Counted from the whole stretch's first letter, positions 1-60,382 are shown. The stretch is DNA of 60,382 nt, filler included, from 5 parts of 5 records of this genome joined end to end with filler, not necessarily neighbours in it, one strand, 5' to 3'. Notes: a model not told the origin generated them from the letters alone. Translations and numbers: made by a program.

Positions 1-334
1 TATGAATATTTTTAATAATGCAAAAGATGCATTTCATGATTCACCTGATCATGATAAATACTTTTTTATAGAAACATTAAAAGAGGATAATCGTATTACG
101 ATAAAATTTAAAGATAATGCAGGAGGCATCCCAAAAGAGGTATTATCAAGAATTTTTGAGCCATACTTTACTACAAAACACCAATCACAAGGAACAGGAC
201 TTGGACTAAGCATGACATATACTCTTATCACAAATGGTATGAAAGGATCAATTATAGCTAAAAATGTCAATTTTAATTATAATGAAAATTTTTATGATGG
301 AGCAGAGTTTATAATTTCATTACCTCTTAGCTGA
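1..334 (+). CDS. Sensor histidine kinase, C-terminal HATPase_c fragment (5' truncated by window edge)
   Basis: N-box NIFNNAKDA, G1 DNAGGI, F-box IFEPYFTTK, G2 GTGLGL. Confidence 0.9.
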   Translation, partial: MNIFNNAKDAFHDSPDHDKYFFIETLKEDNRITIKFKDNAGGIPKEVLSRIFEPYFTTKHQSQGTGLGLSMTYTLITNGMKGSIIAKNVNFNYNENFYDGAEFIISLPLS

Positions 335-435
335 TACTACACTATTTCAATTAATGGCTTAAACCCAATAAACTGATTATGAAATTTTAAAATCATTTAA
401 TAATTGAATGTTATGATTGAAAAAAGGAATAACTT

Positions 436-2424
436 ATGATTAAAACTCTTATTTCATTTTTTCTTATATTAGGAACTATTACAGCAAACCAACTACACAA
501 TGAAACTTCCCCATACCTTTTACAGCATAAAGACAATCCAGTCAATTGGTACCCTTGGGGAGATGAAGCATTTAAAAAGGCTCAAAAAGAGAATAAACTT
601 ATTTTCCTCTCCATCGGCTATAGTACCTGCCACTGGTGTCATGTGATGGCTCATGAGTCTTTTGAAGATAAAGAGGTAGCAAAGGTTTTAAATAAGCACT
701 TTATCTCTATTAAAATAGATAGAGAACAGCTTCCTCATATCGATGGGTTTTATCAAAAAGTCTACCGCTTTATGCATAAAAAAAGTGGTGGCTGGCCTCT
801 TACTATTGTAATGACTGCCCAAAAAGAGCCATTTTTTTCAGCAACTTATGTACCTAAATATGCGGGGTATGGTTCTCGTGGGCTTATTGAAATCTTACAA
901 GAGATTGCATCATCTAATAAGGATATTTTAAAAAAGAAAGGTCAAGAAATACTTGCAAGTATCAAACAACAAGAAAAGTTCCCTCTTTCAAATGCAAGCT
1001 ATGATAATAAAATACTCCATACCATCGTAGATCAATTTAAAAATACCTACGATGTAAAATATAAAGGGTTTGGAACACACCCAAAGTTTCCAGAGTTTGC
1101 AAACCTCATCTTCCTTTTAAAACTCTATAAAATCAATAAAGATCAAGATGCTCTTAAAATGGCGATAGATTCTCTTACAGCCATGGCAAAAGGGGGAATA
1201 TATGATCAAATAGAGGGAGCTTTTTATAGATATAGTGTAGATCAGAAATGGACAATTCCACATTTTGAAAAGATGCTTTATACCAATGCAGAAGCTTTAG
1301 AAGCTTATAGCTTAGCTTATAAGATCACAAAAGAGCCTTTATTTAAAAAAGTTATTGATCAAACAATTGAGCAGATCGATAAAAGATTCAAGCAAGATGG
1401 TGTCTATAAAAGTGCAAGTAATGCAGATAGTAAAAATGATCATAGGGAAAATGAAGAGGGGTATTATTTTATTTATGATTATATGGAGAGTTTAGAGCTT
1501 TTAGAAAAAAATGGTTTTAGTGAAAAAGTAGCTAAAACTACCCTGCACTATCTTGGAATCATCGATGATGGAAACTTTGATGGAGAAAAATCAAACCCTG
1601 AGATCAAAGGAGATACAAAACCACAAAATCTTGATAAAGTCATTGCTCTTTTAAAAAATGTTCGCGAAATTAGAGAATACCCTTTTATAGATAATAAGAT
1701 CAATACTGCTTGGAATGCTTTATATATAAAAGGCAAACTTATCGCTTCAACTATTGATAGAAGCTATTTAAAAGATACTCTTCATTCACTTGATAGTTTA
1801 ATCTCACTGATGTATGAAAAAGGGGAACTTTACCACCAAACAATAAAAGGAAAATCTCCTATACAAAAAGGGCTACTAGAAGATTATAGTTTTATGATCA
1901 GTACCCTCTTTGAAGCCTATCAAATTACTTTAGATGAAAGATATCTAACACTTTACAAACAACTTGTTAAAAAATCAATTGAGCTTTTTTATAAAGATGG
2001 AAGATGGACAGCCTCTGCTGATGGCTTTGAAACCTATGCAGATATAGAAGACTATGGATATGCCAGTGCCTTAGGGGTACATTTTATCAATCTCATTTTA
2101 TATGCTGCAATGGAGGGAGAGTATAAGATCTATGAGATGACAAGAAAATCTATGCAATACTATATAGAACATATCAATAAGTATCCATCTAATTTTCCAA
2201 ATACAACTTTGGCTTCGGTCTATTATATGATAGAGCCAGTATTTATAAAATCCTCTAAAGAGAATCTAAAAAAAATCACACCAAATGACTTTAAATACCC
2301 CTTTGTCTATAAAAAAGAGTATTTAGCAAATGAGTATCTTGCGTGTACTCTTAGTAGTTGTTTTAGCTACTCAACTGATCTAAAAAAGATCATAGAAGAT
2401 ACCAATAGTTTAAATAGTAACTAG
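436..2424 (+). CDS. YyaL/SSP411-like thioredoxin-domain protein (DUF255 + six-hairpin glycosidase-like domain) with N-terminal signal peptide
   Basis: [36 protein letters not shown] and PHFEKMLY motifs; hydrophobic N-terminus. Confidence 0.9.
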
Positions 2425-2436
2425 CTAAAATACTAT

Positions 2437-3042
2437 ATGAAGAATGAGTTTGAAGAAGCCTTTACTAGTCTATATCCCATTTTAAATGAGATCTCCCCAC
2501 TTCCAAATGAAATTTGGGAAGAATCAAAACAATATTTCCATCTAAAAACTCTCCCAAAAGGTGCCCATCTTTTTGATATAGGGGATAAGCTCACCGAGTT
2601 TTATTTTCTTATCGATGGTCTTGCACGATATTATTATATTAGTGAAGAGGGAAAAGAGTTTAATAAATCTTTTGCTGAGAAAAAAAGTCACCTTCTTAGT
2701 AGTATTTCTTCTGTTTCTATGGAAAATGAAACCTCTCCATTTTGTGTAGAAACCCTTAGCTCTTTTACAACTCTATATATCTCCTATAAAGATTTTATCA
2801 CTTTAGGTGAAAAATATAAAGAGTGGAATGATCTTACTCTTCGTATCTATGAAAGACTTATTGTAAAAAAAGAAAGAAGAGAAGCAGATTTTTTACTTCT
2901 TGATGCAAAATCACGATATTTGAAGTTTTTAAAAGATTATTCTATGATAGAAGGTGCCGTGCAAAACTATCATATTGCTTCATATCTAGGAATCACAGAA
3001 GTTGCTCTTTCACGAATACGAAAAGAGATGAACTTAACCTAG
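2437..3042 (+). CDS. Crp/Fnr-family transcriptional regulator
   Basis: cNMP-binding barrel (FLIDGLARYYY...GKEFNKSF) and C-terminal HTH IASYLGITEVALSRIR. Confidence 0.9.
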   Translation: MKNEFEEAFTSLYPILNEISPLPNEIWEESKQYFHLKTLPKGAHLFDIGDKLTEFYFLIDGLARYYYISEEGKEFNKSFAEKKSHLLSSISSVSMENETSPFCVETLSSFTTLYISYKDFITLGEKYKEWNDLTLRIYERLIVKKERREADFLLLDAKSRYLKFLKDYSMIEGAVQNYHIASYLGITEVALSRIRKEMNLT

Positions 3043-3075
3043 GTTAATGACAAGGGTTTAAATTCTTTGTATAAT
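3034..3075 (+). promoter_or_regulatory. Perfect palindrome TTAACCTAGGTTAA (likely Crp/Fnr operator) plus -10 TATAAT for the GNAT gene
   Basis: Palindrome 3034-3047 overlaps the regulator stop codon; TATAAT at 3070-3075 puts the palindrome centre near -41.5. Confidence 0.65.
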
Positions 3076-3100
3076 TTGATCAAAAATGTAAGGAAAAATA

Positions 3101-3667
3101 ATGCAACTAAAAATAGCTGAGCTCCAAGATGTAGAAGGAATCCTAAAACTTCACAATCTCTATCAAGTAGACTCTATAAAAGAAGAGGATAAAAAAGATG
3201 GATTTGTAACCACACCATTTACAAAAGAACAACTAGCAGATATCATTAATAAAGAGCAAGGGATATTTATAGCTTTTAATAACAATGAAGTAGTCGGATA
3301 CGTAATGTCTGCTTCTTGGCAATACTGGTCTGCTTGGCCTATTTTTGAATATATGATACAAGACTTACCAAAACTAGAATATCTAGGACAAACTTTAAGT
3401 ATGGATAACTCTTACCAATATGGTCCAGTGTGTATCAATAAAAAATATAGAGGAAGTGGACTTTTGGCACAGCTTTTTGATTTTGCACTAGAATCAATGG
3501 AAAAAAGGTACCCTGTTTTAGTAACCTTTGTTAATAAGATCAACCCAAGATCATACGCAGCCCATAGGAAAAAACTAGGACTTGAAGTGATCCAAGAGTT
3601 TGAATTTAATAAGAATACTTACTACGAGATGGTATTTGATACTTCAAAAAGGGTTTTAAGCAAATAG
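3101..3667 (+). CDS. GNAT-family acetyltransferase
   Basis: Acetyl-CoA motif A YGPVCINKKYRGSGL; NPRSYAAH. Confidence 0.85.
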   Translation: MQLKIAELQDVEGILKLHNLYQVDSIKEEDKKDGFVTTPFTKEQLADIINKEQGIFIAFNNNEVVGYVMSASWQYWSAWPIFEYMIQDLPKLEYLGQTLSMDNSYQYGPVCINKKYRGSGLLAQLFDFALESMEKRYPVLVTFVNKINPRSYAAHRKKLGLEVIQEFEFNKNTYYEMVFDTSKRVLSK

Positions 3668-4486
3668 ATGCAAAAAGAGATAAAGTTTTTTCATTCACAA
3701 AAGCTTCCATATTTGGAAAGTCGCTATTCAAAGTATAGCAGTGATTGTTATAAAGAACATACTCATGATACTCTATCAATTGGTGCAGTTGAAAATGGGG
3801 TTACAAGGTTTTCAGTGCAAACACGTGAATATGAACTCAAACCAAATGAACTAGCGGTTCTAAATCCACACACTATTCATGCTTGTAACCCTTATGAAAA
3901 AGATACAAGAGATTATCATATGATCTATTTAGATACCTCTTGGTGCAAGGAGCTTCAAAATACTCTTTTTCAAACAAATACAGAGTTTATTCCAATCAAA
4001 GATGAACTTATTCAAAATACTAGTTTATTTCAAGAGTTTTGCAGTATCAATCACTCTTTATTTGAAACCACTTATCTTCTTGAGATAGAATCGCAGCTAA
4101 TAGAATGGATTAGTAGTATCTTTATTCAATACTGTGGAGTTGAACACTATACAGAGAATTTCAGACTCACTTCTACTTTAAGTGATATTGCAAACTATTT
4201 AGAAACAAACTATGAAGAGAATATCTCTTTAGATGAACTTGCAACACAATTTGAGATGAACCCATATACTCTTCTTCGAAACTTTAAAAAACACTATGAC
4301 TTAGCTCCCCATACTTTTCAGATAAATAAAAGAGTACAAAAAGCAAAAGAGCTTTTAAAAGAGAATATACCATTAAGTGAAGTGGCACTTCTATGTGGCT
4401 TTTTTGATCAAAGTCATTTTCAAAGACACTTTAAACAACTAGTGGCCATCACACCAAAAGAGTATAGAGTCAATTTTATACAATAA
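3668..4486 (+). CDS. AraC-family transcriptional regulator (cupin + HTH)
   Basis: HTH cupin motif (EHTHD), HACNP, C-terminal GFFDQSHFQRHFK. Confidence 0.92.
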   Translation: MQKEIKFFHSQKLPYLESRYSKYSSDCYKEHTHDTLSIGAVENGVTRFSVQTREYELKPNELAVLNPHTIHACNPYEKDTRDYHMIYLDTSWCKELQNTLFQTNTEFIPIKDELIQNTSLFQEFCSINHSLFETTYLLEIESQLIEWISSIFIQYCGVEHYTENFRLTSTLSDIANYLETNYEENISLDELATQFEMNPYTLLRNFKKHYDLAPHTFQINKRVQKAKELLKENIPLSEVALLCGFFDQSHFQRHFKQLVAITPKEYRVNFIQ

Positions 4487-4510
4487 AACTTTTTAAAAAT
4501 CTTCTATACT
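4471..4510 (+). promoter_or_regulatory. Putative AraC box CAATTTTATACAATA and -10 TATACT upstream of the proline-dehydrogenase-like gene
   Basis: 13/15 identical to the box at 6236-6250, with the same distance to a -10 hexamer. Confidence 0.55.
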
Positions 4511-4531
4511 TACAAAAACCTTGGAGAAGAC

Positions 4532-5485
4532 ATGGGATCTTGGCAATCATGGATGATATCATTAGCAAGAAATAAATCTATAAAAAACTTTATGCAAAAC
4601 TGGGCACCAAGCTCAAAACTTTCACAACAATTTGTAGGTGGATCCACTCTAGAAAACACCATACAAAGGATACAACTTTTAGATGCTGACTCAATATATG
4701 CTTCACTTTTTTATCTTGGTGAGTATGTAGAAGATGAAAAGCTTATCAAGAAGACAATAGATGCTTTAGAAGATGGAATTGGAAAACTTAGTCAAAACAA
4801 TCTTGATCTACATATCTCGATAGACCCTACACAAATAGGACTTTTACAAAGTAAAGAACTGTGTAAACAAAACCTTTTAAAACTAGCAAATACTATACAA
4901 CTCCATCAAAAGAAAGATGGGATCAAAAAAGATTTTTTAATGATAGATATGGAAGACAGCTCAGTAACAGAGCAAACCATAGATTTTTATAAACTCTTAA
5001 AAAAGCATCATCTCCCCGTTGCTCTTACTCTACAAACCTATCTATATAGAACCAAACAAGATATAGAAATAATCATAAAAAATGGTGACCCAGTACGTTT
5101 AGTAAAAGGTGCTTTTGCAGAAGATCACACTATAGCATATACAAATCAAATAGAGAAAGATCATGCATATTTAGAGTGTGCTAAGCAAATACTTTCTTTA
5201 AAAGCAAAACAAAATGGAGTCTACCCTATTTTTGGTACCCACGATGATAAAATAATCGACAAGATCAATAAAGTCGCATCACAAAATGGCTGGGAAAAAG
5301 ATCAATATGAGTTTGAGATGCTTTTAGGAGTAAGAGAAAAGTATCAAAAAAAGTTAGTGGCACAAGGATATAAGCTTCGACTCTATACCCCTTTTGGAAA
5401 AGATTGGTGGGCATATGCTATAAGACGTATAGGGGAAAATCCAAAGAATTTTAAAATGCTCTTACTGTCACTTTTGAAGTTCTAA
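4532..5485 (+). CDS. Monofunctional proline dehydrogenase-family flavoprotein
   Basis: YLGE, IDMEDS, LQTYLYRT, RLVKGAF, GTHD, EFEMLLG, YAIRRIGENP motifs. Confidence 0.88.
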   Translation: MGSWQSWMISLARNKSIKNFMQNWAPSSKLSQQFVGGSTLENTIQRIQLLDADSIYASLFYLGEYVEDEKLIKKTIDALEDGIGKLSQNNLDLHISIDPTQIGLLQSKELCKQNLLKLANTIQLHQKKDGIKKDFLMIDMEDSSVTEQTIDFYKLLKKHHLPVALTLQTYLYRTKQDIEIIIKNGDPVRLVKGAFAEDHTIAYTNQIEKDHAYLECAKQILSLKAKQNGVYPIFGTHDDKIIDKINKVASQNGWEKDQYEFEMLLGVREKYQKKLVAQGYKLRLYTPFGKDWWAYAIRRIGENPKNFKMLLLSLLKF

Positions 5486-6238
5486 AAATCTATTAGGAGT
5501 CATTGCATAGATACTTTTAAAGGATTTACAAAAGTGGCTTTGATCATAAAAGCCACACTCCTGCGAGACTTGAGAGATATTTTGAAACTCGTGTGAGCTT
5601 AGAAGTTTTTTACTACGGTTAAGTTTTTGATTGATAATATATGCATAAGGTGTAAGTCCGAACTCTTTTTTAAAAAGACGGATAATATGCTCTTTACTAT
5701 AGGAAAACTCTTTGACAATATCTTCTAAAGAGAGATCAAGGTCAATATTTTTATCTATAAAATTTTGAATAGTGTTTATAAGTGTATTCTCTTTTAATTC
5801 TATTGTATCATTAGCCCATAGAGAAAGGTTTTGAAAAAATTTATAAAGCTTTTGCTCCATACCATTTTTCTTCTCTAAAAAACTTTGGCATAGCTCTATA
5901 AAACTATTATAGAGTTCTTGATCTTGTAATATATTTTCAAACAATCCGTCATTTATCAAACTATTTTCAAAATAAAATACATAATACCCTTTGGTATCAC
6001 CTCTTAGATCTGAAGACTTATGTACCTCATCTTTATGAAGTATCAAAAGCTGATTTGGCTGTAAGGTCTCTTTTTTATCACTAAACTCAATCTCTATCAT
6101 CCCAGAAGCTATAGCACAGATACTAAACTGATCATGGGAGTGTTTTTTATAGTTTGAATAAAACTCATTGGAGTATTTTAATTGTCCTATTTTGGAATCT
6201 TGAAAGATTTTATTTTTAATCTTATACCCTTTTATCAA
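5468..6238 (-). CDS. AraC-family transcriptional regulator
   Basis: KHSHD cupin motif, GFYDQSHFCKSFK HTH; TTG start. Confidence 0.9.
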   Translation of the reverse strand: MIKGYKIKNKIFQDSKIGQLKYSNEFYSNYKKHSHDQFSICAIASGMIEIEFSDKKETLQPNQLLILHKDEVHKSSDLRGDTKGYYVFYFENSLINDGLFENILQDQELYNSFIELCQSFLEKKNGMEQKLYKFFQNLSLWANDTIELKENTLINTIQNFIDKNIDLDLSLEDIVKEFSYSKEHIIRLFKKEFGLTPYAYIINQKLNRSKKLLSSHEFQNISQVSQECGFYDQSHFCKSFKSIYAMTPNRFLELQK

Positions 6239-6275
6239 TTTTTTACAAGATATATTTTTTCTATTGTGTTATTAT
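6236..6275 (+). promoter_or_regulatory. Putative AraC box CAATTTTTTACAAGA and extended -10 (TGnTATTAT) for the TSUP gene
   Basis: Repeat of the 4471 motif; overlaps the start of the divergent AraC gene. Confidence 0.55.
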
Positions 6276-6300
6276 ACAGAAATTTTTTAATGGAATTATT

Positions 6301-7050
6301 ATGGAAATATCACTTGAAATACTTATTGCTCTTTTTTTAGTTGCTTTTACAGCAGGGACTATTGATACCATCGCTGGAGGTGGTGGACTTCTTACTATCC
6401 CAGCATTACTTTGGGCAGGACTCCCTCCAGCAGCTGCCCTTGCTACTAATAAACTCCAATCAGTTTTTGGAACCTTTACCGCATCATACTATTTTGTAAA
6501 AAAAGGGATGGTTGATCTAAAGCAAATGAAACTGATGATCTTTTTTGCTTTTTTTGGCTCAATTCTTGGAAGTTTTAGTGTGGTTCAGATCAACCCTGCA
6601 CTTTTAGAAAATATTATCCCTATACTCCTGATGATCATTGGTATCTATTTTTTATTTTCAAAAAATGCTGGAGCGGTAGAGAAACACAAACTTATCTCTT
6701 CAACCGCTTTTGCTTTTAGTTTTGTTCTCGTTATTGGATTTTATGATGGTTTTTTTGGACCTGGAACTGGATCCTTTTTCACTATTGCCTTTATCTATTT
6801 CTTAGGATATACCATCTCCCATGCCACAGCACAAACCAAAATATTAAACTTTATGACCAATTTTGGCTCACTCATCTTTTTTACTTTTTATGGAGAGCTT
6901 TTTATTATAATAGGTTTAGTTATGGGAGCTGGTCAAATACTAGGAGCTCTCCTTGGAGCAAAACTTGTAATGATACAAGGGCAAAAGATCATCCGACCAC
7001 TAATTGTGATCATTAGTTTTGGGATGTCTATAAAACTACTTTTAAGCTAA
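6301..7050 (+). CDS. TSUP (TauE/SafE, YfcA-like) transporter
   Basis: DTIAGGGGLLTIP, ALATNKLQ, GFYDGFFGPGTGSF. Confidence 0.92.
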   Translation: MEISLEILIALFLVAFTAGTIDTIAGGGGLLTIPALLWAGLPPAAALATNKLQSVFGTFTASYYFVKKGMVDLKQMKLMIFFAFFGSILGSFSVVQINPALLENIIPILLMIIGIYFLFSKNAGAVEKHKLISSTAFAFSFVLVIGFYDGFFGPGTGSFFTIAFIYFLGYTISHATAQTKILNFMTNFGSLIFFTFYGELFIIIGLVMGAGQILGALLGAKLVMIQGQKIIRPLIVIISFGMSIKLLLS

Positions 7051-7081
7051 TTTCATACTATTTATATGATACTATCACCTC

Positions 7082-7966
7082 ATGAGATTTGAGCAGCATC
7101 TACAAAAATATATCTACTTTTATTTGATCCTCTCCATGATCTTTTGGGGAGCATCATGGCCAACTTCTAAAATACTCACTACTTACACAGATATCTATAC
7201 TATTAGCTTTTTAAAATTCTTTTTAAGTGGACTTACTCTTATCCCTTTACTTTTTTATATATTTAAACCAAAAATAATGTGGGTATATAGTATGACAAAA
7301 CTGATATTTGGAGCTATAGTATTTAATATTCTTTATAATTTTTTGATGTTTTATGGACTTCAAATAGGATATGCTGGATTAGGAGGTGTGATCGTCACTA
7401 GTTCAAACCCAATCTTTACCTTTATTATAATTGCATTTTTAGAAAAAGTTTCTATCCCAATGAAACAAAAGCTTGCCTTACTTTTAGGACTACTTGGAAC
7501 AATTATCACCGTTAAACTTTTCTCCATTGATTTTATCAATATCTTCAATGGTGGAAATCTTTTATTTTTATTAGCATCCCTTTGCTGGTCAATTGTAACA
7601 ATATTTAGTACAAAAGCAAAACAACTGATCCATCCTATTTTATTTACCTGTTATTTGTATCTCAGCTCTTCACTGTTTAGCTTATCATTCACATCATTTG
7701 ATTCTATTTTAATGATCTTTCACTATGATCTATTCTTTTGGATCAACCTTATTTTTACTACAGTTATGACTACTGGATTAGCTACAACCTTTTATTTCTA
7801 TGCCTCCTCAATTCTAGGAGCACACTATACTGCTTCTTTTATCTTTATCACTCCACTTTTTGCTGTACTCACTTCATCTATTTTTTTAGATGAAATCCCT
7901 AGTTTCTCAACACTATTTGGTGGAATTCTTCTTATAACAGCTATCTATCTTTTGAATAAAAAATGA
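7082..7966 (+). CDS. DMT/EamA-family transporter
   Basis: About 10 TM segments, IFWGASW, duplicated EamA architecture. Confidence 0.88.
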   Translation: MRFEQHLQKYIYFYLILSMIFWGASWPTSKILTTYTDIYTISFLKFFLSGLTLIPLLFYIFKPKIMWVYSMTKLIFGAIVFNILYNFLMFYGLQIGYAGLGGVIVTSSNPIFTFIIIAFLEKVSIPMKQKLALLLGLLGTIITVKLFSIDFINIFNGGNLLFLLASLCWSIVTIFSTKAKQLIHPILFTCYLYLSSSLFSLSFTSFDSILMIFHYDLFFWINLIFTTVMTTGLATTFYFYASSILGAHYTASFIFITPLFAVLTSSIFLDEIPSFSTLFGGILLITAIYLLNKK

Positions 7967-7977
7967 TATAATACTTT

Positions 7978-8394
7978 ATGCAAATTATTCAAGAAACAAT
8001 CAAATTAAGTCATAAACCAAGAGGATTCCATCTAATCACTGATGAGATTCTAAAGAGTATTGATCTCTCTAATATAAAAGTAGGAATGCTTAATATCTTT
8101 TTACAACACACTAGTGCAAGTCTATGTATCAATGAAAACTGCGAAAGGGAAGTAAGAACTGACCTTGAAAAACTCTCAACTGAGCTTATGGATGATAAAG
8201 CATATTATGAACACACTTATGAAGGTGATGATGATATGCCAGCTCATGCAAAAGCTGCATTTTTTGGAGTAAGCCTTAATATCCCTATTACCAATGGAAA
8301 GCTTGCACTTGGTACTTGGCAAGGGATATATTTAGGTGAACATAGAAAGTTTGGTGGAAGTCGTCGTATTATTCTCACAATACAAGGAGTCTAA
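7978..8394 (+). CDS. yjbQ: YjbQ/UPF0047 family protein
   Basis: HTSASLCINEN, DDMPAH, LGTWQGIYLGEH. Confidence 0.9.
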   Translation: MQIIQETIKLSHKPRGFHLITDEILKSIDLSNIKVGMLNIFLQHTSASLCINENCEREVRTDLEKLSTELMDDKAYYEHTYEGDDDMPAHAKAAFFGVSLNIPITNGKLALGTWQGIYLGEHRKFGGSRRIILTIQGV

Positions 8395-8399
8395 CTTTT

Positions 8400-8567
8400 A
8401 TGGAAAGATTTATAGCATTTTTATATAATGTTTTAACCATACCTGTTTTTATTTGTGTTATGGGATATTCTGCTTATAAAGATAATATTGCCATGTTGAT
8501 CGGTATCTTTATTATCGCTTTTATTTTATTTATTTTTGAGATTATTGGGTTTATTTCCAAAGATTAA
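8400..8567 (+). CDS. Small 55-aa two-TM membrane protein (below the ORF-track cutoff)
   Basis: ATG 5 nt after the yjbQ stop; MERFIAFLYNVLTIPVFICVMGYSAYKDNIAMLIGIFIIAFILFIFEIIGFISKD. Confidence 0.55.
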   Translation: MERFIAFLYNVLTIPVFICVMGYSAYKDNIAMLIGIFIIAFILFIFEIIGFISKD

Positions 8568-8584
8568 AAAGAGAAAGTTCTCTT

Positions 8585-9004
8585 TTAATCTATAGATTTA
8601 ATAGTAATAGAAAAGTCTAGATCTTTTCCTGCAAGTGGATGGTTAAGATCGATCACTACACTATCATCTAAGATCTGATCTACGATCACTTGTACTGCTT
8701 GTCCATTTTCACCTTGACCTTGTAAAGGCATTCCCACTTGAAGATCTATCCCTGCAAATTGTTCTTTTGGTAAAGTTTGTTTTGCTTCTTCATTATACTC
8801 ACCATATCCCTCTGCTGGTGGTACTATAATATTTACAGACTCACCTGCGTTCATCTCTTGGATTCTTGTTTCAACTCCAGGGATAATCTGCCCTGTTCCA
8901 AATACAAACTCTAAAGGCTCCCCTTGCATATTGCTATCTACAACATTTCCTTCGATTTTTAGTTCATACATCATTGCTACTTTTTGATTGTTTTGTATAG
9001 CCAT
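8585..9004 (-). CDS. FKBP-type peptidyl-prolyl isomerase, SlyD/SlpA-like, no His-rich tail
   Basis: GQIIPGVE, PAEGYGE, DLNHPLAGKDL. Confidence 0.92.
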   Translation of the reverse strand: MAIQNNQKVAMMYELKIEGNVVDSNMQGEPLEFVFGTGQIIPGVETRIQEMNAGESVNIIVPPAEGYGEYNEEAKQTLPKEQFAGIDLQVGMPLQGQGENGQAVQVIVDQILDDSVVIDLNHPLAGKDLDFSITIKSID

Positions 9005-9117
9005 ATTTTTACCTTTTTTTTGAATTTGATTTCATGGTATCTAAATAAGTTTATATTGAACTAAAAGATATGCTTTGGAAGATCATATCTAGTCTAATCT
9101 ATTAAAAACTCTTAATT

Positions 9118-9217
9118 NNNNNNNNNNNNNNNNNNNNNNNNNNNNNNNNNNNNNNNNNNNNTTAATTAATTAANNNNNNNNNNNNNNNNNNNNNNNNNNN
9201 NNNNNNNNNNNNNNNNN
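9118..9217. other. Artificial contig spacer
   Basis: 44 N + TTAATTAATTAA (stops in all frames) + 44 N. Confidence 0.98.
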
Positions 9218-9355
9218 TTCCAAACTTCTTTTAAATGTTTGTTGAAAAAGTGAATCCTCAAAACCTCTTAATTTTAAAAATTGTTTTGGATATCTTCCTC
9301 TACTTAGTGGCCAAAGTCTTGTTCCTGAGCCACCTGCTAATATAAGTACTTTCAC
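9218..9355 (-). CDS. manC: Mannose-1-phosphate guanylyltransferase, N-terminal fragment (cut by contig end)
   Basis: [19 protein letters not shown]; likely GTG start at 9355 behind GGAG. Confidence 0.85.
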
Positions 9356-9473
9356 TCTTCTCACTCCCTTCATAAATAAAGATCTTTTTCATACTATATT
9401 CTATCAAATTTCTTTGACTTATTCCACAAAATAAGAAACAGTCATTATTTAGACTGCTTCTTTATAGTTTTAA

Positions 9474-10484
9474 CTATTTACTTTTATACCATTCTACAAA
9501 TTTTCTAACTCCATCTTCAAAAGATAAACTCGGGTTATAACCCGTTTTCTCTTTTAATTTAGAAATATCAGCATAGGTTCTATCAACATCTCCAGCTTGC
9601 ATCGGTAGTCTGTTTATCTTCGCTTTTTTCCCCAGTACTTTTTCTATAGTTTCTATCATCTCTTTTAACGAAACCGGATTATTGCTCCCTATATTAAATA
9701 TATCGTATATTTTTTCATCTTTTTCAACTAAATCAACTGACTTAATTATTCCGTCCACTATATCAGCAACGTATGTATAATCTCTGGATGTACTTCCGTC
9801 CCCGTATACCGGAATTTCTTCATTATTTAAAATCAATCTTGTAAATTTATTTATTGCTAAATCAGGTCTTTGTCTAGGCCCGTAAACAGTAAAAAATCTC
9901 AAAAAAACAATATTAATATCATAAATAGAGTGATAAACATGTCCCATTACTTCATTAGCTTTTTTCGTAGCTGCATATGGACTAATTGCAAAATCCACAA
10001 TATCTGTTTCTTTAAAGGGAACTTCTTTATTATTTCCATATACTGACGAACTAGATGCAGAAATAACTTTTTTAACTCCATATTTTCTACAACACTCATA
10101 TATATTATGTGTTCCTCTAGCATTTACTTCCTGATATAACAAAGGATTTTCAAGTGATGGTCTAACTCCTGCTCTGGCGGCAAGGTGAATTACTATATCA
10201 ATTTCATTTTCACTAAATATTCTCTCTAACTCGTTCAAGTCTCTAATATCTACAATTTCCAGTAGATAATTTTTTGAATCAATTTTTTCTTTTAAGTCTG
10301 ACAATTTATTTATATTGATATTTTTATTTCCTGTTGAAACTTTTACATTTTCTATTTTTAATTCTTCTGCATAATAGTCATTAAAATTATCAACATTAAC
10401 TACTCTATTCCCTTGTTTTAGTAACTCTTCAACTAAATGTGAGCCGATAAAACCTGCTCCACCTGTTACTAAATATGTTTTCAT
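9474..10484 (-). CDS. NAD-dependent nucleotide-sugar epimerase (UDP-glucuronate 4-epimerase-like)
   Basis: TGGAGFIG, HLAARAGVRPS, SSSSVYG, YAATK, RFFTVYGP.QRPD. Confidence 0.92.
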   Translation of the reverse strand: MKTYLVTGGAGFIGSHLVEELLKQGNRVVNVDNFNDYYAEELKIENVKVSTGNKNININKLSDLKEKIDSKNYLLEIVDIRDLNELERIFSENEIDIVIHLAARAGVRPSLENPLLYQEVNARGTHNIYECCRKYGVKKVISASSSSVYGNNKEVPFKETDIVDFAISPYAATKKANEVMGHVYHSIYDINIVFLRFFTVYGPRQRPDLAINKFTRLILNNEEIPVYGDGSTSRDYTYVADIVDGIIKSVDLVEKDEKIYDIFNIGSNNPVSLKEMIETIEKVLGKKAKINRLPMQAGDVDRTYADISKLKEKTGYNPSLSFEDGVRKFVEWYKSK

Positions 10485-10588
10485 ATTATTTACCTCTTTT
10501 CAGAATAATATATATCTATTTCAAAATTTGAATTCTAAGATATTTTAACATTTATACAATGATTAATCAATAAGTTCAATATAAATTA

Positions 10589-10616
10589 AGAAGCAGTTAA
10601 GTTACTAACTGCTTCT
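10589..10616. terminator. Hairpin at the end of the pilin-like operon
   Basis: AGAAGCAGTTA-agttac-TAACTGCTTCT inverted repeat overlapping the stop codon. Confidence 0.55.
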
Positions 10617-11189
10617 TCTCCTACTATATGAATCATTTTTTTTATTCTTTTTTTTCTCTTCTATAAAAAAACTTATTTTATTATTATAAGCACCACTTTT
10701 TACATTATACCATTTACCGTTAATTAGTCCGGTATCATATACAATTTTTAAGGCAAGTTTATCTTTATTAACTAGTTTTTTTATATATTTGAATTTTCCA
10801 CTATTCATATCAAGTTCTGCAATATTTTTGTCTATATTATTTGATTTTACAAGGTAAAATTTTGTTGCATTAGTTAATATTTCTGAATACTCGTTATTAG
10901 AATCATAAAAACCTGCTGCTTCAATATTAAGAATATATTCATTCCATTTTATTTTATTTAAATCCAAGAAAAAAACTTCTTCGCTATTTTGATTTGGGTT
11001 TAAATTCATTGCTATTGATTCAGTTACGTATCTGTCTTTTCTTTTTTTTCTAAAAAATTTAATTGGTTTTTCCCTATAAACTCTTCTATGCCACTTCTTT
11101 CCACTTTTACTATATGTAGAATATTGACAGGTCAAAGTAACTTGTCCAGTTATAATTAATAAAATTATTAAATTAAATATTTTTTTCAT
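10605..11189 (-). CDS. Exported hypothetical protein, possible minor pilin-like subunit
   Basis: Signal-like N-terminus; late motif WYNVKSGAYNNKISFFI parallels the other two subunits; basic N- and C-terminal stretches. Confidence 0.6.
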   Translation of the reverse strand: MKKIFNLIILLIITGQVTLTCQYSTYSKSGKKWHRRVYREKPIKFFRKKRKDRYVTESIAMNLNPNQNSEEVFFLDLNKIKWNEYILNIEAAGFYDSNNEYSEILTNATKFYLVKSNNIDKNIAELDMNSGKFKYIKKLVNKDKLALKIVYDTGLINGKWYNVKSGAYNNKISFFIEEKKKNKKNDSYSRRRSS

Positions 11190-11198
11190 TTTTACACC

Positions 11199-12704
11199 TT
11201 AACCTTCAACAATCAACTCTTTCTTAAACTCTGATAATTCCTGACTACCATTAAATAATTTTATTTCAGCTAAATATTTACCTGCTTCTAATTTCTTTGC
11301 ACTTCCTGTAAGTAATCCATCTTTAAGAGGTAGTGTATTTTCTACACCTTCGGGTAAATTCAAATTCATTCTTTCAATAAATTTTCCGTTTAAATCAGTA
11401 ATTACAAGTTCTGCTGATGGTGATATAAATATGTTGCCAGAGTTTTTATAATTCATTGAAATAATTTGCTCTTTATCTTGTACCTGTCCGTATAAACTTT
11501 TAGTTTCCACTTCATATACAAAATCATTTCCGGCAATTAAAGTAACAGGAATTTCTCTTTGATAAATTGGCTTTTTCTTCTCTTCATCAAGTGCTGCTAA
11601 AACTAAAGTTCCATGATAACTTCCTGATTTTGTATCTTTCGGTACTTCCATTGTAAAGAGATAAGTTTGTTTACCTCTTTTCCTCATCGTTAGACCATTT
11701 CTACTTCTTAATTTAATCATCTGCCCTACTGAATACTCATATTTATTCTCCGTATCTTTGTACATAACTGCTGTAGGGTACTCTTTATCAAGCTCATTTT
11801 GAATCATTATCTTTTGAGTTTTTCTTAGGCCTTGATTTAGCTCTAAACTTACATTTTCTTCTGAAGGAGTGAAATATCCCATCTCTTCAAGTGAAGGAAA
11901 ATCATACTCTCCTTCTTTAATTTCTATTTTTTGAGTTATTATCTTTTGCTTATCACCATACTTTATAAAACCTCTTAAGGTATATTCACCCGGAAGTAAT
12001 CTTTTGCTTATTTGAGAAGTAAATTTCAACTTACTTTTAGGATAAATCCTTGTTGATTCTATATTGTTTCTTTTTTGATAATCTGTTTTAAGTTCTAACC
12101 TTTCAACTAATCGTCTATTTGAATCTCTTAAAGTTGCTTCAATATTCATCAAATAATCCCAGCCTGATATATTATTAATTAATATTTCTGCTCTAGGTTT
12201 TCGATCTAAATCTGGTTTAATAGTTAACTCTTCAGCAGCTATTATTTTAGCTAATCCAGGCTTATTTATTCTTAAATCTACTCTAACTGCATATCTGACT
12301 ACTATTTGCATACCACTTTTTTCTTCTTTGTTATCCTTTACCTGTTCTACCATTATTATTACCTGCTTAGAACCACCTTCATCATTAGGAATTTTCACCC
12401 TACACTTCATGTCTGTTTCTATTCCAGCTGGAACAAGCAATGTTGATTTTTCTGGTTGAATCCAATTGGCTGCTGATGATTTATTTTCTAATGTTGGAGT
12501 ATACTCCATCTCTCCAGACTCCAACTGTTTTTGTTCATAAAATGAAAACTTTACTCTTTCATCTTTTACACCAGGTATAATTGCTAAGGTAAACTCTTTA
12601 ATGTCTCCTGGTTGACCTTCAACATCTACAACCAATGGTTTAACTCCAATAGAATAAACTACTACTTGAAATAATAAAAAAATAATTCCTAATAATCTCT
12701 TCAC
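11199..12704 (-). CDS. Exported multi-Ig-domain protein, fimbrial chaperone (PapD/DUF916)-like
   Basis: Signal peptide then IGVKPLVVDVEGQPG, NWI, IVVRYAVRVDL, repeated N.SG/N and G.Y beta-sandwich motifs; GTG at 12704 has GGAGG (ORF track uses 12731). Confidence 0.6.
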   Translation of the reverse strand: MKRLLGIIFLLFQVVVYSIGVKPLVVDVEGQPGDIKEFTLAIIPGVKDERVKFSFYEQKQLESGEMEYTPTLENKSSAANWIQPEKSTLLVPAGIETDMKCRVKIPNDEGGSKQVIIMVEQVKDNKEEKSGMQIVVRYAVRVDLRINKPGLAKIIAAEELTIKPDLDRKPRAEILINNISGWDYLMNIEATLRDSNRRLVERLELKTDYQKRNNIESTRIYPKSKLKFTSQISKRLLPGEYTLRGFIKYGDKQKIITQKIEIKEGEYDFPSLEEMGYFTPSEENVSLELNQGLRKTQKIMIQNELDKEYPTAVMYKDTENKYEYSVGQMIKLRSRNGLTMRKRGKQTYLFTMEVPKDTKSGSYHGTLVLAALDEEKKKPIYQREIPVTLIAGNDFVYEVETKSLYGQVQDKEQIISMNYKNSGNIFISPSAELVITDLNGKFIERMNLNLPEGVENTLPLKDGLLTGSAKKLEAGKYLAEIKLFNGSQELSEFKKELIVEG

Positions 12705-12784
12705 TTTAATTCCTCCTAATAATCTCTTCACTACAATTTTTACAATAATAATACCTTCCTAATTTTTATTATAAAAATTATAGA

Positions 12785-12816
12785 AAAGACAGAATAACAT
12801 CTACTATTCTGTCTTT
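12785..12816 (-). terminator. Intergenic hairpin/terminator after the 202-aa subunit
   Basis: AAAGACAGAATA...TATTCTGTCTTT inverted repeat followed by T-run on minus strand. Confidence 0.6.
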
Positions 12817-12843
12817 AATTATATCCTACTATTTAATTTCCGA

Positions 12844-13452
12844 CTATTGCGCTACTACAGTGAAAACTATTGTACTTGAATAAGTTCCTGCAGAGACATT
12901 ATAAAATTCTTCTGGAATTTTTACCCCTGTAATAATATCATATGTTACAGAGCTATTTTTATGAATTGATACAGGTGTTAAACCTAAACCTACATCCTGT
13001 CTAACATCACCTGGATAAAATATAACATTATTTGTGCTATTATCAGTCAGTGCTACAAAACTTGCTAACCCATTAAAAGGATTTCCTTCACCATCTTTAA
13101 AAGCCTCAACTTTAGCATATACATCACAAGGTGTATTTGTGTCAACAGTCATACTTCTTTTTGTGAACTTAACTTCATTTCCTTTACCTACAAAGTTAGG
13201 AGTTCCTATACCTGTTTCAATATCAGAATTAACTATGTCCATCAAAGGTTTATTAACCCCTGAATAGTTCTCTAATGAATAAAATACGTCAGATCCTACT
13301 GAAGAAGAATACCATAAAGTATCTGAATTCCCCGTTTCAATCTCAGCATGTTTTTCATTTTTTACAGTTATTTCAAAATCAAGAGCATTAGCAACACTAG
13401 AAATCATTAGTGCAAGTAGTAGCAAAGTAATTTTTTTCTTAATTATTTGCAT
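12844..13452 (-). CDS. Exported pilin/fimbrial-subunit-like protein
   Basis: Sec signal (ANA/L), beta-rich, C-terminal FYNVSAGTYSSTIVFTVVAQ. Confidence 0.6.
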   Translation of the reverse strand: MQIIKKKITLLLLALMISSVANALDFEITVKNEKHAEIETGNSDTLWYSSSVGSDVFYSLENYSGVNKPLMDIVNSDIETGIGTPNFVGKGNEVKFTKRSMTVDTNTPCDVYAKVEAFKDGEGNPFNGLASFVALTDNSTNNVIFYPGDVRQDVGLGLTPVSIHKNSSVTYDIITGVKIPEEFYNVSAGTYSSTIVFTVVAQ

Positions 13453-13481
13453 TATAATTTCCTCTCATTCATTGAAATTTT

Positions 13482-13505
13482 ACCCCGCTTATATTAAGCG
13501 GGGAT
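13482..13505 (-). terminator. GC-rich hairpin after the first (major) subunit
   Basis: CCCCGCTTA-tat-TAAGCGGGG; no strong U-tail, so may be a leaky terminator or mRNA stabiliser. Confidence 0.55.
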
Positions 13506-13514
13506 TTGTATTTT

Positions 13515-13964
13515 CTAGTTTGCTGACGCTACAGTTAATGTAATATCTCCATCATAACCATTTGCTGTATCTGCTGCTACATTATACCAATTATATGTAG
13601 TTTCATCTACAGTTGCTGATTCTGCCATAGTTGCTGTGAAAGTTACATTTTTTGTTTCTTTAGTTTGCCCGTAAGCTACTGCAGTACTAGTTACAGTCAT
13701 TAAAGCGTCTAATGCTTCATCATCAAATTTTGTTTCAGATGTTAAAGAAACTGCTACATTTGACGCAACCTCAACCGGTACAACAGTTGTTACAGCTACA
13801 CCTGGCGTTACAATTGGATTTAATGCTGTATTAGCTACTGGAGTAATTTCTGAATATTCAGAAACCTTCATTGTTATTTCTACATTTGCTGTATCTAAAT
13901 CCGCTGCCATTGCTGTACCACCAATTAATAAAACACCTGCCACTAATAATAAAACTTTTTTCAT
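13515..13964 (-). CDS. Putative major pilin/fimbrial subunit (Sec-exported)
   Basis: Signal peptide ending AMA/A, Thr/Val/Ala-rich, C-terminal WYNVAADTANGYDGDITLTVASAN; strong AGGAGG RBS; first gene behind the riboswitch. Confidence 0.65.
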   Translation of the reverse strand: MKKVLLLVAGVLLIGGTAMAADLDTANVEITMKVSEYSEITPVANTALNPIVTPGVAVTTVVPVEVASNVAVSLTSETKFDDEALDALMTVTSTAVAYGQTKETKNVTFTATMAESATVDETTYNWYNVAADTANGYDGDITLTVASAN

Positions 13965-14012
13965 TTCCTCTTCCTCCTACTAGATTATTTTTTTAATTAA
14001 CATTAAGTAATC

Positions 14013-14107
14013 TAGTCGTCGGTCGGTTTCGCCACTGACTACTCGTTCTTTCTATAATTACTAGGCGACCAAATTCAGAAAGAACGAATCTCTGTCTCCG
14101 AGGACTA
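14013..14107 (-). ncRNA. c-di-GMP-II-like riboswitch aptamer
   Basis: Minus strand: P1 UAGUCCUCGG/CCGACGACUA, GGAGAC-AGAGA, long stem UUCGUUCUUUCU/AGAAAGAACGAG, pseudoknot UCGCC/GGCGA, 3' AACCGACC as in class II aptamers. Confidence 0.8.
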
Positions 14108-14202
14108 TATCCTAAATATATGTTATTTTTTTATTTTAGTGATAATGGATAATTATTTTTGCTGGCCAGCTAAATTATTTCCTTCATCCCTTTTACACGA
14201 CC

Positions 14203-14231
14203 ATTCTATCGTCTCGTTGTCGTTTTGTCAA
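14203..14231 (-). promoter_or_regulatory. Sigma70 promoter of the pilin-like operon
   Basis: TTGACA-17 nt-TAGAAT on minus strand (14231-14226 and 14208-14203), upstream of the riboswitch. Confidence 0.8.
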
Positions 14232-14764
14232 CGTTTTTACACATCAACATCTCAAAATATGTATGTTTTATCACATAATAATCCCACGATTCAAATTGTT
14301 CTTTTTTTAGGTTATCTTCTGTATACCAGAACACTTTTTCACATTATATTAGTTTTATTTAATCTGTTTTTTGGACTTTTTCTCTGTTTATTGTAATGTT
14401 TTTTCACTTTTTATATTAAAATTCATAATTTTAACACTAATTTTTTTTGAAATTTTCTATATTTTTTTGTGATAAATTTGTGTTTTTTTCATTTTTTGTC
14501 ATCATATTGGACTTCATTTCCAAGAATATACTCAATTTCAATATATATACATTCGTAATATCAAATTACTTTTCCACTTAATATCTTTTGTAAACTTAGT
14601 TTTATAGTATTCTATTTCAGTTACTTATTAGTAATATTTTGGTAGATTTGATATAATTTATCAAAGTACTAATTAATTTAAAACTCTTTTTTTATCATGG
14701 CTTTGAAATCTAATATACGACAAAAATATAAAAAACTAGCTATCATTTTAACAATAGCTAGTTT

Positions 14765-15898
14765 CTATATTTTTATTTTAATTCCTATGCTAATTTCATC
14801 AATATCAGAATATTTCACATACTTCATATTTATACTCAGGTTGTTTTTAGGAAAAAATTCCAAAATAACTCTGTCTCTATCATCTTTTAAAAATAGTCTA
14901 TCATATGAGAAATCTAAATACTTTAATCTATACCCTAACTTAAAAAGTATATCTGATTCAAACTCATTATTATCGAGCCATATAAATAGCTCTGTACCCA
15001 AGCTTAATTTGCTATACTGCAGTTCATCTACCAAACCAATTGCTAATATATCATCTTCAACTTGATATCTTGCTGCTAAATTAAAGTATCCTTCTCTATT
15101 TCCAGTTAATTTTAGCTGATCTCGAAAAGACTTCAAACTTATATCCTCAAATTCTCCTTTAAAGTTAAATTTAGCAAAAGTATATTGAAAATTTAAATCA
15201 TAACTTTCTTTTTCACTATAATAAAGAGTTATATAATTATCTTTTTTCGGTTTAATATCTTGGGTTAGAAAATCAAACTCATCAAATTTATTTTCATAAA
15301 TAAAACTTTCCTTTGAGAAATCAATATTCTTTTTTACCTGCTTAGCCAAAAGTAAATAATAGCTTTCATTATCTATACCTGCATCAAAATCTGCCTTCAA
15401 TGTAGCAACAGGTCGATACTCTTCACTAAGAAGTATGGTTTGTGATGCTAAAAACTCACTTTGACTATCTTTGATATGTAAAGACAGCTCTGTTAAGATT
15501 TCCTTATGACTGTTTATTTGTGTTCCTTTTAAATTAACTTTTATAAAGCGTTCCGTATCTAAGCTTCTATTCTCAATAATCTCCTTATATTCAAGTTCTT
15601 CTCCCATTTTACCAGTAAAAATAAAGGGATAAACTAATTTATCCCTTTTATCTGTCTTTTCCAGATCAACATAAAAATCAATATTTTGATATATAAGATT
15701 TAATAGTGAACTATTATAAAATATTTCCGATTCTTTTTCACTTTCACTAAATTCTATCCGTGCAGATATATTTTGATATCTTTTTTTACTCAATTTGATA
15801 AAAGTTAGTTTGTATGATATTGACTCAGAACTATTTTCTGCAGAAAATAAACAGAGTTTGATTATAAGAAAAATCAGAGTAAATACTCTTACCTTCAT
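14765..15898 (-). CDS. Exported protein, degenerate secretin-like N-half plus probable beta-barrel C-half
   Basis: Signal peptide; strand pattern colinear with the neighbouring secretin domain; amphipathic strands ending EISIGIKIKI; starts 2 nt after the secretin stop. Confidence 0.55.
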   Translation of the reverse strand: MKVRVFTLIFLIIKLCLFSAENSSESISYKLTFIKLSKKRYQNISARIEFSESEKESEIFYNSSLLNLIYQNIDFYVDLEKTDKRDKLVYPFIFTGKMGEELEYKEIIENRSLDTERFIKVNLKGTQINSHKEILTELSLHIKDSQSEFLASQTILLSEEYRPVATLKADFDAGIDNESYYLLLAKQVKKNIDFSKESFIYENKFDEFDFLTQDIKPKKDNYITLYYSEKESYDLNFQYTFAKFNFKGEFEDISLKSFRDQLKLTGNREGYFNLAARYQVEDDILAIGLVDELQYSKLSLGTELFIWLDNNEFESDILFKLGYRLKYLDFSYDRLFLKDDRDRVILEFFPKNNLSINMKYVKYSDIDEISIGIKIKI

Positions 15899-15900
15899 CT

Positions 15901-17088
15901 TTATTCCTCCGAATTAAGAATAACCGGAGTTACAAACATAAGAAGCTCCTTTGAACTTTTTGATGTTTTTCTATTTTTGAATAACCATCTGATAAGGGGG
16001 ATTTTGCTTAAAATAGGAATTCCGCTATCTATTTTACTCTCATCTTCCAGAGTCATTCCTGCTATTACCGCAGTTCCACCATCTTCTATTTCAACAGTAG
16101 TTTTTACACTATTCTCTTTAACAGTTAAATTTGATGTATCAACATCTACAAAGTAACTTACTTTGGGATTAATTATTAACTCTATCTTACCATCTCTAAT
16201 ATAAGCCGTTACATTTACATTGACTCCACTTGTAATTTCCTCTACACTGGAGTCATTATCATCGCTGTCTTGCAGTATAATAGTCTCTGTTTCACCTACA
16301 AAAAGAGTTGCCTCTTCTCCTTCTGTTACTAGTAATTTCGGATTAGCTTTTATACTTGCATCTTTTTCCTGCTCAAGTAAAGTTAATTTAGCTAATAGAT
16401 CCCCATGTAAGTCAGTATTAATAACTAAAAGACCGCTATCAAAATCATAACTTCCTGATTTTTGCTCACTCCCAGTTAAATCTGAAGTATTTGATTCAAG
16501 AAATTTGTTTCCAAACTCCTTAATTTTATCTTTATTTATTTCCGTTACTAACACTTTTATCTCTATCATCTTTTTGGGAATATCAAGTTCATCTACTATC
16601 TCTCTAATATCATCAATTATTGAAACAGGCCCGAAAATTGACAAATATTTTGGATTTTTCGAATTAATTTTTACATATTGTTTGTAATAATCAGGCAATA
16701 AAGAATATACATCTTCTGCATAAATATTTTTTAAGCTGATGATTTTAACTGTTGATAACTCGTTAAAAGTACTACTTTTGGGATTTGGTAATCCTACAAA
16801 ATAGAAATCTTCTATTTTTTTAAAAGTATAACCGCCACTTACCAATATTTTCTTCAAAGCTTTCTCAAGTGGCTCATCAATCAAATCAACTGTTGTAACT
16901 CCTCCTACAGTTTGGTCCGGTATAATAGTTATTCCCGTTTGTAATGAAATCTCTGTAAGTGCTTCCCTAATATCACTTTCAAACAGAGTTATTGTTACCA
17001 ATTGTTCCTCATCAGCAAATGACATAACAGTAAATAATGACAATAAAAATCCAACAAATAGTTTTTTTAACCTAAATTTTTGAATCAT
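15901..17088 (-). CDS. Secretin (GspD/PilQ family), compact form
   Basis: N0-like DIREALTEISLQTGITII, ANPKLLVTEGEEA, GIPILSKIPLIRWLFK, ELLMFVTPVIL. Confidence 0.92.
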   Translation of the reverse strand: MIQKFRLKKLFVGFLLSLFTVMSFADEEQLVTITLFESDIREALTEISLQTGITIIPDQTVGGVTTVDLIDEPLEKALKKILVSGGYTFKKIEDFYFVGLPNPKSSTFNELSTVKIISLKNIYAEDVYSLLPDYYKQYVKINSKNPKYLSIFGPVSIIDDIREIVDELDIPKKMIEIKVLVTEINKDKIKEFGNKFLESNTSDLTGSEQKSGSYDFDSGLLVINTDLHGDLLAKLTLLEQEKDASIKANPKLLVTEGEEATLFVGETETIILQDSDDNDSSVEEITSGVNVNVTAYIRDGKIELIINPKVSYFVDVDTSNLTVKENSVKTTVEIEDGGTAVIAGMTLEDESKIDSGIPILSKIPLIRWLFKNRKTSKSSKELLMFVTPVILNSEE

Positions 17089-17133
17089 TTCGCTAAATCT
17101 CCCTTTTAGTTATATTTTCCCTATATTATTCCC

Positions 17134-17142
17134 ATTATAGCA
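17134..17142 (-). promoter_or_regulatory. Extended -10 promoter (TGCTATAAT) for the secretin operon
   Basis: Consensus TGnTATAAT about 45 nt upstream of the secretin ATG. Confidence 0.6.
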
Positions 17143-17241
17143 GATTTTTTTATTTTCTTAAATCATTTTGCAAATAAAAAACGAAACAATTAATAAATTG
17201 TTCCGTTTCTATTATCTAATTTCATTTTTTAAATTCTTGTT

Positions 17242-17919
17242 CTATTTTCCTAATTCTTCTTTTAATTTAGCTAATTCATCATCTACTCCGCTATCAGCAG
17301 AAAGTTTTGCAAACTCACTATCAAGGTCTTCTCCGGCTAGCTCATTATTGATATCTTCCATTGCTTCAGCTTCATTAATCATTCTATTAGCTTTTTCTTC
17401 CATTTTAGCAAAACTAGAGAAAGCACCTTCTCCTACTTTTCCAACTTTAGCTTTTGTTTCTACTATTTTCTTTTTTGCTTTAGCTGTTTCAAGTCTGCTT
17501 TTAAGAATGTTTTTCTTTCTTTTAGCTTCAGCTATTTTATTTTCCATCATTTTAAGATCTGCAACTAATTTATCAACACTTGCTGATATTTGATCTTTAT
17601 CTGTGGAAATTGATGTTAACTCCTCTTCGAACTCTTTTTTCTTAGCTAATGCTTTTCTGGCAAGCTCTTCATTTCCTTTTGTTAGAGCTAATTTAGCATT
17701 CTCCTGCCATTTTTTTACTTCTTTTTCTAATTCTCTTACTCTTTTATTAAGCCTCATCTCTTCAGCTTTTGACTTAGAAACACTCTCTTTTGCTTTAATA
17801 TACTCTTTTTCCATATCTAGAATATTTTGCTCTAATAGTTTTTCCGGATCTTCCATCTTGTCCAGAGCTGCATTAACATTCGACTTAAATACATTTGATA
17901 TTCTATCAAAAAATCCCAT
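17242..17919 (-). CDS. pspA: PspA/IM30 family protein (YjfJ-like)
   Basis: MGFFDRISNVFKSNVNAALDKMEDPEKLLEQ, A..AL..G.EELAR.AL, VDDELAKLK. Confidence 0.93.
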   Translation of the reverse strand: MGFFDRISNVFKSNVNAALDKMEDPEKLLEQNILDMEKEYIKAKESVSKSKAEEMRLNKRVRELEKEVKKWQENAKLALTKGNEELARKALAKKKEFEEELTSISTDKDQISASVDKLVADLKMMENKIAEAKRKKNILKSRLETAKAKKKIVETKAKVGKVGEGAFSSFAKMEEKANRMINEAEAMEDINNELAGEDLDSEFAKLSADSGVDDELAKLKEELGK

Positions 17920-17976
17920 AATCTATTTCTCCTTTATTTATTAATATATAATTAATATTATATTTAGTTTTAAATT

Positions 17977-18390
17977 TTATTTTAGATTCTCTTTTATTAC
18001 TTTAAACACAGCAGGTAAACTAAGTTCAAAAGTTTCAACTATTTTTAAAAGTTCGTTTTCATCTAAATTTTCAGTCTCTAATGACTCAGTTAATATTAAT
18101 CTTTTATTCTCTTCATTTGTTGAATCAATTGCCAATGAAATCGGTAAAATTTCAGTGTTTAAATCAAGAAGTGTTCTATATAACTCGACCTCTTCTTTTA
18201 ATTCATTAATTCCAATTATATCCATTTGGAAAAATATACTTTGCTCCTGCTCAACAACAGCTATTTGTGCATCATAATCTGAAAGTGTTATCCATAAGAA
18301 TCCCTCTTCTTGCTCCTCAACTAAATAACTATTTTCAATTAATAAATCTTTTATGTTCTTCGCGTTATGCTGTCTAACTAATGTTTTCAT
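17977..18390 (-). CDS. YjfI/DUF2170 family (CesT/Tir-chaperone-like) protein
   Basis: LLDLNTEILPISLAI motif; position between yjfK-like gene and pspA. Confidence 0.7.
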   Translation of the reverse strand: MKTLVRQHNAKNIKDLLIENSYLVEEQEEGFLWITLSDYDAQIAVVEQEQSIFFQMDIIGINELKEEVELYRTLLDLNTEILPISLAIDSTNEENKRLILTESLETENLDENELLKIVETFELSLPAVFKVIKENLK

Positions 18391-18403
18391 CTCTTCCTCC
18401 CAT

Positions 18404-18451
18404 TTTGTTTTTCTAAGTCAAAATGCTTTAATTTGACTTTGTTTAGAAAAA
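18404..18451 (-). promoter_or_regulatory. Repeated RBS-adjacent hairpin motif, copy A
   Basis: UUUUUCU-AAACA-AAGUCAAA-UUAAAGCAU-UUUGACUU-AGAAAAA-CAAAAUG-GGAGG. Confidence 0.6.
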
Positions 18452-18538
18452 TAAATACCGATTAATTTTGTTTTTCTGAGAATTATATACCTAATTTAAG
18501 TTTAATATACAAATTTATAAAAGTATACTTTTTAATTC

Positions 18539-19477
18539 TTAAAATTTCCCTAAATTATCTAAAGATATCGGAATACCTATATCTAAAGCAATATGAGTCC
18601 CCTGTCCATCTTCTATTACATTAATACCTATATACTCCTCTTTAAAGAATTCATCACTAATAGCTCTATGAAAAATCATACTTTTTTTACTTACTACTTT
18701 TGGATTTTCAGCATTTTTTTCAGTATAGATTGTTTCATCAAAATCATTTGCATCACCGATTTCGTAATAATTACTATATTCAATATCAAGGTCACTTTCT
18801 GTTAATATAAAATATATCTCAACTATTTTTTCATTTTCATCATTTTTTATCACTTCTACTATCCAGTCGCATTGTGCCAGCTCTTTATCAAATTTAGATA
18901 TCACTTCATCGTAATCTGAATTAAGCTCTTCTGATATTTGGCTAAACAGATTAGTAGCTATACATGAATCAAAATCATCAAATTCACAGTTCATAAAACC
19001 TTCAAATTTTGGATAAAGTTTTTTGGTTAGTTTAAACAACAACTCTCCTATTTTTTCAATAGGTTCATCCTCAATAATAAAAGTTTCATCATTCATTATT
19101 CCCTGTACATTATCATTCCCTATCCAATATAGCCATTCCTCATCACTTTGAGGGAAAACTTCATCATAAAGTTTGAATAATCTACACGATTCTATCTCTT
19201 TATTATTTTTATCATAAACTATAGTTAAATAACTTTCTACCTCATTTTGTGATTCTAAATATATATTTGCATGCTTAATTCCCGCCACTTCATAAACTCC
19301 TACAGCTTGCACAATATTATCAAAACCTTCGAATATAAATTTACTCTCCAATCCAATATTAGAGAATTCAAGTTCATCAAATTTTATAAATGAATCTATT
19401 TTTAAATTTTGAGGCAGAAAATCATCAATTCCTTCTTGAATCTTTGCTTTCTTTTTAAAAACATTAAATATCTTCAT
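18539..19477 (-). CDS. YjfK/DUF2491 family protein with internal acidic insertion
   Basis: VQAVG..., YDEVFPQSDEEWLYW, SMIFHR, IDIGI-like C-terminus; yjfI-pspA context. Confidence 0.7.
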   Translation of the reverse strand: MKIFNVFKKKAKIQEGIDDFLPQNLKIDSFIKFDELEFSNIGLESKFIFEGFDNIVQAVGVYEVAGIKHANIYLESQNEVESYLTIVYDKNNKEIESCRLFKLYDEVFPQSDEEWLYWIGNDNVQGIMNDETFIIEDEPIEKIGELLFKLTKKLYPKFEGFMNCEFDDFDSCIATNLFSQISEELNSDYDEVISKFDKELAQCDWIVEVIKNDENEKIVEIYFILTESDLDIEYSNYYEIGDANDFDETIYTEKNAENPKVVSKKSMIFHRAISDEFFKEEYIGINVIEDGQGTHIALDIGIPISLDNLGKF

Positions 19478-19487
19478 AACCCCTCCT

Positions 19488-19580
19488 AAATTGTTTTCAA
19501 TTTTAATTATGTTTTAAAATTAAAATGCTTTGAAAATAATGAAAGTAATCCTAAATTGTTTTTCTAAGTTGGAATGCTTT
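19488..19580 (-). promoter_or_regulatory. Repeated hairpin motif, copy B (19494-19536) and truncated copy C (19551-19580)
   Basis: UUUUCAA-AGCA-UUUUAAUU-UUAAAACAU-AAUUAAAA-UUGAAAA-CAAUUUA-GGAGG; copy C is AAAGCAU-UCCAACUU-AGAAAAA-CAAUUUA-GG. Confidence 0.6.
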
Positions 19581-19680
19581 NNNNNNNNNNNNNNNNNNNN
19601 NNNNNNNNNNNNNNNNNNNNNNNNTTAATTAATTAANNNNNNNNNNNNNNNNNNNNNNNNNNNNNNNNNNNNNNNNNNNN
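19581..19680. other. Artificial contig spacer
   Basis: N-TTAATTAATTAA-N. Confidence 0.98.
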
Positions 19681-20523
19681 TGTTGTCCAGGTTGGGTGAA
19701 CTTCTTCGAGCATCACTTCCCAGAAATGAAGGATATTCCTTCAACTGCTCGTTCTCCTCAGCAAATGTTTGGTCCTATTGCTAAAAACTATTTGGCAAAA
19801 GAAATGGGCATTAAGCGTGAAGATATGATCGTTGTTTCTATTATGCCTTGTTTGGCTAAGAAATACGAGTGTCAGCGTGACGAGTTTAAGGTAGACGGTG
19901 ATCCTGATGTGAATTATTCAATCTCGACAAGAGAATTAGCGAACTTGATTAAGCAAGCTAATATGGATTTAACTACTCTTCCTGATGAAGATTTTGATAA
20001 TCCTATGGGTGAGTCAACAGGTGCTGGTGTAATTTTCGGTACAACAGGTGGTGTAATTGAAGCTGCAGCTCGTACTGCTTATGAAGTTTATACAGGTAAA
20101 ACTCTTGAAAAGGTTGATTTTGAGGCTTTACGTGGTATGGAAGGCATTCGTAGTGCAACAGTTGATTTTGATGGTCTTCCAATAAATATTGGTATTGCTC
20201 ATGGTTTGGGTAATGCTCGTAAGCTTCTTGAAGATGTTCGTGATGGTAAATCACAATATCATGCAATCGAGATTATGGCTTGTCCTGGTGGTTGTATTGG
20301 TGGTGGTGGTCAGCCATTGCACCATGGTGATTCTTCAATTTTGAAGAAACGTGCTGCTGCTCTTTATCGCGAAGATGAAGGTAAGGCGATCCGTAAATCT
20401 CACGAGAACCCATACATTATTAAATTGTATGAAGAATTCTTGGGTAAGCCATGTGGCGAATTATCTCATAAATTATTGCATACTCATTATTTCGATAAGA
20501 GTAAGGATATTGAGATTGAATAA
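19681..20523 (+). CDS. [FeFe]-hydrogenase group A catalytic subunit (HndD/HydA-like), 5' truncated
   Basis: Frame is open from the contig start: CCPGW (L1), MPCLAKKYE (L2), EIMACPGGCIGGGGQP (L3), small-subunit tail HKLLHTHY. Confidence 0.95.
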   Translation, partial: CCPGWVNFFEHHFPEMKDIPSTARSPQQMFGPIAKNYLAKEMGIKREDMIVVSIMPCLAKKYECQRDEFKVDGDPDVNYSISTRELANLIKQANMDLTTLPDEDFDNPMGESTGAGVIFGTTGGVIEAAARTAYEVYTGKTLEKVDFEALRGMEGIRSATVDFDGLPINIGIAHGLGNARKLLEDVRDGKSQYHAIEIMACPGGCIGGGGQPLHHGDSSILKKRAAALYREDEGKAIRKSHENPYIIKLYEEFLGKPCGELSHKLLHTHYFDKSKDIEIE

Positions 20524-20578
20524 ATTATTTTGAACCATTAGGATTAACAAAATCCAATTAATATAAGGAGTTTATATT

Positions 20579-21058
20579 ATGGCAAAAATTAAATTAGCAA
20601 AATCCAAAGTGGATACGCTTGTGGAGATTTGCAAATCATTTAATAATGAAGGAAGCGAATTGATCAATGTGCTTCACAAGGCTCAGGAAACTTTTGGTTA
20701 CCTGCCTGCAGAAGTACAGGAAATCATTGCTAGAGAACTGAATGTTTCAGTTGCTCACGTTTATGGTGTGGTAACATTCTATTCATTCTTCTCGATGGTA
20801 CCTAAAGGAGAATTCCCAATCTCAATTTGCATGGGAACTGCTTGTTATGTAAGAGGTGCAGAGAAAGTATTAGAAGAATTCAAACGTCAGTTAGATGTTC
20901 CTGTTGGCGAAACTACTGAGGATGGAAAATTCTCTATTAGCTGCCTGCGCTGTGTAGGAGCTTGTGGTTTGGCACCAGTGGTAACAATTGGTGAGCGCGT
21001 TTTTGGACGTGTAGCTGCCGGTGATGTTGCTGATATTATTAAAGAGTATCAATCGTAA
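20579..21058 (+). CDS. NuoE/HndA-like 2Fe-2S subunit of multimeric hydrogenase
   Basis: VVTFYSFF, CMGTACYVRG, CVGACGLAP. Confidence 0.93.
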   Translation: MAKIKLAKSKVDTLVEICKSFNNEGSELINVLHKAQETFGYLPAEVQEIIARELNVSVAHVYGVVTFYSFFSMVPKGEFPISICMGTACYVRGAEKVLEEFKRQLDVPVGETTEDGKFSISCLRCVGACGLAPVVTIGERVFGRVAAGDVADIIKEYQS

Positions 21059-21080
21059 TTAATTGATTTGATATAAAAGT

Positions 21081-21112
21081 AAAACCTCCGGCAATTATGT
21101 CGGAGGTTTTTT
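21081..21112. terminator. Bidirectional intrinsic terminator
   Basis: AAAACCTCCGGCA-atta-TGTCGGAGGTTTTTT between convergent genes. Confidence 0.8.
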
Positions 21113-21113
21113 A

Positions 21114-21833
21114 TTAATCCCAAATTAATTCCAACTCTTTTAAAGCTGAGAAAAAAGGTTGGCGATATGTTTCTCCTATTGGAATTCTTTCTTTACCAAT
21201 TACAATTCTGTTTCGGTCGATACAATCGATGTGATTTAAGGAAACAATGAATGAACGGTGAATTCTGATAAACCTATCAGAAGGTAAATTGTCACATAGG
21301 TTTTTCATTGTTTGAAGTGTAATGATACGTTTGTGGATTGTTTGAATCCAGATATAATCTTTCATTCCTTTAAAGAACAAAACATCGTTATATCGCACCT
21401 TTTCAATTACTGAATTGTTCTTAATAAAGAAGAAGTCGTTATTGAAATTTGGTTTTTCTTTCTTATTTGTTGCTGGTAATTTCTGCGTGTAAATTCTATT
21501 GAGAGGTTTAATGAATTTTTCAAAAAGTACTGGCTTCATTAAATAGTCAAATGCGCCCATACAATGATTTTTGAATTCAAAAGATGGAGTGTTTAAACTA
21601 AGGATAATTTCTGTATCAATAGAGTTTAGATTCAGCTTTTCTATGGAGTTATTTTGAACAAATTCCAAATCAGTGAAAATAATATCTACTTTCTTGTTTT
21701 TTAGATAATGCTTTGCTTTATCAATATTGGTAAAACAGGCATCTATTTTAAGGTATGGTAGAAAATCTTCATATTTTTTGAGATTTTCAATATGGGTAAT
21801 GTCGCGATCGAGGATAATGCTTTCAAGAATCAT
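21114..21833 (-). CDS. LytTR-family response regulator with atypical receiver
   Basis: DIIFTD, DYLMKP, MKDYI, FIRIHRSFIV. Confidence 0.9.
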   Translation of the reverse strand: MILESIILDRDITHIENLKKYEDFLPYLKIDACFTNIDKAKHYLKNKKVDIIFTDLEFVQNNSIEKLNLNSIDTEIILSLNTPSFEFKNHCMGAFDYLMKPVLFEKFIKPLNRIYTQKLPATNKKEKPNFNNDFFFIKNNSVIEKVRYNDVLFFKGMKDYIWIQTIHKRIITLQTMKNLCDNLPSDRFIRIHRSFIVSLNHIDCIDRNRIVIGKERIPIGETYRQPFFSALKELELIWD

Positions 21834-21872
21834 AACTACTAATATAGTAGCTTTTCTTGTTTATTGAAGAGG

Positions 21873-21910
21873 TTTAACACTCTTTAACGAGGAGGTTAAA
21901 GAGTGTTAAA
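21873..21910. terminator. Long perfect hairpin between the DUF4907-like and LytTR genes
   Basis: TTTAACACTCTTTAAC-gaggag-GTTAAAGAGTGTTAAA. Confidence 0.55.
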
Positions 21911-21915
21911 GTATT

Positions 21916-22293
21916 TTATTTTTTTTGTAAAATGGGCTGAAGCAATGAATCAACTATTCCCATTTCGATTAATTCTGATTTTGAGATGGAAGGCATTTTA
22001 CCATTCTTAATTTTTTCTAGCATTTTTTCACCAACCTTTTTGGCTGATAATTCAGATTCAAAAGGAGTATTTACCGGTATTGCTGGTATTCTTTCTTGAA
22101 AAATGGTTTTAATATCATTCTGATAAATGATAAATGCCCAACCATTATCAATCTGTTTTGTTTTAAGAGTCCAGTTAATAGGATCTCTTTTTATTGTATT
22201 GGGTTCTTGTTCATCACTTTTAATAAAGTACAGAACCGTCATAATTGCAATTGCTACAATTGATATTATAATCAGTATTTTTTTCATCTTCAT
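21916..22293 (-). CDS. DUF4907-like membrane-anchored protein
   Basis: N-terminal TM; GWAFII, IFQERIPAI, KIKNGKMPSIS. Confidence 0.75.
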   Translation of the reverse strand: MKMKKILIIISIVAIAIMTVLYFIKSDEQEPNTIKRDPINWTLKTKQIDNGWAFIIYQNDIKTIFQERIPAIPVNTPFESELSAKKVGEKMLEKIKNGKMPSISKSELIEMGIVDSLLQPILQKK

Positions 22294-22301
22294 TATAAAG
22301 C

Positions 22302-22333
22302 AAAAAAAAAGGGTTGTAAAAAATACAACCCTT
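22302..22333 (-). terminator. Intrinsic terminator after the Kelch gene
   Basis: AAGGGTTGTA..TACAACCCTT with 9-nt U tail on minus strand. Confidence 0.75.
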
Positions 22334-22346
22334 GATTTATTATCGA

Positions 22347-23402
22347 TTAGTTATCTTCATCATCTTCTTCCATGTTAGGATCAAATTCCCAAACATCGTC
22401 AAGTCTTACTCCAGATGCACTACCTGTAGCCATATAACCTCTGTTGTTTACAGTAAAACCAACAGCATATTCTCTACTAGCAACTTCGTCTTCTAATTCA
22501 GTTTTTTCGTCCCAGTCACCTTTTCCATTTCTTTTAGTTGGGTCAAATTCCCAAACATCTCTTTTAAGGAAACCATTGCTACCACCAGCAACATAACCTT
22601 TTCCATCCATTACAAATGTAACAGCATTGTAACGTAAAATATCACCGTCTTTGTTGATATCATCATCGTCAAGGTCAGTTAATCTTGTCCATTTGCTATC
22701 ACCTTCCAAAGTAGGATCAAAAGAGTATAGGTCGTTAACAGCAACACCATTACTTCTTCCTAAACAAATATATGCTTTGTTATCAATAACAAATGCTGAT
22801 CCACCTCTTAGTTTTTCACCACTAAAACCTAGGTTAGTCCATTCGCCAGTAGTTGAATTTAATTGCCAGAAGTCTTTCAATTCATTTTTATCATCTCCAT
22901 CAAGGAATCCGTAACCGGTTCCTACATATCCCATATCTCCAATACCAAAACCAATAGCTTCTTGTCTTGCACCACCTGGAATGTCTGCAATTTGAGTCCA
23001 TGTTTTAGTTGTAGGATTGTATTCCCAGAAATCAGCAAATCTGGTAACATCTCCATCAAATCCAGTACCAACGTATCCTTTTCCTCCTGCAGCAAAACCT
23101 ACAGCAGATTGTCTTTCAACACCTGGGAAAGAAGGAACAGCATCACTATCACCTGTTGAAGGTGAAGCAGACCAGCTATCAAGTTCTCCATTGTATTTTC
23201 TAAAGTCAATCAATCGGTCATCACCGTCGTAACCAGTCCCAACGTATGCTTCGTTGTCAATAACAAAACAAACAGCATTGCTTCGAACACGACCGTCGTA
23301 ACTTGAGCGCTTGATCCAGTTACCGTCAAGATCGTCACCGCTGCTACAGCTGGTGAAAATTGTTAGGGTTGCAATAATTCCTAGTAATAATCTTTGTCTC
23401 AT
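22347..23402 (-). CDS. Kelch-repeat (beta-propeller) lipoprotein
   Basis: Lipobox FTSC; repeats R..AV.F....GYVGTG...DFWEY. Confidence 0.9.
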   Translation of the reverse strand: MRQRLLLGIIATLTIFTSCSSGDDLDGNWIKRSSYDGRVRSNAVCFVIDNEAYVGTGYDGDDRLIDFRKYNGELDSWSASPSTGDSDAVPSFPGVERQSAVGFAAGGKGYVGTGFDGDVTRFADFWEYNPTTKTWTQIADIPGGARQEAIGFGIGDMGYVGTGYGFLDGDDKNELKDFWQLNSTTGEWTNLGFSGEKLRGGSAFVIDNKAYICLGRSNGVAVNDLYSFDPTLEGDSKWTRLTDLDDDDINKDGDILRYNAVTFVMDGKGYVAGGSNGFLKRDVWEFDPTKRNGKGDWDEKTELEDEVASREYAVGFTVNNRGYMATGSASGVRLDDVWEFDPNMEEDDEDN

Positions 23403-23537
23403 TTGTTATGATTTTTCAAAGTTAAATTTGTTTCCGGGTCGATTACCGTTATGTTGTTTATAATTAATCCGTAATTGTTAGGTATAAAACAGGAATTCTA
23501 TACTCTTGCAAAATACCCGGTGATTTTATCTGATCGA

Positions 23538-23656
23538 CAAATATAAATAAAAAACTAAACTATAGGTTTTCTAAACTTAAAAAACCTAAAATTAATTTAG
23601 AAAATTTAACAAATCGAATTCCCTCTTCGGGTTTGTCGATATTTTAACTACATTTG
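23538..23656. promoter_or_regulatory. Divergent Bacteroidota -7 promoter elements (TAnnTTTG)
   Basis: TATATTTG on minus strand at 23545-23538; TACATTTG on plus strand at 23649-23656 with TTTG at 23632-23635. Confidence 0.6.
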
Positions 23657-23747
23657 TCCGATAATTTTTAATAATTTATCTATAAAAGTTCATTCCTGCC
23701 TTGAATTTGATTTCATTTGTTGAACTTTATTTTAGAATATAGAAAAT

Positions 23748-25097
23748 ATGCAAAGAATAAGTTTCTTTTTACTACTCCTGTCCATCTTTTTTGTTAGCTG
23801 TAACTCCGATGGATTTGTAGAGCATGAGTTGGGTGGTAACCTTATTGACAACTCAACAGATGTTCGTTTGATTGACACATTTACAATAAATGCTTCTACC
23901 GTTATCCTTGATTCCATACCTACATCTGGTTATGGAAATATGATTGTGGGTAGATATATTGACCCTTATTTGGGTGTAGTTTCTGCAAACTCCTATACAA
24001 AAATTGGCTTGGGTGGTTCATTTAAGTTGGAAGCTAATGACGAACCTGTATTTGACTCCTTGATTCTAGTTACTTATTACAACCAGAGTTATTATGGTGA
24101 TACTACAAAGCTGCAGACTGTTAATATCCATAAAGTTCTAGAAGAAATTGAACTGGAAGATGATGGAAACTTATATAATGTGAGTTCTTTTGAAATTGAC
24201 CCCGAGCCTCTTGGTACGAAAACATTTAGACCTAGACCATTTCGGAAGGAAGATGATGGTAGTTGGTATAACTTAAGAATTGAGTTGGATCCTGAATTTG
24301 GAGCAGATTTGATTCAAATGGCAATAGATCGTGATGAGATTCTGAATGGTAGTGCGGAGTGGGAGAACTTTCTTCAAGGAATTGCATTTAGCCCGGCTGA
24401 AGATAACGATGCAGCAATTTTAAATTTTAGAACTGCTGATACTTTAAATATGAGATTGTATTATCACGAGAAAAGTAGTGATAATGCTGGAAAAGTATTG
24501 TATCATGACTTTCCTGTTGGGGCAAGTTCATATATGTTTACTAATTTTAATACCGACAGAACAGGTACATTATTAGAAAATTTGGTGGAGCAAGAGTTTG
24601 ATATTAAATCTGAGGATACGAATGATTTGACTTTTATGCAAGGTGGAGTTGGTATTATGACCAAATTGGAAATTCCACATTTAGATGAATTGGCTAAAAT
24701 TGGATTATCAGGTTCTCTATTGAAAGCGGAATTGGTTTTTTATCCTGCTCAATCAACCTATGATGAAGATATCTTTAGATTACCTTCTACATTTAATGTA
24801 TTTACATCTGATGATGAGAATAATATGCTGACAGCATTAACAAATCCTCTTACAGGTAGTTTATTATCTGCAACTTTTTTTGAGGATGTTGAATATGATG
24901 AAGGATCATTTTTTACTTTTGACATTACCAATTATGTGAATACAATTCTAGATACAGGTATAGATGATGAAGAATCTCTTCTTATTTCTATCCCGAGTTC
25001 AACTTTGAGTACATCTATGGAGAGAATGGTATTGACAAATGACGATAAAACAGATTTTGAATTTAAATTAAAAGCGACATATGTTATTCAGAAGTAA
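23748..25097 (+). CDS. DUF4270-like lipoprotein
   Basis: Lipobox FVSC; DTFTI..TV..DSIPTSG, GRYIDPYLG, YYGDT, QGGVG. Confidence 0.75.
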   Translation: MQRISFFLLLLSIFFVSCNSDGFVEHELGGNLIDNSTDVRLIDTFTINASTVILDSIPTSGYGNMIVGRYIDPYLGVVSANSYTKIGLGGSFKLEANDEPVFDSLILVTYYNQSYYGDTTKLQTVNIHKVLEEIELEDDGNLYNVSSFEIDPEPLGTKTFRPRPFRKEDDGSWYNLRIELDPEFGADLIQMAIDRDEILNGSAEWENFLQGIAFSPAEDNDAAILNFRTADTLNMRLYYHEKSSDNAGKVLYHDFPVGASSYMFTNFNTDRTGTLLENLVEQEFDIKSEDTNDLTFMQGGVGIMTKLEIPHLDELAKIGLSGSLLKAELVFYPAQSTYDEDIFRLPSTFNVFTSDDENNMLTALTNPLTGSLLSATFFEDVEYDEGSFFTFDITNYVNTILDTGIDDEESLLISIPSSTLSTSMERMVLTNDDKTDFEFKLKATYVIQK

Positions 25098-26355
25098 TAA
25101 AAATATCTTTTCTGCTATTATTTTATTCGTTGCTCTTTTGGGAACGGTAAATGGTGTTGCTCAGAACAATACATCCTCGCCTTATTCATACTATGGATTA
25201 GGTGAATTAAGCCAGCCAGTTAATGGAATTTCATCGGCTATGGGTGGAACAGGAATAGCATTTAGGAATTCTAATAGTATTGATATCTATAATCCTGCTG
25301 CTTTAGCAAATTTGGATAGCTTAAAATTCATATTTAATGTAGGTTTAGTTTCAAAAACGACAAACCTGAATCAGAAGGGTAAATCGGATTTAGTACATGA
25401 TAATAATTTTTCACAATTATCTTTTGGTTTTAGAGTATCGCCTAGAGTTGCCACCGCGGTTTCATTGACTCCATATACGAATGTTGGTTATGATATTTCG
25501 ACAAGAGAAAAGGTTACAGGTAGTGATTATGATTATATACAGAGGACACTAACAGGGAGTGGAGGTTTGAACAAATTAACTTTGGCTAACGGAATTTCGA
25601 TATTGGAAAATTTATCATTGGGTGTGAATACCAATTTCTTATTTGGTAACAATACAACTGATGAAATTGTTGTTCTTGAAGGAAGTTCATATGTTTATTC
25701 AAGTCAGCAACAATTAATATCTCAAGGTATATATTTTGACTTTGGACTTCAGTATACTGGAGAATTGAATAGAGAATGGGATGTTACTGTAGGTGCTAAA
25801 TTTCAGCCGGAATTAGGTGTTAGGTCAAAGAGAAAACTTTATGTGACGAATTACCAATCGAGTGTAGGGGATACTATTTATAAAAATACTTTAGATCGTG
25901 GATCGTTTGATGTTCCAATGTCTTATGGTTTTGGTCTTGGCTTTACAAAAAATAAGCAACTATGGATTGGAGCAGATTATCTTCATGAAAGATGGAGTGA
26001 AACTGAAATTTTTAAGGAATCCAATCAGTTAAAAGATAGAAATAGATTTAGTGTTGGAATGAATTATAATGCTAATGATGGATACGCTACAAAATTCCTT
26101 AAAAAATTATCATACCGATTAGGTGCTTTTTATGATACCGGATATATTAAGGTGGAAAACGAAAGAATAAATACCAAAGGAGTGAGTTTTGGTTTGGGTT
26201 TACCTATGGCTAAAGGAAAAGGAATGCTAAATATTTCATTTGAATTCGGACAGATGGGAACTACGGATAATGATAATATTCGTGAAGATTTTGGTCGTGT
26301 AACAATAGAAATGAGCTTATTTGAGCGCTGGTTTATAAAAAGAAAATATCAATAA
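25081..26355 (+). CDS. FadL/TodX-like outer-membrane beta-barrel
   Basis: SSPYSYYGLG, AMGG, NPAAL, G.GGL, C-terminal ERWFIKRKY. Confidence 0.8.
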   Translation: MLFRSNKNIFSAIILFVALLGTVNGVAQNNTSSPYSYYGLGELSQPVNGISSAMGGTGIAFRNSNSIDIYNPAALANLDSLKFIFNVGLVSKTTNLNQKGKSDLVHDNNFSQLSFGFRVSPRVATAVSLTPYTNVGYDISTREKVTGSDYDYIQRTLTGSGGLNKLTLANGISILENLSLGVNTNFLFGNNTTDEIVVLEGSSYVYSSQQQLISQGIYFDFGLQYTGELNREWDVTVGAKFQPELGVRSKRKLYVTNYQSSVGDTIYKNTLDRGSFDVPMSYGFGLGFTKNKQLWIGADYLHERWSETEIFKESNQLKDRNRFSVGMNYNANDGYATKFLKKLSYRLGAFYDTGYIKVENERINTKGVSFGLGLPMAKGKGMLNISFEFGQMGTTDNDNIREDFGRVTIEMSLFERWFIKRKYQ

Positions 26356-26374
26356 CGATATATACAATTCAATA

Positions 26375-26405
26375 AAAACCCTTAACATATGTTGAGGGTT
26401 TTTTT
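26375..26405 (+). terminator. Intrinsic terminator
   Basis: AAAAACCCTTAACA-ta-TGTTGAGGGTTTTTTT. Confidence 0.75.
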
Positions 26406-26559
26406 GTGTTTTGATTTTTAAATAGAAAATTTGGACCTCAAACTCCAATTTGTTCTTATTCCAAAATAATAATGATTAATTTTGTCCTGAAAACAAACAA
26501 AATACATTAAAACAATGGCATTTTTTGAACTATTGTTTTGAACAGATACAGCGTGTAAA

Positions 26560-27993
26560 ATGAAAATGATCTACAAACCTCAAGAGTATCGGATAAAGGA
26601 TGAAAGGATGAAACCTTTTATCGATGAATCTGAAATTTGGGAAATTCTGGAAGCAGCTGATGCCTCAAAAGAAAATGTTCGTCGAATTATTCAAAAATCA
26701 TTGGACAAAAATCGTTTGAGCCTTCAGGAAACGGCTGTTTTATTAAAAACTGAAGATCCTGAACTTATCGAAGAAATAAAAGAAGGGGCACGAACTTTAA
26801 AAGAAAAAGTTTACGGTGATAGAATTGTAATATTTGCTCCTCTATATGTAGGCAATAAATGTGTAAATAATTGTACGTATTGTGGATTTCGAGCTTCAAA
26901 TAAGAAACAAGTAAGAACTACATTGGCTCATTCACAGATTAAATCTGAAGTGAAAGCGCTCGAAGATAATGGTCAGAAGAGGTTAATACTCGTTTATGGA
27001 GAACACCCAATGTACGATGCTGATTTTATTGCGGATTCGGTTCGAACTGTATATGATGTAAAATCAGGTAATGGAGAAATTCGTAGAGTAAATATTAATG
27101 CTGCACCTTTAGATATTGAAGGATATAAAAAAGTTAAAGAGGCAGGTATTGGTACTTATCAAATTTTTCAGGAAACATATCATAGAGAAGCTTACGCCAA
27201 ATATCATATTAGTGGTCAAAAGAAAGATTTTAACTGGCGTTTAACCGGTTTAGATCGAGCTCAGGAGGCTTTAATAGATGATGTAGGAATTGGAGCATTA
27301 TTTGGCTTGTATGATTGGAAATTTGACGTGATGGGATTGGTTCGTCATGTGAATCATTTTGAGGCATGCTATAATGTTGGACCGCACACTATTTCATTTC
27401 CAAGAATAAAAGCAGCATCCGATTCTACAATCGATCCAAAATTCGAGGTTAGTGATGATGAGTTTATTAGATTGGTTGCCATTTTGCGTTTGGCTGTTCC
27501 ATATACGGGAATGATTCTTACTGCCAGAGAGTCGCAGGCAATTAGAGCGGAAGTTATTCGTTTAGGAGTTTCGCAGATTGATGCGGGAACAAATATACAA
27601 CTTGGTGGTTATTCTGAAGATTCAGCAAAGAAACAAAAATTAGAACATGAACAATTCGAAATTGGCGATACCCGATCATTAGGAGAGGTAATTGATGAAT
27701 TGTTAGATAAAAAATATCTACCATCATTCTGTACTGCGTGTTACCGAAAAGGTAGAACTGGAGAACACTTTATGGAGTTTTCTGTACCAGGATTTATAAA
27801 AAGATATTGTGCTCAGAATGCTATCCTGACCTTAGCAGAATACTTGGAAGATTATGGCACTGAGGAAATGAAAGAAAAGGGATATAAGCTAATTGATATA
27901 AAAAAGAAAGAATTACAGGATATCCAAAAGATTGAAGAATTGGAAACTCGTCTTGAATTGGTGAAAAAAGGTGAGCGTGATCTTTACTTTTAA
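26560..27993 (+). CDS. hydG: [FeFe]-hydrogenase radical-SAM maturase HydG
   Basis: FAPLY..N.CVNNCTYCGF, FQETY, GPHTISFPR, PSFCTACYR, GERDLYF. Confidence 0.96.
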   Translation: MKMIYKPQEYRIKDERMKPFIDESEIWEILEAADASKENVRRIIQKSLDKNRLSLQETAVLLKTEDPELIEEIKEGARTLKEKVYGDRIVIFAPLYVGNKCVNNCTYCGFRASNKKQVRTTLAHSQIKSEVKALEDNGQKRLILVYGEHPMYDADFIADSVRTVYDVKSGNGEIRRVNINAAPLDIEGYKKVKEAGIGTYQIFQETYHREAYAKYHISGQKKDFNWRLTGLDRAQEALIDDVGIGALFGLYDWKFDVMGLVRHVNHFEACYNVGPHTISFPRIKAASDSTIDPKFEVSDDEFIRLVAILRLAVPYTGMILTARESQAIRAEVIRLGVSQIDAGTNIQLGGYSEDSAKKQKLEHEQFEIGDTRSLGEVIDELLDKKYLPSFCTACYRKGRTGEHFMEFSVPGFIKRYCAQNAILTLAEYLEDYGTEEMKEKGYKLIDIKKKELQDIQKIEELETRLELVKKGERDLYF

Positions 27994-28035
27994 AAAATAT
28001 TTTAGCTTGTTTTGATTAGGCAATAAGAATAAAAA

Positions 28036-28066
28036 GAAATGTCCGAGCTTATGCTCGGACATTTTC
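28036..28066. terminator. Bidirectional terminator
   Basis: AAATGTCCGAGC-ttat-GCTCGGACATTT. Confidence 0.75.
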
Positions 28067-28069
28067 TAT

Positions 28070-31000
28070 TTAGATTGCTTTGTCTATATCAATAAAGAAC
28101 TTTGATCCTTTTCCGGGTTTGCTTTCACACCAAACTTTACCTTGCATAGCTTCTACATATTTTTTTACGATCGATAGACCTAAGCCTGTTGATTTTTCTC
28201 CTGCAGTAGGTTTGGTACTTAAAACTTGAAATTTTCCAAAAAGTTTTTTTTGATCCTCCTCAGGAATTCCAGGACCTTCATCGCTCACAACCGATCTTAT
28301 TTTCTTTCCTTCTTCCCAAATCTTTACATTTATATTTTTGTGTAATGGAGAAAACTTAATCGCATTCGATATTAAATTCTCGTAGATTTGAGTCATATAA
28401 TTAGGATCAACCATAGCAAAAGAGTCTTCAGCATCAATTGTAAGTGTTAAGTGTTTCTTGTGCAAATGATCCTTAAAATGAATGTTAACAATCTCCATTA
28501 ACTTTCTTAAATTGGTTTTTTCCAATTGCATATTAATTGATTTGGATTCAATAACTCCAATGTCTAAAATTTTTGAAATCATCTTATTCATTCTTTGCAA
28601 GGCATTCAGCATGAAGCTTACATTTTCAAAATCTTCCGACTCTCCATTCGAATTCATTTTATCCTTAAGATATTCAGTAATGGATATTGTAGAGGTTAAT
28701 GGGTTTTTTAAATCGTGGGCAATAATTCCAATTAAATGGTTCTTTTCATGATTCAATTCTGTTAATTCTGTATTTTTTTGCTGTATCTCTTCTTTTTGAA
28801 GGTTGATATCTCTGTTGGCTTTTTGCAAACGCTTGCTTTGAACCTGTATTTTTCGGTACGATTGAGCGTTATCTACAGCAATACTTGCATAAACTGCAAT
28901 GTTCTGGAGTAGTGATAAATGATACTCCTGATATACATTTGTCCTGAAACTTTGAACTGTGATAACTCCAGTGACAATATCATTTATTTTTAGAGGTAAA
29001 TAGATAACAGATTTTGGAGTTCCTGATTCTTCTACCGGAATAATTTTAGTAATATATTTGTGATATTCCTTTTCCAAATCGGAAATGAAAACGTCTTTTT
29101 TCTTTTTGAAACAATATACTGCTAACCTTGTTTCATCTTCCAATGCAAATTCTACAGAATCAAGGTTTTTACCATCTTCTTTTATTCTAGGGAATAGTAA
29201 ACTATTGTTTTCTTTGTGATGAATTCCAATACCAAATATAGAGGCATCCATTAGTTCGTTTACCGATTCGTATACGGTATCAATAATACTTTCAACAGCT
29301 AAATTTGCGGTTATCACTTTCCCGATATCGTTCAAGTGAATTAGGTTCATATATGATTTTTGAAGGTTGTGAGATTGTTGTAAAATCTCATCCTTCTGAT
29401 TTTCCAGAATTTTATTTTGTGACTCAATTTCTCTTTTTTGATGCCTAACTTCTTTCGTTTTTTCTTTTACAAGATGTTCTAATTCAATTTTCTTTTGTTG
29501 TATGTTTCTCAATCTTACTCGCATTATTCCATAAATTAGAAGAGCAAGAAGAATAATACCCGTACTAATTGCCCACCAGGTGTTGTACCATGGAGGTCGA
29601 ATTTCGAAATGGTATTCGTAGGCGTTTGGAGTCCATTTTCCATCGCTATTGGATGCAATTATTTTAAAGGTATACTCTCCAGGTGGTATACGTGAATAAA
29701 TAGCTTCATTTTTTGATGAAATTGGTGACCAATCCTGATCTAAGCCTTCCAGTTTCCATTGGTACTTTACCTTTTCTGGAGCTTTATAACTTAAAGCCTC
29801 AAAATTAAAGGTAAGATGATGCATATCATGAGTTAATCTTAAATCCTGAGGAAGAGGAAACCATGGATTTACTCCACATAAACATTGGCTGTATTTTTCA
29901 TCGCGCCAGTTTACTTTTCTAAAAAACAATTTAATATCAGTAAGCTGAATAATTGGTGGATTTGGATTGATAACATCCTTAGTGGGATTGAACATCATTG
30001 CGCCATTTATGGTACCAAACCATAAATTCCCTTTTTTGTCCGTGTAGTTGCATGAGCCATTGTTTTCGATTCCAATAAAACCATCAAATTTATTATAGTT
30101 TCGAATGTTTTTTATTGCACCGGATTTATCGTAGTCAATTCGATCAACTCCATTTTGAGCTCCCACCCAAATTGAGCCATATTTGTCTTTTAATATCGAG
30201 TAGGCAATATCCGAACTCAGCCCTTCTTCTGAAGTTAGATAAGTCCATTTTTCATTGTCCCAAATGTTAACACCTCCACTAAATGTTGCAGCCCATATTC
30301 TTCCAGAAGTATCTTCAGTTACCTGCATTACCCATTTGTAATTGAGCCCATTGGTTTCATCAAAATTGATAACGGTATCTTTTTCGAACATGCTTAGTCC
30401 CTGGAAATGGGAAAACCAGGCACGCTTTTTTGAATCGACATAAACATTGGTTATCTGATTGGTTTTTAGACCGTGACTTTGAGTTGATATTTGAGTTCTT
30501 TTGCCACTTTTATCGTAATGAATAACTCCAAATCCTTGAGTAGTGAGCCACATTTCACCATCGTGCTCCAATATATCAATCACACCACTTCCTGCAGGTA
30601 ATCCATAACGTTCTGTAACATCACGAAAGGTATTGCCATTAAATTCAATTAAGCCATTAAAGCCAGACATTAATATGTTTCCATTAGGTAATTCATGAAA
30701 ATCACGGATGTTTAATAAGCCAGGATGGTCTTGCGGAGTATAAGATTTTCTTTCGTTTCTTTTGTATTGAACTATTCCTTTCCCTGAAATACTGAACCAG
30801 TAATTGCTTTTGGAATCCTGCATAATGGCACGAACAATATTGCCCCCTACATCATTTGTAAAATCAAGAGATAGGAATTTGTTGTTACCATATTTGATAA
30901 GTCCATTGCCACTGGTTGTCATCCAAATGTTTCCTTCGCGGTCTTCTACAATATTGTTAATAAATGGATTGATCAGTCCTCGGCTGGCATCTATTATTTT

Positions 31001-31867
31001 GGAATGATTTTTATCGATTACAAGAACACCAGTACCAAAAACACTAATCCAAAGCCTTTGTTCTGAATCAAGAGTAACGGAACCTATATTTTGCGGAGGA
31101 ATGCCATTCGGTAACTCAATTTTAACAGGTTTTCCATTTATCATTTTATAAAAAACTAAGCCATAATTTGGAATGAAATTTGAAAACCACAATTGATTTG
31201 ATTCATCCATTAATGCGGGTACAACAATTTGGTCTTCAAATTCAGGAATATCATTAAGTGGTGATCTCGAAAGTTTTTCATCTTTAAATTCGAAGAGCCC
31301 ATCAATAGTGACAATGTAAATAGTGCCAAAATTATCCATTAAGATGTTGCGAATCTGATTTCGATTTAGAACATTTTCGTGCTCTTTTATAAAATCTTTG
31401 AACTGACCTTTTTCTCTGTAAATGAGCTGTCGATTGGCTTGATCAACACCCATTGCCCAAATTCGACCTTTTTTATCTTCCAGGATTCTAAAATAAACCG
31501 CATTGGGAACACTATCATTTACACCATAGTTTTTGAAAGATACTCCATTAAAATTGGAGATTCCTATGCTTGTACCTATCCACAGTAATTCATTGGCATC
31601 CTGATAAAGTGAGCGAATGTTGTTATCCGCAAGTCCATGCCGTCTGTTGTAAGAAATAAAATCCTTACCATTAAAACGGGAAATACCACCGCCATTGGTT
31701 CCTAGCCACAAATTACCTTTTTTATCCTGTATAAGACTGAAGATTTCGGATTGCGGTAATCCTTCTTCCAAAGAATAATTTTGGAAGCTATACTGTTGAG
31801 CTTTCGATTGATAATTGGGGAATAAAATCAAGCAAAGACAAATCCAGGCGAACATCAATTTTCTCAT
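28070..31867 (-). CDS. Sensor histidine kinase: two-component-regulator propellers + Y_Y_Y + TM + GAF + HisKA/HATPase
   Basis: GLPQSEI...QDKKGNLWLGT repeats, YSRIPPGEYTF, GVITVQS, AHDLKNPL, NLISNAIKF, STGLGL. Confidence 0.92.
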   Translation of the reverse strand: MRKLMFAWICLCLILFPNYQSKAQQYSFQNYSLEEGLPQSEIFSLIQDKKGNLWLGTNGGGISRFNGKDFISYNRRHGLADNNIRSLYQDANELLWIGTSIGISNFNGVSFKNYGVNDSVPNAVYFRILEDKKGRIWAMGVDQANRQLIYREKGQFKDFIKEHENVLNRNQIRNILMDNFGTIYIVTIDGLFEFKDEKLSRSPLNDIPEFEDQIVVPALMDESNQLWFSNFIPNYGLVFYKMINGKPVKIELPNGIPPQNIGSVTLDSEQRLWISVFGTGVLVIDKNHSKIIDASRGLINPFINNIVEDREGNIWMTTSGNGLIKYGNNKFLSLDFTNDVGGNIVRAIMQDSKSNYWFSISGKGIVQYKRNERKSYTPQDHPGLLNIRDFHELPNGNILMSGFNGLIEFNGNTFRDVTERYGLPAGSGVIDILEHDGEMWLTTQGFGVIHYDKSGKRTQISTQSHGLKTNQITNVYVDSKKRAWFSHFQGLSMFEKDTVINFDETNGLNYKWVMQVTEDTSGRIWAATFSGGVNIWDNEKWTYLTSEEGLSSDIAYSILKDKYGSIWVGAQNGVDRIDYDKSGAIKNIRNYNKFDGFIGIENNGSCNYTDKKGNLWFGTINGAMMFNPTKDVINPNPPIIQLTDIKLFFRKVNWRDEKYSQCLCGVNPWFPLPQDLRLTHDMHHLTFNFEALSYKAPEKVKYQWKLEGLDQDWSPISSKNEAIYSRIPPGEYTFKIIASNSDGKWTPNAYEYHFEIRPPWYNTWWAISTGIILLALLIYGIMRVRLRNIQQKKIELEHLVKEKTKEVRHQKREIESQNKILENQKDEILQQSHNLQKSYMNLIHLNDIGKVITANLAVESIIDTVYESVNELMDASIFGIGIHHKENNSLLFPRIKEDGKNLDSVEFALEDETRLAVYCFKKKKDVFISDLEKEYHKYITKIIPVEESGTPKSVIYLPLKINDIVTGVITVQSFRTNVYQEYHLSLLQNIAVYASIAVDNAQSYRKIQVQSKRLQKANRDINLQKEEIQQKNTELTELNHEKNHLIGIIAHDLKNPLTSTISITEYLKDKMNSNGESEDFENVSFMLNALQRMNKMISKILDIGVIESKSINMQLEKTNLRKLMEIVNIHFKDHLHKKHLTLTIDAEDSFAMVDPNYMTQIYENLISNAIKFSPLHKNINVKIWEEGKKIRSVVSDEGPGIPEEDQKKLFGKFQVLSTKPTAGEKSTGLGLSIVKKYVEAMQGKVWCESKPGKGSKFFIDIDKAI

Positions 31868-32007
31868 AAAAAAACTCCTTTACTGATCTCAAATACTCTA
31901 ACGCGATTTAAGGTACAATTTTTTTAAAGGAATTGAAAGTCAAAAGTGCCAGATTTATTGTGCTTTTTGTTAGTAAACTGTTAAATTGTCAAATGAATTA
32001 CAGTTTA

Positions 32008-33099
32008 TTACTTGTTCTTTCTTCGTTTGCTATAATGTTTCGAATCTCCCCACTCTCCATAGCCAATTTCACCATCTGCCATGTTAATTCTTGCCTCCAT
32101 GCAATTGGTGCAATCATCAGCACCTTCATCAATACAAGGTTTGTTTTGGTATAAAAGGTAATTGGATCTCTCTTTTGTAGGAGTAATATTTGGCATAATG
32201 ATATTGGCTCCAAGGCGAAGTGCTTTTTCTCTTCCCAATGGATCAATTGCTTGCAAAGCAGTTGCAGATGCAATATTGATATCTTTCATCATGATTCTTA
32301 ATACTGCAATCATTTTAAGAGTCAAGCGAAAACGATCATTTAAGCTCATTAATTGATCACGATACTCATACATTGGAGTTTCATCATGCTCAATAAATGG
32401 TCCCATTCCTACCATATCGATATCGAACTTTTTCATGAACAGAAGATCATTTGCCAAATCTTCATAGGTCTGAAATGGAATACCGATCATTACACCTGTA
32501 CCGGTTTGGTATCCGATATCCTGAAGCGATTGTAGGCATTTAAGTCGTGTCTCATGAGAGTGCTCTTTGTTGTCTGGGTGTATTTTGTTGTAAAGTTCTT
32601 TATTACTCGATTCAATTCTTAATAGATAACGGTGAGCACCTGCGTCGAACCATTTTTGATAGGTTTCTTTGCTTTGTTCGCCAAGTGAAATGGTAATGCC
32701 AAGTTCGTTGTTACTAAGTTTTTTGATCTCTTTTAAAAGATTGGTAATTCTGTCAACAAAAGTTTGATCTGATCTTTCACCTGATTGCAAAACCATTGAT
32801 CCGTAGTTGTTCTCATAGGCGAATTTTGCTGCTTTCAGAATTTTTTCATCGGCAATATCGTATCTGTCCACATTCTGATTTCCTGCTCTAATACCACAAT
32901 ACAAACAATCTTTTTTACAGATATTTGAAAATTCTACTAATCCACGAAAGTGTACATTTTTGCCAATGTATTTTAATTTAACCTCTGATGATTTAACGAA
33001 TAATGCTTTTTCGTCTTCACCTTTAGATTTTAATAATTGAATGATATCTTCTCTTGTAAATTGATCTTGTAGTAAGATCTGCTCAACACTTTTCGTCAT
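32008..33099 (-). CDS. hydE: [FeFe]-hydrogenase radical-SAM maturase HydE
   Basis: RGLVEFSNICKKDCLYCG, HRYLLRIES, GANIIMPNITP, YLLYQNKPC; ATG at 33099 preferred to TTG at 33108. Confidence 0.95.
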   Translation of the reverse strand: MTKSVEQILLQDQFTREDIIQLLKSKGEDEKALFVKSSEVKLKYIGKNVHFRGLVEFSNICKKDCLYCGIRAGNQNVDRYDIADEKILKAAKFAYENNYGSMVLQSGERSDQTFVDRITNLLKEIKKLSNNELGITISLGEQSKETYQKWFDAGAHRYLLRIESSNKELYNKIHPDNKEHSHETRLKCLQSLQDIGYQTGTGVMIGIPFQTYEDLANDLLFMKKFDIDMVGMGPFIEHDETPMYEYRDQLMSLNDRFRLTLKMIAVLRIMMKDINIASATALQAIDPLGREKALRLGANIIMPNITPTKERSNYLLYQNKPCIDEGADDCTNCMEARINMADGEIGYGEWGDSKHYSKRRKNK

Positions 33100-33371
33100 T
33101 GGATACAATCTTCTTTAATTTCAATGGCAAAAATACTTATAAATTTCTAGCTTTTTGTACCATTGGTTACAAATTGGAGTTACGCACTTGAATCTCCGAA
33201 ATTAAATGTTTTTTGCAATCGTTTGAGAAAATGAATCGTAGAAATATTCTAAATTGTAATATTCGAAGCAATAAAATGATTTTTACTTACGGATTGTATG
33301 AAAAATCAGTCCATTAGGAGGGTATTATTACTATATTTGTCGGAAAATCGCAAAATTATAAATAACAAATC

Positions 33372-35429
33372 ATGATAAACGAACAGTTACTTAACCCCCA
33401 AAGTATTGTTGTTGTTGGAGGTTCCGATGATGTACAAAAACCTGGTGGAAAGGTATTGAAAAACCTTATTGACGGAGATTTTAAGGGTGAGCTTTATGTG
33501 GCGAATCCTAAAATGGACGAGGTGCAAGGAGTTAAATCCTTTAAAGATCCTAAGGATTTGCCTCAGGTTGATTTAGCGATTTTAGCTATTGCGGCTAAAT
33601 TTTGTCCATCTACAATTAAGTTTCTTGCCGAAGAAAGAAATACCAGAGCTTTTATCATTCTTTCTGCTGGATTTAGCGAGGAAAATGAAGAAGGGGCGAA
33701 ACTGGAGCAGGAAATTGTTGATATAGTAAACTCTGTTGATGGTTCTTTGATTGGACCTAACTGTGTTGGTGTTTTAAACTCTAACTATAACGGAGTATTT
33801 ACAACTCCAATCCCAAGTTTAGATCCTCAGGGATGTGATTTCATTTCAGGATCTGGAGCAACAGCTGTTTTCATTATGGAATCAGGTGTTCCTAAAGGAT
33901 TATCATTTTCAAGCGTATATTCAGTTGGTAATTCGGCACAAATGGGTGTTGAAGAGATTTTGAAATACATGGATGAAAGCTTCGATCCAGAAACTAGTTC
34001 TAAGGTGAAGCTTCTTTATATTGAGAACATCGATAAACCAGAAATGTTATTAAAGCATGCTTCTTCTTTGATCAGAAAAGGATGTAAGATTGCAGCTGTT
34101 AAATCTGGTAGCTCAGAAGCTGGTAGTCGTGCTGCATCTTCTCATACTGGTGCTTTAGCTAGCTCTGATGTTGCAGTTGATGCATTGTTTAAAAAGGCTG
34201 GAATTGTACGTTGTAGTGGAAGAGAGGAATTGACCACTGTTGCTTCTATCTTTATGCATCCTGAATTGAAAGGGAAAAATATTGCAATTATCACTCATGC
34301 TGGTGGACCTGCAGTAATGCTTACAGACTCACTTTCTAACAACGGTTTGGATGTTCCACATATTGAAGGACCAAAAGCCGATGCTTTATTAGAAAAATTA
34401 TATGGAGGATCATCGGTAGCAAATCCAATCGACTTCTTAGCAACTGGTACAGCTCAGCAATTAGGTGATATTATCGATGCATGTGAAAATGATTTCGAGA
34501 ATGTTGATGCTATGGCGGTAATCTTTGGTAGTCCGGGATTGTTCCCTGTATATGATGTATATGATCTTCTTCATGAGAAAATGAAGGAGTGTAAAAAGCC
34601 GATTTATCCAATTCTTCCATCTATTATTAATGTGAAGGATGAAATCGAGCATTTCTTGGCGAAAGGTAGAATCAATTTCCCTGATGAAGTTGTGTTTGGT
34701 GATGCTTTAGCTAAAGTATATCATACAACTAAGCCACAGCCGGAAGAAATTGAAATGCCTGAGGTTGATAAGGCAGGAATTCGTAAGATTATTGATGAAG
34801 CTGAGAATGGATATTTAAGCCCTGAGCAACTTCACAATTTGTTAGATGCCGCAGGAATTGAAAGAGCTAAAGAAGGTGTTGCCGATACCGAAGAGGAAAT
34901 TGTTGCTTTAGCAAAAGAGATTGGTTTCCCATTGGTGATGAAGGTTGTTGGACCAGTTCACAAATCGGATGTTGGGGGAGTAACTCTTAACGTTAAAGAT
35001 GAAGCAACTGTTCGTTCTGAATTTAAAAGAATGATGCAGATTAAAGATACATATGCTGTAATGTTAGCACAAATGCTAAGTGGTACGGAGGTATTTATCG
35101 GGGCAAAACGTGAAGATAAATTTGGTCACATGGTATTGTGTGGTTTAGGTGGTATCTTTATTGAGGTTCTGAAAGATGTGAAAGCATCTCTTGCTCCAAT
35201 TGCTAAGGATGAAGCTCATGAAATGATTCAGGGATTGAAATCTTACGGTATCATTAAAGGTGTAAGAGGGCAAGAGCCAGTTAACGAAGATAAGTTTGCT
35301 GAATCAATAACAAGAGTAGCTGCTTTAATGAAAGTTGCTCCTGAAATTTTCGAAATGGACTTGAATCCGCTATTGGGAAATAAAGATGCGGTTGTTGCTG
35401 TTGATGCAAGAATCAGAATTGAAAAATAA
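33372..35429 (+). CDS. ADP-forming acetate/acyl-CoA ligase (fused alpha-beta, ATP-grasp)
   Basis: CoA-binding PQSIVVVGGS, IGPNC, SHTGALA phospho-His, HKSDVGGV, DLNPL. Confidence 0.92.
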   Translation: MINEQLLNPQSIVVVGGSDDVQKPGGKVLKNLIDGDFKGELYVANPKMDEVQGVKSFKDPKDLPQVDLAILAIAAKFCPSTIKFLAEERNTRAFIILSAGFSEENEEGAKLEQEIVDIVNSVDGSLIGPNCVGVLNSNYNGVFTTPIPSLDPQGCDFISGSGATAVFIMESGVPKGLSFSSVYSVGNSAQMGVEEILKYMDESFDPETSSKVKLLYIENIDKPEMLLKHASSLIRKGCKIAAVKSGSSEAGSRAASSHTGALASSDVAVDALFKKAGIVRCSGREELTTVASIFMHPELKGKNIAIITHAGGPAVMLTDSLSNNGLDVPHIEGPKADALLEKLYGGSSVANPIDFLATGTAQQLGDIIDACENDFENVDAMAVIFGSPGLFPVYDVYDLLHEKMKECKKPIYPILPSIINVKDEIEHFLAKGRINFPDEVVFGDALAKVYHTTKPQPEEIEMPEVDKAGIRKIIDEAENGYLSPEQLHNLLDAAGIERAKEGVADTEEEIVALAKEIGFPLVMKVVGPVHKSDVGGVTLNVKDEATVRSEFKRMMQIKDTYAVMLAQMLSGTEVFIGAKREDKFGHMVLCGLGGIFIEVLKDVKASLAPIAKDEAHEMIQGLKSYGIIKGVRGQEPVNEDKFAESITRVAALMKVAPEIFEMDLNPLLGNKDAVVAVDARIRIEK

Positions 35430-35466
35430 TACAGAATACCGTTCGGAATTTAAATTATAGTTTGCA

Positions 35467-35619
35467 ATGAGAAAGTGGAAAGACCTTAATAAGAATGAGA
35501 AGATGATGATCTGTTTTGTGGTTGTTCTGTTAATTGGGATTGCTATAAGATGGAAAGAGGTGAAAAGTGGGTTTTTAAAAGGAATTGATAACTACACAGA
35601 GCAAGCAGAAAAAGAATAA
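35467..35619 (+). CDS. Small 50-aa single-TM protein (below the ORF-track cutoff)
   Basis: MRKWKDLNKNEKMMICFVVVLLIGIAIRWKEVKSGFLKGIDNYTEQAEKE, followed by a hairpin at about 35624-35651. Confidence 0.6.
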   Translation: MRKWKDLNKNEKMMICFVVVLLIGIAIRWKEVKSGFLKGIDNYTEQAEKE

Positions 35620-35706
35620 GACAATAGCATGGGAATTTTCTCATGCTATTTCTTCAAAGGGAAGTTGAAAGAATATCGCTTCTATTAAAATCTAATTATT
35701 GCTAAA

Positions 35707-36399
35707 ATGAGAAAACAAGATTTATTATTTTGGATGGGATTTGTGCTATTGTTCCTTCCTTTTTTCATATCACAAACCGTATTTGATGCCTATATTGATT
35801 TTAACAAAGCACATGGAATGGTAACCAGTTTTGTAAAATTTGCAATTTTGGCAACTATTGGCGAGGTTATCGGATTAAGAATTCGTACTGGTAATTATTA
35901 TCAAAAAGGTTTCGGCGTTATTCCCAGAGCAATTGTTTGGGGATTTTTAGGATTGACCATTAAATTGGCGTTTGTAATTTTTGCAACTGGAACACCAATT
36001 TTTCTATCTTATTTAGGCGTGGAAGGTGCTGTTGAAGCAATGAAAGGTCCATTTACCGGAAGTAAATTATTGGTTGCTTTTAGCATAAGTGCTTTTATGA
36101 ATTTGATTTATGCTCCTGTAATGATGACGCTTCATAAAATTACTGATATTCATATTGTGAATAATGGAGGAACGGTTCTTGGTTTATTTCGACCAATTCA
36201 GTTTTCAAAAATATTTGTGAATATGGATTGGGGAGTACAATGGAATTTTGTGTTCAAAAAAACTATTCCATTTTTCTGGATTCCTGCTCATACAATTACC
36301 TTTTTATTACCTGCTGATTTTCAAGTTCTATTCGCTGCAGTATTAGGAATTGTATTGGGTGTTTTACTTGCCATTGCAAGTTTGAAAAGTTCCAAATAA
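35707..36399 (+). CDS. Mpv17/PMP22-like membrane protein
   Basis: Multi-TM; KTIPFFWIPAHTITFLLP..QVLFAA. Confidence 0.75.
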   Translation: MRKQDLLFWMGFVLLFLPFFISQTVFDAYIDFNKAHGMVTSFVKFAILATIGEVIGLRIRTGNYYQKGFGVIPRAIVWGFLGLTIKLAFVIFATGTPIFLSYLGVEGAVEAMKGPFTGSKLLVAFSISAFMNLIYAPVMMTLHKITDIHIVNNGGTVLGLFRPIQFSKIFVNMDWGVQWNFVFKKTIPFFWIPAHTITFLLPADFQVLFAAVLGIVLGVLLAIASLKSSK

Positions 36400-36454
36400 T
36401 TTTATCTTTGTGTAAGATAAAAACAATAACACACTATCATTAAAATATAGTCCT

Positions 36455-36976
36455 ATGAGTAAAATTGGATTGTTTTACGGGCCTGAAGGCGGAAATGTAG
36501 AAAGAGCGGCAAAAATTGTAGCTGATAAAATTACAACTACTGAAGTAGAAGTTCATAAAGTAAAGGATGTTGATGCGGATGTTGTAGCGCAATATTCATG
36601 TATTATTATGGGAATTTCTACATTAGGAAAACACACATGGTCTTCTGATAATACAGGAAACGATTGGGATAACTTTTTACCAAAATTGAATGGTTTAGAT
36701 TTAAAAGGTAAAAAAGTAGCTCTATTTGGTTTGGGTGATCATATCGCTTATGCTGATTTCTTTGTTGATTCAATGGGAGATCTTGCTGATGTTATAAAAG
36801 AAACCGGAGCAGAACTTATTGGTCAGGTAAGTGATGAGGGATATGAGTTTAATGAATCCAGAGCATTTGTTGACGGGAAGTTTATTGGCTTGCCTCTTGA
36901 TGAGGATTTTGAGTCGGATATGACAGAAAAAAGAGTGACGAACTGGCTGAAGATTGTTTTGCCAGAATTCGAATAA
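36455..36976 (+). CDS. Long-chain flavodoxin
   Basis: GLFYGPEGGNV, GKKVALFGLGD...FVDSM, F.GLPLDED. Confidence 0.92.
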   Translation: MSKIGLFYGPEGGNVERAAKIVADKITTTEVEVHKVKDVDADVVAQYSCIIMGISTLGKHTWSSDNTGNDWDNFLPKLNGLDLKGKKVALFGLGDHIAYADFFVDSMGDLADVIKETGAELIGQVSDEGYEFNESRAFVDGKFIGLPLDEDFESDMTEKRVTNWLKIVLPEFE

Positions 36977-37000
36977 ATTAATAATATTCAGATAGTATTT

Positions 37001-37033
37001 AAAGGCTGACGGTTTACCGATCAGCCTTTTTTT
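37001..37033 (+). terminator. Intrinsic terminator
   Basis: AAAGGCTGA-CGGT..ACCG-A-TCAGCCTTTTTTT. Confidence 0.75.
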
Positions 37034-37265
37034 ATGGATTTGAAATCAAATTACTGTCATAGGTAATGATTTGATAGATTTAAAACGATTACTTTGTTTA
37101 GATTGCAATCAAATAAGATTAAACTGTTTTAAATTGTTATTAAAATTCGTAAAATTGCATAAGATTATTAAGTGAGATGGATATGAATGCTTAAGGATTG
37201 AAAGTAGCATATTTAGAATCTTATTTCACGCTGTTAACCCAAATAACCAGAGAAAATATAGAACC

Positions 37266-38594
37266 ATGATTGATACTCCTATAAATAAAGAAATAGTAGA
37301 TAATAAATTACAAATTTGCGGAATCGACGATATGGGCGATGCATCTATTCGTGATGTGGTTCGTGTTGTAAACATGATTGAGGAAGAGTCAGGAGAGAAG
37401 TTCATAAGAATGGAAATGGGTGTTCCTGGTTTGAAACCGGCTAAGGTCGGAATTGATGCAGAGAAGAAAGCTTTAGAAGATGGAGTTGCATCTGCCTATC
37501 CTATGTTAGAAGGGGTTCGCGAGTTAAAGGAAGAGGGTTCTAAATTTGTGAAGAATTTCATGAATGTTGACCTAAATCCAGATGGTGTTGTGCCAACAGT
37601 TGGTTCTATGCAAGGAGGTTATGCTGCATTTATGGCAATTGGTGGTTGCGATGCAAAAAAAGATACGATTTTATTTATTGATCCGGGATTTCCTGTTCAA
37701 AAGACTCAATTAGAGGTAATGGGACAGAAATATGAATCATTTGATGTATACAATTATCGTGGAGATAAATTAAGAGCTAAGCTTGAAGAGTTTTTGGCGA
37801 AAGGAAATATTGCTGGTATTATTTACTCCAACCCAAACAATCCTGCTTGGATCTGTTTCAATGAGGAAGAGTTAAGAACAATTGGGGAATTGGCAAATGA
37901 GTACGATACGATTGTAATGGAAGATTTAGCTTATTTCGCTATGGATTTCCGCACTGATTTGGGGAAGCCGGGCGTTGCTCCATATCAACCAACAGTTGCA
38001 AATTATACCAATAATTATGTGTTGATGATTTCAAGTTCGAAAGCATTTAGTTATGCTGGTCAGCGAATTGGTTTACTTTGCATTTCAGATGAATTGTACA
38101 AAAGAAAATACGAAAACCTTAAAGCCAGATTTGGTGGTGAAGAGTTTGGCTATACAGTAATATACCGAATAATTTATGCTCTATCTTCCGGAACATCTCA
38201 TTCAGCACAATATGCACTTAGTGCAATGTTGAAAGCTGCAAATGAAGGAAGTTTTGATTTTATCAGCGATGTTAAGGAGTACGGAGAAAGAGCACAAATC
38301 ATGAAAAAACTGTTTACGGATAATGGTTTTGAATTGGTTTATGATACAGACGTAAATGAGCCATTGGCTGATGGATTTTATTTTACCATTTCTTATCCGG
38401 GAATGACAGGAGCAGAATTGAATAAGAAATTACTTTACTATGGAATTTCTGCCATTTGTTTAGTTGAAACTGGTAGTTTGAAAGAAGGTTTACGCGCATG
38501 TGTTTCGCAAATATCAAGAAGTCAGTTTCCAGATTTGGAATACAGGCTAAATGAGTTTGCAAAGCATTATCAATTAGAGAATAAGTTAGGCTAA
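37266..38594 (+). CDS. PLP-dependent aminotransferase class I/II
   Basis: YSNPNNP, EDLAY, SSSKAFSYAGQRIG. Confidence 0.92.
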   Translation: MIDTPINKEIVDNKLQICGIDDMGDASIRDVVRVVNMIEEESGEKFIRMEMGVPGLKPAKVGIDAEKKALEDGVASAYPMLEGVRELKEEGSKFVKNFMNVDLNPDGVVPTVGSMQGGYAAFMAIGGCDAKKDTILFIDPGFPVQKTQLEVMGQKYESFDVYNYRGDKLRAKLEEFLAKGNIAGIIYSNPNNPAWICFNEEELRTIGELANEYDTIVMEDLAYFAMDFRTDLGKPGVAPYQPTVANYTNNYVLMISSSKAFSYAGQRIGLLCISDELYKRKYENLKARFGGEEFGYTVIYRIIYALSSGTSHSAQYALSAMLKAANEGSFDFISDVKEYGERAQIMKKLFTDNGFELVYDTDVNEPLADGFYFTISYPGMTGAELNKKLLYYGISAICLVETGSLKEGLRACVSQISRSQFPDLEYRLNEFAKHYQLENKLG

Positions 38595-38786
38595 TTAGAT
38601 ACTTAATATCTTAATCCTAAATAGATTATATTATTTAGACTGAATGTAAATTCAAGTGTTTAGGTGTAATGAATTGAAGTTCAGTTGATTTAGGAAGGTG
38701 ATGAATTGTAAGCTAAATCATGAAAAATGCTTTTGAATTGTTACCTTTATAGTGTGAAAAACATTTAATTTTTAATCATTAATGCT

Positions 38787-39014
38787 ATGGCAAAATTTAA
38801 AGGTGCTATTGTAGTCGAAACCGAAAAATGTAAAGGATGTGGTCTTTGTGCCGTTGCTTGTCCTACTAAGGTTATCGAGTTGGCAAGAGATGTAAATGGT
38901 AAAGGATACCATTATGCACACATGGCTAATCCAGACGCTTGTATCGGTTGTTCAAGTTGCGGTTTAGTTTGTCCTGATACTGTTATTACAGTGTATAGAG
39001 TTAAGGCAAGCTAG
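38787..39014 (+). CDS. 2[4Fe-4S] ferredoxin (delta subunit of 2-oxoacid:ferredoxin oxidoreductase)
   Basis: CKGCGLCAVACP and CIGCSSCGLVCP. Confidence 0.93.
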   Translation: MAKFKGAIVVETEKCKGCGLCAVACPTKVIELARDVNGKGYHYAHMANPDACIGCSSCGLVCPDTVITVYRVKAS

Positions 39015-39063
39015 TACAATAGGTGCTAAATAGTAAAACTGAAATTTTATAAAAATATTTGTA

Positions 39064-40149
39064 ATGGGAGACGTTCGTTTAATGAAAGGAAATGAGGTGA
39101 TCGCTGAAGCAGCTATCCGTTGTGGATGTGATGGGTATTTTGGTTACCCTATTACCCCTCAATCCGAAATTATGGAGACCCTAATGATCCGCCAACCTGC
39201 GAAAGAAACAGGAATGGTGGTTCTGCAAGCTGAGAGTGAAGTTGCTGCTATCAATATGGTATACGGTGGTGCATCATGTGGTAAGAAAGTAATGACCTCG
39301 TCATCAAGTCCTGGTATCAGTTTGAAAGCTGAAGGGATTACTTATTTAGCAGGTGCTGAGCTTCCTGCTTTGATTGTTAATATCGTACGAGGAGGACCAG
39401 GTTTAGGTACGATTCAACCAGCACAGTCTGATTATTTTCAAGCTGTAAAAGGTGGTGGTCATGGTGATTATAAATTAATTGTTTTGGCTCCTGCATCGGT
39501 TCAGGAAATGAACGACTTTGTTGATTTAGGATTTGAACTTTCATTTAAATATCTGAACCCAACAATGATCCTTTCTGATGGGGTTATTGGTCAGATGATG
39601 GAGAAAGTTGAATTGGCTGATTTTAAACCACGTTGGACAGCTGAAGAAATCGAGAAGATTTCTGGTTCATGGGCAACAAATGGTAAAAAACCAGGCGTTA
39701 AACGTAATATTTCTACATCTCTTGATTTGGATTCAGCAAAACAAGAAATTTTCAATCATAAGCTTCAAGCAAAATATCGCGCAATGGAAGAAAACGATGT
39801 TCGTTTCGAAAAAATTGCTTGCGACGATGCTGACTACTTATTCGTAGCTTATGGTTCAAGTGCTCGTATTTGTCAAAAATCTGTTGAAATTGCGAGAGAA
39901 AAAGGCATTAAAGTAGGTTTGTTACGCCCAATAACTCTTTTCCCTTATCCAACGAAGCAAATTCAAGAAATGCTAGGACAAGTTAAGGGTATCCTATCTG
40001 TAGAAATGAGTGCTGGTCAAATGGTAGAAGACGTTAGATTAGCAGTTAATGGTAAAGTTCCTGTTGAGCACTACGGTCGCTATGGTGGAATTATTCCTAC
40101 TCCAGAAGAGGTTGTAGAGGCTTTGGAAGAAAAAATTTTAGGAAAATAA
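39064..40149 (+). CDS. vorB: 2-oxoacid:ferredoxin oxidoreductase alpha subunit (3-methyl-2-oxobutanoate dehydrogenase VorB-like)
   Basis: LMKGNE, GYPITPQSE, QAESEVAA, TSSSSPG, RGGPGLG. Confidence 0.9.
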   Translation: MGDVRLMKGNEVIAEAAIRCGCDGYFGYPITPQSEIMETLMIRQPAKETGMVVLQAESEVAAINMVYGGASCGKKVMTSSSSPGISLKAEGITYLAGAELPALIVNIVRGGPGLGTIQPAQSDYFQAVKGGGHGDYKLIVLAPASVQEMNDFVDLGFELSFKYLNPTMILSDGVIGQMMEKVELADFKPRWTAEEIEKISGSWATNGKKPGVKRNISTSLDLDSAKQEIFNHKLQAKYRAMEENDVRFEKIACDDADYLFVAYGSSARICQKSVEIAREKGIKVGLLRPITLFPYPTKQIQEMLGQVKGILSVEMSAGQMVEDVRLAVNGKVPVEHYGRYGGIIPTPEEVVEALEEKILGK

Positions 40150-40152
40150 GTT

Positions 40153-40926
40153 ATGACAGCAACAACTGAAATCAATAATATTATTAGCAAAGAGAACTTG
40201 GTGTATGATAAGACCAAAGTTCTTTTAGATAACGAAATGCACTATTGCCCGGGTTGTACTCACGGTGTAATCCATAAAGTAATTGCTGAAGTTATCGATG
40301 AGATGGATATTCAGGAGAAAACAATTGGTATTTCACCAGTGGGTTGTTCTGTATTAGCCTACAATTACCTTGATATTGACTGGCAACAAGCTGCTCACGG
40401 TCGTGCTCCTGCATTGGCTACTGCAACTTCTCGTTTAATGCCAGAAAAATATGTTTTCACTTACCAGGGAGATGGCGATTTGGCATCAATTGGATGTGCT
40501 GAAATTATTCACGCATGTAACCGTGGTGAAAATATTGTGGTTGTATTCGTAAATAATGCAATCTACGGTATGACTGGTGGACAAATGGCTCCAACTACCT
40601 TGGAAAATCAGGTAACTGCAACTTCTCCTTACGGACGTGATTGTTCTTTAACAGGTGCTCCAATGAAGATTAGTGAAATGGTTAGCTTGTTACCAGGTAC
40701 ACGTTTTGTAACTCGTCAATCAGCAGAAACAGCTGGAGCGGTTAGAAAGTTGAAGAAAGCTATCCGTAAAGGTTTTGAAAATACCAGAGAGATGAAAGGT
40801 CTTTCTTTTATCGAAGTAGTTGGAACTTGTAGTTCCGGATGGAAATTATCTCCAACTCAATCTAACGATTGGATGAAAGAAAATATGTTCCCTTTCTATC
40901 CATTGGGTACATTAAAAGATGAATAG
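40153..40926 (+). CDS. 2-oxoacid:ferredoxin oxidoreductase beta (TPP-binding) subunit
   Basis: HYCPGCTHG, GCS, HGRA, QGDGD, NNAIYGMTGGQ. Confidence 0.93.
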   Translation: MTATTEINNIISKENLVYDKTKVLLDNEMHYCPGCTHGVIHKVIAEVIDEMDIQEKTIGISPVGCSVLAYNYLDIDWQQAAHGRAPALATATSRLMPEKYVFTYQGDGDLASIGCAEIIHACNRGENIVVVFVNNAIYGMTGGQMAPTTLENQVTATSPYGRDCSLTGAPMKISEMVSLLPGTRFVTRQSAETAGAVRKLKKAIRKGFENTREMKGLSFIEVVGTCSSGWKLSPTQSNDWMKENMFPFYPLGTLKDE

Positions 40927-40960
40927 AACTTCATTTTAAATCAATTAAAACTGTAAAAAA

Positions 40961-40990
40961 ATGACAGAAGAAATTATCATTGCAGGATTT
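40961..40990 (+). CDS. 2-oxoacid oxidoreductase gamma subunit, first 10 codons (cut by contig end)
   Basis: MTEEIIIAGF matches the start of the AGFGGQG motif; operon position. Confidence 0.7.
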
Positions 40991-41090
40991 NNNNNNNNNN
41001 NNNNNNNNNNNNNNNNNNNNNNNNNNNNNNNNNNTTAATTAATTAANNNNNNNNNNNNNNNNNNNNNNNNNNNNNNNNNNNNNNNNNNNN
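40991..41090. other. Artificial contig spacer
   Basis: N-TTAATTAATTAA-N. Confidence 0.98.
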
Positions 41091-41091
41091 T

Positions 41092-42609
41092 ATTTTATCA
41101 ATATTAATATTTTTTCCAGCATTTGCAGCGATAGTAGGGTTTTTAGTAAAACAAGACTCTATAAAAGCTTATGGAATATGTGTTACTGCTATGCAGTTTG
41201 TTTTATCACTTGTTCTTTGGATGAACTTTGATGTAAATGAAGGGCAAATGCAGTTTACGCATATTATTCCTATTATTAGTTCATATGGAATAAATTATCA
41301 TGTGGGAGTTGATGGTATTTCACTATTTTTAGTGATTATGACAACTTTTATGACGATGATTTCTCTTATTGGACTTAGTGAAAAAAGAGATTTAAAGAAT
41401 CTAGTTATTACTGTACTATTTTTAGAAATGACTATGGTAGGAGTATTTTTAGCTCTTGACGCGATTATTTTCTATGCTTTCTGGGAGTTATCCTTAGTAC
41501 CTATGCTTTATATTATTGGAGCATGGGGTGGAAAGTTAAGAATCTACGCTTCTATAAAGTTCTTCTTATATACTTTTTTAGGTTCTTTAATTATGCTTGT
41601 GGGAATGCTTTATTTAGCTTATGTTTATTATATAACAACAGGAACTTATAGCTTTAGTTTACAAGATTGGAATATGATGATACTTCCATTTGATATGCAA
41701 TTTTGGTTATTTATTGCATTCTTTTGTGGTTTTGCTGTTAAAGTTCCAATGTTCCCATTCCATACTTGGCTTCCTTATGCACATGGACAAGCACCAACAA
41801 TTGGTTCAGTAATCCTTGCAGCTGTTTTACTTAAAATGGGAACATATGGTTTTGTGAGATTCTCATTACCACTTTTCCCTGATGCAAGTGTTTACTTTAC
41901 AATTCCAATGGCTATCTTAGCTTTAATTGCAATTGTTTATACAGCAATGGTAGCTTATGCTCAAGAAGATATGAAACAGGTTATTGCTTACTCTTCGGTT
42001 TCTCATATGGGTGTGATTATCTTAGGAATTTTTGCACTAAATGTTGAAGGAATTGGTGGGGCAATTTTTCTTATGATTTCCCATGCTATTGTTTCGGGAG
42101 CTCTGTTTATGTTAGTTGGGGTTGTTTATGACAGAACCCACACTAAGATGATAAAAGATTATGGTGGAATAGCAAGAGTTATGCCAAAGTATGCAACTAT
42201 ATTTGCAATTATGCTTATGGCATCAATTGGACTTCCTCTAACTATAGGATTTGTAGGTGAGTTTTTATCTCTTCTTGGATTTTTTAAAGTAAGTGCAACT
42301 TTAACTTTAATAGCTGGACTTACTATTATTTTTGGAGCAGTTTATATGTTAACAATGTATAAAAAAGTTTTCTTTGGTCCAATAAAAAATGAAAAAAACC
42401 ATGAGTTAAAAGATTTAAATAAAAGAGAGTTAAGTGCTTTAATTCCATTAGTTGCTTTAGTTGTAATTTTAGGTGTTTATCCAAAACCTATTTTAAAGCC
42501 AGTGGAAACTTCTGTGAATCATGTAGTTGAGGTTATGAAAATAAAAGCTTTAGAAGATAAAACAAGAGTTGAAATATTAAATAGAAACTCAATTGAAGGA
42601 GCTAGATAA
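41092..42609 (+). CDS. nuoM: NADH-quinone oxidoreductase subunit M (5' truncated)
   Basis: Frame open from contig start (ILSILIFFPA...); GVDGIS, KVPMFPFHTWLP, LLKMG, IAYSSVSHMG. Confidence 0.95.
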   Translation: MLSILIFFPAFAAIVGFLVKQDSIKAYGICVTAMQFVLSLVLWMNFDVNEGQMQFTHIIPIISSYGINYHVGVDGISLFLVIMTTFMTMISLIGLSEKRDLKNLVITVLFLEMTMVGVFLALDAIIFYAFWELSLVPMLYIIGAWGGKLRIYASIKFFLYTFLGSLIMLVGMLYLAYVYYITTGTYSFSLQDWNMMILPFDMQFWLFIAFFCGFAVKVPMFPFHTWLPYAHGQAPTIGSVILAAVLLKMGTYGFVRFSLPLFPDASVYFTIPMAILALIAIVYTAMVAYAQEDMKQVIAYSSVSHMGVIILGIFALNVEGIGGAIFLMISHAIVSGALFMLVGVVYDRTHTKMIKDYGGIARVMPKYATIFAIMLMASIGLPLTIGFVGEFLSLLGFFKVSATLTLIAGLTIIFGAVYMLTMYKKVFFGPIKNEKNHELKDLNKRELSALIPLVALVVILGVYPKPILKPVETSVNHVVEVMKIKALEDKTRVEILNRNSIEGAR

Positions 42610-44099
42610 TGAATAGTATCCCACCAATTGCAATTGAGTTTGCAAGTTTAAATTTCCCAACAATTGTTCCTATGATTATAGCTATTGTTGGGGCATTGGT
42701 TATTTTAATAATTGATTTAATAAATAAAAACCTTGATAAATCACTTTATGTGATGATTGCAGTTCTGTTTTTAATTATTGATTTAGGTGTAATTATTGGT
42801 TTTACTTCCGATGTAAGAGGTTTCTTTGACCTTTTATTAGTTGATGGAATTGCTATATTATCTCAAGGAATTATAGTACTTGCTTCGCTATTTTTTGTTC
42901 TTACTGCTATGGGGAAACTAAGATTCCAAGAGTATAGATACCCTGAATACTTTGCACTGTATTTATTTATGGTAGCAGGGTTCCAGTTTATGGTAAGTTC
43001 GGATTCTCTTATCTTAATCCTTGTAGGGCTTGAAACAGCGTCAATGGCTCTTTATACGATTATTGCAATGCATAATAGAACAAATGCTTTAGAAGCTGCA
43101 ATAAAATACTTTACAATGGGTGCTTTATCAACTGCATTTTTTGCCTTTGGTTCATTGATTTTTTATGCTGTAACAGGAACTGTAGAGCTTGGAAAAGTAT
43201 CTGAAGTTTTAGTTACTTCAAACTATGAAAACTATCCATTAGTTCTTTTAGGTGTAATATTTATGCTTGGGGCTTTAGGATTTAAATTATCATTAGTTCC
43301 TTACCATACTTGGGTAGCTGATGTTTATGAAGGTTCAACGGCAGCTCTTGCAGGGTTTTTATCTATTGTTCCAAAGATGGCTGCTTTTGTAGTAGCTTTA
43401 AGATTTTTTGAAATATTTATAGCAAGTGGTGACCCATTTGTTGAGGTGATTTTATATGTAACGGTTGTATTAACAATCACTATTCCAAATATAATTGCCC
43501 TTTTACAAAATGATATAAGTAGAATGCTTGCATATTCTTCTATTTCAAATGCAGGTTTTGCAATGACTGCTATTTTAATTGGAAGTACACAAGCAACACA
43601 GGCTCTATTTTTATACTGGTTAATGTTCTTAATTACTAACCTTGGAGCATTTTCAATGCTATGGATAAATAGAAGTAAAGATAGTAGTAGTTTCTCTTCT
43701 GACCATGCTATGGAAAAATATTCAGGTCTTATAAAAAAAGAGCCATTTTCTGCTCTTATGATGGGTCTATTTTTATTCTCTCTTGCAGGAATACCTCCTT
43801 TTGCACTATTTTGGGGAAAACTATATTTAATTGGAAGTGCTGTAAATGGCGGATATTTAATCTTAGCCTTAATTATGGTTTTAAACTCTGCTATTGCAGG
43901 TTATTATTACTTAAAACCAATTGTATTTATGTTCTTAAAAGATGCAAATGAAGAAGTAGAAGTTAAGTTTTTAGCAAACTCAACACCTATAATAAAAGCT
44001 GTTATAGGTTTTTGTGCAGTTTTAGTTGTATTTTCAATTTTGTTAATAGAACCATTATTAGAAATAATCTCTTATTATGTTCAAATCTCAGGATACTAG
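42609..44099 (+). CDS. nuoN: NADH-quinone oxidoreductase subunit N
   Basis: EAAIKYF, FKLSLVPYHTWVADVYEG, RMLAYSSI, LAGIPP. Confidence 0.95.
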   Translation: MNSIPPIAIEFASLNFPTIVPMIIAIVGALVILIIDLINKNLDKSLYVMIAVLFLIIDLGVIIGFTSDVRGFFDLLLVDGIAILSQGIIVLASLFFVLTAMGKLRFQEYRYPEYFALYLFMVAGFQFMVSSDSLILILVGLETASMALYTIIAMHNRTNALEAAIKYFTMGALSTAFFAFGSLIFYAVTGTVELGKVSEVLVTSNYENYPLVLLGVIFMLGALGFKLSLVPYHTWVADVYEGSTAALAGFLSIVPKMAAFVVALRFFEIFIASGDPFVEVILYVTVVLTITIPNIIALLQNDISRMLAYSSISNAGFAMTAILIGSTQATQALFLYWLMFLITNLGAFSMLWINRSKDSSSFSSDHAMEKYSGLIKKEPFSALMMGLFLFSLAGIPPFALFWGKLYLIGSAVNGGYLILALIMVLNSAIAGYYYLKPIVFMFLKDANEEVEVKFLANSTPIIKAVIGFCAVLVVFSILLIEPLLEIISYYVQISGY

Positions 44100-44115
44100 G
44101 AAAAATCCTAGTATC
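44092..44115. terminator. Hairpin between convergent nuoN and porin
   Basis: GATACTAGGA-aaaa-TCCTAGTATC. Confidence 0.6.
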
Positions 44116-44123
44116 TAAAGCTT

Positions 44124-45287
44124 TTAAAAAGAGTAAGTTAACGTAAGGTTTACTTGGTCTTGGTCTGTTTCATCTAAATCATCACTATCTACATTTACAT
44201 GAGTAAGCCCAAGGTTTGCATTTAATTCACTTGTTAATTTATATCCAAGCCATAAAGTAGTCTCATCTTGTTCATAAGACTCATCTGCTTTGTCATACTC
44301 AGTATTTCCATAAAGCAGTGTAGCACTTAAATCTCCAAAAGATTTACTAAGTCCTAAGTAGTAAGTTCTTGCATCTTTTAAATAGATTTGATCACCTTCT
44401 TCAAAAGGATTGATAATCTCTCCTGCAAGGTGAGTAAAACCTTGGTCTTTATCAATTTGGATATATCCTAGGTAAGGAGTAAATCCAGCAATAGAAGTAC
44501 TAAGCATTAAGTCAATAATACTTGAATCCTCTTCATTAGAATCATCTGGTTTATTTACAGCATAGTGTGCTCTAAATGAAGTATCACCATATTTTAAATT
44601 TACTTTTCCACCAATAATATCTCTGTTATCAGGAGCAATAAAATCATAAGCTGTTGCAGAGATATTTTCATTGAATTTTTGAGTTAAAGCTATTTTATAA
44701 ACCCCTTTATTTTCATTCATTTTAGTCATAGGTCTATAATCTCTTGAATAGATTCTACCGTGTCTTTGAGACCAAATAGCTTCAATAGAAGTATTATCAA
44801 AGTTTGCATCAATTCTTAGGGCATCTTGAGTTTTATTCATCCAATCTGTTGAGATAAACTGTCTACCAGCTTTAACTGAAATTGCTTCATAATTATATGC
44901 TAAGAATAACTCTTCTAAATCTACACTTCTTCTACTACCATCTTTGTACCAGAACCTTTCAGCTGCATCACCTTTTCCTTGGTAATGAAACTCATCTTCT
45001 CCACCTTCAAAGATTGTTTTATAAGCTCTTACTTTTGAAGTTAGACTTAGGTTATTCCAAACGCCACTTTCATATTTTAATGCAAAAGAACCAACAGAGT
45101 AATCTGTATCATTATAGTAGTTACCCCATTTTGCTAGTTCTTTATCCATATCTCTTTGTTCATATGTAACTGCAAACTCACCACTTATTTTTCCACTTGT
45201 TAATGCTTCTTGTAAAGATGAAGCACTCGAAATAGAAGGAATACCAATTGCTAAGATAGCAATAAGACTTAATTTTGTAGCTTTCAT
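44124..45287 (-). CDS. Outer-membrane porin (Opr/OprD-like, Campylobacterota type)
   Basis: Signal peptide, SLQEALTSGKISG, KAGRQ, C-terminal LTLTYSF. Confidence 0.85.
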   Translation of the reverse strand: MKATKLSLIAILAIGIPSISSASSLQEALTSGKISGEFAVTYEQRDMDKELAKWGNYYNDTDYSVGSFALKYESGVWNNLSLTSKVRAYKTIFEGGEDEFHYQGKGDAAERFWYKDGSRRSVDLEELFLAYNYEAISVKAGRQFISTDWMNKTQDALRIDANFDNTSIEAIWSQRHGRIYSRDYRPMTKMNENKGVYKIALTQKFNENISATAYDFIAPDNRDIIGGKVNLKYGDTSFRAHYAVNKPDDSNEEDSSIIDLMLSTSIAGFTPYLGYIQIDKDQGFTHLAGEIINPFEEGDQIYLKDARTYYLGLSKSFGDLSATLLYGNTEYDKADESYEQDETTLWLGYKLTSELNANLGLTHVNVDSDDLDETDQDQVNLTLTYSF

Positions 45288-45413
45288 TTTCTTGCCTTTA
45301 TTTAATATTTTAAATAAAACTAAAAATTATAATCTAGTTTTATTTTTTATGTTTTGGAAGTATAAATAAAAAATGTAGATAAAAAATCGAATAAGTAAAT
45401 TTGTAGAAAATTG

Positions 45414-46016
45414 TTAAGAAATCTTCTTATCAAAGGAAGAAATTAAATTGTCAGCTAGGTTTTTAAGTCTACTACTATAACTTTTAATAAGGTTTTTTTG
45501 AGGAGTTATTACCTCCCAATCTAAAACTTTTGCTCCTATTGATATTGAAGCATGTTCCATATATTTCTTTGCAGTATAGAAGCTATGATTTAAAAAGTAT
45601 TTTGTTGTATTGTAGTTTATTAGTATAGATTTTTTAGGAAGAGTTATCTTCCTTGGAGTAGAGTTTGTTTGACCATAAGGCCAATAATAATAGGCAACAA
45701 GACGTTCAGAAAATTTTTCATGGATTTTGTTTTTTGAAAAAAGGTTGTTTCTATCTGCTAAGATGATATATGCATCTGCTTCTTCTATTTCATCTATAGT
45801 TGAATTCATATCATCTTTAATCACACACTTAACAGGAGACTCACTTTTTCTTTGAGTACAACATCTGCATTGTGTACATTTGACAATTTTCATGTCACTT
45901 AACTTTAGAGTATAGTTTTTAATATTTTTTGAACTAAGATAGTTTGATAAGAAGTCAATAATCTTATTCATATCTGAGTGATAGGTTTCAGTACAGTCTA
46001 TAAATTTTACAACCAT
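45414..46016 (-). CDS. Iron-sulfur flavoprotein / flavodoxin-fold-like protein, degenerate
   Basis: CTQCRCC...KCVIKDDM...IEEAD; start at ATG 46016 (MVVKF) rather than TTG 46085. Confidence 0.7.
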   Translation of the reverse strand: MVVKFIDCTETYHSDMNKIIDFLSNYLSSKNIKNYTLKLSDMKIVKCTQCRCCTQRKSESPVKCVIKDDMNSTIDEIEEADAYIILADRNNLFSKNKIHEKFSERLVAYYYWPYGQTNSTPRKITLPKKSILINYNTTKYFLNHSFYTAKKYMEHASISIGAKVLDWEVITPQKNLIKSYSSRLKNLADNLISSFDKKIS

Positions 46017-46169
46017 ATGTTTACCTTTATTATAGATATAGTTAAATACTAACAAAAGAGTATAACTTTTAAGTGACAAAATCAAATTTTAATAGGAAAA
46101 ACTCTAATTCGATTTTTTTTCGATTTTTTTTTCTTACAATTCTTTTATAAATCAAAAAAAGGATTGAAG

Positions 46170-48277
46170 ATGAACAATTCAAGAAGAGACTTTCTTAAAG
46201 TAGGAGCAGCAACTTCAGCTGTATTAGCAGGAAGTGGAACATTAAGTGGTGCAGTTGCAAAAGAGTTTGCAAGTAGAACTAAGAAAATTCCAAGTGCATC
46301 TCACTTTGGTGCTTTTTATGCTCACGTAAGAGATGACAAAATTGTTGATATTACTTCACAATTAGATTCTGATGCTAATCCAACAGTGATGGTTAAAGCT
46401 TTAGCAGATAGAAACAGTTCTGACTCAAGGGTTAAATATCCAGTGGTTAGAAAAAGTTACCTTGAAGGAAAAGGAAGAGGTGATTTAAGAGGAAAAGAAG
46501 AGTTTGTTAGAGTTTCTTGGGATACAGCTATTGATTTAGTTGCAAAAGCTATTCAAAAAGCACAAGAAAAAGGTGGAAACGAAGCACTTTATAATGCCTC
46601 TTATGGTGGTTGGGCTCATCCAGGAGCATTTAAACCAAATGCATTAGCTGGAAGATTCTTTAACCAAATTGGTGGAGCTGTTAGAACATCAGGTGAGTAC
46701 TCAAATGGTGCAGCAGGACAAGTAAACCCATCAATTGTTGGTGATATGGAGGTTTACTCTATTCAAACTGCCCATGAGCAAATTATTGAAAATACAGAAG
46801 TGATGGTTTTATGGGGAGCAGATTTATATAAAACAAATAGAGCAGGATACTCTGTTCATAATCATAGATGTTTTGATGCTTATGAAGAGTATAAAAAAGC
46901 AGGAATCAAAGTAATCTCTATTGACCCAATTTATACAATGTCAGCTCAAGAGTTCAAAGCTGATTGGATTAAAATTAGACCAGGTTCTGATGTTGCTTTA
47001 ATGTTAGGAATGATGAACTACTTATATAAAAGTGGTAAATATGACAAAGAGTTTATTGAAAAATATACTTATGGTTTTGATAAATTCTTACCATACCTTT
47101 TAGGAAAAGAAGATGGTGTTGAAAAAACACCTGAATGGGCAGAAAAATTAACAGAAATTCCAGCTAAAACAATTAGACAATTAGCTGATATTATGATTTC
47201 AAAAAGAACATTTATTGCAGGTAACTGGGCAATGCAAAGAGCTCATCATGGTGAGCAAGTTGACTGGTCTATTATTACTTTAGCTTCGATGTTAGGACAA
47301 GTTGGATTACCAGGTGGTGGTTTTGGATTCTCTATGCACTATGAAGGTGGAGGAGATGCAAACTCTGGTAAAAACACTGTTGGTGGTATGAGTCAAGGTG
47401 GAGGAGATAAAGTAAAAATTGCTATTCCTGCATCAAGAATGAGTGACTTAATCAATAAACCAGGTGAGACTGTAACTTACAAAGGTAAAGTTATTAAATA
47501 TCCAAAAGTAGAGTTTATGTTAAGTGCAGGTGGTTCACCAATTGGTCACCAACCAGATGTAAATGAACTTATTGAAGCAATGAGAAAATTAGATACTGTA
47601 GTAGTTGTTGAGCCATGGTGGACACCAACTGCAAAAATGGCAGATATTGTTTTACCTGCAACAACAACTATGGAAAGAGACGATGTAGCAGGAGCTATGT
47701 CTTACTCAGCAGATAGAATCTATGCAATGAAAAAAATTGTTGAGCCAAGATATGAATCAAAAGATGATTATGAAATCTTTACAATGCTTGCAGATAAATT
47801 TGGTAAAGGAAGAAGATTCTCAAGAGGAAGAACAGTTCAACAATGGTTAGAAAGACTTTATAAAAGATCTTCAGCTAAAAGAGAAATGGGAATTTCATTT
47901 GAAGAGTTCTGGAAAATGGGTGTTATTAAATACGATATTCCAAAAAGTGCAACAAAATTTGTTAGACATGAAGCCTTTAGAAAAGACCCTGTAAACAATG
48001 CACTTAAAACAGAAACTGGAAAAATTCAAATCTTCTCAGATAAGTTTGCATCTTATGGATATGAAGACTTTAAAGGTCACGTAATGTGGTTTGAACCAGC
48101 AGAGTGGTTAGGTAATGAAGAGTTAGTGAAAAAATATCCACTACACCTAGTGTCTCCTCACCCAACATATAGAATTCACTCACAGTTAGATAATACTTGG
48201 GTGCAAAATGTACATAAAGTACAAGGTAGAGAACCTATTAGAATCTCTCCAAATGATGCGAAAAAATTTGGAGTAAA
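46170..48277 (+). CDS. Tat-exported molybdopterin S/N-oxide reductase (TorA/DorA/BisC family), 3' truncated
   Basis: SRRDFLK twin-arginine, SHFG, RVKYP, SYGGW, GEYSNGAA (Mo-Ser), QRAHHGEQ, HP..RIHSQ. Confidence 0.93.
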
Positions 48278-48377
48278 NNNNNNNNNNNNNNNNNNNNNNN
48301 NNNNNNNNNNNNNNNNNNNNNTTAATTAATTAANNNNNNNNNNNNNNNNNNNNNNNNNNNNNNNNNNNNNNNNNNNN
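48278..48377. other. Artificial contig spacer
   Basis: N-TTAATTAATTAA-N. Confidence 0.98.
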
Positions 48378-48404
48378 AACTTAAATAGTAAAAAATAGTT
48401 TAAT

Positions 48405-50894
48405 ATGACTAAAAAGTTTTTTGATTTAACTGTTATAAAACACCCATTTAAAACAGTTTTTATACTTTTATTAGGAGTAATATTCTTAGGATATTACTCT
48501 ACAAAGTTAGAGATTGACGCTTCTTCAGAAACATTACTACTTGATGATGACAAAGATTTACAATTTGCTAGAAAAGTTTCAAAGTTATACTACAACCCTG
48601 ATTTTTTACTAGTTACATATTCTCCAAAAAAAGATTTACTTCATGATGAAACACTTGAAGAATTAAAAGATCTATCAGAAGAGCTAACACAAATAGAGAA
48701 TATTGCCTCTGTAACTTCTATTTTAAATGTTCCCCTACTTCAATCTCCTGTTCAAAAGCTAACAAAACTTGTTGATAATATAAAAACATTAGAAAATAGT
48801 AATCCAGATAAAAAATTAGTTAAAGAAGAGTTTTTAACTTCTGAGATTTATAAAAATGCCTTAGTTAGTTCTGATTTTAAAACAACAGCACTAGTTTTAA
48901 ATCTAAAAGAGAATAAAGAGTATTTCGAATTTATTGATAAAAGAAAAAAACTTTTAGATAAACAAAGAACTAATAGTTTAAGTGAAGAAGAAAAACAGCA
49001 ATTAACTAAGATTCAAAAAGAGTTCAAACTATTTAGAGATAAACAAAGAGAAGAAAATAGTCAAACAATAGAAGAGATAAGAACAGTAATTACTCAGTAT
49101 CAAAATAATGCTTCCCTATTTTTAGGTGGAGTAAATATGATTGCTGATGATATTATCACTTTTGTAAAAAATGATTTAGTTATCTATGGTTCAACTTTAG
49201 TTCTACTTCTAATCCTTATTTTATGGGTTATTTTTAGACAAATGATTTGGATAACTCTACCTTTATTAATCTGTGTACTTTCAGTAGTTTCAACAACAGG
49301 TGCTTTAGGTTTCTTTGCTTGGGAAGTAACAGTTATCTCATCAAACTTTATTGCATTACAATTAATTATTACAATATCTATTGTTTTACACTTAATTGTA
49401 AGATATAGAGAACTTAGTTCTATCTATCCTAACTCTTCACAATATAAGCTTGTAATAAATACTATTTTATCAAAACTAAACCCATCATTCTTTGCTATTA
49501 TTACTACTATTGCAGGGTTTGGTTCTTTAGTTTTATCAGGTATTCAACCAGTTAAAAACTTAGGTTGGATGATGAGTACTGGTATTGCTATTTCTTTAGT
49601 TATCTCTTTTATAGTATTTCCAGCTATCTTAATACTACTAAAAAGAGTTCAAAGTCCTAAAGAGTCTAACTTCAAGCTAAAAACAATTGCTCTATCAAAA
49701 TACCTAGTAGAATTCCATGGTAAAAAAATCATCTTTACTAGTATTGTTGTAGTAGTTTTTGCACTAACAGGAGCTTCAAAACTTATTGTTGAAAATAGTT
49801 TTATTAACTACTTTAAAGAATCAACGCAGATATACAAAGGAATGAAAGTAATTGATGAAAGTCTAGGAGGAACAACTCCTTTAGATGTAGTAATTACTTT
49901 TAAAGAGGAAGAGAAACAAGAAGTTAAAGTATCAAAAGATAGCTTTGGTTTTGACTCTTTTGAAGATGAATTTGCTATTGATAAAAGTAGTGAAGAGTAT
50001 TGGTTTACAAGGGATAAACTAAATGTCATTCTAAGAGTACATAACTATTTAGAATCTATTGAGGAAATAGGAAAAGTTCAATCATTAGCAACTCTTTTAA
50101 AAATAGGAAAAACATTAAATGAAGGAAAAGAGTTAGATAGCTTTACCCTTGCTTTACTTTATAAAAAGCTTCCTGAAGAGTATAAAAAGATAATTCTAAG
50201 TCCTTATATTAATATTGAAAATAATCAAGCAAGAATTACAACTAGAATCATTGATTCAAATCCCGATTTAAGAAGGGATGAGCTTTTAAAAAGAATTAAT
50301 AGTGAACTTCCAGCTGTAATAAATAGCTCAAGTGTAGAGTTTAGATTATCAAATCTAATGGTTTTATATAACAACATGCTTCAATCGCTATTTGATTCGC
50401 AAATCAAGACTTTAGGTTTTGTTGTTATAATTTTATTTGTAATGTTTTTGATACTATTTAAATCATTTAAAATAGCAACAATTGCAATCTTGGCAAATAT
50501 TGTTCCTATCTCTATTATCTTTGGAATTATGGGATGGCTTACTATTCCACTAGATATTATGACTATTACTATTGCAGCTATTTCTATAGGAATTGGGGTA
50601 GATGATACTATTCACTATATTCATAGATTTCATGAAGAGTATAAAAAAGACCATAACTATATGGAAGCTATGAAAAGAAGTCACGAAAGTATCGGTTATG
50701 CTATGACTTATACTTCTTTAGTAGTAATTGTTGGATTCTGTATTTTAGTATTATCAAATCTTATTCCTACTATCTATTTTGGACTATTAACAGTAATTGT
50801 AATGGCAACTATTTTAAGCTCTGCCCTACTTTTACTTCCAAAACTATTAATTCTATTAAAACCTTATGGTAATAAAAAAGCTAGGAGCATTTAA
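48405..50894 (+). CDS. MMPL/RND-family transporter
   Basis: Two TM bundles, TTIAGFGSL, GIGVDDTIH. Confidence 0.9.
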   Translation: MTKKFFDLTVIKHPFKTVFILLLGVIFLGYYSTKLEIDASSETLLLDDDKDLQFARKVSKLYYNPDFLLVTYSPKKDLLHDETLEELKDLSEELTQIENIASVTSILNVPLLQSPVQKLTKLVDNIKTLENSNPDKKLVKEEFLTSEIYKNALVSSDFKTTALVLNLKENKEYFEFIDKRKKLLDKQRTNSLSEEEKQQLTKIQKEFKLFRDKQREENSQTIEEIRTVITQYQNNASLFLGGVNMIADDIITFVKNDLVIYGSTLVLLLILILWVIFRQMIWITLPLLICVLSVVSTTGALGFFAWEVTVISSNFIALQLIITISIVLHLIVRYRELSSIYPNSSQYKLVINTILSKLNPSFFAIITTIAGFGSLVLSGIQPVKNLGWMMSTGIAISLVISFIVFPAILILLKRVQSPKESNFKLKTIALSKYLVEFHGKKIIFTSIVVVVFALTGASKLIVENSFINYFKESTQIYKGMKVIDESLGGTTPLDVVITFKEEEKQEVKVSKDSFGFDSFEDEFAIDKSSEEYWFTRDKLNVILRVHNYLESIEEIGKVQSLATLLKIGKTLNEGKELDSFTLALLYKKLPEEYKKIILSPYINIENNQARITTRIIDSNPDLRRDELLKRINSELPAVINSSSVEFRLSNLMVLYNNMLQSLFDSQIKTLGFVVIILFVMFLILFKSFKIATIAILANIVPISIIFGIMGWLTIPLDIMTITIAAISIGIGVDDTIHYIHRFHEEYKKDHNYMEAMKRSHESIGYAMTYTSLVVIVGFCILVLSNLIPTIYFGLLTVIVMATILSSALLLLPKLLILLKPYGNKKARSI

Positions 50895-50898
50895 GTAA

Positions 50899-51483
50899 AT
50901 GAATATTGCAGTATATTGTGGTTCAAACTTTGGGAAAAATGAGATATATAAAAATACAGCCTTGAAAATGGTTGATTATCTAGCTAAAGAGAATTGTTCA
51001 ATTGTTTACGGAGGAAGTAAAGCTGGACTTATGGGAGTTATTTCAAACCATGCTTTAGAAAAGAATATTCCTGTTTATGGAGTAATTACCCATGACCTTG
51101 CAAGTAAAGAACTTGAAAATGAAAAGCTTTCAAATATCATTAAAGTAAATGATATAAGAGAAAGGAAAGCAAAGATGGAAGAGCTTTCTGATGCTTTTAT
51201 TGCATTTCCTGGTGGATGTGGTACTTTAGAAGAAATCTCAGAGATATTAACATCTATACAAGTGGGATATAGTACAAAACCTTGCGCTTTTTTTAACCTA
51301 AATGGATATTATGACAATCTTTTATCTTTTTTACAAAATGCTGTAAATGAAGGTTTTATGTTAAAAGAACATCTTGATTCAATTATTGTAAGTGACGATA
51401 TAGAAGTGATTTACAAAGGCTTTATAAACTATGAAGCACCAAAGAGTAAATGGGAGATTTTAAAAGCGTTAACGAATTGTTAA
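50899..51483 (+). CDS. LOG-family nucleotide phosphoribohydrolase
   Basis: VYCGS, VYGG...GLMG, RKAKM, PGGCGTLEE. Confidence 0.92.
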   Translation: MNIAVYCGSNFGKNEIYKNTALKMVDYLAKENCSIVYGGSKAGLMGVISNHALEKNIPVYGVITHDLASKELENEKLSNIIKVNDIRERKAKMEELSDAFIAFPGGCGTLEEISEILTSIQVGYSTKPCAFFNLNGYYDNLLSFLQNAVNEGFMLKEHLDSIIVSDDIEVIYKGFINYEAPKSKWEILKALTNC

Positions 51484-51527
51484 TTTTTTGTTACTGCTCA
51501 TTAATTCTTAACTATTATAATTTTATT

Positions 51528-51620
51528 AAGCAATGAGTAACAGCGAACTTACTCAGAGCATTTTTGCGAACAAACAATCTCCTAAAAAGCAGAGCTTTCT
51601 CCTTGCTCTGCTTTTTTTTT
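51528..51620 (+). ncRNA. Candidate small RNA (about 90 nt) with anti-Shine-Dalgarno motifs
   Basis: TATAAT at 51516-51521, 5' stem TGAGTAA/TTACTCA, AATCTCCT linker, terminator AAAAAGCAGAGC-TTTCTCCTT-GCTCTGC-T9. Confidence 0.5.
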
Positions 51621-51718
51621 AGTAATACAATAAATATTGAATATAATTATCACATTTGCTACACAATTGTTATGGTATAATTGTATAATTCAAAAAAATT
51701 TTAAGGCTATATAAATTA

Positions 51719-52126
51719 ATGAAAAAACTTGACAATATTCAAAGAGATTTACTTCTAACAAATCTTGATGAAGATGGCAAACTATCATGTCTAAAAGCAT
51801 TTAAAGTTGCCAGATTAATTGGGATGAAGCCAAAAGACATGGCTGAAGTAACAAAATCAATGAATATAAAAATTACAAACTGCGAACTTGGTGTTTTTGG
51901 AAAAATTAACTTCTCTGACTTAGATGACAATATATATAATAAACTATCTCAAAACTTTGCACAGGATAAAAAAGTTGATTGTGAAGTTGCTTGGTACACA
52001 GCAAGAGACAAAGGTGCAAGTCTAAGAAAAGTAGGCTCTACAATCAATAACTCAGATATAAAAGTTACTCACTGTCAACTTGGATGCTTCTATGATGAAG
52101 AGTTTGAAGAGTACGATGACAAATAA
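51719..52126 (+). CDS. Hypothetical protein with tandem Cys-containing domain
   Basis: Internal duplication: LSC..AF...IKITNCELGVF / VDC..AW...IKVTHCQLGCF. Confidence 0.75.
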   Translation: MKKLDNIQRDLLLTNLDEDGKLSCLKAFKVARLIGMKPKDMAEVTKSMNIKITNCELGVFGKINFSDLDDNIYNKLSQNFAQDKKVDCEVAWYTARDKGASLRKVGSTINNSDIKVTHCQLGCFYDEEFEEYDDK

Positions 52127-52763
52127 AAAAAAATTTATACTTTTTGATAATGATGGTGTTTTAGTAGAAACAGAAAAATGGTATTATGAAGCTAACGTCA
52201 AAGCACTAAAAGAGTTAAACCTAACACTTGAATTAGATACTTACTTAGAGATTATGGCTAGAGGTGGAACAGCTTGGGAAATTGCATTTGCTCAAGGGGT
52301 TTCAAAAGATGTAGTTGATAAGCAAAGAGAAAAAAGAGATGTATTCTATCAAGAGTTTCTTACAACTAAAGATATTGAAATTCAAGGTGTAAAGCCTTTA
52401 CTTAAAGAGTTATCTCAAAACTATAAAATGGCTATTATTACAACTTCAAGAAGAGTTGATTTTGATTTAATTCATAAAAACAGAGGTATTGTTGATTTTA
52501 TGGATTTTACTCTTTGTGTTGAAGAGTATGCAAAAGCTAAACCAGCACCTGACCCATATCTTGCGGGACTTAAAAAGTTTAATGCAAAAAAAGAAGAAAC
52601 TATTATAGTTGAAGACTCACAAAGAGGTCTTACTTCAGCATATAATGCAGGTATTGAGTGTGCGATAGTTCATAATGAGTTTACTAAAACCCATGACTTT
52701 TCAAAAGCAAACTATCATATTAAAAAATTAGATAAGTTAAAAGAGCTTTTATCTACTTTGTAG
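52116..52763 (+). CDS. HAD-family phosphatase (beta-PGM/CbbY-like)
   Basis: FDNDGVL, TTS, KPAPDPY, EDSQRG; ATG at 52116. Confidence 0.92.
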   Translation: MTNKKKFILFDNDGVLVETEKWYYEANVKALKELNLTLELDTYLEIMARGGTAWEIAFAQGVSKDVVDKQREKRDVFYQEFLTTKDIEIQGVKPLLKELSQNYKMAIITTSRRVDFDLIHKNRGIVDFMDFTLCVEEYAKAKPAPDPYLAGLKKFNAKKEETIIVEDSQRGLTSAYNAGIECAIVHNEFTKTHDFSKANYHIKKLDKLKELLSTL

Positions 52764-53864
52764 ATACTCTTTTAATCTTTTAATTCCCTCTTCCATATGC
52801 TTTATATCTCTTGTGTAGGCAAATCTTAAATACTTATTCGTACTGTTAGTTCCAAAATCTTTTCCTGGAGTTGTTGCTATATGAATGTTTTCTAATAACT
52901 CTTTTGCAAAAGTAAAGCTATCATCTGTATATTTTGAAACATCAGCCCAAAGATAAAAAGCTCCATCAGGCTTAGCATCAACACTAAAGATTTCATTTAA
53001 CTCTTTATATAAATAATCTCGTCTTTGTTTAAAACTGTTTTTTATATTTTCTAAATACTCATAATCAAAAGCTTCTAAAGCTGCATATTGAGAAAGAGTT
53101 GGAGCAGAGATAAAAATATTTTGAGCCACAATCTCAGCTTCTCTTACTAAGTTCTTTGGAACTATTATCCAACCAAGTCTAAGTCCTGGCATACAGTAGT
53201 ATTTAGAAAAGCCATTGATAACAAAGACATTATCACTAAACTGTAAAGCAGTTGAAGCATCTTTTTCATAAACTAAACCATGATATAACTCATCTGAAAT
53301 AAAAGAGATACTATTTTTATCACAATACTCAACTAGCTCTTTTAAATTTATATCACCATAGATATTTCCCGTTGGATTAGAAGGAGAAGATATTTGAAGA
53401 GCATCTAAGTTCTGTTTTTCTAAATGCTCAACTTTCAACTCATAATCACATGACTTATCAATATTCATAAAAACAGGTTCTATATCAAGCATATTTGCAA
53501 AGTTCTTATAACAAGGATAAGAAGGATCACTAAGTCCTAGTTTTCCATTTTGTTTTAAAGTTAAAGTATAAGCTACTAAAAATGCCCCTGATGTTCCAGG
53601 AGTTAATAAAACCTGAGAAGAGTCAATATCTACACCATACTCTTTTTTATAGTGAGCTACTATTTTATCACGTAAACTTTTTAAACCTAAACTTTCAGTA
53701 TAAGAGAATCTATTTTCATCAACTGCTTGTTTTAATGCCTCTTTTACTTTAGGGTTTGGATTTAAATCAGGTTGCCCTATTTCAAAATGTATAGTATCTT
53801 CATATTTCAAAGCTTCTCTAACTATATCCATAACAATAAAAGAGTTCATATTTTCATATCGCAT
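52749..53864 (-). CDS. PLP-dependent aminotransferase class I/II
   Basis: EIGQPD, SPSNPTG, SDELY, GFSKYYCMPGLRLG. Confidence 0.93.
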   Translation of the reverse strand: MRYENMNSFIVMDIVREALKYEDTIHFEIGQPDLNPNPKVKEALKQAVDENRFSYTESLGLKSLRDKIVAHYKKEYGVDIDSSQVLLTPGTSGAFLVAYTLTLKQNGKLGLSDPSYPCYKNFANMLDIEPVFMNIDKSCDYELKVEHLEKQNLDALQISSPSNPTGNIYGDINLKELVEYCDKNSISFISDELYHGLVYEKDASTALQFSDNVFVINGFSKYYCMPGLRLGWIIVPKNLVREAEIVAQNIFISAPTLSQYAALEAFDYEYLENIKNSFKQRRDYLYKELNEIFSVDAKPDGAFYLWADVSKYTDDSFTFAKELLENIHIATTPGKDFGTNSTNKYLRFAYTRDIKHMEEGIKRLKEYLQSR

Positions 53865-53923
53865 AAGTAATCCTAATAATTAAAAAATGGATTATACTAT
53901 AAAAAGGTTGGATTTTTGATATA

Positions 53924-53979
53924 TTAATGAGAGCAGCATTAGCGAAGGAGAAGAATAAAAAAATGCTAACTCTCATTAA
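53924..53979. other. Long intergenic stem-loop with SD/anti-SD loop (candidate sRNA 3' part)
   Basis: TTAATGAGAG-C-AGCATT ... AATGCT-AA-CTCTCATTAA; loop contains AAGGAGAAG. Confidence 0.5.
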
Positions 53980-54161
53980 ATTTGGCTGTGTAGTTTACAT
54001 CAAATTCTTTTAATGTATTGAAATATTAGCAAACTACTCTTAACCAAAAATCACACCCTAAAACAAATAGGAGTATTTTAGTCTTATTTAAGTTTTATTC
54101 CTATTTTAACAAAGTCTGAGCTTACTTTTGATACTATTTCAGGACTAATACAAGGATTTTT

Positions 54162-54911
54162 ATGCAATATTTTGGAACATTAGAAACTAAATATGAAGAA
54201 GTATTTTTAACTTCAAGTTATTTATATTTTAATAAAGAAGATGAACAAATTGATGCTAAACAGCTTAAACAATTAATTAAAACAAACAAAGACAAAAAGA
54301 AGAACATTGTAGGAACTATTATTATGTATAGTCCACTTGTTACTCCTGTGGGGTATGACTCTAATAAATATTTATTAGACCAAGACTTTGACCAATACGA
54401 TGAAATGGTAGAGCTAAAGTGTGAAGACTATATCACACTATATAAACATGCTATGGGAAATCAATTTGAAGGAAAACTTGTAGAGATTGTAAACCTATTT
54501 AATCTAATGGAAAAAAATATTGATGCTTCTTCATTACTTATGAAGTTTGACCAAGACTTAGAGATTTACTATTCACAACAAAATACTGAGTTTGATAGAG
54601 ATATTATGTATTTAGACTGCAAAAATATTATTCCAAAAGGAAAGTTTGTATTCTTTGCATGGGGAGAAAAAATCAATCCAAAAGAGTTTATTTATATCAA
54701 CAACTATGCACAAACTATCTATAGAAGATGCAAAGATGAACTAAGCAAAAATGTTGCTTTTGTTTATAAAAAAGAGAAAACAATTGAGTGGTCAGAAGAC
54801 TTCATTCAATTTGCTGCACCTGCACAAGTTTCTAAATATAAAACATCAATTCACAATGCCATAAAAAAATCATTTGAAAGTTTTCCACCTATTAGCCAAT
54901 CTTATAGTTAA
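54162..54911 (+). CDS. Hypothetical protein, distantly DUF1643-like
   Basis: IIMYSP, EIVNLFNL, FFAWG motif order; AAGGA RBS. Confidence 0.6.
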   Translation: MQYFGTLETKYEEVFLTSSYLYFNKEDEQIDAKQLKQLIKTNKDKKKNIVGTIIMYSPLVTPVGYDSNKYLLDQDFDQYDEMVELKCEDYITLYKHAMGNQFEGKLVEIVNLFNLMEKNIDASSLLMKFDQDLEIYYSQQNTEFDRDIMYLDCKNIIPKGKFVFFAWGEKINPKEFIYINNYAQTIYRRCKDELSKNVAFVYKKEKTIEWSEDFIQFAAPAQVSKYKTSIHNAIKKSFESFPPISQSYS

Positions 54912-54989
54912 AACTTTATATTTCATTGACATTATTTTCTTTGTTAGATATTATAGTAACACTAATTGTTACGCATAAAGGAGAAGAAG

Positions 54990-55457
54990 ATGAATGTCTA
55001 TGAGTATGCAATGAAAGTAGAAAAAGAAGGTGAAGCCTACTATAGAGAAATGGCTAATATGTCACCAAATGCTGGATTAAAAAGAATTTTTACCATGCTT
55101 GCAGAAGAAGAAGTTAAACACTACAATGTTTTTAAAAGCATGATGAAAAAAGAAAAGTTAGATATTGATAATCTAAATCTTATTACTGATACTCAAACAA
55201 TCTTTGAAACACTTGCTAATGAAAAAGATAATGTAAGCTTTGATGAAAAACAAATAAACTACTACAAAGATGCAATAAAAAGAGAAGAAAACTCTCATAA
55301 CTTTTATATAGAAAAATCAAAAGATATTGAAGATGAACAAGAGAGACAAATATTTATAGAGATTGCTCACGAAGAAACAAAACATAAAAAGGTTTTAGAA
55401 GAGATTGTTCACTTCTTGGAAGAACCAGACAACTGGGTAGCTAGCGCTGAATTTTAG
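54990..55457 (+). CDS. Rubrerythrin/ferritin-like di-iron protein
   Basis: EKEG..YY, EEVKH, EENSHNFY, EETKH; ATG at 54990 behind AAGGAG. Confidence 0.9.
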   Translation: MNVYEYAMKVEKEGEAYYREMANMSPNAGLKRIFTMLAEEEVKHYNVFKSMMKKEKLDIDNLNLITDTQTIFETLANEKDNVSFDEKQINYYKDAIKREENSHNFYIEKSKDIEDEQERQIFIEIAHEETKHKKVLEEIVHFLEEPDNWVASAEF

Positions 55458-55458
55458 A

Positions 55459-55752
55459 CTATAAAGAAGCAAGCCTTTGAACTAAGGCTTTTGCTTCACT
55501 ATCACTAAAGAATATATTATTATGAATCTTATTACTTGCTTTTTTTAGATACTCTATTTTTTTTGTAGTTAAAGTATCTGGGTCATCTTTATACTGCTCA
55601 ATTATAGCTTTCATTTCATCTTCATACTTTTGAATAAGTTCTTCTTTTTTTAAAGCACTTGAACGATACTCTTTTTTACTTGTATTATTACCTAAATAAA
55701 AAACTAAAAAAGCAATTAGGGCTAAACCTAAAACAACTACTAAAACTTCCAA
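55459..55752 (-). CDS. Hypothetical membrane-anchored protein
   Basis: N-terminal TM, NIFF motif, GGAG RBS with TTG start. Confidence 0.7.
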   Translation of the reverse strand: MEVLVVVLGLALIAFLVFYLGNNTSKKEYRSSALKKEELIQKYEDEMKAIIEQYKDDPDTLTTKKIEYLKKASNKIHNNIFFSDSEAKALVQRLASL

Positions 55753-55760
55753 AAAAGCTC

Positions 55761-56969
55761 CTAATCAACTCTTGGCTGAACTACTGGTTTCTCTTTTTTC
55801 TTTTTAGAACCAGATTGATTAAAAGATTTTGCTTCTATTGCAATAGATTCTGCTCTTTTTGCAATAGTTAAAGCCTCTTCTATCTTCTTATTATTTTCAA
55901 TATCAGTTTTAATTCTATCTACTCTTTCAATTAAACTTCTAAACTCAGTATGACCTAAAACATCTAAAACACCTGGAGACTTTGAAACAAACTCAATGTG
56001 CTCCTTATCTCTCCAATTTGTAGTTAAAGAGTTATCTATATACTCTTTGTACTCATTTTCTATTTGTGTAGGATTTGCTATAAATGCTAAATCAAGATGT
56101 AAGTCATCTTTTTTATCAAATAAAACTTTATATAAATATTGTAAATAAGAAGCATTAGTTAAAGTCTTTATATATTCATAAACTTTTTCTTTCTCTTCTT
56201 TTTCATAAAGATACTCTAAAATATTAACTGATACTTCATCTTCACCACTTGTGAAAATAGAATCAATTTTCTCTTTACAATAATCATATATTTGATTAGA
56301 CTCTTTTTTATTTAGTTTTTCAATAAATTTGAAAAGTTCAATATTATAAGAAAAAGAGAATCTATTTAGATTTTTAAATAGTACATCTAAAAGTTGCCAA
56401 GGAGAGTTTTGTTTGTTTGCATAGTGAACAATGGCATTTACATTTTCTACCTCATCTTGGCAGAAATGTGTTGTAGAAGAGTATTCATTAATCTCATTAG
56501 TTAATTCATTACTTAATAGCTGTAAAGATTTGTTTTTAAAATATGAAGTTAATTTATCATTGTTGTATTTTGATGAGCTATTAGATAACTGCTTAAATCT
56601 TTTACTGATTATCTGATATTTTTTGATTTTATCTTTTATTGAGAAAGTTGATAAAAGTTTTAGTGATTTAAATAAAATTTTATCTTTATTTTTATCTAAA
56701 GCTTTTGCTACAACCTCACCTCTTTTTGGTACTTCATTAATAAAAAGTACAAGTTTTGCATTTAGTTCATCAAAAGTTTTTATATCATCAATTTTAGATA
56801 TCTCTTTTAAAACTGTAGATTTTTTGATACTGTGATTAATAAAGAAAAATGCAAGTGCTATTAGAGCTAATAGCACTGCAACTGTTATCAAAGTCTCATT
56901 GGGAGCTTGTTTATAAATTTCTAATAAATTGTAGTTTGATTCTTTTATAAGGCTTAAGAAGTCACTCAT
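55761..56969 (-). CDS. Hypothetical single-TM helical protein
   Basis: 402-aa ORF with AAGGA RBS and one TM segment. Confidence 0.75.
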   Translation of the reverse strand: MSDFLSLIKESNYNLLEIYKQAPNETLITVAVLLALIALAFFFINHSIKKSTVLKEISKIDDIKTFDELNAKLVLFINEVPKRGEVVAKALDKNKDKILFKSLKLLSTFSIKDKIKKYQIISKRFKQLSNSSSKYNNDKLTSYFKNKSLQLLSNELTNEINEYSSTTHFCQDEVENVNAIVHYANKQNSPWQLLDVLFKNLNRFSFSYNIELFKFIEKLNKKESNQIYDYCKEKIDSIFTSGEDEVSVNILEYLYEKEEKEKVYEYIKTLTNASYLQYLYKVLFDKKDDLHLDLAFIANPTQIENEYKEYIDNSLTTNWRDKEHIEFVSKSPGVLDVLGHTEFRSLIERVDRIKTDIENNKKIEEALTIAKRAESIAIEAKSFNQSGSKKKKEKPVVQPRVD

Positions 56970-57029
56970 AGTATACTATCCTTCAAGTGTAAAAAATAAT
57001 TATTAGTATACTAAAATAAACTTCATAAA

Positions 57030-57587
57030 CTATTTACTAAGAAAGCTTTCTAAGTCCTTTTCTCCAACTTCTCCAACATATTTCTTTAAAAACCTACCAT
57101 CTGTTCCATAAAGAAATGACTCAGGAATTTTATTAACATCATCAAAAGCTTTTGCCATTCTAAAGTTTTCTTCCCCTACTGTAATAGGAAATTTAATCTT
57201 ATGCTTTTCCATAAAAGCAGCTAACTCTTGAACATCTTTATCTCTTTCAAATAAAATTCCGATTAGCTCAAATTTATCTTGATACTTCTCATATAGTTTA
57301 TTAAATACAGGCATCTCTTTAATACAAGGAGGACACCAAGTAGCCCAGAAGTTAAGTAATACATACTTTCCTTTTAACTGCTCTGATGTTAAAACATCAT
57401 TCTCTACTGTTAAAGTAATTGTTCTACCATCTGTTGTTTTAAGATTATAAGTTTTATTACTTTGCTTTTTAAGCTCTTCAAAACTTGTATTATCTTCTAC
57501 AATTGTTACTGCCTCATCACTTGAATTACATCCTGTAAAAATCAATACTGCAAATATTGATATAAATAATAAAGATAGTCTCTTCAT
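57030..57587 (-). CDS. TlpA/ResA-like thioredoxin lipoprotein
   Basis: Lipobox FTGC, NFWATWCPPCIKEMP, cis-Pro IPES. Confidence 0.93.
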   Translation of the reverse strand: MKRLSLLFISIFAVLIFTGCNSSDEAVTIVEDNTSFEELKKQSNKTYNLKTTDGRTITLTVENDVLTSEQLKGKYVLLNFWATWCPPCIKEMPVFNKLYEKYQDKFELIGILFERDKDVQELAAFMEKHKIKFPITVGEENFRMAKAFDDVNKIPESFLYGTDGRFLKKYVGEVGEKDLESFLSK

Positions 57588-57602
57588 ATACTAATTTCTC
57601 CT

Positions 57603-58019
57603 TTATGCTCTACTTTTTTGTAAACTTAATAGTAATACAGCGATTATTCCATATGCTGCTAATGATAAGAATGGAATATTTATAAATCCAAAGTACTCAA
57701 AATACTCAGTTGAACAAGGAACTCCTTGTTTACAAGGTACTGCACTTTCTGGAACAATTCCCCACATAAGTAAGTTGTGATAAATAGCAAACCCTAAACC
57801 TACAAAAACAAGTGGTGCTGAATATTTAAATAGTTTATCATCTGGATATAAAAGATTGATTAAAAAGATTAAAACTAGTGGATACATAAAAATTCTTTGA
57901 TACCAACACATACTACAAGGAATAAACTCCATTACTTCACTAAAAAATAGTGACCCTAAAGTAGCTATAGAAGCTACAATAAACATTACAAGAACAAGAC
58001 TTGAATTAACTTTATTCAT
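57603..58019 (-). CDS. DsbB/BdbC-family disulfide bond formation protein
   Basis: GSLFFSE, PCSMCWYQRIFMYP, second Cys pair PCKQGVPC. Confidence 0.93.
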   Translation of the reverse strand: MNKVNSSLVLVMFIVASIATLGSLFFSEVMEFIPCSMCWYQRIFMYPLVLIFLINLLYPDDKLFKYSAPLVFVGLGFAIYHNLLMWGIVPESAVPCKQGVPCSTEYFEYFGFINIPFLSLAAYGIIAVLLLSLQKSRA

Positions 58020-58061
58020 TATTTAACTAATCCTATATTTTTTCATATTTTATAATTTTCT

Positions 58062-58080
58062 TGTGTAAAGTCTGTGTAAA
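58062..58080 (-). promoter_or_regulatory. 11-bp-period direct repeat TTTACACA upstream of the dsbB-tlpA -10
   Basis: TGTGTAAA at 58062-58069 and 58073-58080; TATAAAAT just downstream on minus strand. Confidence 0.55.
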
Positions 58081-58104
58081 TAAGACTTTAAAAGAAAACA
58101 CCAC

Positions 58105-59034
58105 TTAATTTGCTCTTATTGATGTAGCCGTTAAAATAGTATAATACTTACCAGTAAGAGTAACTCTAAACTTCTTTTGTTGTAAATACTTTTTACAAAA
58201 GAAAGCATCTTTATACAGTAAAGACTGTTCACTAAAACTATAGTTTGGAGCTTTTGCCCCATAAATAACTTCACCACCAAGCCATCTACAGTTTGGAAAA
58301 CCTAAGATTAATGCACCTGTTTTTTCTAAATAGTTTTGAACAATATGCATAAAAATAGCGTTAAAATCTAAATTCGAACTTTGAAGTGTTCCAATTGAGA
58401 TTATCAAATCAAACTTTCCTAAATCTAGTTCATCTAAAAGATTTATATCATGGGAATAAAACTTTACATTATCATCTTCTATAAACTTCTCTTTTGCCTT
58501 TTTAATTGCAGAAAGGCAATAATCAATACCTACAAACTCAATCTCTGAGAACTCATCTTTAAATGCTGTTTTGATAAGTTCAAACTCTTCTGCATTATTA
58601 ACACCAAGGTTTAAAACTCTTTTTCTTTTATTTACTTTTACATTTTTTAATGCTTGTAAATAAGAGTAAAAAAACTCAGGCTCTTCATTTTTATTTATTC
58701 TTGAAAATTGTGAATCAACACCATATTTTTCTTCAACTTCTTTACTTGAATGAAAAGTCTTATCTTCAAGTTTTAAGAAACTTAACTCCACAAAGTTTTT
58801 ATCTATTAACTTTGGAGTCAACATTTTATAGTGGAATTTTTCTGCTAAATCATTCCAAGACTTATATGATCTATATACATACTCTTCATCTTCTAATAAT
58901 ATTTTCTCTCCTGCATAAGCATTTTCAACTACGTCAGGATTTAAAACAATAATATTTATTATTTTTTCTTCTTTTTTATTATTAAAGTAAGCATAAATTT
59001 CGAATAATGATTTTTTTGTAAAGTTTTTTTTCAT
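58105..59034 (-). CDS. Class I SAM-dependent methyltransferase with N-terminal extension
   Basis: RVLNLGVN, FVGID, FDLIISIG; ATG at 59034 preferred. Confidence 0.85.
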   Translation of the reverse strand: MKKNFTKKSLFEIYAYFNNKKEEKIINIIVLNPDVVENAYAGEKILLEDEEYVYRSYKSWNDLAEKFHYKMLTPKLIDKNFVELSFLKLEDKTFHSSKEVEEKYGVDSQFSRINKNEEPEFFYSYLQALKNVKVNKRKRVLNLGVNNAEEFELIKTAFKDEFSEIEFVGIDYCLSAIKKAKEKFIEDDNVKFYSHDINLLDELDLGKFDLIISIGTLQSSNLDFNAIFMHIVQNYLEKTGALILGFPNCRWLGGEVIYGAKAPNYSFSEQSLLYKDAFFCKKYLQQKKFRVTLTGKYYTILTATSIRAN

Positions 59035-59116
59035 TTTTCTCCATTTTTTGTTAAAAGTATATCGAAGTTTAACTACAGAATAGTTATAATCACGAAGATT
59101 TAATAGGTGATAAAAC

Positions 59117-60382
59117 ATGATATTTGAAAACGAAAAACAATTTTTAAAAATAATTAAATATACACCTTCATTTTTTATTATTATCTTATCGATGATTATT
59201 ATTATTTTTCAGTTTATTGATAAAAATAATACTTTTGAAAAAGAAAAAGAAAAAATCACTCAAGAATATATTCAAAAAAATAAAAACCTAATCAAAACAA
59301 GAGTTGATTCTATTTATAACTTTATTGAAAAAGAGAGAAGTTATACTAAAGAAGAGTTAAAAAACTCAATCAAAGGAGCAGTTGAAAATGCTCACTCTAT
59401 TGCAAACTCTATTTATGAAAGAAATAAAAACAAAAATCCAGAGTTAATTAAAAAGCTTATTATTGATGCCCTAAGAGATGTTAGATTTAATAAAGGACGT
59501 GGATACTTTTTTATCTATGAAAAAAGTGGTAAAAATCTTCTTCTTCCATACAATGAAAACTTAGAAGGCACGAACTTTATTAATCATCAAGACTCAAAGG
59601 GAACTTTTATTATCCAAGAGATGAATGAAGCTTTATCAAAAAACAACTCTACTTTCTATTCTTGGTACTGGTATAACCCAAATAAACAAGATATGATGAG
59701 AGAAAAACTAGGGTATATTAAAAACTTTGAACCTTTTGATTGGTTTATAGGAACTGGTGAATATATCGAAGATTATGAGCAAGAAGTAAAAGAAAAAATA
59801 CTAAAACATATCAAAAACTTACAATTTGGACAAAATGGCTATGTATTTGTAATCAATTATGACTATATCTATTTAACTCATATTAAAAAAGAGTATATTG
59901 GAAAAGATGCAATTACAAATAATGATGCAAAACAAATAAGAACAGTAATAAAAAAACTAGTTGAGATATCTAAAAGTGGTTCAGGGTTCTATGAATATAC
60001 ACAATTTATAAAACCAGATGGAGCAGAATCAATAAAAAAGATTAGCTTTGTAAGAGGTTTTCAAGATTGGCAATGGGTTATTGGAACTGGTTTCTATGAA
60101 GATGATTTAAAAAAAGCTATTAAAGATAAAAAAGAAGAGATAGAAAATGAATATCAAGAGAGTCTTAAAAAAACCCTTGAAATATCTCTATTTTTAGTGG
60201 TAATATTACTTCTAAGTTCAATCTATTTTTCTAAAATATTACAAAAAAAGTTTAGAAAATATAAAAGGGAAATTAGAGAACATCTAATAGAAAATACAAA
60301 ACAACAAAATATTTTAGCCCAACAATCAAAAATGGCCGCAATGGGTGAAATGATAGGAAATATCGCTCACCAATGGAGACAA
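59117..60382 (+). CDS. Cache-domain sensor histidine kinase, 3' truncated (absent from ORF track)
   Basis: MIFENEKQF..., TM, two Cache repeats (GRGYFFIY...WFIGTGEY; NGYVFV...WVIGTGFY), TM, H-box AAMGEMIGNIAHQWRQ. Confidence 0.92.
   Translation, partial: MIFENEKQFLKIIKYTPSFFIIILSMIIIIFQFIDKNNTFEKEKEKITQEYIQKNKNLIKTRVDSIYNFIEKERSYTKEELKNSIKGAVENAHSIANSIYERNKNKNPELIKKLIIDALRDVRFNKGRGYFFIYEKSGKNLLLPYNENLEGTNFINHQDSKGTFIIQEMNEALSKNNSTFYSWYWYNPNKQDMMREKLGYIKNFEPFDWFIGTGEYIEDYEQEVKEKILKHIKNLQFGQNGYVFVINYDYIYLTHIKKEYIGKDAITNNDAKQIRTVIKKLVEISKSGSGFYEYTQFIKPDGAESIKKISFVRGFQDWQWVIGTGFYEDDLKKAIKDKKEEIENEYQESLKKTLEISLFLVVILLLSSIYFSKILQKKFRKYKREIREHLIENTKQQNILAQQSKMAAMGEMIGNIAHQWRQ

Follow-up and report, generated by a model that had tools for sequence, protein, structure and literature searches.

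The window analysed here, a 60,382-nt stretch of DNA joined from five contigs, contains a gene for a small secreted protein whose leader had been described in an earlier note as a variant class II c-di-GMP riboswitch controlling the major subunit of a filament. Class II switches are known mainly from Clostridia. This locus raises the questions of whether the leader carries a genuine aptamer, how ligand binding could be converted into expression of the downstream gene, what kind of operon and host contig are involved, and whether the deviations of the aptamer from the family consensus reflect the recognition of another ligand. Based on covariance models, RNA folding and comparison with related loci, the element is best interpreted as a c-di-GMP-II riboswitch that acts as a translational ON switch and is located in the leader of the gene for the first subunit in a filament operon associated with a secretin, and we assign this interpretation a probability of roughly 0.6. 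All coordinates refer to the window unless a related locus is named; those of minus-strand features are written in the 5' to 3' direction of that strand.

A class II c-di-GMP aptamer in the leader of a secreted-protein gene

A cmscan search of the whole window identified a c-di-GMP-II aptamer of 97 nt on the minus strand (14108..14012), which matches the RF01786 model over its full length (positions 1-84 of 84) with 56.8 bits and an E-value of 5.8e-10. The margin over the gathering threshold of 53.5 bits is just 3.3 bits, and this counts against the interpretation given above. The same 97 nt were recovered with 59.6 bits (E ~1e-11) by the lineage model R1, a covariance model built from the four related aptamers described below, with the window excluded. 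In the competition within clan CL00127, RF01786 was the best model for the window, and two lower-scoring clan matches were set aside. The class II topology proposed in the earlier note is thus borne out by a significant match that is the best among the c-di-GMP-II and variant models, and by the presence of P1, P2 and P3 in the family order together with the pseudoknot. We conclude that 14108..14012 is a genuine class II c-di-GMP aptamer and an ordinary member of its family, with c-di-GMP as its probable ligand. A distance of 47 nt separates its 3' end from the ATG (13964) of the gene on the same strand, which places the aptamer in cis in the 5' leader. Neither a second aptamer nor a tandem partner was found in 13800..14400 (Rfam, E-values up to 10), and R1 yielded no further convincing aptamers over all 22 sources (310,806 bases), its additional hits being limited to two segments of the related locus L020 (4572-4648, 18 bits, E 0.23; 8492-8557, 13.8 bits, E 2.5).

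The near-consensus promoter reported earlier is present upstream of the aptamer as a sigma-70-like site on the minus strand, with the -35 box TTGACA (14231..14226), a 17-nt spacer and the -10 box TAGAAT (14208..14203), matching the consensus at 11 of 12 positions. It would place the transcription start at about 14196 and leave approximately 88 nt of leader upstream of the aptamer. The window does not hold more sites of this quality (at least 11 of 12 matches) than shuffled sequence does, with five on both strands versus a mean of 5.55 in 20 shuffles. The match does not exceed chance expectation and draws its weight only from its position upstream of the aptamer.

The elements of the aptamer, all on the minus strand, could be assigned from the cmscan alignment. 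The P1 helix is formed by the strands AUAGUCCUCGG (14108..14098), which contains UCCUC at 14104..14100, and CCGACGACUAG (14022..14012), whose last 5 nt are common to a competing hairpin; 9 of its 11 pairs are standard, as are all three pairs of P2. The 5' strand of P2, GAC (14096..14094), is followed by the putative kink-turn bulge AGA (14093..14091) and by GA (14090..14089), and on the opposite strand UA (14041..14040) precedes the P2 3' strand GUC (14039..14037). P3 comprises 11-12 bp (stem 14087..14077 with 14053..14043, the whole element spanning 14087..14043) and encloses a loop that we read as about 23 nt long. The loop is indeed enlarged, as had been claimed, by 14 nt relative to the model (10+2+2 inserted bases in the cmscan alignment). 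It holds the pseudoknot 5' strand GGUCGCC (14070..14064), which is matched in the 3' tail by GGCGA (14033..14029), a bulged AA (14028..14027) and CC (14026..14025). With RF01786 and its type structure from Clostridium acetobutylicum (PDB 3Q3Z), the window aptamer shares the full-length match, the P1-P2-P3 arrangement, a putative kink-turn between P2 and P3, the pseudoknot between loop and 3' tail with its bulged AA, and the sequence ACCGACC leading into P1.

Covariation was assessed over five aptamers, that of the window and its four relatives, in a model-based alignment (A7) into which the pseudoknot was written; this alignment was fitted to the nested helices and not to the pseudoknot. The model-based alignment was used because MAFFT misaligned the enlarged loop of the window. 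Standard pairs occupy 90% of the 150 cells, a level reached by none of 500 shuffles, and both sides have changed in 14 of the 30 pairs. When the 3' partners were slid by 1-3 columns, pairing fell to 28-50%. P3 is 97.8% paired over the five aptamers, with both-sided changes in 8 of 9 pairs. In the pseudoknot, all seven pairs are standard in all five sequences, including one compensatory change from A-U in the four relatives to G-C in the window.

Expression platform in the window and in related loci

The ribosome-binding region of the regulated gene (minus strand, 13978..13962) contains the SD sequence AGGAGG (13978..13973), a second GAGGA (13970..13966) and the ATG (13964..13962). AGGAGG is separated from the ATG by 8 nt, and its anti-SD duplex has an energy of -10.2 kcal/mol. 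No minus-strand terminator-like site was found between the aptamer and the ATG. The segment is instead occupied by a competing (anti-P1) hairpin on the same strand (14016..13979), with the arms ACUAGAUUA (14016..14008) and UAAUCUAGU (13987..13979) and a 20-nt loop, which abuts AGGAGG and lacks a U-run behind it. Both arms, the overlap with the 3' end of P1 and the contact with AGGAGG are as the earlier note had described them.

In the unconstrained fold of the leader, P2 and P3 are kept and P1 is open. The minimum free energy (MFE) structure places the P1 3' strand in the 9-bp hairpin, which is extended into the SD AGGAGG by C/CC:G/GG pairs, and pairs the UCCUC segment of the P1 5' strand with the GAGGA adjacent to the start codon. 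The duplex between the last 20 nt of the aptamer plus AUUA and the segment before and within the SD has an energy of -15.1 kcal/mol, which only 0.07% of 3000 shuffles reach. The UCCUC:GAGGA pairing alone gives -8.0 kcal/mol, is reached by 12.9% of 2000 shuffles and counts against the translational ON switch; of the anti-SD function previously ascribed to it, the complementarity and the location within the P1 5' strand stand, and the strength does not. The main competitor for the SD in the window is, according to these folds, probably the 3' half of the aptamer rather than the P1 5' strand. When the aptamer helices were enforced, the mean probability of being unpaired over GGAGG rose from 0.40 in the free fold to 0.73, and the whole 3' tail was unpaired in the MFE structure. 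Relative to the free fold, the enforced one loses 7.2 kcal/mol of stability, a difference that excludes the energies of pseudoknot and ligand and that likewise counts against the proposed switch.

The following mechanism is suggested. In the ligand-free RNA, the 3' half of the aptamer (the 3' strands of the pseudoknot and of P1, together with AUUA) would pair with the region preceding the SD and into the SD itself, the freed P1 5' strand could pair through UCCUC with GAGGA next to the AUG, and both pairings together would occlude the ribosome-binding site. Upon binding of c-di-GMP, P1 and the pseudoknot would close, both competitors would be locked away, and the AGGAGG-8 nt-AUG site would become single-stranded. 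We propose ON logic at the level of translation initiation because the free fold occludes the ribosome-binding site, the enforced aptamer exposes GGAGG and a terminator is absent; the direction in vivo would then be ON.

Related loci were collected by scanning genome contigs with an alignment of homologues of the 510-aa protein encoded downstream in the operon. All 21 loci obtained belong to Bacillota by record title (Halobacteroidaceae, Halanaerobiales, Limnochordia, Clostridia and unclassified). c-di-GMP aptamers at the Rfam gathering score were identified in five of them: L017 (class II at 4774-4860, a GAG-scoring class II aptamer at 4053-4138 and, on the other strand, class I at 2743-2824), L020 (class II at 3933-4021), L018 (GAG-scoring class II at 1149-1236), L012 (class I at 1100-1191) and L004 (c-di-GMP-I-GGC at 7946-8031). 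The other 16 loci, five of which hold less than 2 kb upstream of the match, carry none at this score, and this counts against our interpretation. The four class II relatives (two in L017, one each in L018 and L020) end 13-28 nt before the ORF-called ATG of genes for small secreted proteins homologous to the 149-aa and 202-aa proteins of the window. For L017b and L020, a second ATG located six codons further in was taken as the likelier start on account of its SD spacing. The three class I-type aptamers each precede another type of paralogue.

Each of the four class II relatives has a conserved, SD-containing CCAAUGRGGAGG to which its P1 5' strand and a few bases upstream of that strand are complementary. 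These pairings have energies of -14.6 to -18.5 kcal/mol, are reached by at most 0.6% of 2000 shuffles and are used in the free folds. From the free to the bound model, the unpaired probability of GGAGG increases from 0.09 to 0.60 in L017a and from 0.07 to 0.66 in L017b; the modelled opening is small in L020 (0.45 to 0.54) and L018 (0.38 to 0.39), and these two cases count against the switch. The relatives share with the window the downstream gene family, the GAA-type tail, the overall fold and the presence of an SD-sequestering alternative. They differ in how the SD is sequestered: the anti-SD of the relatives is a 12-nt motif, absent from the window, that lies partly in the P1 5' strand and partly immediately before it, whereas the window uses mainly the 3' strand and a separate 9-bp hairpin. 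Thus, the same gene family is found repeatedly under class II aptamers with SD-sequestering platforms, and the window and its relatives achieve this with different sequences. The set would provide natural examples of one aptamer fold combined with two SD-sequestering designs, one based on the P1 5' strand and the other on the aptamer 3' half. As evidence for function, we give this repeated arrangement more weight than the pairings in the window itself: four relatives with a strong P1 5' anti-SD before homologous genes support translational ON logic. The translational ON switch proposed in the earlier note fits the lack of a terminator, and the folding and the four related aptamers point in silico in the same direction.

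The closest syntenic locus, L001, encodes a secretin, its partner, two subunits, a 511-aa protein and a 160-aa protein. A cyclic-dinucleotide aptamer is absent from its leader (5400..7300; Rfam, E-values up to 10), which counts against a universal link between the operon and such aptamers. L001 keeps a CCAAU...GGGGG motif before the start codon.

The alternative that c-di-GMP is bound but that control is exerted elsewhere or in the reverse direction, by Rho-dependent termination, mRNA stability or an OFF switch, draws on several of these observations. All support for the ON switch is in silico, the thermodynamic models ignore both kinetics and the pseudoknot, the 88 nt of leader in front of the aptamer have no assigned role, and for two of the four relatives the modelled exposure of the SD hardly changes. 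However, an intrinsic terminator is absent, the alternative pairings involve the SD directly in all five leaders, and the ligand-bound model leaves the whole ribosome-binding site unpaired; in addition, the class II switches studied so far are ON switches according to the available part of PMC6366702. We consider control of this other kind improbable, although it is one of the two alternatives that survive best.

Translational ON control by a class II aptamer also has parallels among characterized systems. In the available part of PMC6366702, the class II switches of Clostridioides difficile are ON switches, including one (Cdi-2-4) located before the major pilin gene pilA1, and an excerpt of PMC7583470 lists ligand-bound class II forms as turning translation ON. 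Cdi-2-4, a class II ON switch before a major pilin gene, is the closest studied analogue of the window riboswitch. Both place the aptamer directly before the first or major filament subunit gene, and their ON logic, by which high c-di-GMP leads to the filament, is alike (for Cdi-2-4, as given in the same part of PMC6366702; for the window, as deduced from sequence and folding alone). Cdi-2-4 acts by transcription anti-termination, whereas the window lacks a terminator and would use the SD as target. The filaments differ as well: unlike the type IV pilus of C. difficile, the window operon encodes subunits with Sec signal peptides and a predicted beta-sandwich fold, and includes a secretin and a COG1470/WxLIP-like protein.

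The regulated operon and its host contig

The first regulated gene (minus strand, 13964..13515) encodes a 149-aa secreted protein with a Sec-type signal peptide, a putative filament subunit. It is followed on the same strand by the remainder of the operon (13452..10605), which comprises genes for a 202-aa subunit paralogue (13452..12844), a 510-aa COG1470/WxLIP-like protein (12731..11199) with weak, sub-threshold Pfam WxLIP matches and, at its end, a 194-aa protein (11189..10605). Two upstream partners on the minus strand, a secretin (17088..15901) and a 377-aa protein (15898..14765), form a unit closed by a terminator-like hairpin at 14766..14731. A GC-clamped hairpin, CCCCGCUUA-AUA-UAAGCGGGG (minus strand, 13503..13483), lies between the subunit gene and the next gene; it is possibly an attenuator, and its minus-strand U-tract is weak. 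The position of the aptamer before the 149-aa ORF agrees with its previous assignment to the leader of the first subunit gene. This gene likely encodes the major subunit, as judged from the gene order, the combination of the strongest SD with the riboswitch, and the GC-clamped hairpin that follows it.

One homologue of the 149-aa protein, with 76% identity, was detectable by word-based search, and the closest-relative contig (17,202 nt) encodes P0001 and P0002, which are 76-81% identical. The AlphaFold (AF2) model of the 149-aa protein, based on an 11-sequence alignment, has a pLDDT of 79.9. All of its PDB matches are weak (E-values of at least 1.6e-3, TM 0.3-0.43). The best fold matches are chaperone-usher pilins (CfaB, the PapG pilin domain, Fim subunits and Csu), and weak matches further down include Pyrodictium cannulae at rank 6 and TasA fibres at rank 7. 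A function as filament subunit is a reasonable lead from this predicted model, not a demonstration. The 510-aa protein has 13 homologues, and among those with a name a COG1470 family protein from Selenihalanaerobacter shriftii is closest (41%). In 15 of the 21 related loci, the 510-aa homologue is accompanied by a secretin homologue next to it. A limited literature search on the operon (COG1470, secretin, DUF916, WxL-interacting) returned nothing relevant, which is not proof that the system is unpublished.

c-di-GMP is a classical signal for adhesion and biofilm formation. The riboswitch itself extends a known family; the operon under its control is the more interesting part. The secretin-linked operon carries c-di-GMP aptamers of both classes in five of the 21 related loci, with three in one locus, and the riboswitch and its relatives can serve as a functional label that ties to c-di-GMP an uncharacterised operon of small secreted subunits with a predicted beta-sandwich fold, the 510-aa COG1470/WxLIP-like protein, a secretin and a partner of approximately 380-420 aa. 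This leads to the testable hypothesis that the operon encodes a c-di-GMP-induced surface filament of diderm Firmicutes. A wider reading, which we put forward only tentatively and hold to be doubtful, is that the presence of the riboswitch identifies a hitherto undescribed filament system as one of the outputs of c-di-GMP, a system in which the wiring to aptamer classes sets both the amount and the subunit make-up of the filament. Such a system would combine secretin-dependent export, beta-sandwich (donor-strand-like) subunits and the COG1470/WxLIP-like partner, would occur in diderm Bacillota and in recipients of gene transfer, and would have its subunit paralogues wired to different aptamer classes (I, I-GGC and GAA-type class II), with three riboswitches in L017. 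If this were true, the c-di-GMP level would set whether the filament is made and which subunits it contains.

The second alternative that survives comparatively well concerns the host. The element may be structurally intact but functionally idle: its contig could have been acquired by horizontal transfer or binned wrongly, and the cell concerned could be without a matching c-di-GMP signalling system or without SD-dependent initiation. The five contigs of the window are joined by linkers of the form N44-TTAATTAATTAA-N44 (9118-9217, 19581-19680, 40991-41090 and 48278-48377), and the riboswitch contig (contig B, 9218..19580, 10.4 kb) is isolated by such linkers on both sides. The next contig (C) encodes a 685-aa enzyme 99% identical to one of Marinifilum sp. 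N1E240 and contains the Pfam domains DUF4270, DUF4907 and a Reg_prop/Y_Y_Y kinase, which we take to be typical of Bacteroidota. Because N-linkers separate the contigs, the Marinifilum identity is not transferable to the riboswitch contig. The resemblance of its neighbour to Marinifilum, set against the 21 Bacillota loci, nevertheless favours an idle element, as does the distribution of strong SDs (anti-SD duplex of -6 kcal/mol or lower), which precede 9 of 10 genes on the riboswitch contig versus 6 of 43 elsewhere in the window. The absence of GGDEF, EAL and PilZ domains among the scanned ORFs of the window points the same way, but 60 kb of sequence says too little about which c-di-GMP genes a whole genome contains. 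Also against an idle element, all helices of the aptamer are intact and include a lineage-specific compensatory change, the operon ORFs are intact, and the codon usage of the contig matches that of contigs D and E (r 0.93 and 0.95), versus 0.83 for the Marinifilum-like contig C. On balance, an idle element is about as improbable as control by another mechanism.

Other properties of the contig were recorded as well. Tetranucleotide correlations of contig B with contigs A, C, D and E (0.91-0.96) are non-discriminating. Among the homologues of proteins encoded on the riboswitch contig, those of the epimerase fall in Fusobacteriota, Bacteroidota and Bacillota, and those of PspA in Bacillota. No plasmid matches to the contig were found by DNA or protein, and tblastn of PspA, the CesT-like protein, the DUF2491 protein and the epimerase against the 21 related loci gave no matches. 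The Bacillota loci, which include Halanaerobiales and Halobacteroidaceae, are close to lineages in which class II switches are known. If the contig truly belonged to Bacteroidota, an SD-based switch would be notable, since it would meet SD-blind ribosomes: in the available part of PMC7797042, the ribosomes of Flavobacterium johnsoniae, a representative of Bacteroidetes, are reported not to recognise SD sequences. We count this point against the translational ON switch with low weight.

Substitutions in the aptamer and the identity of the ligand

The earlier note had called the aptamer a variant on the basis of two motifs, GGAGAC-AGAGA and GGCGAAACCGACC, the latter contrasted with the canonical tail motif GUGCAACCGACC. 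Both motifs are found in the sequence as written. Altered ligand recognition does not follow from them: the canonical model outscores the two clan variants, GGCGA in the tail is compensated by UCGCC in the loop, and the AA is kept. In the cmscan alignment, the canonical RF01786 consensus has the tail AGUgGUGCAACCG and the loop UGGGCAC, and the window has the tail AGUGGCGAAACCG and the loop UGGUCGC; both altered tail bases of the window have compensating partners in the loop, and the AA bulge aligns to the canonical AA. The window thus possesses a GGCGA/UCGCC pseudoknot helix where RF01786 has GUGC/GCAC. Besides this helix, the differences from RF01786 are a probable U at 2n and A at L3 of the kink-turn, a P3 loop longer by 14 nt and a score near the threshold.

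The remaining substitutions, AGAGA versus the consensus gaUGA and UAG versus GAG, fall at the 3-nt bulge plus GA of the model and opposite this GA. The kink-turn at 14096..14089 was assigned provisionally from the GA/GA pattern and from PMC4316175, where the part available lists the k-turn of 3Q3Z among riboswitch kink-turns with an A.G 2b.2n pair. The AGA bulge and GA are present in the window, and the opposite strand reads UA instead of GA, which would make 2n a U. AGAGA and UAG would accordingly correspond to changes at L3 (A) and 2n (U); by the same reading, L018 would have A at both L3 and 2n. L3 and 2n are probably architectural positions and not ligand contacts. In the same part of PMC4316175, the frequency order at 2n of Kt-23 across species is U, C, G, A, the k-turn still folds, and a U or an A at 2n is known to be tolerated. 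We conclude that the substitutions are probably not specificity changes and that GGCGA/UCGCC, as read from the alignment, is a compensated pseudoknot.

A class II specificity variant sensing another ligand, such as another cyclic dinucleotide, would draw on the GAG-variant family RF03169, whose consensus reads UGGCGAGACCG with the loop CGGuCGCC in the cmscan consensus lines. The window shares with RF03169 the pseudoknot helix (CGGuCGCC with UGGCGA) and an A at tail position 8 in place of the conserved C of the canonical consensus, and two sister aptamers in related loci (L017 4053-4138 and L018) score best with the RF03169 model. The closeness of the window's score to the RF01786 threshold can be added to these points. 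However, where the variant has its distinguishing G (GAGACC), the window carries an A (GAAACC), as does each of the four relatives, even the two for which the GAG model gives the best score; judging from its family name, RF03170 (GCG) would share the G of RF03169. The window also scores higher with the canonical model, which wins the clan competition, the C-to-A change is compensated in the loop by a G-to-U change, and the other changes fall in the putative kink-turn. Moreover, surface-filament genes are typical c-di-GMP targets in the available part of PMC6366702. A ligand other than c-di-GMP is therefore unlikely, somewhat more so than the two alternatives discussed above. As a bolder addition to the wider filament hypothesis, GAA-type aptamers with non-standard kink-turns might have a shifted affinity or specificity.

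Finally, a chance resemblance to the class II model, for which the 3.3-bit margin and the AT-rich sequence could be cited, is highly implausible and effectively refuted by the Rfam match (E 5.8e-10) and the independent lineage model (E ~1e-11), by a pseudoknot that is complementary at 7 of 7 pairs though scored by neither model, and by a position and orientation before a homologous gene that recur in three other loci.

A secretin-associated, putative filament gene set

A gene set conserved between the window (10605-17088, minus strand) and L001, the closest syntenic locus (2949-9237), comprises a secretin, its ~380-420-aa partner, at least two small secreted beta-sandwich subunits, a ~510-aa COG1470/WxLIP-like protein and a small basic protein. 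The small secreted subunits end with the motif W..V.A..Y..TIT.TV; the modelled subunit shows weak similarity to chaperone-usher pilins, with cannulae and TasA fibres placed lower in the match list. This combination of secretin, subunit and COG1470/WxLIP-like genes has apparently not been described so far.

In the window, the 510-aa ORF (11199-12731, minus strand) has a listed GTG start that lacks a Shine-Dalgarno (SD) sequence, and the N-terminus of its product contains a repeated KRLLG; the true start is probably located a few codons downstream. A perfect 9-bp GC-clamped hairpin (13483-13503), whose U-tract is weak on the coding strand, lies between the 149-aa putative subunit gene and the next gene and could serve as an attenuator that controls how much subunit is made relative to the accessory proteins. 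Between the promoter and the terminator-like hairpin that closes the secretin unit (14766..14731) lie ~530 nt of non-coding, very AT-rich DNA (14232-14764), in which no element was recognized.

RNA elements in related Bacillota loci

One Halanaerobiales locus, L017, carries three c-di-GMP aptamers, a class I aptamer (2743-2824, minus strand), a GAG-scoring class II aptamer (4053-4138, plus strand) and a canonical class II aptamer (4774-4860, plus strand), each with a different subunit paralogue directly 3' of it. Class I-type aptamers, one of the three being a GGC variant, are found in L012 (1100-1191, minus strand), L004 (7946-8031, plus strand) and, as noted, L017, and all of them are followed by the same distinct paralogue type, which has a conserved SNAPWQL / SNADWSM stretch. 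In L020, a weak match to the lineage aptamer model (4572-4648; 18 bits, E 0.23) is located between the first subunit gene and the second and may represent a decayed second aptamer or a chance hit.

The 387-nt leader of L001 (5478-5865) contains no cyclic-dinucleotide aptamer in an Rfam search with E up to 10. It retains ACAACCAAUAAGGGGG upstream of the start codon, a sequence similar to the CCAAUGRGGAGG found in the riboswitch-bearing relatives. Matches to group II intron domains (RF02001) adjoin the 510-aa homologue in two other related loci, L011 (9670-9842) and L015 (7293-7463).

Composition of the window

Four identical linkers (44 N, TTAATTAATTAA, 44 N; 9118-9217, 19581-19680, 40991-41090 and 48278-48377) show that the window consists of five contigs placed end to end, and gene neighbourhood across a linker is meaningless. 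Genes cut at the joins include an NTP-transferase fragment (9170..9373), an Fe-hydrogenase (19696..) and a molybdopterin oxidoreductase ending near 48277.

Contig C (19681-40990) is Marinifilum-like: it encodes an ACS-like protein with 99% identity to the Marinifilum counterpart, and both DUF4270 and DUF4907 are present. Strong SD sequences precede 9 of 10 genes on the riboswitch contig (9218-19580) versus 2 of 16 on contig C, and the codon usage of the riboswitch contig correlates with that of contigs D and E (41091-48277 and 48378-60382) at r 0.93-0.95, compared with 0.83 for contig C. These differences suggest a mixed bin or horizontal transfer.
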